DNA of 48,953 bases, filler included, from Candidatus Eiseniibacteriota bacterium (GTDB taxonomy: Bacteria > Orphanbacterota > Orphanbacteria > Orphanbacterales > Orphanbacteraceae), in NCBI GenBank assembly GCA_043809585.1. It is 2 parts of 2 records of this genome, joined end to end, with 100 filler letters (N's around TTAATTAATTAA, not from the genome) between each part and the next. Parts side by side here need not be neighbours in the genome. Positions count along the whole stretch, not along the records: positions 1 to 27,460 come from JBDROZ010000106.1; 1 more part is not named here. One strand, written 5' to 3'. The notes beneath the pieces were generated by a model that saw only the letters and a program-made list of their open reading frames with translations, did no database searches and was not told where the DNA came from. The position numbers and the translations under genes are program-made. Of this stretch, positions 1-48,953 are shown piece by piece (positions within the stretch are counted from its first letter, which is position 1; every line of letters starts with the position of its first letter).

Positions 1-87
1 TGCTAATTCAAAATCCGTCTCTAGCTCGTACAAAAACTGCCGCTCGACCGTCTTCTCCGCCAGTCGATGCGCCGCGCTCCTGGCCAT
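1..87 (-). CDS. 5' end of a CDS running off the window (MARSAAHRLAEKTVERQFLYELETDFELA...); weak resemblance to the N-terminus of DUF1670 proteins
   Basis: ATG at 87 with GGAGGG RBS upstream; frame open to the window edge. Family call rests on 29 aa only. Confidence 0.4.
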   Translation of the reverse strand, partial: MARSAAHRLAEKTVERQFLYELETDFELA

Positions 88-182
88 CGCGCCCTCCTTC
101 CGAACCCGCCGAGGTGCGGGGATGTCCAGAATCTATCCGGATTCCCCACCCCCCGGCAAGTCAACTGGGAGGACATATGCCC

Positions 183-3100
183 TTATCGTATCAGCACCAT
201 CCTCGCCGTCGCCGCCCCCTCCGCCGTCTCCACCCTCACGAAGTACACCCCCGACGCCGCCTCCCTTCCCCCGTCGTTCCTCCCCTCCCACACCACCTCG
301 TGCCGTCCCGCCTTCATCACCTCATCCGTGAGCGTCCGCACCCGGGCCCCGCGCACGTCATGCACCCGCACCGTCGCCCGTCCCTTCGCGGGAAGCGCGA
401 ACCGGACCGTCGTCCTCGGGTTGAAGGGGTTCGGCACGATTCCTTCGATCGCCACCCGCGCCGGAGGCGGCCCGGCGGCGAGATCCGTCCCCTGGAGGCT
501 CATGCGGATCCGCTCCCCCCTCACTCCGGCGACCTCGATCCACCGGGGAGTGACGACGGGGTCGGTCCCCTCGACACGGAGGAGGAGCGCCTCGTCCGCC
601 CCGCCCCGCTCCGCGCTGAACCAGAACGCCGATGCCCGGCCCCGCTCGGCATCGTACCGCACGATCCCGCCACTTCCGTCCGCCGCGCCGGCGCCCCTCT
701 CCCGGCCTCCCGACAGATCCGCGACGAGCCGCACCGCCCGGAGGGCGAAACCGGTCCTGAGCCGGACCACCCGCGCACTCCCCGGCGCGAAATCGAGATC
801 GAAGGCCCCCTCGATCACCGGACCTTCCGCCGGCTCCTCCGCCGCGAGCAGCCCCGCGAGGAAGACCACGTCGGCCACGTTGATCCGGCCGTCGCCGTTC
901 CCGTCGGCGCCGGCGCTGTCCGACGGGGAGAGCTTTTCGCCGAGCAGGGCATCGACGATCCGCGCTCCGTCCTCCACGTCCAGGCGGCAGTCCCAGTTCA
1001 CGTCTCCCACCGGCCGGCGCTCCGGATCGAGGGAGACGAAGAGAGGGATCGGTTCCTTCCCCGACAGCAGGGGATCGCTCACGACCAGGAGGCTCCCCGC
1101 CAGCACCACTCCGCACCGGTGAGGACCGATCGAAGCGGTCACGCTCTCGACCTCGCCCGATGCGAGATTCCCCGCCGCCGGGTCGAGCGCCACCCACGAG
1201 AGGGTGTCGTCGATCGACCAGGCCAGGGAGTTGAACCAGAAATTCTGCAGTACGAGAATCGAATCGGCGTAGGTCGAATCCGATCCGTTCCCGAAAATGA
1301 ACGACGTACCCGACGTCACCTCCAAGCCGGGGACGAAGGCGATGGCGAACCGCCGGGTCTCGGAAGCCGCCCCTTCTCCGCAAACGTTGCGGCCGGAGAC
1401 GCGCCACCGAAACTCGCCGATCGAATCGACCTCGGCGAGATTGTAGGACGTATCGGTCACGACCGCGTTGACCACAGGATCGGCGAAAGCGGAGTCCCTC
1501 GCGATTTCCACGCGGTACGAGGTCGCCCGGGCCCTCTTCTTCCACCGGAGCCGGAGGGGAACGGGGAGATCATGCGCGCCGTCCGCCGGGGAGACGAGGA
1601 CGGGCGTCCCGGGGACCGAAGTCGCCGATCCGGGGGACTGGCATCCGCCGGACGTCTCCCCGCACTGGTTGTAGGTGACGACCCGGTAGAAATAGCTCAC
1701 GCCCGGAACCACATTGTCGTCCTCGATCGAGATCGGCCCGAACCGGGGTCCGACGGTGAACGTGTCGGGGGGCGCGGAGGGTTGATCCGACCGCTGCCGG
1801 TAGACGCGGAATCCGAGGATGTTCTGGTTGATGTACTCCGGAGGCCAGAGCCAGGAGACCGTGATCCGGCCGCAGAGGCCGTCGGAGGCCGAACACTGTT
1901 GGGGCGCCGAGGGGAGGGCGGGCCGGATCCCCGAGGCGGTGCAGGAGGAGGTCGACACGAAGCAGGCGTTGCCCGCCTCGACGGAGTAGGCCACGGTGTC
2001 GCCGAAGGCCGGGGACGGATCGATGAAGGACGACACGCCGGCCGCGACGCTGTCGAGCAGCGCCCCGTCCTCCACCCGGCGGATCCGGAACCACTCGATC
2101 TCCGGGTGGACCCAGGTCCAGGTGAGGCGGATGCCGTCGCACGAGCTTGTCGTCGCGGCGCACGCGCCCCCGGGCGCCGGCCCGATGGGGCCGGGGATGC
2201 GTGCGGCGACGGTGCACGCCGCCGCGGAGCGGCCGCAGTCGTTCACGGAGAACACCCGCCACTCGTGGTCGACCCCCGGCGAGGCCGCGCCGTCCGTGAG
2301 GGCGAGACTGTCCGGCCCGACCGAGTCGACCAGGGTTCCCCCGTCCCGATAGACGAGATGCCCGAACGCCGCCTCCGCTCCGGCGGACCATGCGATGCGC
2401 ATGGCGGAGCAGGAGACCGGGGTCGCGGTGCAGGACGAGGGGGGCGGGGGAGGCGACGTGAAGAGCCGGCCCGTGTCGGTCACCGCCGCCGACTCCTCGC
2501 AGTTGAACGCCCGGATCGTGTAGACCACTTCTTCCAGGCCCGAAAGACCGTAGTCGTTGTAGACCGTCTGCTCCGGACCGAGGGTGATGGTCCCCCCGGG
2601 AGGGGAGGAGCGGACGATCCGGAATCCCTCGGGGGGGCCGCCGGTCGACGGCGGCGCCCATTCGAGGCGAATCGTTTCGCAGCGGTCTTTCGAAGCGGTG
2701 AAGGAATCGACCGGTCCCGGCGCGGTCGGCATCGTCCCCGAATCCTCACAGGCCGAAACGGAAAGGCCGCACTCGTTCCGAGATCGAACGCCGTATCGGT
2801 GCGGCACGTTCGGGGTCGCCGCGGAATCAACGAAGAACGTGTCGGTCTCGACACCGACCCGTACCCCGTCTCGGAAGATCAAGAACGAATCGACGACGCC
2901 CGGCTCGGACGGAATCGACCAATGCACGAAAACGACGCCGCACCGGTTATCGGACGCCGAACAAGCGGCCGTCGGAGGCGGAAGACCCACGCGCATCCCT
3001 TCGTTCGGGGTCGACGCCTCCGAAATCCCGCACTCGCTCCGGGTCCGCACACCGTACGAGGCGGCGACCATCGAATCGACCGCGCCGTCGATGAAGACCG

Positions 3101-4184
3101 CGGGCGAGTCGATGGGTACCGTGCCGATCTCTTCCCCGTCCCGGAAGACCGCGTACTCCGTGAAGGGACCGGCGACCGCGTTCCAGGTGATCACCACCGA
3201 ATCGCAAAGGCCGTCCGTCGCGGCGACGCCCGAGGGCGTCGGCGGCACCGCCCCCCGCCGACCGCTGTCCGCGGAGGCCGCGGCGGAGGAGTCGCACGAG
3301 TTCCACGCCACGACCCGGTACCGGTACCACTGCTCGGAATCGCCCGTCGTGTCGAGCCAGAAGTAGGGCGCCTCCGTTCGGACTCCGAGGACTACGTCGT
3401 CCCGGTAGATCACGAAGCTGTCGACGACACCGGGCCCCGCCCCGGGGACCCAGGTGATCTCCACGTCGGCGCAGCGGTCGTCGGAGGCGATGCATGAATC
3501 GGGCGAGGGCGGAACGCCGATGCGGAATCCCGCGTCGGAGACGGCCCCCGCCGAAGACCCGCACTCGCTTCGCCCCCGCACGGTGTAGACCAGGAGGCTG
3601 CCCGGGGGGGCGTCGAAGTCGTCATGGAGCGGGGCCCCGCCCCGGAGCACGGTCGCCAGCGAATCCTCCTCCCGGTAGACCACCCATGAATCGTAGTCGC
3701 CCGCCGCCGTCTGCCAGGTCACCCGGATCGTCCCGCAGAGATCGAGGGTGGCGTTCACGGCGAGAGGGTCGGGGGGCGCCGGCCTCACCTTGCCCGTGTC
3801 GACCGCCGCGAAGAGCGTGTCGCACGGGTTGTACGCGCCCACCGTGTACGCGTGGGAGGAGCCGGCGGCGGCGGCGGTGTCCTCGTACGCCTCCGCGTTC
3901 TCTCCGAGGACGGCGATCAGCGTGTCGCTCCGGAAAACGAGGTAGCCGAGTTCCCCGGCGGAGAGGTCGGTCCACGCGAGCGCCACCCGGTCACAGAGGG
4001 AATCGGTCGCCGCGAACCCCGAGGGGGCCACGGGGGTCGCGGGCACCGACCCCGTGTCGGGAGCGGAGGGCTCCGACGGGCCGCAGGGCGTCGTCCCCCA
4101 GACCGTGTAACGGTAGCGAACGCCGGGGGAGGCCGTCCCGTCCGTGAAGCTCGGGACCGTGAGGCCGGAGGCGATCGTGTCCAC
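183..4184 (-). CDS. Large secreted FN3-repeat protein, C-terminal part: Cys-patterned FN3 repeats, Ig/BACON-like domain, dockerin, FlgD-Ig/T9SS-like tail
   Basis: ~90-aa repeats (SDxxC..W..Y.V.A.NxCG); dockerin GDVNWDCRLDVED...ADGNGDGRINVADV; tail PNPFNP...SGVYF...RMVLIR. In frame with 4191-5066 across a single TAG. Confidence 0.85.
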   Translation of the reverse strand: MDTIASGLTVPSFTDGTASPGVRYRYTVWGTTPCGPSEPSAPDTGSVPATPVAPSGFAATDSLCDRVALAWTDLSAGELGYLVFRSDTLIAVLGENAEAYEDTAAAAGSSHAYTVGAYNPCDTLFAAVDTGKVRPAPPDPLAVNATLDLCGTIRVTWQTAAGDYDSWVVYREEDSLATVLRGGAPLHDDFDAPPGSLLVYTVRGRSECGSSAGAVSDAGFRIGVPPSPDSCIASDDRCADVEITWVPGAGPGVVDSFVIYRDDVVLGVRTEAPYFWLDTTGDSEQWYRYRVVAWNSCDSSAAASADSGRRGAVPPTPSGVAATDGLCDSVVITWNAVAGPFTEYAVFRDGEEIGTVPIDSPAVFIDGAVDSMVAASYGVRTRSECGISEASTPNEGMRVGLPPPTAACSASDNRCGVVFVHWSIPSEPGVVDSFLIFRDGVRVGVETDTFFVDSAATPNVPHRYGVRSRNECGLSVSACEDSGTMPTAPGPVDSFTASKDRCETIRLEWAPPSTGGPPEGFRIVRSSPPGGTITLGPEQTVYNDYGLSGLEEVVYTIRAFNCEESAAVTDTGRLFTSPPPPPSSCTATPVSCSAMRIAWSAGAEAAFGHLVYRDGGTLVDSVGPDSLALTDGAASPGVDHEWRVFSVNDCGRSAAACTVAARIPGPIGPAPGGACAATTSSCDGIRLTWTWVHPEIEWFRIRRVEDGALLDSVAAGVSSFIDPSPAFGDTVAYSVEAGNACFVSTSSCTASGIRPALPSAPQQCSASDGLCGRITVSWLWPPEYINQNILGFRVYRQRSDQPSAPPDTFTVGPRFGPISIEDDNVVPGVSYFYRVVTYNQCGETSGGCQSPGSATSVPGTPVLVSPADGAHDLPVPLRLRWKKRARATSYRVEIARDSAFADPVVNAVVTDTSYNLAEVDSIGEFRWRVSGRNVCGEGAASETRRFAIAFVPGLEVTSGTSFIFGNGSDSTYADSILVLQNFWFNSLAWSIDDTLSWVALDPAAGNLASGEVESVTASIGPHRCGVVLAGSLLVVSDPLLSGKEPIPLFVSLDPERRPVGDVNWDCRLDVEDGARIVDALLGEKLSPSDSAGADGNGDGRINVADVVFLAGLLAAEEPAEGPVIEGAFDLDFAPGSARVVRLRTGFALRAVRLVADLSGGRERGAGAADGSGGIVRYDAERGRASAFWFSAERGGADEALLLRVEGTDPVVTPRWIEVAGVRGERIRMSLQGTDLAAGPPPARVAIEGIVPNPFNPRTTVRFALPAKGRATVRVHDVRGARVRTLTDEVMKAGRHEVVWEGRNDGGREAASGVYFVRVETAEGAATARMVLIR

Positions 4185-4190
4185 CCGGGA

Positions 4191-5066
4191 CTAGTCGACC
4201 GGGCTCCGTCCGACGGAGAAGACGAAGAGGTCCGCCGTCGACGAGTCGTGCCAGGAGAGCGCGACCCCGTCACAGAGAGTGTCCGACGCGGTCAGGTCGT
4301 AGGGGGCGTAGAGGCTGTCGCAGAGAACCGAGACATCGTCGATGAACCACCCGCGAAAACCGTTCCGGAGGGAGTCGACGGTGTCGAAGACGAACCGGAA
4401 CGCCATCTCCCCTTCCACGCCCGTGGGGGCCGAGTAGGATCGGCGCTCCCAGACCGCCGGGGTGGCGTACCCGGTCGAGGTGAGGGGCCGGGAATTCGAT
4501 CCCCCGCCGGGGACCGCGGCGGCAAGCGCCGAGTCGACGAAGACGTCGAGAACCTGCCACGTCGCGCCGCTGTCGTTCGAGAACTCGACGATCATCCGGT
4601 CCGCCGAATCGGGACGAACGCTCTCCACCTCCCACCAGGTCCGGAACGAAAGGCGGACACTCTGCCCCGGGTTCGCGAGAAGGACCGGCGTCTCCGCCGT
4701 GTCGGTCCTCGCGGCGAGGCTGGTCCCCCCGCTCCAAAGCGTGTCCGCCGGGTTCCGGGGCGCCACGTACGTTCCGTTGCTCTCGTCGGACGCGACGAGA
4801 GAGCCGCTGCCCGCCCACGCCGCGGGCCAGAACCCGCCGTCCGGAAGGTGAACGAAGTTCAACCGGAGCGTGTCGCTCACGCGGATCACCTGGGGGAACG
4901 TGACCTCGTGCCAGGCGCCGGCGAAACGCCACCCGCCGGGCCCCGCGCTCTCGAACCCCTCCCGGTAGGGGACGCTCTCCGCCGGCGCGCCCCGAGGAAG
5001 GACGAGAAGGAACAGGGCCGCGCCGAGAAGGGCGGCCCGGGTGGAGCGGGCGCTCAATAGGTCCAT
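4191..5066 (-). CDS. N-terminal part of the same surface protein: signal peptide, jelly-roll/immune-inhibitor-A-like domain, first half of an FN3 repeat; ends at an in-frame TAG
   Basis: Signal peptide; EGFES...W, FRFVFD...GWFIDDV motifs; the repeat ASDTLCDGVALSW is completed only after the TAG at 4191-4193; start overlaps the upstream gene's stop. Confidence 0.8.
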   Translation of the reverse strand: MDLLSARSTRAALLGAALFLLVLPRGAPAESVPYREGFESAGPGGWRFAGAWHEVTFPQVIRVSDTLRLNFVHLPDGGFWPAAWAGSGSLVASDESNGTYVAPRNPADTLWSGGTSLAARTDTAETPVLLANPGQSVRLSFRTWWEVESVRPDSADRMIVEFSNDSGATWQVLDVFVDSALAAAVPGGGSNSRPLTSTGYATPAVWERRSYSAPTGVEGEMAFRFVFDTVDSLRNGFRGWFIDDVSVLCDSLYAPYDLTASDTLCDGVALSWHDSSTADLFVFSVGRSPVD

Positions 5067-6265
5067 CGAAGTGCGGTGCGGACGTCGAAGCCGGCGAGAT
5101 CGACGTCCCCTTCTTCCGCGTCCCCCGTCAACCAGGCGGCGCGGAGCGACAGATCATGGTGCCGGGACAGAACGACGCGCGCCCCTCCCCCCACCTCCCA
5201 CACCGTGGCGGAGCCGAGGAGGCGTTCATCGACCGGTGCCCCGGCCGGGGCGGGGTACTCCCCGAAACGATGGAGCGCCGCGCCGGCGATCAGGCCGATG
5301 CGCTCCGACGAGGGGTGGGCGTAGTCGAGGGAGACCCGCGTGTAGCCGCCCGTCATGCCCCGGAGGAGGTACCGCTCGAGAGAGAGGGAGTCGATCGAAC
5401 CGGCGCCGAAGGCGCCCTGTTCCGATCCGTCCCCCTTGAACACGAGGAAGCCCTGAAGGTCGACGCGCCCCCCCGAGGGAAGAAGGAGACCGGCGCCGAG
5501 CAAGGTCTCGATCTGGTCCCCCTCTTCATAGAACGCCTCCCCCCCCCGCTCGTCCTTCGAGAACGACCGGTACCGGACGTCGACGGAGGCGAGGACCCCG
5601 GCGAATCCCAAGTCCCACTCCGATTCCGCCCCCGCGGAGGCGAGAAGTTCGTTCCCCGGTTTGTAGGCCGTCGCCGGCCCCTCGTCTTCGGCGAAGTCGT
5701 ACTCCCCCTTCCGCACGTAGCCGATCCCCGCCGACGCGGCGAGGCCCCGGACCGGCGAGAAACCGCGGGTGAGGGAGATCCCCGCGTCGAACCCCTCCCC
5801 GAACCGCTTGACCGGGAAGCCGAGGACGCGGTTCGTCGCGGCGCCCGCGATCGTCTCCTCGTCCGGCCCGAAGGGGACGGCGCCCGTCGGAAGGCCGAGG
5901 GTGAGGGCGGCCCGGTAGCGGCCGCCGTCGAAGCGGTACTCGCCGGTGAGAACCGCGTCGGCAAGACCGGACAGGTCCGATCTCTCGTCGCCATCGTAGG
6001 ACGCGGAGAATGCGGGCAGGAGAATCGAGAGGTCCGCCGAGGCGCCGAGGCTCTTCTTCATGAAGAGAGGGAAGGCCACCTCCGACACTTTCGCATCCGG
6101 GCCGTCCTTCTTCTCGACGGTCCACGCCCGGTAACGGACGTCGAGCCGCCCCTGAACGAAGGGGGGCCGGTCCGCCGGCGCCTCGCCCGCGGCGAAGGCG
6201 GAGGCGGAGGCGGAGGCGGCCAGGAAGAGGGCGAGCCCGGCGACGAGGAGACAGTCCCTTCTCAT
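5054..6265 (-). CDS. Putative outer-membrane beta-barrel protein
   Basis: Start MRRDCLLVAG overlapping the upstream stop (ATGA); signal peptide; amphipathic strands; C-terminal aromatic motif TALRWTY. Confidence 0.7.
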   Translation of the reverse strand: MRRDCLLVAGLALFLAASASASAFAAGEAPADRPPFVQGRLDVRYRAWTVEKKDGPDAKVSEVAFPLFMKKSLGASADLSILLPAFSASYDGDERSDLSGLADAVLTGEYRFDGGRYRAALTLGLPTGAVPFGPDEETIAGAATNRVLGFPVKRFGEGFDAGISLTRGFSPVRGLAASAGIGYVRKGEYDFAEDEGPATAYKPGNELLASAGAESEWDLGFAGVLASVDVRYRSFSKDERGGEAFYEEGDQIETLLGAGLLLPSGGRVDLQGFLVFKGDGSEQGAFGAGSIDSLSLERYLLRGMTGGYTRVSLDYAHPSSERIGLIAGAALHRFGEYPAPAGAPVDERLLGSATVWEVGGGARVVLSRHHDLSLRAAWLTGDAEEGDVDLAGFDVRTALRWTY

Positions 6266-7521
6266 GGCTGCTCCACGCGAACGGTGAGGGCCGCGCTCCC
6301 GAAAGCGCGGACGTTCGACAGGTCCGACCCCTCGCCCGCCTCCGGAAGGGGGGCGGGAAGGAGCATGGCCGAGGTCCGGTCCATCCGCCGCGTCCGGCGC
6401 TCGTCGTCGGGACGGGCGATCTCGGCGGCGACGATCGACCGGATCATCTCGCGGCTTCCCCGGGTGCGCTCGCCCCGCTCGGCGGCCAGAACGAAGTCGG
6501 GATCGAGAAGGACGGCCCGCTCGAAAAGCCCGCGGGCCCGGATGTGCTCGTCCCGGTCCTCCGCCTCGAGGGCGTCGCAGTAGGCGAGGTACGCCTTGAA
6601 ATTCGTCGTCGGAATGATGGCGATGCCCTGGCGCTCCGTGATGGTCGGCACGATCCCGAGCCTCCCGAGCACATCGAAGGCGATCCGCTTCTCGAGCTCG
6701 AAGAACTCGTTCAGGGCGCCGCTCACCGACGAGGGGGCCAAGGTCTCCCCCGTCTCGTTGTTGACGAGGAAGTAGTCGATGCGGATCTCGTTCTCCTCCT
6801 CCCGGGGGAGAACGGTGCCGCCGAGGGACCATTGGGCGCCGAGCATGGCGTCCACGGAGGAGACGGCGAGAGGGTCGAACCCCTCCGTCCGGGCCGCCTC
6901 CGCCTCCGCCTTCACCGCCTCGTAGGAGAGGCGGGGGACGACACGGAGGCCTTCGACGCGGGAGAAGTCGTTCGCGAGCTGTTCGGCGATCCCCTTGCCG
7001 AGGGCGCCGTAGGTTTCGGTTTCGGCGAGAACCTCGAAATAGCGGATCGCGAGAAGCCCCTCGGAGATCTCCGACGGCCGGTCGACCACGGACGCCGCCC
7101 ACTCGGCGTAGACCCGGCGCACGAGACGGGACATGCGGCCCCGGACGGCCCTCGCCGCCGGCGCCCCCCCTCGGGATCCGGGGTAGGCGTGGTACGAGTC
7201 GATCGCCTTCTGCCACTGCTCCCGCCCCTCGTAGGCGAGACCGAGCAGGAGAGGCAGGGACCGGTCACCCGGGCTCAGGCGCTCCGCCTCCTTCAGGCGC
7301 AGGATCGCCTGATCGTAGCGCCCCGTCTCCAGGAGGGCCCACCCGAGGTCCCGGAGAATCGCCGGATTCTCGGGGTCCAGCTTCGACCTCTCCTTAAGGA
7401 TGCCGGCGGCGTCCTCCCACCGCTCCTCCCGGAACGCGCGGGCGGTCCGGTACTCCGTCACCACGGAGCACCCGAGGGTCGCCAGGAGGAAGAAGAAGGG
7501 AATGGCTTTCCGTAGGTTCAT
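6262..7521 (-). CDS. TPR lipoprotein with CsgG/FlgO-like domain
   Basis: Lipobox LATLGC after MNLRKAIPFFF; TPR repeats; LAIRYFE...LGKGIAEQLANDFSRVEGLRVVPR CsgG/TolB-N-like segment. Confidence 0.75.
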   Translation of the reverse strand: MNLRKAIPFFFLLATLGCSVVTEYRTARAFREERWEDAAGILKERSKLDPENPAILRDLGWALLETGRYDQAILRLKEAERLSPGDRSLPLLLGLAYEGREQWQKAIDSYHAYPGSRGGAPAARAVRGRMSRLVRRVYAEWAASVVDRPSEISEGLLAIRYFEVLAETETYGALGKGIAEQLANDFSRVEGLRVVPRLSYEAVKAEAEAARTEGFDPLAVSSVDAMLGAQWSLGGTVLPREEENEIRIDYFLVNNETGETLAPSSVSGALNEFFELEKRIAFDVLGRLGIVPTITERQGIAIIPTTNFKAYLAYCDALEAEDRDEHIRARGLFERAVLLDPDFVLAAERGERTRGSREMIRSIVAAEIARPDDERRTRRMDRTSAMLLPAPLPEAGEGSDLSNVRAFGSAALTVRVEQP

Positions 7522-7602
7522 GCCTTCTCCGCGGAGGGGATCCGAAATACCTGAAGAGGTTACCACCGGGGGGGATTCGATTCCAGGGGGGAAGGGGGGG
7601 TC

Positions 7603-7644
7603 ATGGCGAAGGCCCGGAGGAGAACCTCCGGGCCCTTTTGCCAT
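7603..7644 (-). terminator. Strong GC hairpin, probable terminator or processing site
   Basis: ATGGCGAAGGCCCGGAGG-AGAA-CCTCCGGGCCCTTTTGCCAT, about 20 nt downstream of the stop at 7666. Confidence 0.6.
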
Positions 7645-7665
7645 TGATACGGGAAATCCGCAAAA

Positions 7666-8724
7666 TCAACGGATGAGGATCATCTTCTTCGTGAGGTTCG
7701 TCTTCTCCGTCTCGAGACGGTAGTAGTAGACGCCGCTCCCCACGTCCCGTCCCTGTCCGTCACGGCCGTCCCAAACCACCCAGTGGTCCCCGGCGTTCAG
7801 GTCGCCGTTCACGAGATCCGAAACGAGCCGCCCCGCCGGCGAGAAGACCGTTAGCTTCACCTCGCCCGAACGGTCGAGGGCGAAGCCGATCGTCGTCGTC
7901 GGGTTGAACGGGTTCGGCATGTTCTGGTCCAGCGCCAACCGGAGGGGCACATCATTGGCCGCCACATCGGTGGTGCTCGTCGGAATGTTCATCATGGCGG
8001 CGTTGACAACCGCCTTCGTCCCGGTCACCTGGACGAACGCCTGGACTATCATGCGATCCGCGTGGTAGGCGGAATCATCGTAGGCGACGGCGAACTCGAA
8101 GTGCTGCGTCTCGCCCACGTTGTGGATCGTCACGTCCGCACCGTTCGTGTTCGGCACCATATCGCGGAAGACATAGTAGAACTTCCCTTGGGGCGCGAAC
8201 CGGAGCCACGACTCCATGATGTTCACGTACAGCTTCATGGAGCTGGCGATAGCGAGGTCGACTTCGAGATCGACGCTGACGTAGATCGACTCCGCGTCCT
8301 GGGACGCCGTCAAGTCGACGATCAGCTCGCTCGGAACCTGGGCGCGGTTATTCACGGTCGTCCGCGCGTAGTTATACCACTGCTGGCTCGTACCGAAATC
8401 GGACGGATCGTTGAGCCACTGGCCGTCGAAGCGGAAGGTGGGGACGTAGTTGACGCCGTAGAAAACACGCCGGGCTTGCTGCTCCGTGGTGTTGTAGAGC
8501 CAAGCAGGGTCGGCCGCACTGGGCCAGTACATGTGATAGCGAACGGGCGCAGCCTGCGCACCGTACCACCCATCCATGATCACGTCCATGGTATCACGGA
8601 TGGCGTTGCAGTAAGATCAGGTCCAGTTCGTGAAGTTCTCCACGAGAACCGTGCGCTGGGCGCCTGCCGCCGGCAAGGCGACGAGCAGCATCAGACCCAA
8701 CGCCGCGAGTACACGAAGCTTCAT
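7666..8724 (-). CDS. Secreted Omp28-like thioredoxin-fold protein with FlgD-Ig tail; probable selenoprotein (U36xxC)
   Basis: AGGAGG RBS, ATG at 8724, signal peptide, RTVLVENFTNWT-TGA-SYC (TGA at 8617-8619) in frame with the 7666-8589 ORF; YGVNYVPT cis-Pro motif; PNPFNP tail. Confidence 0.85.
8582..8606 (-). promoter_or_regulatory. Candidate bacterial SECIS hairpin
   Basis: UCCGUG-AUAC-CAUGGA stem-loop starts 16 nt after the UGA and can be extended by an ACG/CGU pairing. Confidence 0.5.
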
Positions 8725-8780
8725 GAACACCCTCCTTATGGTGACGGACGGAAATCGTGGGAGCCGTTTGAGACAGGATT

Positions 8781-8789
8781 AGTATAACA
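8781..8789 (-). promoter_or_regulatory. Extended -10 promoter element (TGtTATACT)
   Basis: Motif match in an AT-rich patch about 57 nt upstream of ATG 8724. Confidence 0.45.
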
Positions 8790-9030
8790 CAGGTTAACAA
8801 CGAGAGATAGGGGTTTCTTGCCCGCCCCCGGGAGGGATGCTGTCCGGCCTCAAGTGCCCGGCAACTCAAAACATACCAACAGGATCTCGCGGTATCTTCC
8901 CGGGCGGAGAACTCGGGAACTAGGGACTTCGGGAACACCCCTCCCCGGAGGGGGGCGTCCGGGCCGGAAGACACGCCTATGATATTTGGAGATTGAAGCG
9001 GTTCAGTGGCCGGGGCACGCCCCGGAGGGA

Positions 9031-9879
9031 CTACATCCCGAGAGCGATGATCTCCTTCTCCTCTTCGATCCTGTCGCGCAATTCTTCCCAGGTGCGGACG
9101 CCCCGGTAGAACTTCCCGTTCACGAGAATGCCCGGCGTCTTCTCCACGCCGAACTGGAGCCCCTCCATCTTCTCCGCCCGGAGACGGGCGACGAGGTCCT
9201 TCTCTTTCTCGTCGGCGTGGAGCTTCGCGAGGTCGAGCCCGATCTTTCCGGCGAGTTCGTCGATACGCGTCCGGGTCAGGTCGGCGTCCCCTTCGAAGAG
9301 GGCGTCGTGCATCTCCCAGAATTTCCCCTGCTTCTCCGCGGCCAGGAGCGCGAGCGCCGCGGGCACCGCGTACTCGTGGGCCTTGAGGGGGTAGTTCTTG
9401 AAGTAGAGGGCGATCTCCTTCGGCTGCTTCACCACCCTCTTCCGGAGGGCGATCGACGTGACCCGGCAGTAAGGGCATCCGAAGTCGGCGTAGAGCACCA
9501 CTTGGATCGGCGCCTTCGGGTCGCCCGACACGATCAGGCCCGTCAGGTCGGGCGCGTAGGTCTGCTCCGGAAAGGCGGAGAGCCTCCGGTCCTCGATCTC
9601 CTCCAGGATCTCCGACTCGTCCTTGTCGGCACGGACCCGGCGGGCCACGAACGCCGCGATCCGCCGGGCGATCTTGTCGTCCGGGTTCGAGGCGAGACAG
9701 GCGGCCACCGTCTTCCCGCAGCCGCCGTAGCAAGGGGCGGTGTTCAGGACCTCTTCGGCCACCTCGAGGTAGATCCCCTTCAAATCGCCTCCCCCGTCGA
9801 TCCGGTCCCAGGGGATCGCCCCCGTCGCCGGGGCCGCGGCCAGAAGGAACGACACCGGAATCATCCACGCTCTACGCAT
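9031..9879 (-). CDS. DsbA-family thiol-disulfide oxidoreductase with a Cys-containing N-terminal domain
   Basis: Signal peptide; PCYGGCGKTVAAC; YADFGCPYC; KNYPL; GVEKTPG. Confidence 0.85.
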   Translation of the reverse strand: MRRAWMIPVSFLLAAAPATGAIPWDRIDGGGDLKGIYLEVAEEVLNTAPCYGGCGKTVAACLASNPDDKIARRIAAFVARRVRADKDESEILEEIEDRRLSAFPEQTYAPDLTGLIVSGDPKAPIQVVLYADFGCPYCRVTSIALRKRVVKQPKEIALYFKNYPLKAHEYAVPAALALLAAEKQGKFWEMHDALFEGDADLTRTRIDELAGKIGLDLAKLHADEKEKDLVARLRAEKMEGLQFGVEKTPGILVNGKFYRGVRTWEELRDRIEEEKEIIALGM

Positions 9880-10354
9880 GACTCGTACGCCTCCGTAGGA
9901 ATCGATCCAAACCGAACCGCCCGTCATCGAGGAGAAGGACATAGGCGGCCAGAAGGACCCACAGAATGTCGCGAACCAAGGTCCCCGTGCCGATCTGCTC
10001 CGCCGCCTCCTGGGAGGCGAAGCACCCGCACGACATCTGATAGCCCCGGGCGAGGGCGATGCCGAGGGAGGTCGTGAACATGATCAGCATGCCGAGGATC
10101 AAGAGGGCGTTTGCCCTCGTCCACACCCCCGCGATCAGCAAACCCCCCGTGATCAGCTCGAGCCAGGGGAGAAAGATCGCGAAGAGATTGACCGCCGGAA
10201 GAGGAAGGATCTGATAAGTCGCCACCGAAAGGGCGAACTCGTACGGCTCCTGAATCTTGTGAAGGCTCGCCAGCACGAACACGCCGCCGAGGTAGACGCG
10301 GATCGGCGCGCCGATCGCCGCCAGGGCCCTGCTTCTCGTCTCTCCGAAGCCCAT
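9872..10354 (-). CDS. MauE/DoxX family membrane protein
   Basis: RVYLGGVFVLASLHKI, LPWLEL, SCGCF motif; four hydrophobic segments. Confidence 0.9.
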   Translation of the reverse strand: MGFGETRSRALAAIGAPIRVYLGGVFVLASLHKIQEPYEFALSVATYQILPLPAVNLFAIFLPWLELITGGLLIAGVWTRANALLILGMLIMFTTSLGIALARGYQMSCGCFASQEAAEQIGTGTLVRDILWVLLAAYVLLLDDGRFGLDRFLRRRTSHA

Positions 10355-10357
10355 GCC

Positions 10358-10843
10358 CTATTCCGCGGCGGCGCCGAGAAGAGCCCGCCAATCCTCGTCC
10401 TCGTTCAGGTATTGGACGAAGCCGACCCCCTGGTTCAGGAAGTCGTTCGCCAGGAGCCGGGCCGTCGGGACGTCCCCGATGACGACCACCGTCCGGTCCC
10501 CCGCCGCCTCCTTCACCGCCCCGATCTCCTCCTCGGAGATCGGGAAGAGCGGATCGTAGGGAACCGAGAGGGCCCCCTCCGCGTGCTCCGCGCCGAACTC
10601 GTCGGGCATCCGGGAGTCGACGAGGAAGAAGTAGTCCGGGTTCTCCTGAAGCTCCTCGAGGGAGACGGCGGCCGCTTCTTCCTCTCCCTCGGGGCACTCG
10701 TCGTAAATCTCGTACTCCGAATCGGCGACCCAATCGAGAGAGTCGGCGCGGACGGCGTTGTAGCCGAGGGCGATCACCGACGCCGCGGAGACGATCAGGG
10801 CCGATTGCAGAAACAACCCGACGCGCCACATTCGATAATTCAT
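10358..10843 (-). CDS. Membrane-anchored rhodanese-like domain protein, apparently lacking the catalytic Cys
   Basis: LVDSRMPDEFGAEHAEGALSVP rhodanese signature; N-terminal TM segment; VVVIGD where a Cys loop is expected. Confidence 0.8.
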   Translation of the reverse strand: MNYRMWRVGLFLQSALIVSAASVIALGYNAVRADSLDWVADSEYEIYDECPEGEEEAAAVSLEELQENPDYFFLVDSRMPDEFGAEHAEGALSVPYDPLFPISEEEIGAVKEAAGDRTVVVIGDVPTARLLANDFLNQGVGFVQYLNEDEDWRALLGAAAE

Positions 10844-10961
10844 GGTGTCGACTCCGTCTCCTGGATCTCCGGCGGCGAGGGGGCCGGCCCGCGTTTTCCT
10901 TTCACCCTCGTCGCCGCCGCGAGTTCCCGGCCCCTCCGGCGGTTCTTGGGCACGGTTTGTA

Positions 10962-10970
10962 ATTGTAGCA
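10962..10970 (-). promoter_or_regulatory. Extended -10 promoter element (TGcTACAAT)
   Basis: Motif match upstream of the rhodanese-MauE-DsbA genes. Confidence 0.4.
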
Positions 10971-11060
10971 CCAATACGGGGGTCGGGGGGATTTCTGAGG
11001 AAAAACGGCCTCCGAGCCCGCGCCCCGAGGCCGCAGCAGAAAGAAGCGAGCCTTCCCGGT

Positions 11061-12011
11061 TTACAGGAAACCGTTTTCGCGCATCCAGCCGTCGTTCACG
11101 AACTTGGTCATGTAGTTCCGGACCGCGTCGGGAAGGATGCAGAGGGCCTTCTTCACGCCCTTTTCGTTCTTCAGCGCCTCGAGCATCGCCCAGACCACCG
11201 ACCCGGAGCTGCCGCCGACGAGGAGTCCCTCCTCCCGGATGATCCGCCGGGCCATGTGGAAGCTCTCCCGGTCGTTGCAGTAGATGTACCGGTCGACCAG
11301 GCTGTTGTCGAGCACGTCGGGGATGAAGTCGTATCCGATCCCTTCCACTTTATAGGGGAAAACCTCCGTCCGGCCGCCGAGAACCGACCCCTCCGGATCG
11401 ACGCCGATGATGCGGATCTTCGGATTCTTCTCCTTGAGGTAACGGGCGACGCCCGTCACCGTCCCCCCCGTCCCCGCGCCGATGACGACCATGTCGAGGG
11501 AATCGCCGAAGTCCTCCCAGATCTCGGCCCCCGTGCCGTGGTAGTGGGCATCCGGGTTGTCCGGGTTCGAGTACTGGTCGGGCATGATCGAGTCGTCGAT
11601 CTCCTCGAGCAGGCGGAGGGCGACGCCGAAGAGGCTCTCCGGATCGTCGTGGGCCGCCTCGGTCGGCGTCCGGATGATCTTCGCGCCGAGCGCCTCGAGG
11701 GCGGTCTGCTTCTCCTGGCTCATCTTCTCCGGCATGGTGATGACGAGCTTGTACCCGCGCGCGGCGGCGCACATGGCGAGGCCGATGCCGGTGTTGCCGC
11801 TCGTCGGCTCGATGAGCGTCGTCCCTTCGCCGATCTTCCCCTTCTTCTCCAGCTCTTTCACCATGCGGACGGCGATCCGGTCCTTCACCGAGCCGCCGGG
11901 GTTCAGGAACTCGCACTTCCCGTAGAGCTCCACGGGGAGGTCGGATCCGATCCGGTTCAGCCGAACCACCGGCGTCCGGCCGACGACGTCCATGATGTTG
12001 TCGTAGATCAT
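11061..12011 (-). CDS. PLP-dependent cystathionine beta-synthase / cysteine synthase family protein (catalytic core only)
   Basis: KCEFLNPGGSVKDR, EPTSGNTG, GAGTGGT, YKVEGIGYDFIP, LPDAVRNYMTKF; AAGGAG RBS before ATG 12011. Confidence 0.92.
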   Translation of the reverse strand: MIYDNIMDVVGRTPVVRLNRIGSDLPVELYGKCEFLNPGGSVKDRIAVRMVKELEKKGKIGEGTTLIEPTSGNTGIGLAMCAAARGYKLVITMPEKMSQEKQTALEALGAKIIRTPTEAAHDDPESLFGVALRLLEEIDDSIMPDQYSNPDNPDAHYHGTGAEIWEDFGDSLDMVVIGAGTGGTVTGVARYLKEKNPKIRIIGVDPEGSVLGGRTEVFPYKVEGIGYDFIPDVLDNSLVDRYIYCNDRESFHMARRIIREEGLLVGGSSGSVVWAMLEALKNEKGVKKALCILPDAVRNYMTKFVNDGWMRENGFL

Positions 12012-12055
12012 TCCGGTCTCCTTGGTTCCGATCGGGTCGCTCGATCGGGAAGCGT

Positions 12056-15000
12056 TCATCTTACCAGGATCATTCGAACGGTGCGGACGCCTTCCTCCGT
12101 CTCGAGCCGGGCGAAGTAGATCCCCGAGGCCGCTTCGCCCCCGAGATCGGTGAGGCCGTCCCACCGGGCGCTCCGCCATCCCGCCCCTTCCGCCCCCTCC
12201 CGCAGGGTCGCCACCGCCCGGCCGGCCGGATCGTACACGACGAGCCGCACCCGGGCGGGGGCCGGCAGGTAGTACGCGAGCTCCGTCACCGGGTTGAACG
12301 GGTTCGGCCGGTTCGGCGCGAGAAGGAGGGCCCCCTCCCGCGCCACCGCCACCGGAGCCCCTCCGGTCCGGAAGGAGCGCATCGTTCCGTCCGTCCCGAT
12401 CCAGGTCATGGTCTCCAGGCGGATCCGCTCCGGACCCTCCCCGCCCGCCGTGAGAATCTCGAGACGGGGCAGGAGGGCGTCGGATCGGACGAAGGGGGAT
12501 CCCGGACCCGCCGGTGTGACGAGCACCCGGAGCCTTCCCCCCGACGATCCGTATCGGACATCGACCTCCCCTTCGTCGACGCCGAGAGCGGCGACTCCGA
12601 GGACGCCGGCCCCTCCCCCGAGATCGATCTCGAGGAACCCGCACCTCCCCCCTTCGGCCATGTCGAAGGAGAGGACCACCCGCGTCCGACCCGGCTCCTC
12701 CGCCGGCCGGGACCGGGCCTCGAAAAGGAGGGGCGCCGCTCGGGCCGCGGGCCCGCTCATTCCCTCCCGAACGATCACTCCGGCGAGAAGGACCAGGTCG
12801 GCCACGGTGAAGCGGCCGTCGCCGTTCAGGTCGATCCTCTCGATCGGATAAACGGACGGGTCCGTTTCGCCGAGCAGGAAGGCGAGGGCGAGATCGACGT
12901 CGGCGAGGTCCCGCCGGTAGTTGCCGTCCATGTCGCCGAAGGGCCGCTCCGCCGGCTTGGTCGTGAACGTGAGGGGGGGCAGGTCCTCGAAGGACCGGCC
13001 GAAGACGTCCTCGAGGCCGGAGTAGTCGAACAGGTACGTCTCCCCGTACCGGAGGAAGGAGGCCGGTTCGAAGACGAGCACGCTCCCCCCGCCTTCGAGG
13101 GAGCGGTCTCCGGCGACGGCCACGCCGGCGGCGGTGAGCGCCGCGGCGCCGATGGTGGCCCCGTTCACGGGGACGCTGAAGGTGACGCGGATCACGACGT
13201 CCACGTCCACTTCGATCTCTCCGTCGGCGGGTGTGCTCGCGAGCGCCGCGGGGGCGAGGCCGAAGGTCGTGAACCGCCGCCACGCCGACGGCACCCCCGT
13301 GCCGCAAAGGCTCCGGGTCGCCACGCGCCACCGGTAGCCGCCGCCGAGGGCGAGGCCGGACACGGAGAACTTCGTCACGTTCCCGATCGCCGTGTCCACG
13401 ACCACCGCCCCCCCCGGCGCCTCTTCCACCCGGAGGGCGTACCCGGCGGCCCCCCCGACCGCCTCCCACGAGAGGAGGACGGGTATCGGCAATCCTTCCG
13501 CGCCGTCTTCCGGCCCGGCCGGCGCGGGCGCCGCGAGTCCGGCCCGGGCGCGCCCCGTCGCCCCCCCTCCGGCCGCCGAGAGACCGCAGAAGTTCTCCGT
13601 GAACACGGCGTAGACGTACTCCACCCCCTCGATCACGTCCCCGTCGGCGTAGCCCGTCTCCGGCGCCTCCACCGTCGCGATCGCGGCGCCGTCCCGCTCG
13701 ATCCGGTACCTCGCCGCCGCGCCCGGAGGAGTCGTCCACGTCAGAAGGATCTCTCCGCACCGATCCGTCGTCGCCGTGAGCCCGGGCGGCGCGGTGGGGG
13801 GGGCGATCACGGCCACCGAGAAGGGGGCGCTCCGGCCGCCGGTGCCGCACACGCCGACCGCCTGCACTTGGAAAGTGCGCGTTCCCGCCGTCCCGGCCGT
13901 CACGACGGCCGAATCGACCGTTCCACCGAGGAGCGCCAAGAGCCGGTCCACGCCGCCGGTGGTCTCGAAGAGACGGTAGCTCAGCACGCCCGGATCGCCG
14001 CTCCACCGGAGCGTGAAGGACCCGCCCGCGCAGGCGATCGAATCGGACCGCCCGTCGAAGGCGCTCCCCGGAATGGGCGGCAGGAATCCCCCTTCGTCCC
14101 GGGACGTCGCGTTCCCGGTGGAGGGGCCGCATTCGTTGAAGGCGACCACCTCGTAGAGGTACGTCCCCTCGCCGGCCCGGTCCACGAAGCGCCGAGCCGA
14201 CCCCGAGAGGGCCGGAGCGACGACGATGGTCGTGTCGTTCCGGCTCCGGACCACCTGAAAGCCGTCGATGGGCGTCCCCGTCGCCGGGACCGCCCACTCG
14301 ACGACCACCGAGTCGCAGGAGGCGTTGGTGGCGATCACCGACACCGGCGCCGGGGGGCGGGTGCGGATCCGCGTGACCGACACGGCCACCCCTCCCGACT
14401 CCCCGCAACCGTTGTAGGGGCGCACGCTGTACGTCACGGCCCCCCCCGGCTCGTCCGTGAAGCGGCCGTCGCCGGGCCCCTGGAAGACGAGAACGGGAGG
14501 GCCCGTGCCGGACCGGTAGATCCGCACGCTGTCCGGTTGGGCCGCCCAGGAAACGACGACCTCGTCGCATGCCGTCGTGTCGATGGCGACGGCGGCGGGG
14601 GGAGACGGGGCTCGGCTGATCGTCACGGTCCACGGGTCGCCCGCCCCCCCGAGCCCGCATTCGTTTCGGGCCCTCACCACGAAGAGATGGGCCCCGATCT
14701 CGTCGATCCTGCGGGAGACTTCCGTCTCCGCGACCGTGGTGTCCGCCTCCCCGTCCCTCTCGATCTCGTAGACCGAGACGCCGGGGATCTCTTCCCATCG
14801 AAGGATGAACGGAACGCCCGCGCACGCCCCAGCCGGGGCGCCCGTCCACGAGGGCACCGGGGGACGGCTTACGGCGGAACCCGAGTCCGACGACGCGGCG
14901 GAGACGCCGCAACGGGACAGGGCCCGGACCCGGTAGAGATAGGACTGCCCGGAAACTCCGGTCGTGTCCACCACGCGAAGGGTGTCCGCGGCGGGGATCC

Positions 15001-18000
15001 TGGCGATCACGGCCACGCTGAAACCGCGGATCCGCTCGACCACGAAGGTATCGACCGCGGCGCGGCCGTCGCTCGGATAGTCCCACGCGATGACGACCGA
15101 ATCGCACCCGCCGGTGGCGCTCACCGATTCGGGCGCGGCGACACCGAGGGGAAGGGCGTAGCCGGCCACCGTGTCCGACGGGGCCAGAGTTCCGCACGCG
15201 TTCCAGCCGCCGATCACGTATTCTCTCGGGCCCCCCGCCGGTAACGAATCGACCCACGATTCCATGTCGCTCATGTAGAACCGCGCGCCCCCCGCAGGCT
15301 CGACCCACACGTCGCTCGCCGGGCCGGCGGACCAGACGATTTCAATGGCGCCGCAAAGGTCGCCGCTCGCCTCCACGCCGTCGGGAGGAGCAGGGGCGGG
15401 CTGGACCTCCACGTTCCGGGGGTCGCCCGCGGGGCCCTCCCCGCACACGCCTTCCGCGAAGACCCGGTACGTGTAGATGCCCGGCGCCGCCCGCGCCGTC
15501 TCGAAGAAGGTCCCGGCCACCCGGTCCTCCCGCCCGCTCCCTTCTTCGACGACCACGTATCCCGTCGCGCCTTCCACGGGATTCCACTCGAGTCGGAAGG
15601 TCTCGCCCCCGCACACCTCGATGGCCGCCGCCCCGACCCAATCGGGGACGCCGGGCGGGCCGAGCCGGGTCCCGGTGTCGACGGCGCCGTCCGTCTCGGC
15701 CGACCCGCCGCACTCGTCGAAGGCGAGTACCCGGTAGTCGTACGTCCCCGGCGCCGGGGCGTGTACATAGCGGAGGGCGCCGCCGGGATCGACGAGGCCG
15801 AGGCGGGTCCAGTTCGGGCCCGCCCCCGTCACCCGGAAGGAAACGCGGAAACTGTCGATCGCCATCAGGTCCGAAGGATAAGACCAGGTGATGGTCACCT
15901 CGTCGCATCCCCCATCGGTGGCGGCCACGTCCGCGGGGGAATCGGGGACCCCGACGTCCCTCTCGCCCGTCACCGGATCGCTCCGGTTCCCGCCGCAGCC
16001 GTTCCACGCCTCGATCCGGTACGAATGGGAACCGCTCGCCACTTCCTGGTCCTTGTACTCGGTGACGTTCGGACCGAGATCCGCCAGCGGGGAAGGGGCG
16101 CCGTCCCGGTAGACGCGGTAACCCGTTTCGTTCGCCCCGTCGCTCCACGTGACGAGAATGAACCGGCAGCTCGAGTCGGACGCGGCGGGATTCGAAGGGG
16201 CCGGCGGGGCGTCGGGGGGACGCGTTCCCGCGGCGGCCTCGCTCCGAGGGGAGGCGCCGCACCAGTTCCGCGCGTCGACCTGGTAGGTGTAGAGCACTCC
16301 GGGCGCCGCCGTCAGGTCCCGATGGTAGAGGTCGGTCCAGGGAATGGTCGCGATCGGAACGCCGTTCCGGTAGAGCACATAGTCGTCGGCGTGATCGGCG
16401 CGGCTCCAGCGCACCTCGATCCCGCCGCAGAGGTCGTCGGTCACCGAGAGGATCTGGGGCGTCTCGGGGGCATCGTAGGGGCGCGCCCCTCTCGCCGAGT
16501 CGGAATATGCGGGAAGGGCCGAGCATCCGTTGAAGGCGCCGACGAAGTAGACATGGGACTCGCCCGGCTCGACGGCCCCGTCGAAGTACTCGGCCTCGTC
16601 CGCCCCGAGAGAATCGATCACCGCCGAGTCCCGCACCACGAAGTAGCCCTCCTCCCAGGGGCCGTCCGTCCAGCGAAGGGTGATGCCGCCGCACGCCGAA
16701 TCGGCTTCCACGGCCGCCGGCCCGCCGGGGGGCGGGATCGCGAGACCCGAATCGGGGGCCGAGAGTTCCGGGAGGAGGGCGCAGCCGTTCCAGGCGGCGA
16801 TCCGGTACTCGGCGGAGACGCCGGCGGCGATCGACGTGTCGAGATAGGCCGTCTCCCCGGCGTCGAGGGAGTCGATCAGGACCGAGTCGCGGAAGACGAG
16901 GTACCCCTCTTCGTCATCCCCGTCGGGCCAGGTGAGGAAGACGCCGTCGCACCGGTCACGGGTGGCCGAAAGGCCGGCGGGGGGGAGCGGCGGATCGGGG
17001 GGACGGACGCCACGGGCGGTGTCGCTCTCGGCCGACTCGCCGCAGAGTCCGGCGGCGATCACCGAGTAGAGATGGGAGATCGCCGGGACCGTCCCGTCGT
17101 CATCGAACACCGTCGTGTCCGTGGCGGCGAGGAACGCGCCGTCCCGCAGCACCCGGTACTCCACTCCCCCTTCCACGGGCGCCCACGTCACGCGCACGGC
17201 GCCGCAGACCGTGTCGCTCGCCGCTACGCCGTCGGGGACGTCCGGAGAGTCGGGGGGGCGGGTCCCCTCGTCGCCGGTCCGGGGACCGGCGCCGCAGATC
17301 CCGACCGCCTCCACTTCGTACAGGTAGGCTCCGGGCGGGGGAGTGTCGGTCCACGTCGTGTCCCCTCCGGTCGACGCGATCCGGAGCGAATCGCGATAGA
17401 CATGAAAGGAATCGGCGCCGGGGACGGCGCCCCACACGATCGCCACCGCCCCGCAGACCATGTCGGAGGCGTCGACGATGGCGGGGGCGGGGGGTGAGTC
17501 CGGGGGCCGTTCGCCGGCCGCCGAGACCGAGTCGGACCGGCCGCAGAGGCCGAGGGCGCCGACCCAGTACGTGTTCGCGCCGACTGCCGCGCCCGTATCG
17601 CGATAGAAGGGGGAGGCGGCGGGCACTTCGGCCAGGAAGACCGAGTCCCGGTAGATCACGTATCCCGTGTCGAAGGGGGCGGCCGTCCATTCGACTCGGA
17701 CGAGGCCGCAGGAGTCGGTCGACGCGGCGAGCCCCGAAGGGGGGACGGGAGCGGGAACCGCGGTTCCCGAGTCGAGGACCGCCGCCGACCGGCCGCAGCC
17801 GTTGGCGCCGGACACGCCGTACACGTGGACGCCCGTCACCGTGTCGTCGGACCAGGACCCGGCCGGCGCGGGGAGGGCGGCCACCTCGGCCCCGTCCCGG
17901 AAGACGACATAGGTGTCCGCGTCCGCCGCGGCCTCCCAGGAGAGGTCGACCCGTCCGCAGATCGTGTCCGTCGCCGCCAGCGAGAGCGGCGCGCCCGGCG

Positions 18001-19306
18001 CGGGGAATGCGTTCCCGCTGTCGGCGGCCGCCGCCGAGCGGCCGCAGGGGGTCGCCGCGAGGACCAAGTACTCGTGGGAGCCGGACCCGTTCGTGTCGGA
18101 CCAGGCGAGGGCGGGGGGAAGCACCGAAGCGATCTCGGTCGAATCGCGGAAGACGACATACGTGTCGACCGCCGCGGAGGCGCCCCACGCGAGATCGACC
18201 CGGCCGCAGAGGGTGTCCGTCGCCGTGAGGAACGGGGGGGCCGCGGGCGGGGGAGGAACCCGGGCCGAGTCGACGGCCGCCCCCGACCACCCGCACGGGT
18301 TGCCCGCCTCCACGCCGTACTCGTACTCCCCGGCGGGCACCGTGTCCCGATAGGCGAGGACCGCCGCCGGAACCGTCGCGAGAAGGGCGCCGTTCCGGGA
18401 GACGCGGAAACTGTCCGTGTCCGCCGGAAGGGACCATTGAAGGAAGACGTGATCGCACAGGTCGTCGCTCGCCGAGACGCCCACCGGCGGCGGCGGCGCG
18501 TCGGGGGGCCGTACGCCCTGGATGGGGGCGCTGAAGGCCGATGACCCGCAGGGGCCGACCGACCGCACTTCGTAGGTGTGGGGACCGGGGGCCGCGGTGG
18601 AATCGCGAAGCGCCGTACCCGGGAGGGCCACGAGGAAGGCTCCATCACGCCGAACCCGGTAGGTGATGGTGTAGGGAACGGAGGACCAGTCGAGACGGAT
18701 GAAGCCGCACGAGTCCATCGATGCCGTCACCGTCGCCGGCGGCACCGAAACCGGAAAGACGGTGCCCGAGTCGGTCGCCGGCGCCGAGCGGCCGCACCCG
18801 TTCGCGGCCCGCACGGCGTATTCGTACTCTCCGGGCGGCGGGGCGTCTTCATAGGAGAGGGACGAAGCGGAGAGGACGATGATCTCCGTGCCGTTCCGGA
18901 AGACGGCGTACGAATCCGCTTCGACCGACGCCGACCAGTCGAGACGGACGAGAGCGCACGACGTGTCGCTCGCGACGAGCGTTGCCGGAGGCTCCGGCAC
19001 GACCGGGCGGAAACCGGTCGCCGAGGCGCTCTCCCCGATTCCCGTCGAATCGATACCGGCTACGAAGTAGAACACGGATCCGGCGGGGGCGGCGGCGTCC
19101 CGGAAGAAGTTGTCCTCCGTGTAGAAAACGGTCGAGTCCCGGCTCACATAGAACGAGTCCGCTTCCGGAAAGAGGTCCCAGGAGACCCGGATGCCCCAAC
19201 AGGAGTCGACCGAGGCCGTGGCGCCGGTGGGCGCGGGCAAAAGGGCGGCCGCGGCCGACGGAAGCCCGAAAGCCGAAAGGGCGAGAAGAAGAAAGGCCCG
19301 CTTCAT
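12056..19306 (-). CDS. Giant secreted FN3-repeat protein (~2416 aa) with SbsA-type Ig domain, dockerin and FlgD-Ig/T9SS-like tail
   Basis: Signal peptide MKRAFLLLALSAF; more than 20 FN3-like repeats; STPADGEIEVDVD..VTFS Ig domain; GDMDGNYRRDLAD...IDLNGDGRFTVADL; PNPFNP...RMILVR. Confidence 0.88.
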   Translation of the reverse strand: MKRAFLLLALSAFGLPSAAAALLPAPTGATASVDSCWGIRVSWDLFPEADSFYVSRDSTVFYTEDNFFRDAAAPAGSVFYFVAGIDSTGIGESASATGFRPVVPEPPATLVASDTSCALVRLDWSASVEADSYAVFRNGTEIIVLSASSLSYEDAPPPGEYEYAVRAANGCGRSAPATDSGTVFPVSVPPATVTASMDSCGFIRLDWSSVPYTITYRVRRDGAFLVALPGTALRDSTAAPGPHTYEVRSVGPCGSSAFSAPIQGVRPPDAPPPPVGVSASDDLCDHVFLQWSLPADTDSFRVSRNGALLATVPAAVLAYRDTVPAGEYEYGVEAGNPCGWSGAAVDSARVPPPPAAPPFLTATDTLCGRVDLAWGASAAVDTYVVFRDSTEIASVLPPALAWSDTNGSGSHEYLVLAATPCGRSAAAADSGNAFPAPGAPLSLAATDTICGRVDLSWEAAADADTYVVFRDGAEVAALPAPAGSWSDDTVTGVHVYGVSGANGCGRSAAVLDSGTAVPAPVPPSGLAASTDSCGLVRVEWTAAPFDTGYVIYRDSVFLAEVPAASPFYRDTGAAVGANTYWVGALGLCGRSDSVSAAGERPPDSPPAPAIVDASDMVCGAVAIVWGAVPGADSFHVYRDSLRIASTGGDTTWTDTPPPGAYLYEVEAVGICGAGPRTGDEGTRPPDSPDVPDGVAASDTVCGAVRVTWAPVEGGVEYRVLRDGAFLAATDTTVFDDDGTVPAISHLYSVIAAGLCGESAESDTARGVRPPDPPLPPAGLSATRDRCDGVFLTWPDGDDEEGYLVFRDSVLIDSLDAGETAYLDTSIAAGVSAEYRIAAWNGCALLPELSAPDSGLAIPPPGGPAAVEADSACGGITLRWTDGPWEEGYFVVRDSAVIDSLGADEAEYFDGAVEPGESHVYFVGAFNGCSALPAYSDSARGARPYDAPETPQILSVTDDLCGGIEVRWSRADHADDYVLYRNGVPIATIPWTDLYHRDLTAAPGVLYTYQVDARNWCGASPRSEAAAGTRPPDAPPAPSNPAASDSSCRFILVTWSDGANETGYRVYRDGAPSPLADLGPNVTEYKDQEVASGSHSYRIEAWNGCGGNRSDPVTGERDVGVPDSPADVAATDGGCDEVTITWSYPSDLMAIDSFRVSFRVTGAGPNWTRLGLVDPGGALRYVHAPAPGTYDYRVLAFDECGGSAETDGAVDTGTRLGPPGVPDWVGAAAIEVCGGETFRLEWNPVEGATGYVVVEEGSGREDRVAGTFFETARAAPGIYTYRVFAEGVCGEGPAGDPRNVEVQPAPAPPDGVEASGDLCGAIEIVWSAGPASDVWVEPAGGARFYMSDMESWVDSLPAGGPREYVIGGWNACGTLAPSDTVAGYALPLGVAAPESVSATGGCDSVVIAWDYPSDGRAAVDTFVVERIRGFSVAVIARIPAADTLRVVDTTGVSGQSYLYRVRALSRCGVSAASSDSGSAVSRPPVPSWTGAPAGACAGVPFILRWEEIPGVSVYEIERDGEADTTVAETEVSRRIDEIGAHLFVVRARNECGLGGAGDPWTVTISRAPSPPAAVAIDTTACDEVVVSWAAQPDSVRIYRSGTGPPVLVFQGPGDGRFTDEPGGAVTYSVRPYNGCGESGGVAVSVTRIRTRPPAPVSVIATNASCDSVVVEWAVPATGTPIDGFQVVRSRNDTTIVVAPALSGSARRFVDRAGEGTYLYEVVAFNECGPSTGNATSRDEGGFLPPIPGSAFDGRSDSIACAGGSFTLRWSGDPGVLSYRLFETTGGVDRLLALLGGTVDSAVVTAGTAGTRTFQVQAVGVCGTGGRSAPFSVAVIAPPTAPPGLTATTDRCGEILLTWTTPPGAAARYRIERDGAAIATVEAPETGYADGDVIEGVEYVYAVFTENFCGLSAAGGGATGRARAGLAAPAPAGPEDGAEGLPIPVLLSWEAVGGAAGYALRVEEAPGGAVVVDTAIGNVTKFSVSGLALGGGYRWRVATRSLCGTGVPSAWRRFTTFGLAPAALASTPADGEIEVDVDVVIRVTFSVPVNGATIGAAALTAAGVAVAGDRSLEGGGSVLVFEPASFLRYGETYLFDYSGLEDVFGRSFEDLPPLTFTTKPAERPFGDMDGNYRRDLADVDLALAFLLGETDPSVYPIERIDLNGDGRFTVADLVLLAGVIVREGMSGPAARAAPLLFEARSRPAEEPGRTRVVLSFDMAEGGRCGFLEIDLGGGAGVLGVAALGVDEGEVDVRYGSSGGRLRVLVTPAGPGSPFVRSDALLPRLEILTAGGEGPERIRLETMTWIGTDGTMRSFRTGGAPVAVAREGALLLAPNRPNPFNPVTELAYYLPAPARVRLVVYDPAGRAVATLREGAEGAGWRSARWDGLTDLGGEAASGIYFARLETEEGVRTVRMILVR

Positions 19307-19413
19307 CAGGGAGTTCCTCAGCGAAACCGCTCGGCCGGCGCGGGGCCGGCGCCCGGCCCCACTTATGCGGGGAGGAAGAAAAGACGGCCCCAAGGCCGGA
19401 TCGAGACACATTC

Positions 19414-19443
19414 ATTCTATCAGAGCCTCGCTCGGGGGGTCAA
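19414..19443 (-). promoter_or_regulatory. Sigma70-type promoter for the giant FN3 gene
   Basis: TTGACC-N18-TAGAAT with extended TG. Confidence 0.55.
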
Positions 19444-19630
19444 TCCGCCACCACGAACTGCCCGCCCCGGGCGGTACCCAGCCGGCTCCTTTCCTCGACC
19501 TCGAACCGCGCCCATGGCGCGAATTCCGTTAATGCCTTGCCATAATTGTAGTTATTGGACTCGAGAACAGTTTGTTGCCCTCGGGGGGGGTCGGGGGAAC
19601 AAAAAACCGCCCGCGACCACACATTCATTA

Positions 19631-19659
19631 TTGACATCCCGGTCACCCATGACTACCTT
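19631..19659 (+). promoter_or_regulatory. Sigma70 promoter overlapped by a TGAC-N6-GTCA candidate operator
   Basis: TTGACA-N17-TACCTT; palindrome TGACatcccgGTCA at 19632-19645. Confidence 0.6.
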
Positions 19660-19666
19660 CTCGCCC

Positions 19667-20341
19667 ATGAAGACCGCCAAGTCCCGCCCTACCGCGCCCT
19701 CCACCCGAACGCAGAAGCGGGCGCTCCGGACACGGCAAAAACTTCTTCAGGCGGCCCTCTCCGTCTTCTGCGAAAAGGGGGTGGATGCGGCCACGATCGA
19801 AGAGATCACCGAGAAGGCGGACTTGGGGAAGGGGACCTTCTACCGCCACTTCGAAGGAAAGGAAGCGGTGATGGCGGCGCTGACCGCCGACGCCCTCGAC
19901 CGTCTCATCGAGAACTTCCGCGCGCCGGGTCCCGAGCCGGCGTCGCTGGAGGAGACGATCCGGCGGATCGTGAAGGCCCACATCGCCTTCTTCGAAAAGC
20001 ACCGTTCCGAATTCGTTCTCTTGTTTCAGGGGCGGCTCTACCTCAAACTCGACCGGACGGGAGCGGAGGAGATCGAGAGGCCCTTCACCCGGTATCTCGA
20101 CGAGATCGAACGGGAGGCGACCCCCGCCCTTCCCGATTCCATAGACGAAGAGAGAATTCGCCAGCTGGTCATCGCTCTGGCCGGTTTCGTTTCCGGGTAC
20201 CTGTCGTTCGCCATGATCGACACGGAACCGCCGGAGATCGAAGAGAGCCTGGACACGTTTCTCGAAGGCTTCATCACGGGAGCCTTAAAGCACGTGGCGA
20301 ACGATCCGCCGTCCGCCGCGGAGAATCAATCGAACTCTTGA
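19667..20341 (+). CDS. TetR/AcrR family transcriptional regulator
   Basis: TRQKLLQAALSVFCEKGVDAATIEEITEKADLGKGTFYRHF HTH; alternative start at 19649. Confidence 0.93.
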   Translation: MKTAKSRPTAPSTRTQKRALRTRQKLLQAALSVFCEKGVDAATIEEITEKADLGKGTFYRHFEGKEAVMAALTADALDRLIENFRAPGPEPASLEETIRRIVKAHIAFFEKHRSEFVLLFQGRLYLKLDRTGAEEIERPFTRYLDEIEREATPALPDSIDEERIRQLVIALAGFVSGYLSFAMIDTEPPEIEESLDTFLEGFITGALKHVANDPPSAAENQSNS

Positions 20342-20368
20342 GCGCCGGATGCGCGAGGGAATCGACGG

Positions 20369-21714
20369 ATGCAGGAATCAACGCCTTCCTCCGAGAACGA
20401 CGCCTCGACTGATCGCCCTCCCAGCCGAGGCGTCCCGCAGCACCTACAATCGAATCGAGAGAGTCTTTTCGACTTCCCCGCGGTGTCCGCTCCGGGGACC
20501 CGTTGGAAGGACTGGCGCTGGCAAATGTCCCATCGGATCCGGAGCCTCGAAGACCTCCTCGAGTTCGCCGGAGACTCGCCGGAGACGGTCGGTCTCGACA
20601 TGGCGACGGCGAAGTTCCCCATGTCGATCACTCCGTATTACGCCTCCCTGATCCGGCGGTTCGACGACTCCGATCCGCTCTTCCGGATGGCCGTGCCCCA
20701 GATGGCGGAGCTGCACGACCCTCCGTTCCTCCGGGACGATCCTCTCGAGGAAAACGACGACATGCCGGTCCCCGGCCTCGTCCACCGCTATGCGGACCGG
20801 GCCCTTCTCATCGCCACGACGACCTGTTCCGTCTACTGCCGGCACTGCACGCGGAAGCGCGCGGCGGGCGTCCGGGAGACGGCGATCTCCGCCCGCCGCC
20901 TCGAGCAGACCGTGGAGTATCTCGAGACGCACCCGGAGATCCGGGACGTCATCGTCTCGGGCGGCGATCCCTTCACGATGACCACCGCGGCCCTCGACCG
21001 GATCCTCTCGGCGATCCGCACCGTGCCGAGCGTCGACATCATCCGGGTCGGCACCCGGACGCCGGTGACCATGCCCATGCGCGTCACCGACGAGCTGGCC
21101 GAGATGCTCCGGAGTCACCGGCCGGTCTGGGTGAACACGCACTTCAACCACCCCAACGAGGTTTCGCCCGACGCGGCCGAAGCGTGCGAGCGTCTCGTGG
21201 ACGCGGGGATCCCCGTGGGCAACCAGTCGGTTCTCCTCGCCGGCGTCAACGACGACCCGAGGACGATTGAAGCGCTCTGCCGGGCCCTCGTGCGCATCCG
21301 CGTGCGCCCCTACTACCTGTTCCAGTGCGACCTCGTTCGCGGGGTCGAGCACTTCCGCACGCCCCTTTCGCGGGGGATCGAGATCATGGAGTACCTGCGC
21401 GGCCGCATGAGCGGTCTCGCCATCCCGACGTTCGTGGTCGACGCCCCCCACGGCGGCGGCAAGATCCCCGTCCTGCCGAACTACATCGTCTCCACGAGCC
21501 CGACCCACACGGTGCTCCGGAACTTCGAGGGGACCCTCGTTTCCTATCCCGAACCGAACGCCCCTGTGACGCGGAAGGCGACGGGAACGGACTTCGCCCC
21601 CGGGGTGTGGGACCTCGCGAGCGGCGGGGCGACCGTCATCCAGCCCTCCCGGACGGCGCGCGGGAAGCGCCGCCCCCGGAAGAAGAAGCGCCCCGAGGAG
21701 ACGGGCTCCCGGAA

Positions 21715-21718
<4 letters not shown>
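20369..21718 (+). CDS. kamA: Lysine 2,3-aminomutase (KamA family radical SAM/PLP enzyme)
   Basis: GLVHRYADR, CSVYCRHC, SGGDP, HFNHPNE, PYYLFQCD, VVDAPHGGGKIP. Confidence 0.92.
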
Positions 21719-23454
<1,736 letters not shown>

Positions 23455-23459
23455 GTGAA

Positions 23460-24470
23460 ATGAAAGGGCTCGATTCGATGCGCGTCGGCATGGTCTACGA
23501 CCTCCGGTCCGATTACCGGGCCGAAGGATTCGGCGAGGAGGAGGTCGCCGAATTCGACTCGGAGGAAACCGTCCGGCTCCTCGCGGAGGCGATCGAGTCC
23601 CTCGGCCACCGGGTGGACCGGATCGGGCACGCGAAGGCCCTCGTCCGGCGGCTCGCGGCGGGGGACCGGTGGGACCTGGTGTTCAACATCGCCGAGGGGG
23701 TCCGCGGGCGGTCGCGGGAGGCCCAGGTCCCGTGCATCCTCGATCTGTACGAAATCCCCTACACGTTCAGCGATCCCCTGGTCTCGGCGGTCACCCTCGA
23801 CAAGGAGGTCGCGAAGAGGCTCGTGCGCCAGGCGGGGCTCCGCACGCCGGCGAGCGCGGTGGTCGCTTCCGAAGAGGACATCGAAAGGGTCGGCCTCCGC
23901 TACCCTCTCTTCGCCAAGCCTCTCGCCGAGGGGACCGGGAAGGGGATCGACGGGCGCTCGCTCATCGAGAGTCCGGAGGGGCTCGCGGACGCGTGCCGTA
24001 TCATCTTGGAACGTCTGCGGGAACCGGTTCTCGTCGAGGAGTACCTGCCGGGGCGGGAGTTCACCGTCGCCGTGCTCGGCACGGGCCCGCGCGCCCGGGT
24101 CCTCGGCACGATGGAAGTGACCGTGACGGAGCGCGCCGGGTCGGCGGTCTACGGCTACAAGTCGAAGGAGGAGTGCGAGACCCTCGTCGACTACTCGCCC
24201 GCGGCGGACGGAGAGCTGCGGGACGAGACGGAAGAGCTCGCCCTTCTCTCCTACCGGGCCCTCGAGTGCCGGGACGCCGGGCGCGTGGACATTCGCGTCG
24301 ACCGGGAGGGACGCCCGAGCTTCATGGAAGTGAACCCTCTCCCCGGCCTCCACCCGAGCCACTCGGACCTCCCCATGATCGCCACCCAAGAGGGCATGAG
24401 CTACCGGGAACTGATCGGGTCGATCGTGGAGAGCGCGGCGACACGCGTGGGGAACCATCATGGCTGGTAG
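23460..24470 (+). CDS. D-Ala-D-Ala ligase-like ATP-grasp protein
   Basis: VFNIAEG, DK, FAKPLAEGTGKG, EEYLPGREFTV, GRVDIR, MEVNPLPG. Confidence 0.88.
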   Translation: MKGLDSMRVGMVYDLRSDYRAEGFGEEEVAEFDSEETVRLLAEAIESLGHRVDRIGHAKALVRRLAAGDRWDLVFNIAEGVRGRSREAQVPCILDLYEIPYTFSDPLVSAVTLDKEVAKRLVRQAGLRTPASAVVASEEDIERVGLRYPLFAKPLAEGTGKGIDGRSLIESPEGLADACRIILERLREPVLVEEYLPGREFTVAVLGTGPRARVLGTMEVTVTERAGSAVYGYKSKEECETLVDYSPAADGELRDETEELALLSYRALECRDAGRVDIRVDREGRPSFMEVNPLPGLHPSHSDLPMIATQEGMSYRELIGSIVESAATRVGNHHGW

Positions 24471-26007
24471 CCTTCCTTCCGTGCTCGTCCTCTACAACGA
24501 GCCCCGCCCCGGAGGATCGTTCGGCCACGCCCTGAGCGACGCGGGCGTGCTCGCCGAGGCGGAGGCCGTGGCGGAAGCGCTCCGGGGGGCGGGCGTGCCC
24601 CACCGCGTCGCCTCGGTCCGCACCCTCCGGGACGTGCCGGACGCACTTCTCGGCGGGGAGGAGAAGATCGTCTTCAACCTGGTCGAGTCTCTTCACGGCG
24701 ACCCGGAGCAGGCGGCGCTCGTGCCCGCCGTCTCTGAGGCGTTCGGCCGATCGTGCACCGGATCGGGAACGGACGCGCTTCTTCTCACGCTCGACAAGGG
24801 GTGGACGAAAGGGATCCTCCGTGGGGCGGGGCTGCCGGTGCCGCCGGGGGTGACGGTCCCCCCTGGAGAGAGCGTGCCGGCGGCGGGACTCCCGCCGGGG
24901 ACCCTGATCGTGAAGCCGGTGCGCGCCGACGCGAGCGAAGGGATCACGGCGGAGAAGAGCGTCTGCCCCGGACCCGGGCCGCGGCTCGACGAAGCGGTCC
25001 GGTCGGTGCACGAACGATTCGGAGGGGCGGCGCTCGTGGAGGCTCTCGTGGGGGAGCGGGAGCTGAACGTCTCGCTATTACAGAGGGGGAACGAAATCAC
25101 GGTCCTCCCTCTCGCGGAGATCGACTTCGGAGCCTTCGCCGAAGGGAAGCCGCGGATCGTCGATTACGCGGCCAAGTGGGAAGAGGGCTCCTTCGAATTT
25201 CACCACACGCCGCGCCTCCTGCCGGCTCCGCTGGCGGAAGAGGACGCGGACCGGGTCCGCGCCATGGCCCGGGCGGCGTGGTTCGCCACGGGCTGCCGGG
25301 ACTACGCCCGCGTCGATTTTCGCCTCGGCGAAGGCGGCGAACCGTTCATCCTCGAGATCAACGCGAACCCGGACATCGCCCCCGACGCGGGCTTCGCCGC
25401 GGCCCTCGCCGCGGGGGATGTTCCCTTCGCCCGGTTCGTGCTCGCGGCGGTCCGAAACGCGGCGGACCGGCTTCCCCCCCCTGCCGCGGTCCCGCGAAGG
25501 AGCGGCAAACCGGAAGCGGCCGGGATCGAGATCCGGCGGACCACCGCCCCCGACCGGGAGGGAATCATCGGCCTTCTCCGGGCGACCCGCTTCTTCCGGG
25601 ACAACGAAGTGGACATCGCGATCGAGGTCCTGGACGAGGCGATCGAGAAGGGGGAAGGGGGACACTACCGATCGTACACGGCCCTCCGGGAGGGGCGGCC
25701 CACGGGGTGGGTCTCTTTCGGGCCGACGCCGTGCACGTCGGGCACGTGGGACCTCTACTGGATCGCCGTCTCCCCCGAAGAGCAGGGGACCGGCGTCGGA
25801 TCGATGCTCATGGAACTCGCCGAGAGGCTCATCGCCGAATCGTCGGGACGGCTCGTGATCGTGGAGACCGCGGGGCGGGAAGAGTACGAGCCGACGCGCC
25901 GCTTCTACCTCAAGCTCGCCTACACCGAAGCCTCGCGGCTGAAAGACTTCTACGCGCCCGGCGACGACAAGGTGGTCTACACGAAGGTGCTCGATCCGCG
26001 GAGCTAA
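24460..26007 (+). CDS. D-Ala-D-Ala ligase-like ATP-grasp domain fused to a C-terminal GNAT domain
   Basis: IVKPVRADASEG, YARVDFR, LEINANPD; then WDLYWIAV..QGTGVGS, VETAG, FYLKLAY. Confidence 0.88.
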   Translation: MAGSLPSVLVLYNEPRPGGSFGHALSDAGVLAEAEAVAEALRGAGVPHRVASVRTLRDVPDALLGGEEKIVFNLVESLHGDPEQAALVPAVSEAFGRSCTGSGTDALLLTLDKGWTKGILRGAGLPVPPGVTVPPGESVPAAGLPPGTLIVKPVRADASEGITAEKSVCPGPGPRLDEAVRSVHERFGGAALVEALVGERELNVSLLQRGNEITVLPLAEIDFGAFAEGKPRIVDYAAKWEEGSFEFHHTPRLLPAPLAEEDADRVRAMARAAWFATGCRDYARVDFRLGEGGEPFILEINANPDIAPDAGFAAALAAGDVPFARFVLAAVRNAADRLPPPAAVPRRSGKPEAAGIEIRRTTAPDREGIIGLLRATRFFRDNEVDIAIEVLDEAIEKGEGGHYRSYTALREGRPTGWVSFGPTPCTSGTWDLYWIAVSPEEQGTGVGSMLMELAERLIAESSGRLVIVETAGREEYEPTRRFYLKLAYTEASRLKDFYAPGDDKVVYTKVLDPRS

Positions 26008-26220
26008 CCTCGATCCCTCAGAGACTGCGTCCCTGAATTCGTTGGGCGGGAGCCGGGGGATCAGGGCTGGCTTGCTCAGACAGTCCTCGCGCGCCGGCCC
26101 CGGCATCGAGGCGTCCCGCCTCACAGGCTGAGGCCGGCGCGCTGCGGAACTCGCCGCTCAGCCCTAACCCCCCGGCTCCCTACTCGGCCCAAGATGTGTG
26201 AGTCCTTTGACGAATCGAGG
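26008..26220. repeat. Nested palindromic intergenic element (REP/MITE-like or structured RNA)
   Basis: CCTCGAT/ATCGAGG outer ends; 22-bp arms at 26048-26069 and 26159-26180; 16-bp arms at 26089-26104 and 26127-26142; inner GAGGCG-TCC-CGCCTC hairpin. Confidence 0.7.
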
Positions 26221-26226
26221 CCGGTT

Positions 26227-27204
26227 CTACTCGGCGATGGTCAGGAACGCTCCGGCCGTGTCGGTGACGGCGATGTCCGTGCTCCCCGACGGGGTGGAGA
26301 AGAAGACGTCCTCGAGAGAGAGCCGGACCGCCGCCGGCAGGGCGGGGAAGGCGTCCGCGAGATCGACGCTCACCAGGAAGATCAGATCGTTCCCCGCCGG
26401 GATCGAACGAACCGGGTCGAGGAGAGTGTCCCCCTCGGCCGGGCGGAGGTCGACGGTGAGCACCCGGAGGGTCGAGTCGGTGGGACGGGCGAATCGTGTG
26501 CCGATGAGGGAGTCGGCGCCGGAAACTTCGCCGAGGTAGAGCCGGCTCGAAGGATCCACCTCGATGCCCACCACCGAGTCGATCACCGATTCGTCGAAGC
26601 GGAGCTGGAACTGAAGGCCGCCGATGGGCGAGCCGTTCTTGAGGATGATCGGAATGCCGTGGCGCGCGCCGGGGGCGGCCGTGCTCCGGCCGACGGCGAG
26701 ACCGTACTCCCCCGCGCCGGGGGCCCCTTCCGGCGTGAGGACCATGGAGAGACGCTTCCGGTCGCCGGGACCGAGGCGAACCGTCCGTTCCCCGTCCGCC
26801 GCCGCCCGGCCCCCCGATCCGGTCCCGTCGTGGGAGAGCCGGGTGACGACCCGGAACTCGCGGCTATCGAGCAGATCGACTCGAAGCAGGGCGTTGAAAT
26901 GGGCGCCCGTCCCGTCGTCGGTGTACGTGGGCGCCCAGGAACCGCGCGCCCCGAGGGGGAATGTCTCCGGCGAGTCCGTGTAGGGGGATTCGGTCACGTC
27001 GTAAAGGGCGATTTTCAGGGAGTCGGGGGCGGCCGTCTTTCCGGCTCCCTTCTCGACCATCACCGTGACGGTTACCGAAAGGTCGGCCCCCGATCCGGCC
27101 GGACCGAGAGGGTCCGCGTCCAGACAGCCCGGCACGCGGAGCAGCGCCCCCCCGAGGACCAGGGCCGCCGCCGCGAAGAAGATCCGGAACCGGTTTCGTC
27201 TCAT
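26227..27204 (-). CDS. Exported protein (possible lipoprotein) with a C-terminal cohesin-like domain
   Basis: Signal region ending VPGC; AAPGARHGIPIILKNGSPIGGLQFQLRFD...VRLSLEDVFFS. Confidence 0.7.
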   Translation of the reverse strand: MRRNRFRIFFAAAALVLGGALLRVPGCLDADPLGPAGSGADLSVTVTVMVEKGAGKTAAPDSLKIALYDVTESPYTDSPETFPLGARGSWAPTYTDDGTGAHFNALLRVDLLDSREFRVVTRLSHDGTGSGGRAAADGERTVRLGPGDRKRLSMVLTPEGAPGAGEYGLAVGRSTAAPGARHGIPIILKNGSPIGGLQFQLRFDESVIDSVVGIEVDPSSRLYLGEVSGADSLIGTRFARPTDSTLRVLTVDLRPAEGDTLLDPVRSIPAGNDLIFLVSVDLADAFPALPAAVRLSLEDVFFSTPSGSTDIAVTDTAGAFLTIAE

Positions 27205-27460
27205 GACAATCGCGCCGACCTTTCTCCCGAGAGACTCTTCGAATCGTACACCGGAGACGGGGTAAAGGGAAGCAGCTGATTCCGTATGATTCCGTAACCG
27301 GATACATCTCTTGGATGAATATGGAACCGGCTACCTTATCCAAGCCACGGGAACCGGATACCCCGCTCCGGATTGTTCCTAGAATCGGTTTCACAACCTC
27401 CTTCGTCGCGAGATCGCGCGAAAGGTCCGGCGGCAAGGATCAAGGGGGAAAACGCCCGGA

Positions 27461-27560
27461 NNNNNNNNNNNNNNNNNNNNNNNNNNNNNNNNNNNNNNNN
27501 NNNNTTAATTAATTAANNNNNNNNNNNNNNNNNNNNNNNNNNNNNNNNNNNNNNNNNNNN
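27461..27560. other. Assembly spacer / contig join
   Basis: N run containing TTAATTAATTAA (27505-27516), which has stops in all six frames. Confidence 0.98.
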
Positions 27561-27720
27561 CGCTCAACCCCCTCCCCGGGTAACGGCTGAAGGAGAAGTG
27601 ACTCGATAGCCCGATGTAGTGAAGACCTCTTGAATCGTTTTGTTGATTTATAACGACTTAGGATCCCTCAAACTCCCGAATCCGCGAAGTCGGGTTAGGG
27701 CCGGACTTCTGGTCGGCCGA

Positions 27721-29031
27721 CTATTTGGCATGGCTGACGAGGATCTTGCTCTTTCCGGTTCGCCCCCGTTCGATCGCATCGACGTACTCTACGTCCACCC
27801 GGATCATCTCGCCCATGCAAGTAAAAGCCTCCTCTATCCTTGCCCGAATACGCTCGACCATATCCGGATCGAAGCCCTTCCCTTTCACGATCCGGAGCGT
27901 CAGGTGATCTCTCCGCTCCTGCACCGCCTGGAACTGGGCGATGGAGTAGACGTTCATCTCCGCCTCGGAGTGAACCGCCTGGTAGATCGGCGACGGATTG
28001 GTCTTTTTCCCGCTGGGCAAAAGGATGAAGTCGATTTCCCGGCCGTCGAGCCGCCCGATGAGCGGCCAGCTTCTGCCGCACAGGCACGACCCACCGGATG
28101 GCGTGCCGTAATCTCCTATCCGGTAGCGGATCAGGGGCTGAGCGAAATTCTGAAGTCCCGTCACGACGATCTCCCCCGTTTCCCCCGGCCTTACAGGGTC
28201 GCCGTCCTTCAAGAACTCCAGAACGGCCCAGTCCGTGATCATGTGGAGGCCGGCGTGCGCGTCGCACTCGAACGCGAGGGCCTTGAACTCGACCGACCCG
28301 TACGTGTCGTGGACCTCGAGCCCGAAGGTCTCGCGGATCACGGACCGGTGGAACTCGGTCAGGTTCATCCCCTGGCTCAGAATCCGGCGGGGGCGGATGC
28401 CCGAAACGTCGTACTGCCCCAACACGGTCAGGAATGAGGGGTAGGAATAGAGGACGTCCGGCTTCGCCTTCCGGAGCATCTCGATAGCCGAGCGCGTATC
28501 CGAAAGAGGGGGCAGGATCACGTGGTTCGGGAGGACCGGTCCGGCGGACGCGGCAATTGTGACGAACCGATCGTTCCACCGGACCCCGCACTCGGAGAGC
28601 GCGTATGCCTTCACCCCGAGGCCGCGCCCGTACGCTTCCTCGTCCATGAGCACACGGAGTGGTACGCCCGTCGATCCCGAGGTGAAACACGACCGACACC
28701 GAAGCGGATCGATGCCCTCGGCCACGAACGCCCCCGGATCCGCGCGGATCTCTTCTTTGTCCGTCATCGGAATGCGGCGGAGGTCGTCGAGCGTTCGGAG
28801 ATCATCGGGTCGAAAGCCGGCCCGGTCGAAGAGGCAGCGGTAGTACGGTACACGGCGGTATGCGTGACGGACGAGGGCGCTCAGCCTTCGCCATTGAATC
28901 TCGCGGAGTTCCTCTTTCGATTTCCACCGGTGCCGCCGGAGTTCACGGAAGTAATGGAACGCCTTTGCGCCAGCAAGGAGGACCTTCGGATTTGCGTGTT
29001 TTCGGTAGCCGCCGAAGGAACGCAGGTTCAT
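27721..29031 (-). CDS. Phenylacetate-CoA ligase / CapK family adenylating enzyme
   Basis: HAYRRVPYYR, TSGSTG, DTYGSVE, PLIRYRIGD, GR, GKSK. Confidence 0.9.
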   Translation of the reverse strand: MNLRSFGGYRKHANPKVLLAGAKAFHYFRELRRHRWKSKEELREIQWRRLSALVRHAYRRVPYYRCLFDRAGFRPDDLRTLDDLRRIPMTDKEEIRADPGAFVAEGIDPLRCRSCFTSGSTGVPLRVLMDEEAYGRGLGVKAYALSECGVRWNDRFVTIAASAGPVLPNHVILPPLSDTRSAIEMLRKAKPDVLYSYPSFLTVLGQYDVSGIRPRRILSQGMNLTEFHRSVIRETFGLEVHDTYGSVEFKALAFECDAHAGLHMITDWAVLEFLKDGDPVRPGETGEIVVTGLQNFAQPLIRYRIGDYGTPSGGSCLCGRSWPLIGRLDGREIDFILLPSGKKTNPSPIYQAVHSEAEMNVYSIAQFQAVQERRDHLTLRIVKGKGFDPDMVERIRARIEEAFTCMGEMIRVDVEYVDAIERGRTGKSKILVSHAK

Positions 29032-29038
29032 CGCGCCC

Positions 29039-30350
29039 CATCCCTGTCGTAGATCTCGTCCTGTCCCCCCCGCAAATCCGGTCGGCCTTGGCCGGGTTGA
29101 CCTTACGGCGATTATGGCTCAGGCTTAGTTTCATGATATCATAACTACTGAGCCTCGCATCGTCGCTAGTGAAATCCCGCCGGGCGCTGGTCCTCGAGAA
29201 CCTGGCACTTCGGCATCAACTTCAAGTACTGCAACGATCTGGGAGGAAGCCCCGACTGAACCGGCCAGATCGTGGCCTATGGGTTCTACTCTCAAGGCTG
29301 TGGGCCGGTTGGAGAGACGCCCTGGTCCTCGTCGAGCCGGCGACCGTGGTCGGATGGCACTGACAGGGTTTCCGGCTCTACTGGAGATGGAAGTCCAAGA
29401 AGCCTGGCAGACCGAAGGTGCCCATCGAGATCCGCGTCCTAATCCGAAGAATGTCTCGAGAGAATCCGCTCTGGGGGGCACCTAAGATCCACGGGGAGCT
29501 GCTCAAGCTCGGCATAGATGTCGGGGAAAACGTCGGTCGCCAAGTACATGTTCAAACCCACGAAGCCGCGGTCTCAGACCTGGCTAACGTTTCTCCGGAA
29601 TCACACCGACGCCATGGCCTCGATCGACTTCTTCACCGTGCCGACGGCGACGTGTCGGATTCTCTACGTATTCGTGGCCTCTCACATTCACGGCGGAAGG
29701 TGCTTCACTTCAACGTCACCGACTCCCCTACCGCTGCATGGACAAGCCGTCAATTGATCCAGGCCTTCCCTTGGGACACCGCTCCGAAGTACTTGCTCCG
29801 GGATCGAGACAAGATCTATGGGCATGAGTTCCATCGCACCGCTCGCAACCTCGGCTTCGAGCAGATCAAGATTTCGCCCCGGTCCCCGTGGCAGAATCCC
29901 TACGTCGAACGTGTAATTGGCTCAATCAGGAGGGAGTGCCTGGATCACATCATCATCTTCAGCGAGAACCACCTGCGGAAGGTACTGCGCGGTTACCTCG
30001 ACTACTATCATGAGTCGCGGACGCACCTCGGCCTCGGCAAGGACTGCCCTGAGACACGACCAGTTGAGACTTCCGAGATGGGCAAGGTCGAAGCGATCCC
30101 GATGGTCGGTGGGCTGCATCATCGCTATACGCGGATCGCGGCCTAGCCAAATCGCGATTTTCGCTCTCATGCGCAAGGGACCAGTCTGTCTTAGATGGCC
30201 CTGACCGGCCAAGGTGCCGGGATGATCGCTCACCAGACCGGTTCGATTCACACCTGGCCAGGTCAACTACGTGAAACAGGCGCTGAATTAGCTGGAGACT
30301 GGAGACCAAACGACCAATCTAGAGGGCAGATGGGATTTACGACAGGGACA
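29039..30350 (+). mobile_element. Decayed IS with an integrase-core (DDE/rve) transposase
   Basis: Imperfect terminal IRs TCCCTGTCGTAGATCTCGTC (29041-29060) and GATGGGATTTACGACAGGGA (30329-30348), 17/20 match, enclosing a transposase remnant. Confidence 0.8.
29133..30146 (+). pseudogene. Integrase-core transposase pseudogene
   Basis: ENLALRHQL, IDFFTVPT, RDRD, PWQNPYVERVIGSIRRECLDH, GGLHHRY spread over several frames; in-frame stops at 29142 and 29361 plus frameshifts. Confidence 0.9.
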
Positions 30351-30352
30351 GG

Positions 30353-30604
30353 GCCGCCGCCGTCGTCGTGATGAAGAGCGGCGAACGCAAGGAGGGCGTC
30401 ATTCGGGAGGTGACGGCGTGGGGTCTTAGACTCCAAACATCCGAGGGTGGTTCCGTGATCGACATCTTGTACGAGGATTCCGACCGAATCGAACTACGCA
30501 AACGTGACTACCCTGGAATCGTCTTTGGAGCCGTGCTCGTATCTATCGGATTCTCGATCGTGGTGCTTTTCGCACTTGCCATGTCAAATTGGAATCCAGG
30601 TTGA
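30353..30604 (+). pseudogene. Hypothetical protein with C-terminal TM helix, probably 5'-truncated at the IS end
   Basis: Open frame begins right at the IS right end; no clear RBS; small beta domain followed by a hydrophobic helix. Confidence 0.45.
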
Positions 30605-30905
30605 TTTCGGCAGTCCCCTTCGGAACACAGTACGCTCACGCGATCGGTGTCATACCTATGGGAAATGCCTGCCGGGTGGGCGAGCGGGGGGAGGCGGAGG
30701 ATGGCCACCACGTTGGCCTTGACAGATTCGGCCTTCTCATGGAAGGGACAGGCCGCATCGTGTATTTCTCTTGCAAAATGACGCTCCCAAAGGTTTCTGG
30801 TGCATAATTCTCAGAACTCGATTCTCAAGCTGCCCGGTTGTTCCGGTTTGATAGTAGAGAAGCGTTGGAAGGAATAATTCAGGTTAAGGAAAGGATTCAC
30901 CGATT

Positions 30906-31988
30906 ATGGTCAGTAAGGCGAACAAAAAAAAGGAACCCAAGAGCCTCGCAGCGCCTTCGGAGGGCTCGCAGGCTCTTGACTCCGCCCTCGCCCAGATCGA
31001 GAAACGGTACGGCAAGGGCTCGATCATGCGACTCGGCGACGACGAGGTGCGCCAGAAGATCCACACCATACCGACCGGATCGCTCTCTCTGGACATCGCG
31101 CTCGGCGTCGGGGGCGTGCCCCGCGGCAGGATCATCGAAATCTACGGCCCCGAGTCGTCGGGCAAGACGACCCTCATCCTTCACATCATCGCGAACGCGC
31201 AGAGGGCGGGGGGGATGGCGGCGTTCATCGACGCCGAGCACGCCCTCGACCCGGTTTACGCCCGGAAACTCGGCGTCGACGTCGATTCGCTTCTCGTCTC
31301 CCAGCCCGACACGGGGGAGCAGGCGCTCGAAATCACCGAGATGCTCGTGCGTTCCGGCGCGATCGACGTGATCGCCATCGACTCCGTCGCCGCTCTCGTG
31401 CCGCGCGCGGAAATCGAAGGAGAGATGGGAGACTCCCACGTGGGGCTCCAGGCCAGGTTGATGTCGCAGGCGTTGCGCAAGCTCGCCGGCATTACGAGCA
31501 AGTCGAGAACGTGCATCGCTTTTTCGAACCAGATTCGAATGAAGATCGGCGTCATGTTCGGCAACCCGGAGACGACCTCGGGGGGCATCGCACTCAAGTT
31601 CTACTCCTCGGTCCGCATGGACATCCGGCGCATCGCCTCGATCAAGAGCGGTGAACAGGTCGTGGGCAACCGGACGAAGGTCAAGGTCGTGAAGAACAAG
31701 ATCGCGCCTCCGTTCCGCATCGCCGAGTTCGACATCATGTACGGCGAAGGGATCTCGCGGGAAGGAGACCTGGTCGACCTCGGCGTCGAACTCGAGGTCC
31801 TGCAGAAATCCGGGACATGGATCTCCTTCGGGGAAGAGCGGATCGGACAGGGGCGCGAAAACGCAAGGCGGTTCTTGAAGGACTACCCGGAAGTCGCCGA
31901 CAATATCGAGACCATGATCCGGGAGAAGTCGGGCCTCCTCCCGGCGGCAAATGAAGAGGATGGGAAAGAAAAGCCGCATGACGAGTGA
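30906..31988 (+). CDS. recA: Recombinase RecA
   Basis: [48 protein letters not shown]. Confidence 0.99.
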
Positions 31989-32052
31989 GGAATTGCGGCA
32001 GGCCTTTCTCGACTTCTTCCGGGACCGGGACCACCCCGCCCATCCCCCCCTC

Positions 32053-32242
32053 TGTCCCTCCCGGAAATCCCGTCCGCCTTGCCCGGCATGACGTTGCGTT
32101 TTCCGCGTCTCAGCCGAAATTCCGAGACTTTACGGAAACTGCAGGGGGCACGGATGGGGCTTGGCATGCGCCTGCCGACCGGACGAGCGGGGGGAGGGGG
32201 GGGGGGTCGCCTGGGAGGCAGATGGGGTTTGCGGTAGGGATA
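32053..32242. mobile_element. MITE-like element bounded by ends related to the upstream IS
   Basis: TGTCCCTCCCGGAAATCCCGTC (32053-32074) and GATGGGGTTTGCGGTAGGGATA (32221-32242) are imperfect inverted repeats; no internal gene. Confidence 0.55.
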
Positions 32243-32561
32243 GGTGGTCATCGTGGTCCTCCTGGCCTTTCCGGCCACGCCGCGCCCCCCTTGACGCCGA
32301 GTCCCCCAGAGGTATAGGCTCTATCTACCATCGATCAGCTCTGCATCTCGACCTCGCAACAGATCTGCGTGCTGATGTGTTTCCCGTCCGGGTACGCTGC
32401 AACTTTCCAGATATGCGGCAAACCTCGAATGCCTATCCGGACAGATCCGAAAAGGCGGGCAGCGCAAGGTCCTCGGAGAGATCAGACTCCGAAGGCGCTG
32501 GCCCACGAGCCAGGGATAATCTAGAACAGCCTTGGAGACAACCAAGAAGGAGGTTGCCAGG

Positions 32562-32903
32562 ATGCAGGAGAATCGGATTAAAGTTGCGCCCAATACTGTT
32601 GCGTACGCTGACGGGGAGAAGAACAAGCTAGTGGTGGAATTCGCTATCCCAGGAGCGCCAACGGACACCATCGATCTGAAGCTCCTGCCAGACAGTGTCC
32701 ACCTGACCGCGCCAGCAAGGGACATCGAGTATGTTTCAGCACTGGCTCTGGCCTGGCCGGTGAAGCCTGACAAAGCCGAAGCGATCTATGCGCATGGCTT
32801 GCTCCGAGTCGAAGTGCCCTTCAAAGATCCGATGGAAGATGCTGTGAAAGTCGCCATCAAGGCAGGTGGCGCGGAAATCAAGACCAAGGAAATCGAAACC
32901 TAA
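32562..32903 (+). CDS. Hsp20/alpha-crystallin family small heat-shock protein
   Basis: EFAIPG, AEAIYAHGLLRVEVP; AGGAGG RBS. Confidence 0.85.
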   Translation: MQENRIKVAPNTVAYADGEKNKLVVEFAIPGAPTDTIDLKLLPDSVHLTAPARDIEYVSALALAWPVKPDKAEAIYAHGLLRVEVPFKDPMEDAVKVAIKAGGAEIKTKEIET

Positions 32904-33116
32904 CGTCAATGACCGCTCTATCGTCGCCACGTGTTTTCGCGAATCGACCGCCGGGCGTCTTCGCGGACAGGTCGCCACCTGTTTTCGTGGGAAGGTGAGC
33001 CAGGGGCGGCGAGCCACAGCGCGGGGTAAGCGCTCCCTGCCGACCGGGCTCGCGTGGGGAGCGGGCAGCAGAGCCTGGCGACGGGGGAGCGGGCGGAGCG
33101 GCTGGCCAGTGAGTCT

Positions 33117-33138
33117 GATGGGGTTTGCGGTAGGGACA
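33117..33138 (+). repeat. Solo IS right-end copy
   Basis: GATGGGGTTTGCGGTAGGGACA, 21/22 identical to 32221-32242. Confidence 0.7.
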
Positions 33139-33176
33139 CCCGTCGAATCAGTCCCTTGATGTGGCCAGTACCCTGC

Positions 33177-33626
33177 TCAGGAACGCGCCAGATTCGGACC
33201 CGACGGACCATCGGCCCGAGTCGTGGCCGACCCAGCCTGAACAAAAGGCACGTACGCCCGGTCGTCTTGGAGAATGTGATGGAGCCACCATGCCCGGAGA
33301 TACTCAAGGAGCGCCTCGGGCACGCTCTCCACGCCAAGAGTCGTCGCGGTGCAAAATTCCACGGTCTTCTTTCGGTAGGCCCGGTGATGACGTTTGTGGG
33401 GTTCGAGATCCGGGTAACCTAACTCCTCAAGGAGACTCTCTTCGTAGCGGAGGTGCTTCTGAGCGTAGGCGGTCATCTCGGTGAGGAGATCCCCGATCGT
33501 CTCCGATCGCACGGTGGCTTCTTTCTCGTCGATGAGACGATTGATCATTCTGAAGATCTGCCTGTGTTGCTCGTCAATCTCCGCGATACCGAGACTGCAG
33601 CTCTCCGACCACTCCAACCGGTCCAT
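33177..33626 (-). CDS. Bacteriohemerythrin
   Basis: W....LGIAEIDEQH, HLRYEE, HKRHH, WWLHHILQDD. Confidence 0.93.
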   Translation of the reverse strand: MDRLEWSESCSLGIAEIDEQHRQIFRMINRLIDEKEATVRSETIGDLLTEMTAYAQKHLRYEESLLEELGYPDLEPHKRHHRAYRKKTVEFCTATTLGVESVPEALLEYLRAWWLHHILQDDRAYVPFVQAGSATTRADGPSGPNLARS

Positions 33627-33817
33627 AAGGCACCCCTTTCGGTAGGGGATCCGCAATGCCGCAGATCGGTGTGGCCCGGCACTCAGCGGATCCCGCTCAC
33701 TCCTTCCTCGTCATATTATCGGCAGGGGGCTGCGCTTGCTCCATTCCTACCCGGCTCAATTATTCCATCCGCGTTGGTCTACTTGACCTTACGGCGATTG
33801 TGAATCCAGAAGCAGTC

Positions 33818-34810
33818 CTACTGACTGCGGGCACACCGAAACCCGTAGTCGCTGCCCGTGAGCCACGGGTAGACGTAGCCGTCCCGAGCCGAACAGCGCA
33901 GGCTGCCCACGTAGCTGACCCACGAGCCCCCGCGCAACAACCGATACGAGCCGGAGCCCGGTCCCGTTGGATCGGTCACAGAGAACGTTCCCAGATCACA
34001 CAGCTGCCAGTCGTTGCACCACTCCCACACGTTCCCGGCCATGTCGTAAAGCCCGAGTGACGAAGGCGCCGCAGGGTACGAACCAACAACGGACGTAGAA
34101 CCTACACAACCAAAGTAGTTCGCCCGACTGCAGGACGGCGAGTCGTTCCCCCACGGATAGATCCGCTCATCGTCGTATTGTGCGGCGAATTCCCATTCGG
34201 CGTCCGTCGGAAGACGGTACCCCGCCGCCGTGTACGGATTCCCTCCGTTACATTGCCACGTCGAATGACTATACGCCCTCGTGAGCCCGGCTTCCATGCT
34301 CACCCAATCGCAATAGGCCGCGGCACCGTACCAGGAAACTGCGACCAGTGGATAGTCCTCTTTTCCAGGATCGACCCTGAACGATCCTGCGCTGAAGTAA
34401 ACCTGGCAGTAGGAGTTGGCCAGATCAACCAACTGGACCGTGCTCCCGTCCAGATTGTCGTTGACCGAGGAGGGCGTGGCCGTCACGTAACCCTGGTCGT
34501 AGGCCACCTGGACCGCGTCCCTGTACTCCTGGTTCGTCACCTCGTGCTGTCCGAGGTAGAAGTCGTGCGTGAGCGCAACCTGGTGCTGGCTCGTCCCGCA
34601 GTACGCCGCACCGTCCCCCATGATGAAGACTCCGGCCGGGACGAGCACCATCAGCACGGGCCTTTCGTCGAACGTGATGCTGTCGATGTCCGCAAGTGCG
34701 TGTGTCTCGACGGTCGCCCCCTTATGAATCCGCATATTCCATCCGCCCTGGCTCACGGAGGCGCTGAGTATCAGAGCCGGTAGCAGGATCAGCATGATGC
34801 GCCGCAGCAT
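33818..34810 (-). CDS. Secreted FGE-sulfatase (SUMF1 / C-type lectin fold) domain protein
   Basis: FIMG, HEVTN, YRLPTDAEWEFAA, DMAGNVWEW, RGGSW, GFRC. Confidence 0.92.
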   Translation of the reverse strand: MLRRIMLILLPALILSASVSQGGWNMRIHKGATVETHALADIDSITFDERPVLMVLVPAGVFIMGDGAAYCGTSQHQVALTHDFYLGQHEVTNQEYRDAVQVAYDQGYVTATPSSVNDNLDGSTVQLVDLANSYCQVYFSAGSFRVDPGKEDYPLVAVSWYGAAAYCDWVSMEAGLTRAYSHSTWQCNGGNPYTAAGYRLPTDAEWEFAAQYDDERIYPWGNDSPSCSRANYFGCVGSTSVVGSYPAAPSSLGLYDMAGNVWEWCNDWQLCDLGTFSVTDPTGPGSGSYRLLRGGSWVSYVGSLRCSARDGYVYPWLTGSDYGFRCARSQ

Positions 34811-34894
34811 TGTTCTCTCTCCTCTTGTTCGCTCACCTTTCCGTCTCCAACCCCATTCGTCGCTTGCTCGCCCGCACTTGACGACGACCGTTCC

Positions 34895-35461
34895 CTATCG
34901 CAAGAGAACCATCTTCCTGCTCTCCGTGACCCCCGCCGCGGTCAGCTGCGAGAAGTAGACTCCGGCGGGAACCTCCTGCCCGGAGTTGTCCCGACCATCC
35001 CAGATCACACGCTGGGGGCCGGACGGTTGTTCCCCCTCCACGAGCGTGCGGACCAGCCGCCCGTTTACCCCATAGATCTTGAGCTGCACCGCTCCCGCGT
35101 CCGGAAGCTGAAACGCGATTCTTGTCTCCCGCGAGAAGGGATTCGGCTGGTTCGGAAACAGGTTCAAGATCTTAGGCAGCGCAGCCGCCACCGCAGGATT
35201 CTGGATGCCAGTCACGATATCCGAGAAATCAATTCGTTGGATCGTCACAAGCGGATAGAGGTCAAGCGCCCCGCCCGTCACCACCCGCAAGGTGTCGTTC
35301 AAGAAATCGACCCGCTCAATCTCGCTGACGGGGTAGCAGGTGTGTGCGCCTCCCTCCACGTAGATCGCCAAGACCGGCTCCTCCCCCCAGACCGCTCCAC
35401 CGAGCGCCAATGCCAGGAGAAGCGCGGCTCCCGCGAGGATAGATGGCAGTCTTCTTATCAT
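34895..35461 (-). CDS. Small secreted protein with FlgD-Ig/T9SS-like tail
   Basis: Signal peptide; two YPxxxIxRxDF repeats; NQPNPF...AGVYF...RKMVLLR. Confidence 0.85.
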   Translation of the reverse strand: MIRRLPSILAGAALLLALALGGAVWGEEPVLAIYVEGGAHTCYPVSEIERVDFLNDTLRVVTGGALDLYPLVTIQRIDFSDIVTGIQNPAVAAALPKILNLFPNQPNPFSRETRIAFQLPDAGAVQLKIYGVNGRLVRTLVEGEQPSGPQRVIWDGRDNSGQEVPAGVYFSQLTAAGVTESRKMVLLR

Positions 35462-35557
35462 GTGTTTCCTCCTTTCCGTGCTGGATCATCTTGCGGTCGG
35501 CAGGTAGCGCCCTCTGGATCTCCACCGCAGAAACCAGAACCTCAATGCCCAGCACCA

Positions 35558-36544
35558 TCACTGACTGCGGGCACACCGAAACCCGCTGCCGTAGTCCGGG
35601 TACGACGGGACGGTGCCGCCCCGGAACGCGCAGGGAAGGGTGTACGAGTCGCTGTACCACGAACCCCCGTGCAACACCCGATCCGTGCCCGAAACAGGCC
35701 CCACCGGATCGATCACGGGACCCGTTCCCAAGTCGCACACCCACCAGTCATTGCACCACTCCCACACGTTCCCCGCCATGTCCGAGAGTCCCAGAGCGGC
35801 TGGCGCATCCGGATAGCTCCCCACCGGGGATGTTGTACCAATACAGGAATAGAAGTTGGCTCTGCTACAGTCCGCTGACTCATTCCCCCACGGATACCAC
35901 CGCTCATCGTCGTACTGCGCCGCGTACTCCCACTCAGCGTCCGTGGGAAGACGATGCCCGGAGGCCGTGTATGGATTCCCGCTATTGCACTGCCACGTCG
36001 AATGGTCGTAGGCTCGTGCAACTCCCACCTGCACGCTCAGCCAGTCGCAGTAGGCAGCCGCCCCATACCAGGACACCTCAATCACAGGGTGGTTCTCCTT
36101 GCCCGGATCGACTGTGAACGTTCCCCCGCTGAACGAGATCTGACAATACGAGCTGGCCAAGTCGACCAACGTCGCCGTGCTCCCATCAAGATTGTCGGTA
36201 ACGACGGACGATATGGCCGTGACATACCCCTGATCATAGGCCCACTGGAGAGCGCATCGATACTCCTCGTTCGTGACCTCATGTTGGCCCAGATAGAAAT
36301 CCCGGGTCAGCGTCACCTGATGCTCCCGCGTTCCGCAGTAGGTCGCCCCATCGCCCATGACGAACACCCCGGCAGGGACGCGCACCATTGGCGGCGTCTT
36401 GTAGAAAGAGAGACTGTCAATCTCCGCAATAGGGTGCCCCTCGACGGTCGCCCCCTCGTGGATCCGCATCCAGTATTCGCCCTCGCTCATGGATGCGCTG
36501 AGCATCAGAGCAGGTAGCAGGATCAGGATTGTGCGCCGTAGCAT
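35558..36544 (-). CDS. Secreted FGE-sulfatase domain protein, paralog of 33818-34810
   Basis: Same motifs; near-identical signal peptide; ends GFRCARSQ. Confidence 0.92.
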   Translation of the reverse strand: MLRRTILILLPALMLSASMSEGEYWMRIHEGATVEGHPIAEIDSLSFYKTPPMVRVPAGVFVMGDGATYCGTREHQVTLTRDFYLGQHEVTNEEYRCALQWAYDQGYVTAISSVVTDNLDGSTATLVDLASSYCQISFSGGTFTVDPGKENHPVIEVSWYGAAAYCDWLSVQVGVARAYDHSTWQCNSGNPYTASGHRLPTDAEWEYAAQYDDERWYPWGNESADCSRANFYSCIGTTSPVGSYPDAPAALGLSDMAGNVWEWCNDWWVCDLGTGPVIDPVGPVSGTDRVLHGGSWYSDSYTLPCAFRGGTVPSYPDYGSGFRCARSQ

Positions 36545-36624
36545 GGTTCTCTCCCCTCACGTTCGGTCACTTTTCCGGCTCAAGGCTAATTTTCCACTCG
36601 CATGCCCGTACTGGCTGGCAGACC

Positions 36625-36720
36625 TCAGTGGATCAGCACCATCTTCCTCACCGCCCCGTGTACTTGCCCGCGTGGAGGCGCGCGGCACCCCGATCCCCCG
36701 CGAGCGCTCCCACAGGCGCG
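36625..36720 (-). pseudogene. Remnant of a FlgD-Ig tail coding sequence
   Basis: ...AGG AAG ATG GTG CTG ATC CAC TGA (RKMVLIH*), echoing the 3' ends at 36762 and 34895; the upstream part is disrupted. Confidence 0.5.
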
Positions 36721-36761
36721 GCCCCTGGCGAGGAGACGCCGCCTGACCGATAGCCTGCGCG

Positions 36762-38249
36762 CTATCGCACCAGCACCATCTTCCTCGTCGCCGTGAAGTC
36801 ACCGGCCTGGAGGCGGGCGAAGTAGATGCCGGAGGGGATGGCGCGGCCATGCTGATCCCGTCCGTCCCACAGAACGACGCTTTCTCCGGGGCCGTGACGA
36901 CTTCTCACGAGCTCGGCAATCCGTCGCCCGCTCGTGTCGTACACCTCAAGTACGACGTCCTGCGGTTCAGAGAGATCGAAGCGGACACTCGCGGTGGGGT
37001 TTAACGGATTCGGCGAAACCGGAGCCAGGAACATCCCACGAATCGAGGGAGAAGAAGCCATGATTACGTCGGTCACGACACCCTGAGTGTCTGTCTTGAC
37101 CAGGTAGCCTTCCCACGAAGCGTCCGCCGTAGCAAGTACGCCCGCGACAACGTACCCGCTGTCCCCGGTTACGTCGAGCGCTCCCCCCCCGTCGCTGCCG
37201 TTCCGCCCGAATGTTCTTTCCCACACGACGGTACCGAGGGAATCGGTCTTCAGCAGACAGACATCGCCCGAATCCGGACCGACCGGATCTGTCGTAAAGG
37301 CCAGAACGAATCCCCCGTCGGGGGTTTGCGCCACGCAAGATCCGCGTAAAGTAGGGGCACCCGAATAGGTCTTCGCCCAAAGAGAATCGCCCGCCGCGTT
37401 CAGGCAAAGGAGAAGAGCGTCCCTCGACCCCGGATTACTGCCAGCAGTCCCGCCAGCAACAAGATAGTCACCGGCCCTCGTGCGGATCACCGTCGTTCCG
37501 GCGTCGTAATCCGCCCCTCCATAGTGGCGTTGCCACGCGGGATTCCCCAGCGAATCGGTCTTAATGACATAAACGTCTGTCGTGTCCGGCGCCGACTGGC
37601 CCATCACGCCGCAGATGATGTAGCCGCTCTCCGGCGTCTGTTGGACGAAGTATCCCCGGTCAACGCCATCTCCCCCAAACACGCGCGCCCAGCTTCTCCG
37701 ACCGACCGAATCCGTCTTGATCAGCCAAACGTTGTTGCCTCCGGGAGGCATGTAATTGCTCGTCTGAGCTGCAATGATGAAGCCTCCGTCCGTTGTCTGC
37801 TCCACCCAATAGCCACTGTCCCCGTCGAATCCACCATAAGTCGAATCCCAGAGGACATTCCCAAATCCGTCGATGCGGACCAGCCAAACGTCTGCGCTGC
37901 CATGGCCGTAGGAAACTGTCTCGCCGACGAATACGTATCCCCCATCACTTGTCTGGCGGATGCACTTCGCGTCATCGAGTGAGTCCCCACCATAGAACCT
38001 CGTCCACAGGGTATCGCCGTCGCCGTTCGTCTTCACAACCCATACATCCCCTCCACTGAACCCCAACGAAAACGTCCCACCTGCGGCAACGTATCCCCCA
38101 TCCTCCGTTTGCTGAACGGACATGAACATATCGAGATTCGAGCCTCCGTACCTCCGCTCAAACTCCCCACTCGCTACACTCAGGGTAGAAAGAGCAAGCA
38201 ACGCAAAGATAACCACTAGAGGCACCATCCCGCGAGTTCTCTCTCTCAT
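36762..38249 (-). CDS. Secreted beta-propeller-like repeat protein with FlgD-Ig tail
   Basis: About seven repeats W.r.YGG...D....V.QT.DGGY..AG...DVWLIKTD..G; PNPLNP...RKMVLVR. Confidence 0.88.
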   Translation of the reverse strand: MRERTRGMVPLVVIFALLALSTLSVASGEFERRYGGSNLDMFMSVQQTEDGGYVAAGGTFSLGFSGGDVWVVKTNGDGDTLWTRFYGGDSLDDAKCIRQTSDGGYVFVGETVSYGHGSADVWLVRIDGFGNVLWDSTYGGFDGDSGYWVEQTTDGGFIIAAQTSNYMPPGGNNVWLIKTDSVGRRSWARVFGGDGVDRGYFVQQTPESGYIICGVMGQSAPDTTDVYVIKTDSLGNPAWQRHYGGADYDAGTTVIRTRAGDYLVAGGTAGSNPGSRDALLLCLNAAGDSLWAKTYSGAPTLRGSCVAQTPDGGFVLAFTTDPVGPDSGDVCLLKTDSLGTVVWERTFGRNGSDGGGALDVTGDSGYVVAGVLATADASWEGYLVKTDTQGVVTDVIMASSPSIRGMFLAPVSPNPLNPTASVRFDLSEPQDVVLEVYDTSGRRIAELVRSRHGPGESVVLWDGRDQHGRAIPSGIYFARLQAGDFTATRKMVLVR

Positions 38250-38894
38250 CGCTCTCTCCTTCTGCCAGAGGCAGATTGCCCACGTGCTTCGATGCACACT
38301 TGTAGGATCATGTTCCTACTCCGACCACCGTCAAACGGCAGAACCGGTAGCCGATAGACTGAACACCATGCCAATGCATGAGACGCGACCACCAGATCAT
38401 GCGATATGGAAATGCAGCAACAATGCGATGGTATAACTAGTGTCCTGAATCATAGGTCCGAAGTCATGTTTTCGGACGTAATCCCTTGGGAGACAATGCG
38501 AATCTCCGCAAGAGTAGGACGACGGATTTCTAACTCAGGACAGTAGATGAAGTATACCACATTCAAAGGTTTTTGCACAAGGTGACTTTAGAGCCCAGAA
38601 CCCCGGCCGCTCAGGCCCCCACCGCAACGCTCCAACCGAAGTCCTTCTTCACGCCCCCTCGGTGGTCTTCGCGGGGAAGTGTCGTTGTCGCCGAGGGGGA
38701 GGTTAATCGTCGTTGACCAGACCTACGCCGAGGTCTTCCTGAGCCTCACGTCCCCCTCCTCTCTTCAGGGTCGCCCTCGCGTTAGTCGTCATTCCCGTAA
38801 CCCTTTGTGGCTAGGTTTTTAAACTAAGCGATGCTAGGTTTGCATTCCCGCAAACCGCGCCTCTGTAAGTCATTGATATTGCTGGAATTAAAAC

Positions 38895-38934
38895 TGGCTC
38901 CCCGAGTAGGACTTGAACCTGCCACCGAACGATT
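38895..38934 (-). other. 3' fragment of a tRNA (Asn-like), probable att site
   Basis: GGTGGCAGGTTCAAGTCCTACTCGGGGAGCCA: T-arm, acceptor 3' strand, G discriminator and CCA; no D-arm or 5' half upstream. Confidence 0.75.
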
Positions 38935-39022
38935 TGCGAAGGGGTGCGGGGCGGGAGTGCGGGGGGCGCGGGAATGGGCATGGTGAACGGAGGTGGACGG
39001 CGGCGACGGATCGACGGGCGCC

Positions 39023-41566
39023 CTACTCTCGCCGTGCGTCTCGGCTCGGGCGTTCGAGTTCATAGCGCCGGATCTTGTTGCGGAGGCCACGGAGGGAGAG
39101 ACCGAGGTCGCGGGCGGCCTGGCTCCGGTTGCCGCCGGTCCGTTCGAGGGCGGCGCGGACGCGGCGCTTCTCGAGGGCTTCCACTTCGTCCTTGAGGGTC
39201 AGGGCGGCGCGGCCGGGTGAGACGAAGCCTTCGCCGGCGGGGGCGACTTCGGCGGAGAGGTGCTCCACATCGATCGTGTTCTCCGGCGCGAGGAGCACGG
39301 CGCGGAGGATCGACTTCTCGAGCTCCCTCACGTTCCCCGGCCATGCGTATCGCAGGAGAACCCCCTCGGCGGCGGGCGAGATCCGGAGCATGGGCCGGTC
39401 GAACTCGCGGCGGTAGCGATCGAGGAAGTGCCTCGCGAGAAGCCCCACGTCTCCGGCCCTCTCCCGGAGGGGGGGCAGGCGGAGCATGATGTCGTTCACC
39501 CGGTAGTAGAGGTCCTTCAGGAACCGGTCGGCCGCCATGTCCTCCCGGAGCTTCATGTTCGACGTGGCGCAGATGACGCGCACGTCCACGGCCCGGTAGT
39601 GGTTGCTGCCGACGGGACGGATCATTCCCTGGTCGAGCACGTGAAGGAGCGACCGCTGTACGTGAGGACCCGCCTTGCCGATCTCGTCGAGGAGGATCGT
39701 GCCCCCGTCCGCCTCTTCGAAGAGCCCCTTCCGGTCGACGGCGGCGCCGGTGAACGCGCCCTTCATGTAGCCGAACAGCTCGGACTCGAGAAGCTGCTCG
39801 GGGAGGGAGGAGCAGTTGATCGTCACGAAGGGGCGTTCCGCCCGGGGACTCGAATCGTGGATGGCCTTCGCGAGGAGCTGCTTGCCCGTCCCCGTGTCCC
39901 CTTCGATCAGCACCGTGATCGAATGCCTGGCGATTCGCTTTGCGATGTCGATCACCTCCCGGGTGGCCCGATCGCGGGTCACGATGCTGTCGAAGGGGGA
40001 GACCGAATCAGAGCGGGAGGGGGTCATCCGATCGAGGAGGGTCTCCGCCTCGGTCACCCCCGCTTCGTCGCCGAGCTTCTCGAAGGCGCGCATCGCCCCC
40101 TCGAGATTCGAACGGGCCTGGCCCGCGGCGCCGGCGCGCATCCAGTGACGAGCGAGTTCGACCGAAACCGCGGCCGCCTCCCGGACGTCGCCGATCTCCT
40201 CGAAGAGCCGCTTGGCGCCGAGAAGATCGGTGAGGACCTTCTCGTCGTCCCGGTCCTGTCTTCCCGCTTCGATCCGGCCCGCCACGACCCGGGCCTTCGC
40301 CAGCTCCCGGTGGTAGCCGATTCGCTCGAAGAAGCGGACCGCTTCGACGATCTCCTCCGCCGCCTTCGACCACTCCTCGCGAAGGGCGGCGGTCTCGGCG
40401 AGGATTCGGCGCTGCCGTCCCTCGAGGGCGAGATCGCCGACCGCGGCGAGGGGGCCGGTCATCTCGATGGCGAGACGCTCCGCCTCGTCCGGCCTGCCCC
40501 GTTCCAGATGAAAGTCGGCGAGATCGAGGGCCGCGGCGGCGGCGAGATCGCCGCTCCGCGCGATGCCTCGGGCGATGCGAAGGGCCTGGGTCAGCCGACG
40601 CTCCCCCTCTCCGTCAAGGCCGCGCCGGGTCGCGCCGAGCCCCTCGAGCCCTTCGATCAGGACCCGCTCCCGGGGAAAGCGCCCGCCGGCGCACATCTCG
40701 TCCGCCCTGTCCATGCACTCCCGAAAGTCCTCCATCGCCCCCCGGTCGAGGAAGAGCCGCGCGAGTGCGATGAGCGCCCGGGCGGCGCCCAGCTCGTAAC
40801 CGATTTCAACGAAGATCCGGAGCGCCTCCCGCGTCGCCGCTTCGGCGTCGTCACCGTGGCCGAGACGGTACGACAGGTTTCCCCGGTTCAGGCTCGCCGA
40901 GCCGTGGAGATAGTAGAAGCCTTCGTCCTCGGCCCGGCGGCGCGCCCGGTCGAGGGAGCGGAACGCCTCTTCCCAACGGCATTCCGACTTGGCGAGGGTG
41001 CCGAGGTGGATCCATGTGCGGCACTCCCCTTCGGCGTCCCCCGCGATGCGATAGTGGATCATCGCCTCTTCGTAGTGGTCCCGGGCCTCCGATGACCTTC
41101 CTTCCCGCTGGGACACGATGCCGAGGAGGGAGCGGGCGGCGCCGATCCGGTCGGGATCGCCCGACTTCTCGGCGAGGGCGAGGGCTTGAACGGCCCGGGC
41201 CCCCGCGGCCGGAAGTTCCCCCCGCTCGAGGGCGATGCGCCCTTCCAGCAGGACCATGCCGGGCCGCTTCCCCTCCTCTCCCACGAGACGCTCCGCGATG
41301 CGGCTCGCCTCGACGTACTCTCCGGTCCAGAAGTAGCACCAGGCGAGCTTCTCCGTCAGGCCGGCCCGGTCGGCGTCGGAAAGATGGACGGCGTCGCCGA
41401 GGGCGGCGCGGAATTCGGCGATCGCGTCGGCGTAGCGGCTGCTCTGCAGGTAGAGTTCCCCGAGGTCGCCCGACGATTCGGTGCCGGGCGCGACCGGATC
41501 GATGCCGAGCATCTTGCCGATCTCGGCCAGACTCTTCCTCAGTTTGTTCGGTTCCCGAAAGCGCAT
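39023..41566 (-). CDS. Sigma-54-dependent enhancer-binding protein with a long N-terminal TPR region and Fis HTH
   Basis: GDTGTGKQ, ESELFGYMKGAFTGA, ILLDEI, WPGNVREL, GNRSQAARDLG; about 500 aa of TPR-like helices; no receiver domain. Confidence 0.93.
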   Translation of the reverse strand: MRFREPNKLRKSLAEIGKMLGIDPVAPGTESSGDLGELYLQSSRYADAIAEFRAALGDAVHLSDADRAGLTEKLAWCYFWTGEYVEASRIAERLVGEEGKRPGMVLLEGRIALERGELPAAGARAVQALALAEKSGDPDRIGAARSLLGIVSQREGRSSEARDHYEEAMIHYRIAGDAEGECRTWIHLGTLAKSECRWEEAFRSLDRARRRAEDEGFYYLHGSASLNRGNLSYRLGHGDDAEAATREALRIFVEIGYELGAARALIALARLFLDRGAMEDFRECMDRADEMCAGGRFPRERVLIEGLEGLGATRRGLDGEGERRLTQALRIARGIARSGDLAAAAALDLADFHLERGRPDEAERLAIEMTGPLAAVGDLALEGRQRRILAETAALREEWSKAAEEIVEAVRFFERIGYHRELAKARVVAGRIEAGRQDRDDEKVLTDLLGAKRLFEEIGDVREAAAVSVELARHWMRAGAAGQARSNLEGAMRAFEKLGDEAGVTEAETLLDRMTPSRSDSVSPFDSIVTRDRATREVIDIAKRIARHSITVLIEGDTGTGKQLLAKAIHDSSPRAERPFVTINCSSLPEQLLESELFGYMKGAFTGAAVDRKGLFEEADGGTILLDEIGKAGPHVQRSLLHVLDQGMIRPVGSNHYRAVDVRVICATSNMKLREDMAADRFLKDLYYRVNDIMLRLPPLRERAGDVGLLARHFLDRYRREFDRPMLRISPAAEGVLLRYAWPGNVRELEKSILRAVLLAPENTIDVEHLSAEVAPAGEGFVSPGRAALTLKDEVEALEKRRVRAALERTGGNRSQAARDLGLSLRGLRNKIRRYELERPSRDARRE

Positions 41567-41612
41567 ATCCTTCTCCGCCGATTTCGATCCCGCCGGGGCC
41601 CCGGAACGCCCG

Positions 41613-41885
41613 TTAGTAGGGGAGGACCCCCCACACCTTCAAAACGAGGCGCGCGTACGATCCGCCGTCCCGTGCCCTGTCGAGAAGGGCGTCGAGAACG
41701 GTGGACGGCTGGGTGCCGACGATGATCGGGAAATCGTCCGGGTCCGTCTCGCCGTGGCCGTCCGGATCGATCTGCCCGGTGAGCCCCGGTCCGGGAGGGT
41801 ACTGATCCCAGGCTCCGGCGGGAACGGACCCGAGGAGAAGGAGCGCGATGGCGAAGAGAGCCGGAATCGCCGATTTGCATTTCAT
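41613..41885 (-). CDS. Small secreted protein (90 aa), possible signalling-peptide precursor
   Basis: GGAGGAGG RBS; signal peptide ending AGA; acidic Gly/Pro-rich segment; ends 46 nt before the activator start. Confidence 0.75.
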   Translation of the reverse strand: MKCKSAIPALFAIALLLLGSVPAGAWDQYPPGPGLTGQIDPDGHGETDPDDFPIIVGTQPSTVLDALLDRARDGGSYARLVLKVWGVLPY

Positions 41886-42108
41886 GAATGCACCTCCTCC
41901 TATAATGGACAAGACGTTCTTCCTTCGTTTTCTGCAGAGGGACAGCGCGCGACCGGGAACTATCGCCACCCCCATCGCGCTAATTCGACTCTACCCAAGA
42001 ATTTGCGCGGTCACAAGGGGACCAGGCCGTCGAAATCCGTCCACGAAGGGGAAAGAAGAAGGCCGGGGAGAGGCGATCTCCCCGGCCCGGAATGCTGGAA
42101 CCTTCTAA

Positions 42109-45100
42109 CTACCTGACCAATAACATTTTATGGGTGGCGCTGAAATCCGGCGCCTCCATCCGGGCAAAGTAGACCCCCGACGGGACGGTCCGGCCCGCCT
42201 CGTCCCGACCGTCCCAGACCACGTCGAAGCGGCCCGCCGGGCGGACGCCGTCGGCGAGGAGGGCGATCCGGCGGCCGGATACGTCGTAGACGGCCACCCG
42301 AACCCGGCTCTGGGTCGGTAGCTCGAACCCGATGGTCGTCAATGGGTTAAATGGATTCGGCGTGTTCGGGTGCATCCGGAAGGCGTCCGGTGCGCGCTCC
42401 TCATCCACGGCGACGCCCGTGGACAGCTCGTCCTCGACGATGACGTGGAATCCGGGTGCGGCAAGCCCCGTGACGATCTGAGTGAAGCCGGAGGGCCAGC
42501 GGATCTCGACCGTGTCGACCTGGGTGGCCGCCCCGAGGCCGAACTCGAGGGGGAGCGACGACTGCCCGCCCCCGACACCCCCCGAAACCTCGCGGATCTG
42601 GACCGCCGCCCCCGCCACGACCCGCGCCCGGGCCCCGATCGCGGAGCGGTTCGAAGCGGTCCCGACGAGGATGAGGTGGACCCAGCGGTTCCCGGCGTTT
42701 ACGTCGTTCCGGAAGAGACGGTCCGGGCCGAAGACGCCGGCGAAGAGATCGAGGTCCCCGTCCTGGTCGATGTCGGAGAGGGTGACGCTCCGCACGTCGT
42801 CCGTGGCGTCGAAGAGGAACGGCTCGGTGCCGTCGACGAACGCGCCTCCCCCGTCGTTCCGGAAGAGCTGCACGCCCATCTCGGTGCCGATGAATATGTC
42901 GAGATCGCCGTCGAAGTCGACGTCCCCCGAAGCGGCGGACCGGGCGACCCCGGCGAGGGCCGGACTCCAGGCGGCCGCCGTGAACGAAGCGCCGCCGGAA
43001 TTCCAGAACAGGCCCGTGCCGGCCCCCTCGTTCCACACGAAGAGATCGAGATCGAGATCGTTGTCGAAATCGCCCCAGAGGGCGCCGACGCCGAATGCGG
43101 GATTCATGAGAGGCGCGGGCGTCACGTCGGAGAAGAACCCGAACCCTTCGTTCCGGAGAAGGCGGCTCTCGCCCGGCGAGCGGCCGAGCCGGTAGAGATC
43201 GGCGTCGCCGTCGTTGTCGTAGTCGCCCCACGCCACGGCGCCGGGCTCGTCGGTGTAGTCGAGGGGGAACAGGGTCACATCGACGAAAGGCCCGACGCCC
43301 ACGTTCCGGAGAAGCCGGGACGGGGTCATGTCGTTGATGAAGAAGAGGTCGACCTTCCGGTCGTTGTCGAAATCGGCCCACGCGCCGCAGACGGTCTTGG
43401 TCGGATCGCCGAGCGGTTCGACTGCGACGTCCGTGAAGCCCCCGCCCCCGTCGTTCTGGAAGAGCCGGTTGGTTCCGTCGTTCGCGAGAAAGAGATCGAT
43501 TCGGGCGTCGTTGTTGAAGTCCGCCCAAACGGCGCCGTATCCGTCTCCTTCATCCCGAAGTTCCGCGGGGGTCTCGTCGGCGAACACCCCGGCGTAGTTC
43601 ACGAGAAGGGCGTTCTCTCCCGGGCCGCGCACCACGTAGAGGTCCTGGTCGCCGTCATCGTCGAAGTCGGCCCACGCGGAAGCACGCGTGTTCTCCACCG
43701 CCGGCGGCAACCATGACGACGCGTCGTACCACGCCGGCGGGATCGGCGGGGGGAGCACGGTTCCGCTATCGTATGCGGCGGGGGACTGGCCGCAGCCGTT
43801 CTCGGCGAGCACTTCGTACAGATAGACGCCGGCGGCGACGGTGTCGTCGTAGGTCGTGCCCGGCGCGGGGACCGTCGCGACCGGCCCGCCGTCCCGGTAG
43901 AGGAGGTAGTTGTCCGCGTCCGGCACCCCCGCCCAATCCAAACGGACGAAGACCGCCGACGTGTCGCTCGCCGTGAGCCAAGCCGGAGCGCCGGGGGCGG
44001 GAAGAACGGAGCCGGAGGCGACGGTCGAGTCGGAGTACCCGAACTCGTTGCCCGCCGCCACACCGTACTCGTAGGTCCCGGCGGCGACGGTATCGCGATA
44101 GAGTACCGCCGGGGCGGCGACGACGGCGATGGCCGCCCCGTTCCGGTAAACGCGGTAGTCGTCGGCGAGGGGGACGGCGGTCCACCCGACGACGACCTCG
44201 ACGCACGACGTGTCGCTCGCCGTGACCGCGACCGGCGGGTCGGGCGGCGTGCCGAAGTAGAGGGGATGGTCCGAGACAATCGAGTACGCCTGGGAGGACG
44301 AAAGGATCCCCTTGTGGGAGACGACGGCCCGGTAGACGCCCGCCGACGGCGCGGCGACGACGACCTGCTCGCAGTTATCCCGGAAGTTGTCCCCCTTCGT
44401 CGCCGCCGAGGCGGGGCTCGCGGGGTTCAGCACCCACGGGGAGTAGGTCGTCACCGTCGGGGACTCGACGCGGAGATCGAGGTCGTTCACGAGCATGATG
44501 TCCGTCGGGTCGACGGCGGCCGCGGGGGGCGTTCCGGGCGGGTCGGTCCAGGCGATGGAAACCCGGATCGAATCGCCGGCGGCGGCGCTCATATAATACT
44601 CCCGGTACGCGCCGTTCGCCAGCGTCGTCTCGTGGATCGTGCCCGGCTCGTCGACGTCGGACGAGATCATCTCCGCCCCGTGGAGCGTGTTGATGAGACC
44701 CCAGCCGTGCATGTAATCGGGGCCGGGGTTCGGACCCGCCTCGTCGGCGGTCTGCACGAGCACCGCCTTCATGGTCGACGAGAGGGGGGTGAGGCCGTGG
44801 GTGATCTCGTAGTGGCGGACGAGGAGGTTGATCGATCCGGCGGCGTTCGGCGACGCCATCGACGTGCCGCTCAGGGTGGTGTAGTCCGAGTTGTTGTCGT
44901 CGTCCGTCGAGTAGAGGCCGAGGCCGTTGGCCACGAAGTCCGGTTTGATGCGGCCGTCATCGGTCGGACCCCATCCGCTGAAGTAGGCGACATCCACGTC
45001 CGCGGGCTGGGACCAACCGCCCGGGATGTCGTCCACGGCGCCGATGGAGAGGATGTTCTTCGCCGTTTTGTTCCACGAGATGCAGTCGTACCCGTTGGTG

Positions 45101-46008
45101 CCGCCGTCCGGGTTGCGCGTGGCTGTGCTCCACTCCCAGCTTCCCGAGCCCGGATTCCAGTAATAGTGGCCGCCCCCGGGGCCGGGCCCGTCGTCGTCCC
45201 GGTCGTTGCCGGCGGAGGCGACGATGGTGTAGTACGGCGCGTTGTGGGCGATCTCGTCCCACTCCCGGGTGACCTCGTCGTAGAAGCCGAAGCCGTAATC
45301 CTCGACGGTGCTCACGTCCACGTCGCCGTACCAGTACCAGTCGCTGCCGCTCCAGGACCACCCTGTGGCGTAGCCGTAGGAGTGGTTCGAGACTTCCATG
45401 CCCGCCGCGGCGGCGTCGGCCATCTCGCCGTTGTCGCTGTTCCAGTCGTAGCAGGCGAGATCGGCCTGGTACGACATCCCCTTCGCGTTCGCCTGTACGC
45501 CGGCGGCGATCAAGGTCCCCGCCACGTGGGTGGAGTGGTAGTGCGTCGTCGACGCGCCGTCCTCCTGAGAAGCCCGGCCGCCGAACTCCTGGTGGGACGT
45601 GCGGACCGCGCCGGCGTCCCAGACACAGAGATCGCCCAGATTGGTGGTCGATCCGGTGAGGGAGAACCCGCCGCTCCCCCCCGGCCAGACATCGTCCGTC
45701 GAGAGGGTCCGGGCGGCGTTGATGTTTTGGGTCTCGTAGTACACGGGAATCCTGCCGTCCCGGAGATACATCAGCTGGACGTCCTCGATTCCGTTCAGCG
45801 CCCCCTGAGGTCCGGTGGTTCGACTCAGCAGATCGTAATACAGGGGCGTCCGCCCCGCTTCGAGCTCGTCCCGGAATCGCTCGGCGAGACGGGTCAGCTC
45901 CTCCACGTTCGTCGCGGGTCGATCCTCCGCGCCGGTGGCCGGGACGAGAAGGACCATCATGGTCAAGGCGGCGGGAAGGGCGAACCGAAAGAGCGACGGC
46001 TTTCTCAT
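42109..46008 (-). CDS. Secreted S8 (subtilisin-like) peptidase with two FN3 repeats, FG-GAP/VCBS repeats, ASPIC/UnbV domain and FlgD-Ig tail
   Basis: WDAG, HSTHVAGT, SAGND, GTSMASP; DFDNDGD repeats; NRSAIGAR...LEFGLG; PNPFNP. Confidence 0.92.
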   Translation of the reverse strand: MRKPSLFRFALPAALTMMVLLVPATGAEDRPATNVEELTRLAERFRDELEAGRTPLYYDLLSRTTGPQGALNGIEDVQLMYLRDGRIPVYYETQNINAARTLSTDDVWPGGSGGFSLTGSTTNLGDLCVWDAGAVRTSHQEFGGRASQEDGASTTHYHSTHVAGTLIAAGVQANAKGMSYQADLACYDWNSDNGEMADAAAAGMEVSNHSYGYATGWSWSGSDWYWYGDVDVSTVEDYGFGFYDEVTREWDEIAHNAPYYTIVASAGNDRDDDGPGPGGGHYYWNPGSGSWEWSTATRNPDGGTNGYDCISWNKTAKNILSIGAVDDIPGGWSQPADVDVAYFSGWGPTDDGRIKPDFVANGLGLYSTDDDNNSDYTTLSGTSMASPNAAGSINLLVRHYEITHGLTPLSSTMKAVLVQTADEAGPNPGPDYMHGWGLINTLHGAEMISSDVDEPGTIHETTLANGAYREYYMSAAAGDSIRVSIAWTDPPGTPPAAAVDPTDIMLVNDLDLRVESPTVTTYSPWVLNPASPASAATKGDNFRDNCEQVVVAAPSAGVYRAVVSHKGILSSSQAYSIVSDHPLYFGTPPDPPVAVTASDTSCVEVVVGWTAVPLADDYRVYRNGAAIAVVAAPAVLYRDTVAAGTYEYGVAAGNEFGYSDSTVASGSVLPAPGAPAWLTASDTSAVFVRLDWAGVPDADNYLLYRDGGPVATVPAPGTTYDDTVAAGVYLYEVLAENGCGQSPAAYDSGTVLPPPIPPAWYDASSWLPPAVENTRASAWADFDDDGDQDLYVVRGPGENALLVNYAGVFADETPAELRDEGDGYGAVWADFNNDARIDLFLANDGTNRLFQNDGGGGFTDVAVEPLGDPTKTVCGAWADFDNDRKVDLFFINDMTPSRLLRNVGVGPFVDVTLFPLDYTDEPGAVAWGDYDNDGDADLYRLGRSPGESRLLRNEGFGFFSDVTPAPLMNPAFGVGALWGDFDNDLDLDLFVWNEGAGTGLFWNSGGASFTAAAWSPALAGVARSAASGDVDFDGDLDIFIGTEMGVQLFRNDGGGAFVDGTEPFLFDATDDVRSVTLSDIDQDGDLDLFAGVFGPDRLFRNDVNAGNRWVHLILVGTASNRSAIGARARVVAGAAVQIREVSGGVGGGQSSLPLEFGLGAATQVDTVEIRWPSGFTQIVTGLAAPGFHVIVEDELSTGVAVDEERAPDAFRMHPNTPNPFNPLTTIGFELPTQSRVRVAVYDVSGRRIALLADGVRPAGRFDVVWDGRDEAGRTVPSGVYFARMEAPDFSATHKMLLVR

Positions 46009-46246
46009 CGGAAACGATCTCCTCTCTCTTGGGCGGGACGAAGGCGCCCCCGAGCGCGCGGGTGCGCCCTTTTCCATCGAACCTGGGGGAGACGGAATCA
46101 ACGGGGGAGAGACATCGGGACATGCCCGATCAGAGAGCATTAAGGATAGCATTCAGGCGCCCAAATGTAAAGTATTGATTTTGATGGGCTTTGCTTCGAA
46201 AATCTGCGCAGAATGCCCCCATTCGGGGATAAACACAGAAACTGTC

Positions 46247-46660
46247 CTAACCGATGACCGGGCGGGGGGTGCGGTCGTGGACGGAGCGGAGAAACTCGGT
46301 CTGGACGCGGATCTCGAATCCGCGAACTTGTTCTTCCGAACCGACATAAACGGGATAACCCCGCCGGATCAGGTCGTAGGCGAGGTTCGGCGAGGCGTCG
46401 TTCAAGACCACGAGGCGGATGTCGGCCCGGGCTACCTCTACCGCCACCGCCTCGCTGATCTCGATCCGAAGCTCCTCGTAGCGGCTTCCATCGACCAGGG
46501 GATGAAAGAGAACGCCCAGATCGAAAGTCCTCGGCCCGGGGAAGGCGGGATGCCGGAGGGCGTCGGGGAGGCGGAAGACGGCGGCCACGTCCCCCCGCTC
46601 GGCGAAGATGCGGGGGATCGCTCGGAGCGTTTCCCGGTCCGTTGTCGCGGCGCGGTTCAT
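46247..46660 (-). CDS. Degenerate MntA-like minimal nucleotidyltransferase-fold protein
   Basis: DVAAVF, DLGVLF, DIRLVVLNDASPNLAYDLIRRG resemble MNT proteins; the GS/DxD motif is missing. Confidence 0.55.
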   Translation of the reverse strand: MNRAATTDRETLRAIPRIFAERGDVAAVFRLPDALRHPAFPGPRTFDLGVLFHPLVDGSRYEELRIEISEAVAVEVARADIRLVVLNDASPNLAYDLIRRGYPVYVGSEEQVRGFEIRVQTEFLRSVHDRTPRPVIG

Positions 46661-46785
46661 GTTCCGATTATCGGCCTCCCTCACCCTCCGGTCCAGTCCC
46701 AAGTCGACCCGGACCCGGTGGAGATTAGTCCAACCTTCTCTTATTATGTAGAGGTGGCCGAAACGGCCGGAAAGGAAGGTGCCCG

Positions 46786-47871
46786 ATGGCCCAGTCCATC
46801 ACCAAAGACCAGGCTCTCCAGGCGCTCGGCGCCGTTCAGGACCCCCATTTCGGCCGGGATCTCGTCTCCCTCGGCTTCGTGAAGGATGTCTCCGTCGACG
46901 GCGGGGAGACACGCGTCCGCGTCCAATTCCCCACCCCCCGGTTCCCCTCCCGGGAAGAGGTGCACCGGCGGTGCGTCGAGAAGCTCCGCGCCGCGGGCGC
47001 CGAGTCCGTGGACGTCGAATTCACGACCGACGTGCTCGGATACCGCCCCCCCGACCGTTCCGACCTCCTCAAGGACGTCCGGAACGTGGTTGCCGTGGCG
47101 AGCGGCAAAGGAGGCGTAGGCAAGTCGACCGTCGCCACCAACCTTGCCCTCAGCCTCGCCCGGACCGGCGCCCGCGTCGGCATGCTCGACGCCGACGTCT
47201 ACGGCCCGAGCATGGCCATCATGCTCGGCGTCGACGGCCGGCCCGAAGTGACCGGCCACAACACCATGCGCCCCCTCGACGCCCACGGCATGAAGGTCAT
47301 GTCCATCGCCTTCCTCACGACGAAGGACACGCCGGTCATCTGGCGCGGCCCGATGGTGCACGGCCTCGTCTCTCAGTTCCTCACCCAGGTGGAGTGGGGC
47401 GAGCTCGACTACCTCGTCATCGACCTCCCCCCCGGAACGGGGGACGCTCAGCTCACGCTGACCCAGTCGGCGCCCCTCGCCGGAGCGGTCATCGTCACCA
47501 CTCCCCAGGACGTCAGCCTCATCGACGCCCGCAAGGGCCTCAAGATGTTCGAACAGGTGAATGTGCCGGTCCTCGGCATCGTGGAGAACATGAGCTACTT
47601 CCAGTGCCCCCACTGCGACGGGCGGACCGAGATCTTCAGCCACGGCGGCGGACGAAAGACGAGCGAGGAACTCGAGGTCCCGTTCCTTGGCGAAGTCCCG
47701 ATCGACCCCGAAGTGGTCGCCGGGGGCGACACGGGCAACCCGATCGTGGCGAAGAACCCAGGCTCCCCGGCGGGCCGGGCCTACGCCGAGATCGCGGAAC
47801 GGGTCGCCGTCTCTCTCGGGCGGCTGGCCCTCCAGGCGAAGGACCAGGCGTCCTTCCACATCAAGTGGTGA
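46786..47871 (+). CDS. mrp: Mrp/ApbC/NBP35 Fe-S cluster carrier ATPase
   Basis: SGKGGVGKST, DADVYGPS, WRGPM, DLPPGTGD, ENMSYFQCPHC. Confidence 0.96.
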   Translation: MAQSITKDQALQALGAVQDPHFGRDLVSLGFVKDVSVDGGETRVRVQFPTPRFPSREEVHRRCVEKLRAAGAESVDVEFTTDVLGYRPPDRSDLLKDVRNVVAVASGKGGVGKSTVATNLALSLARTGARVGMLDADVYGPSMAIMLGVDGRPEVTGHNTMRPLDAHGMKVMSIAFLTTKDTPVIWRGPMVHGLVSQFLTQVEWGELDYLVIDLPPGTGDAQLTLTQSAPLAGAVIVTTPQDVSLIDARKGLKMFEQVNVPVLGIVENMSYFQCPHCDGRTEIFSHGGGRKTSEELEVPFLGEVPIDPEVVAGGDTGNPIVAKNPGSPAGRAYAEIAERVAVSLGRLALQAKDQASFHIKW

Positions 47872-47876
47872 GCGCC

Positions 47877-48209
47877 ATGACCGAAGGACACACGCCGAGG
47901 CGCGCGCCGACCAAGATGGAGAAGACCGGCCGGGACACGCTCCGCATCACGTGGGACGACGGGATGACGTCCGAATTCAACGTAGCCACCCTCCGCCGGG
48001 CCTGCCCGTGCGCCTCCTGCGTCGACGAGTGGTCCGGCGAGCGAACCCTCGACCCCTTCACCGTGCTCGACACCGTGCGGCCCATGAGCATCGAGCCCGT
48101 CGGCCGCTACGCCATCAAGATCACCTGGACCGACGGCCACGACACCGGCATCTACACCTTCGAGTATCTTCGGTCCCTCGCCGAGGGGGGCCCGGCCAAG
48201 GGGAGGTAG
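47877..48209 (+). CDS. DUF971 / GBBH-N-like domain protein
   Basis: LRRACPCASC, VGRYAIKITWTDGHDTGIYTFEYLR. Confidence 0.9.
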   Translation: MTEGHTPRRAPTKMEKTGRDTLRITWDDGMTSEFNVATLRRACPCASCVDEWSGERTLDPFTVLDTVRPMSIEPVGRYAIKITWTDGHDTGIYTFEYLRSLAEGGPAKGR

Positions 48210-48418
48210 GGGGCATCTTTCTTTCCTTCCCCCTTGCGTCCCTCCCGAATATCCACCTATACTGACACCGCCGGAGACACCATCCGTATCACACCGCGCT
48301 TGACCGCGCACGACGAGACAGGCAACATCATCCCGGTCGGCGGCCCCGAAGGTCGGTCCCCGATTCGTGAACGCTCTCGCGGCCCCGCCCCCCGGCGGGC
48401 CCTGGGGAGGAGCGGAGC

Positions 48419-48724
48419 TTGGAAACGAAGGAAATCCTGTCCGAGAGCGAGATCAAGAAACGCCTCGGCGAGCTTCCCCAGTGGAAGAAGAACGGCAGGT
48501 CGATTCAGCGGGTCGTCGACTTCCAGGAGTATCTCGAGGCGATCGATTTCGTCCACATCATCGCCGAGATCGCGGAGCTCTCGAATCATCATCCCGACAT
48601 CGAAATCCGTCACACCCGCGTCTCCGTCAACTGCACCACCCATCGGTGCAAGGGCGTCACGTACCGCGATTTCGAGTTGGCCCACAAGATCGAGCGGCTG
48701 ATCGAGGAGACGCTGACCGACTAG
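48419..48724 (+). CDS. phhB: Pterin-4-alpha-carbinolamine dehydratase family protein
   Basis: AELSNHHPDI, TTH..KGVT.RDFELA; TTG start after a GGAG RBS. Confidence 0.9.
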   Translation: METKEILSESEIKKRLGELPQWKKNGRSIQRVVDFQEYLEAIDFVHIIAEIAELSNHHPDIEIRHTRVSVNCTTHRCKGVTYRDFELAHKIERLIEETLTD

Positions 48725-48753
48725 CCGATCCGCCTCCGCTCCGAGGTTCTCCC

Positions 48754-48953
48754 TTGCCGACCCCGGACCCGTCAATCCCGAAAGACACCGCCGCCGCCGG
48801 GCCTCCCGGACCGATCGCTTTCGATCTCCGATGGGTGCGCGGCGCCGGTCCGGACGGCATCGGGCGCTACGCCACGGAACTCTTCCGCGCCCTTCACCTC
48901 TCGGGCGCCGGCGCCGCGCCCCCGCCGATCGGCCTCTACTCCGATCCCGCCAT
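48754..48953 (+). CDS. Glycosyltransferase family 4, 5' part (runs off the window)
   Basis: IAFDLRWVRGAGPDGIGRYATELFRAL; start position uncertain. Confidence 0.65.
   Translation, partial: MPTPDPSIPKDTAAAGPPGPIAFDLRWVRGAGPDGIGRYATELFRALHLSGAGAAPPPIGLYSDPA

What the first reader, a model, noticed from the sequence alone, without database searches (positions are those of the whole stretch)
12056..19306. FN3 repeats whose Cys pattern implies inter-domain disulfide staples (covalently braced surface rods)
Seen: most repeats carry one Cys after strand A (SDxxC) and one late Cys (NxCG). The first repeat has only the early Cys (SVDSC...IDSTG); the last has only the late Cys (PEDGA...RSLCG). The protein at 183 also ends with a late-Cys-only repeat, and the two-repeat S8 protease follows the same rule. 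Known: FN3 A-B and F-G loops lie at opposite poles of the domain, so these two Cys should not pair within one domain. Inference: Cys(AB, repeat n) bonds Cys(FG, repeat n+1), making a stiff stalk resistant to force or proteolysis. I do not recognise this as a described bacterial FN3 subfamily.
Basis: partly seen in the sequence, partly recalled or inferred. Interest (0 to 1): 0.8.

Follow-up and report, generated by a model that had tools for sequence, protein, structure and literature searches.

The report
Disulfide-laddered FN3 surface rod
A giant secreted bacterial protein is a chain of 23 small fibronectin-type beads whose cysteines follow a strict rule best read as a disulfide bond tying each bead to the next, a bracing principle already seen in one solved bacterial surface rod but not reported for this bead type.

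Summary
The gene at 12056-19306(-) encodes a signal peptide, 23 FN3 repeats, a Big_5 domain and a T9SS-type C-terminal sorting domain. Repeat 1 has only the early Cys (A-B loop), repeat 23 only the late Cys (F-G turn), and repeats 2-22 have both. In 47 homologous proteins with 709 repeat junctions, early Cys(n) and late Cys(n+1) are present or absent together in 704-707 junctions, including 9 double losses. The two Cys of one repeat show no association (phi about 0). S8-protease orthologues with two repeats carry Cys/none then none/Cys, and those with one repeat carry neither. AlphaFold2 models two and three repeats as a confident straight rod (pTM 0.83). No coordinates were available, so S-S distances were not measured. 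The genome's only DsbA-like and MauE genes lie between the two FN3 giants. Domain-to-domain disulfides are already known from the solved GhpA grappling hook. This scan has also noted Cys-stapled rods, one of them an FN3 array, on other DNA. I therefore class it as a well-supported new variant, not a new principle.

The parts
12056..19306 (-). Gene for the 2416-aa FN3 giant (the long ORF runs on to 19411; the likely start is MKRAFLLL at 19306)
   Evidence: P0006 is identical to part of P0001 and starts at MKRAFLLL.
19235..19306 (-). N-terminal signal-peptide-like segment (MKRAFLLLALSAFGLPSAAAALL)
   Evidence: Read from the sequence; inference, no signal-peptide predictor was run.
13259..19234 (-). 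Array of 23 FN3 repeats (aa 60-2051). It holds 44 Cys: 22 early and 22 late.
   Evidence: (Pfam fn3, 80.6 bits).
18992..19234 (-). Repeat 1: early Cys only (C71)
13259..13522 (-). Repeat 23, a special terminal repeat: late Cys only (C2036)
   Evidence: The same terminal repeat type occurs in homologues.
12959..13255 (-). Big_5 bacterial Ig-like domain
   Evidence: PF13205, 33.4 bits
12068..12307 (-). C-terminal sorting domain (FlgD_ig / T9SS type A)
   Evidence: PF13860, 36.6 bits; TIGR04183, 26.3 bits against a cut-off of 23
10358..10843 (-). Rhodanese-domain gene
9872..10354 (-). MauE/DoxX membrane protein with a CGC (CXC) motif. It is the only MauE hit in the genome.
   Evidence: (88.5 bits)
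9031..9942 (-). DsbA-like thioredoxin-fold protein with a CPYC motif. It is the only DSBA/Thioredoxin_4 hit in the genome.
183..5066 (-). Second FN3-array gene, about 11 repeats, with the same Cys rule. It is interrupted by one in-frame TAG at 4191-4193, inside repeat 1.
43744..44238 (-). Two FN3 repeats of the S8 protease (gene 42109-46152). Repeat 1 has the early Cys only and repeat 2 the late Cys only.

Best explanation
The protein is a Sec-exported, T9SS-sorted surface rod of 23 head-to-tail FN3 domains. The Cys in the A-B loop of domain n (C-terminal pole) forms a disulfide with the Cys at the F-G turn of domain n+1 (N-terminal pole). That gives 22 staggered, overlapping staples from C71 to C2036. 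Each staple closes a loop of about 135 residues that overlaps the next one. Two things follow (inference). Every peptide bond in the array lies inside at least one closed loop, so a single nick cannot sever the rod. The load path runs only through strand G, the linker and strand A (29-33 residues) plus disulfides, so domain unfolding can release little length. The bonds would be made in the periplasm by the DsbA-like (CPYC) and MauE (CXC) pair encoded between the two FN3 giants. Shown here: the Cys pattern, its covariation, the FN3 fold, a confident rod-like model, and the presence of the oxidase genes. Inferred: the bond chemistry, the stiffness, and the enzyme-substrate link.
For: (1) Within the window, early(n) and late(n+1) are invariant in 23 of 23 di-repeats.

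(2) Across 47 proteins, 778 repeats and 709 junctions, early(n) against late(n+1) gives CC 695, C- 3, -C 2, -- 9 (phi 0.78, Fisher 1e-16). With a wider late-Cys window it gives CC 698, C- 0, -C 2, -- 9 (phi 0.90). Same-repeat pairing gives CC 705, C- 31, -C 32, -- 1 (phi -0.01).

(3) In each double loss, late(n) and early(n+1) lying between the two lost Cys are kept. Loss of a contiguous stretch of sequence therefore cannot explain them.

(4) S8 orthologues: 3 of 3 two-repeat forms are C-/-C, and 2 of 2 one-repeat forms have neither Cys.

(5) Array ends. The first repeat keeps its late Cys in 26 of 27 arrays preceded by a domain with a Cys in its last 40 aa. It keeps it in 0 of 5 with no such Cys, and in 1 of 9 arrays that start right after the N-terminus. 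The last repeat keeps its early Cys in 1 of 18 arrays with no Cys in the next 100 aa, and in 16 of 20 with one.

(6) Propeller-preceded arrays: 6 of 6 with a W-x-C 16 aa upstream keep the late Cys of repeat 1. The one with Y-T-T lacks it.

(7) AlphaFold2: the di-repeat has pLDDT 96.7 and pTM 0.83; the tri-repeat has pLDDT 97.6 and pTM 0.83. DSSP puts the Cys in the A-B loop and the F-G turn. The best multi-domain matches are extended FN3 tandems: 6x3a at rmsd 3.0 A over 164 residues and TMq 0.75.

(8) Oxidative-folding genes are present and conserved next to FN3 genes in G003 and G004. MauE can replace DsbB (abstract of bioRxiv 10.64898/2026.03.05.709764).

(9) Precedent: GhpA has intramolecular disulfides between neighbouring Ig-like domains.
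Against: No S-S distance, PAE or coordinates could be obtained, so 3D adjacency of the two Cys is inferred from FN3 topology (recalled) together with covariation. The homologues are related to each other. The 9 double losses reduce to about 5 distinct sequence contexts, so the P values overstate independence. The protein set was chosen by having many two-Cys repeats. P0131 gives 2 junctions that break the rule; its repeats are a different subtype with additional Cys. P0108 and P0052 break the end rules and look like truncated or frameshifted records. P0001 has one further Cys (C2257) with no obvious partner. The linker between strand G and the next strand A is about 9 residues in the model, longer than I would expect for a tight tandem. 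No experimental data exist for this protein.
Confidence: 0.8

Rival explanations
1. The two Cys of each repeat pair with each other (ordinary intradomain disulfide).
For: Most repeats (705-711 of 769) carry both Cys.
Against: Same-repeat association is nil (phi -0.01 to -0.04). 58-63 of 769 repeats have only one of the two Cys. The two-repeat S8 forms have one Cys per domain. DSSP puts the Cys in the A-B loop and the F-G turn, which lie at opposite poles of an FN3 domain (recalled topology).
Confidence: 0.03
2. Early(n) and late(n+1) do meet at the domain interface, but not as a simple disulfide. They could be free thiols, a shared metal site, or another sulfur cross-link; a rhodanese gene sits in the cluster.
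For: Covariation shows coupling, not chemistry. The rhodanese gene lies next to MauE and DsbA and the arrangement is conserved.
Against: Two thiols alone make a poor metal site, and no conserved His or extra Cys accompanies them in the consensus. The proteins are exported. A CPYC DsbA-like protein and a CXC MauE are encoded nearby. GhpA shows real disulfides in an analogous position.
Confidence: 0.08
3. The Cys link different molecules: parallel protomers offset by one repeat are disulfide-bonded into a bundle or lattice.
For: GhpA rods are seven-stranded bundles. Sequence covariation cannot separate links within a chain from links between chains with a fixed one-repeat offset.
Against: In GhpA the disulfides are described as intramolecular and the lateral contacts as hydrogen bonds. 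The end rules also apply to enzymes with two repeats and to partner Cys in non-FN3 neighbour domains of the same chain. AlphaFold2 gives a confident head-to-tail monomer.
Confidence: 0.07
4. Late(n) pairs with early(n+1), closing short loops of about 30 residues across the linker.
For: The spacing is very regular at 29-33 residues.
Against: phi is 0.07-0.08. It would leave C71 and C2036 unpaired. The two sites would be about two domain lengths apart in a head-to-tail rod (inference).
Confidence: 0.02

Closest known systems
GhpA, grappling-hook protein of Aureispira sp. (T9SS substrate; bioRxiv 10.1101/2024.01.29.577165, passages read; PDB codes 9flp and others known only from earlier scan notes)
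   Same: It is a giant Sec/T9SS-exported surface rod of tandem beta-sandwich repeats with a C-terminal sorting domain. [quoted passage not shown] The authors link these to a straight, rigid stem.
   Different: GhpA repeats are called Ig-like and did not appear among the listed FN3 matches, so homology of the repeats was not established here. GhpA is a heptameric hollow bundle from Bacteroidota with a hook head. Nothing here shows multimerisation, and P0001 has no head domain. The A-B loop to F-G turn rule, the end rules and the MauE-DsbA neighbourhood are not taken from that paper.
Canonical tandem FN3 arrays (for example RPTP delta FN4-FN6 6x3a, LAR, titin A-band)
   Same: The domain fold matches (7jgu Z 13.6, rmsd 1.5 A over 82 residues). 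The models are extended head-to-tail arrangements (6x3a rmsd 3.0 A over 164 residues; TMq 0.75 for three domains). The conserved strand-B Trp and strand-F Tyr are present.
   Different: In the 3 printed alignments these arrays have no Cys at the two positions. They rely on non-covalent interfaces.
Cross-linked Gram-positive adhesin repeats (for example the Mobiluncus mulieris giant adhesin, PMC10619420, passages read)
   Same: They are long single-chain rods of repeated Ig-like domains made robust by covalent cross-links.
   Different: Those cross-links (ester, isopeptide, disulfide) lie within one domain, and the authors describe a flexible interdomain linker. Here the cross-link is between domains.
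Ca2+-rigidified RTX adhesin repeats (PMC7493085 and PMC4083281, abstracts seen in the listing)
   Same: They have the same apparent purpose: stiffening a tandem beta-sandwich stalk at the domain junctions.
   Different: Stiffening there comes from Ca2+ in the linkers of T1SS substrates. Here the linkers are Pro-rich, and the Pfam scan listed no RTX family.
MauE-centred oxidative folding pathway (bioRxiv 10.64898/2026.03.05.709764, abstract read)
   Same: The window's MauE has the CXC motif and sits beside a CPYC DsbA-like gene. The genome showed no DsbB or VKOR match.
   Different: Activity was not tested here, and the link to the FN3 giants is by gene neighbourhood only.

Membership tests
Fibronectin type III domain (Pfam PF00041) | Match to the family HMM above the curated cut-off | tested here: met
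   80.6 bits against a cut-off of 25 for P0001; 66.1 bits for P0002
Fibronectin type III domain (Pfam PF00041) | Seven-strand beta-sandwich that superposes on solved FN3 domains | tested here: met
   DSSP strands A-G; 7jgu Z 13.6, rmsd 1.5 A over 82 residues; 5x83 Z 12.5, rmsd 1.5 A over 85
Fibronectin type III domain (Pfam PF00041) | Conserved strand-B Trp and strand-F Tyr | tested here: met
   the Trp is invariant; the Tyr is at least 90% conserved in A1 and A3
T9SS type A cargo | C-terminal sorting domain (TIGR04183 / FlgD_ig-like) | tested here: met
   26.3 bits against a cut-off of 23; PF13860, 36.6 bits
T9SS type A cargo | T9SS machinery in the same genome | tested here: inconclusive
   two PorU-like sortase matches over the cut-off (551 and 520 bits); 147 FlgD_ig matches. 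Other core genes (SprA, PorV, GldKLMN) were not searched.
T9SS type A cargo | Actual secretion and surface attachment | not testable with these tools
   Needs proteomics or microscopy
GhpA-type interdomain-disulfide rod | Disulfide joining neighbouring repeat domains of one chain | tested here: inconclusive
   Covariation strongly supports coupling of early(n) with late(n+1). No distance or bond was measured.
GhpA-type interdomain-disulfide rod | Sequence or fold relationship of the repeat to GhpA repeats | tested here: inconclusive
   No GhpA entry appeared among the rows listed. The lists are capped and dominated by eukaryotic FN3.
GhpA-type interdomain-disulfide rod | Multimeric (heptameric) bundle | not tested
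   No test of oligomerisation was run
Intradomain cross-linked adhesin repeats (isopeptide, ester or intradomain disulfide) | Cross-link partners lie within the same domain | tested here: not met
   same-repeat phi is -0.01 and 63 of 769 repeats have a single Cys; the S8 two-repeat forms
DsbA / MauE oxidative folding pair | DsbA-like thioredoxin fold with a CxxC motif; MauE with a CXC motif | tested here: met
   Thioredoxin_4 75.3 bits, DSBA 52.5 bits, MauE 88.5 bits; CPYC; CGC
DsbA / MauE oxidative folding pair | Oxidase activity on the FN3 giants | not testable with these tools
   Only gene neighbourhood is available, conserved in G003 and G004

The most novel reading that the evidence does not exclude
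The staggered A-B/F-G staples form two interleaved covalent load paths along a rod of very roughly 80-90 nm. The rod would then be almost inextensible and tolerant of single nicks. It would be zipped domain by domain during Sec export by a dedicated rhodanese-MauE-DsbA module that stays next to its FN3 substrates in this Eisenbacteria family, which has no detectable DsbB or VKOR. That would be an FN3-specific, enzyme-coupled version of the GhpA principle, and a natural substrate for the newly described MauE pathway.
Probability: 0.35. Interest if true: 0.65.

Novelty: new variant of a known kind. Interest (0 to 1): 0.5.

Why it matters
Bacterial surface stalks are known to be stiffened by Ca2+ in linkers, by cross-links within domains or by bundling. 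A junction-by-junction disulfide ladder has direct structural support only in GhpA. This case shows the same principle in true FN3 domains, with a simple and checkable sequence rule: an A-B loop Cys in repeat n and an F-G turn Cys in repeat n+1. The rule predicts which end repeats and which neighbouring domains carry a Cys. It holds in Eisenbacteria-labelled and Calditrichota-labelled proteins. It also offers a minimal test object, the two-Cys, two-FN3 segment of the S8 protease. Finally, it names a plausible natural client for the MauE-DsbA pathway. It is not a new kind of system.

Tried and rejected
1. Measuring SG-SG distances.

2. Complex prediction with S8 repeat 1 and repeat 2 as separate chains scored 0.03 against a mark of 0.32. 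The verdict was 'no answer'; it is not evidence either way.

3. A first tri-repeat alignment from overlapping windows (A2) was mis-registered at 640 columns and was discarded. It was replaced by 69 non-overlapping rows chosen from 78 candidates; the 9 rows that aligned out of register in a local MAFFT test were dropped.

4. A looser late-Cys window used to select proteins pulled in unrelated Cys-bearing FN3 proteins (P0105, P0158) and produced 14 apparent exceptions. I replaced it with a stricter family definition and report both late-Cys windows.

5. A second Cys pair (7 residues before the early Cys and 7 after the late Cys) was tested for same-repeat against next-repeat association over 171 proteins. 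phi was 0.10-0.18 for all three pairings, which is inconclusive.

6. Literature searches found no paper on inter-domain disulfides in bacterial FN3 arrays. The GhpA precedent came from an earlier scan note and was then read.

7. No GhpA entry appeared in the listed PDB matches.

8. The search of earlier findings by sequence found no look-alike window.
Full report
WHAT IS THERE. The long minus-strand ORF 12056-19411 translates to 2451 aa. A signal-peptide-like N-terminus (by eye) is followed by 23 repeats of about 83 aa, at aa 60-2051. Then come a Big_5 domain and a FlgD_ig / T9SS type A C-terminal sorting domain. Pfam calls the repeats fn3 (80.6 bits). The genome is 97.5% complete. It has two PorU-like sortase matches above the cut-off and 147 FlgD_ig-type matches, so this is one of many cargoes with this tail. 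Earlier scan notes call the genome an uncultured Eisenbacteria. A 54%-identical orthologue of the window's S8 protease carries that name in its source.

THE OBSERVATION. It is confirmed. The array holds 44 Cys in a strict rhythm: 53-65 residues from early to late within a repeat and 29-33 from late to the next early. Repeat 1 has only the early Cys, repeat 23 only the late Cys, and repeats 2-22 have both. The protein at 183-4184(-) ends in the same late-only terminal repeat. The S8 protease at 42109-46152(-) has two repeats, early-only then late-only. In 23 aligned di-repeats, early(n) and late(n+1) are invariant, whereas late(n) and early(n+1) are not.

FOLD AND GEOMETRY. AlphaFold2 on a di-repeat (23-row alignment) gave pLDDT 96.7 and pTM 0.83. 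On a tri-repeat (69 rows from the window and from relatives' loci) it gave pLDDT 97.6 and pTM 0.83. DSSP places the early Cys between strands A and B and the late Cys at the F-G turn, at the tip of long F and G strands. Single domains superpose on solved FN3 at rmsd 1.5 A (7jgu, Z 13.6). The best multi-domain matches are extended head-to-tail FN3 tandems: 6x3a at rmsd 3.0 A over 164 residues and TMq 0.75 for three domains. Most other tandems fit poorly, with TMq 0.3-0.6. In FN3 (recalled topology) the A-B loop lies at the C-terminal pole and the F-G loop at the N-terminal pole. In a head-to-tail rod the A-B loop of n therefore faces the F-G loop of n+1.

COMPARATIVE TEST. A profile of the di-repeats found 154,991 representatives at E <= 1e-3. 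I annotated the best 150, 18 further proteins from a word-based search and this genome's own copies, using a repeat HMM. I defined the family as proteins with at least 4 repeats, and at least half of all repeats, carrying both Cys. That gave 43 proteins, to which I added three two-repeat S8 forms and P0159. The set has 778 repeats and 709 adjacent junctions.
- Early(n) against late(n+1): CC 695, C- 3, -C 2, -- 9 (phi 0.78, Fisher 1e-16).
- The three 'C-' cases have the late Cys shifted in a longer F-G loop. With a wider window the table is CC 698, C- 0, -C 2, -- 9 (phi 0.90).
- The two '-C' cases are in P0131, whose repeats are a different subtype with additional Cys.
- The two Cys of one repeat are not associated: CC 705, C- 31, -C 32, -- 1 (phi -0.01).
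- Late(n) against early(n+1) is not associated either (phi 0.07).

In every double loss, the late(n) and early(n+1) Cys lying between the two lost positions are retained. Loss of a contiguous stretch of sequence cannot produce that pattern. There are caveats. The proteins are related, and the nine double losses fall into about five sequence contexts: P0004 r1-2; P0011 r20-21; P0027 r11-12 with P0043 and P0077 r15-16; P0043 and P0077 r5-6; P0121 and P0154 r3-4. The P values are therefore too optimistic. The set was also chosen by Cys content, although that choice does not dictate which neighbour loses its Cys.

ARRAY ENDS AND SMALL ARRAYS. The S8 orthologues are the cleanest case. The 3 of 3 two-repeat forms (P0155, which is this window's protein, P0156 and P0157) are C-/-C. 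The 2 of 2 one-repeat forms (P0165, P0167) have neither Cys.

The first repeat keeps a late Cys in 26 of 27 arrays that follow a domain with a Cys in its last 40 residues. It keeps one in 0 of 5 arrays with no such Cys. It keeps one in 1 of 9 arrays that start right after the N-terminus; the exception is P0108, which has no signal-like start. Six of six propeller-preceded arrays with W-x-C 16 residues before the early Cys keep the late Cys of repeat 1. P0121, with Y-T-T at that spot, lacks it.

The last repeat keeps its early Cys in 1 of 18 arrays with no Cys in the next 100 residues (the exception, P0052, has a garbled terminal repeat) and in 16 of 20 arrays with one. In seven giant orthologues fetched from relatives' genomes, 6 of 7 lack the late Cys in repeat 1 (the seventh is cut by its contig end) and 7 of 7 lack the early Cys in the last repeat. 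These loci probably overlap the database proteins and are not independent of them.

MECHANISM (inferred). With early(n)-late(n+1) bonds, all 44 array Cys are paired in 22 overlapping loops of about 135 residues, from C71 to C2036. Every peptide bond in between lies inside at least one loop, so one cut cannot separate the chain. Under tension the covalent path alternates a disulfide with the 29-33 residues of strand G, linker and strand A (spacing). Strands B to F are bypassed. Unfolding of a domain would therefore release little length.

The bonds need a periplasmic oxidase. The genome's only DSBA/Thioredoxin_4 match (with a CPYC motif) and its only MauE match (with a CGC motif) lie at 9031-10354(-), next to a rhodanese gene and between the two FN3 giants. 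No DsbB or VKOR match was found. MauE was recently reported to replace DsbB, with a CXC active site (abstract). The order rhodanese, MauE, DsbA-like, Omp28/CTD, TPR, FN3 protein is kept in two other genera of the family, G003 and G004. In G001 and G002 the DsbA-like gene lies on a contig with no listed FN3 match, although 69 matches were not listed. The enzyme-substrate link is neighbourhood evidence only.

WHAT IS KNOWN. My own searches found nothing on inter-domain disulfides in bacterial FN3 arrays. [quoted passage not shown] The authors tie these to the rigid stem. The principle is therefore published. The scan has also reported Cys-stapled rods on other DNA: 22 notes mention GhpA and disulfide, and one describes an FN3 array with about 900 junctions. 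None is a sequence look-alike of this window.

Gram-positive adhesins differ: their cross-links lie within domains and the linker is flexible. RTX adhesins stiffen their junctions with Ca2+ (abstracts). No solved structure by sequence carries Cys at the two positions in the 3 alignments shown.

VERDICT. It is a new FN3 variant of a known bracing principle. The additions are a clean sequence rule, a minimal two-Cys test fragment and a co-located MauE-DsbA module. The bond itself, the stiffness and the oxidase link remain to be shown.

Noticed in passing
window 4191-4193 (-), inside the gene 183-5066: The second FN3 giant is one 1656-codon frame interrupted by a single in-frame TAG within its first repeat (...SPVD*SRVD...). 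It may be a nonsense mutation, an assembly error or read-through.
   Followed up: partly
window 9031-10843 (-); L024 and L025: A rhodanese, MauE (CGC) and DsbA-like (CPYC) gene trio, followed by an Omp28/CTD protein and a TPR protein, lies between the FN3 giants. The order is kept in G003 and G004. These are the genome's only DsbA-family and MauE hits, and no DsbB or VKOR match was found.
   Followed up: partly
window 183-4184 (-) repeats; genome contig C84 protein (1224-aa ORF): A second Cys pair occurs 7 residues before the early Cys and 7 after the late Cys. The C84 protein has only this pair in 5 of 5 repeats, including an isolated repeat, which suggests an intradomain A-G strand disulfide. 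A wider co-occurrence test was inconclusive.
   Followed up: partly
window 27461-48953: Only positions 1-27460 map to contig C106. The rest of the window lies on other contig(s); the S8 protease is on C110. The S8 gene is therefore not physically linked to the FN3 giants in the assembly.
   Followed up: no
window 12056-19306 (-), aa 2257 of the long ORF: One extra Cys lies in the region between the Big_5 domain and the sorting domain, with no obvious partner.
   Followed up: no
window 20369-23454 (+): A lysine-2,3-aminomutase-like radical SAM gene overlaps a GNAT plus histone-deacetylase-domain ORF, divergent from the FN3 giant. It was not examined.
   Followed up: no
genome contig C69 (L023) and homologues P0025, P0028, P0070, P0111, P0154: The propeller-like N-terminal domains end in a conserved W-x-C exactly 16 residues before the first FN3's early Cys. 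This Cys co-varies with the late Cys of repeat 1, so the staple rule extends to a non-FN3 neighbour domain.
   Followed up: yes
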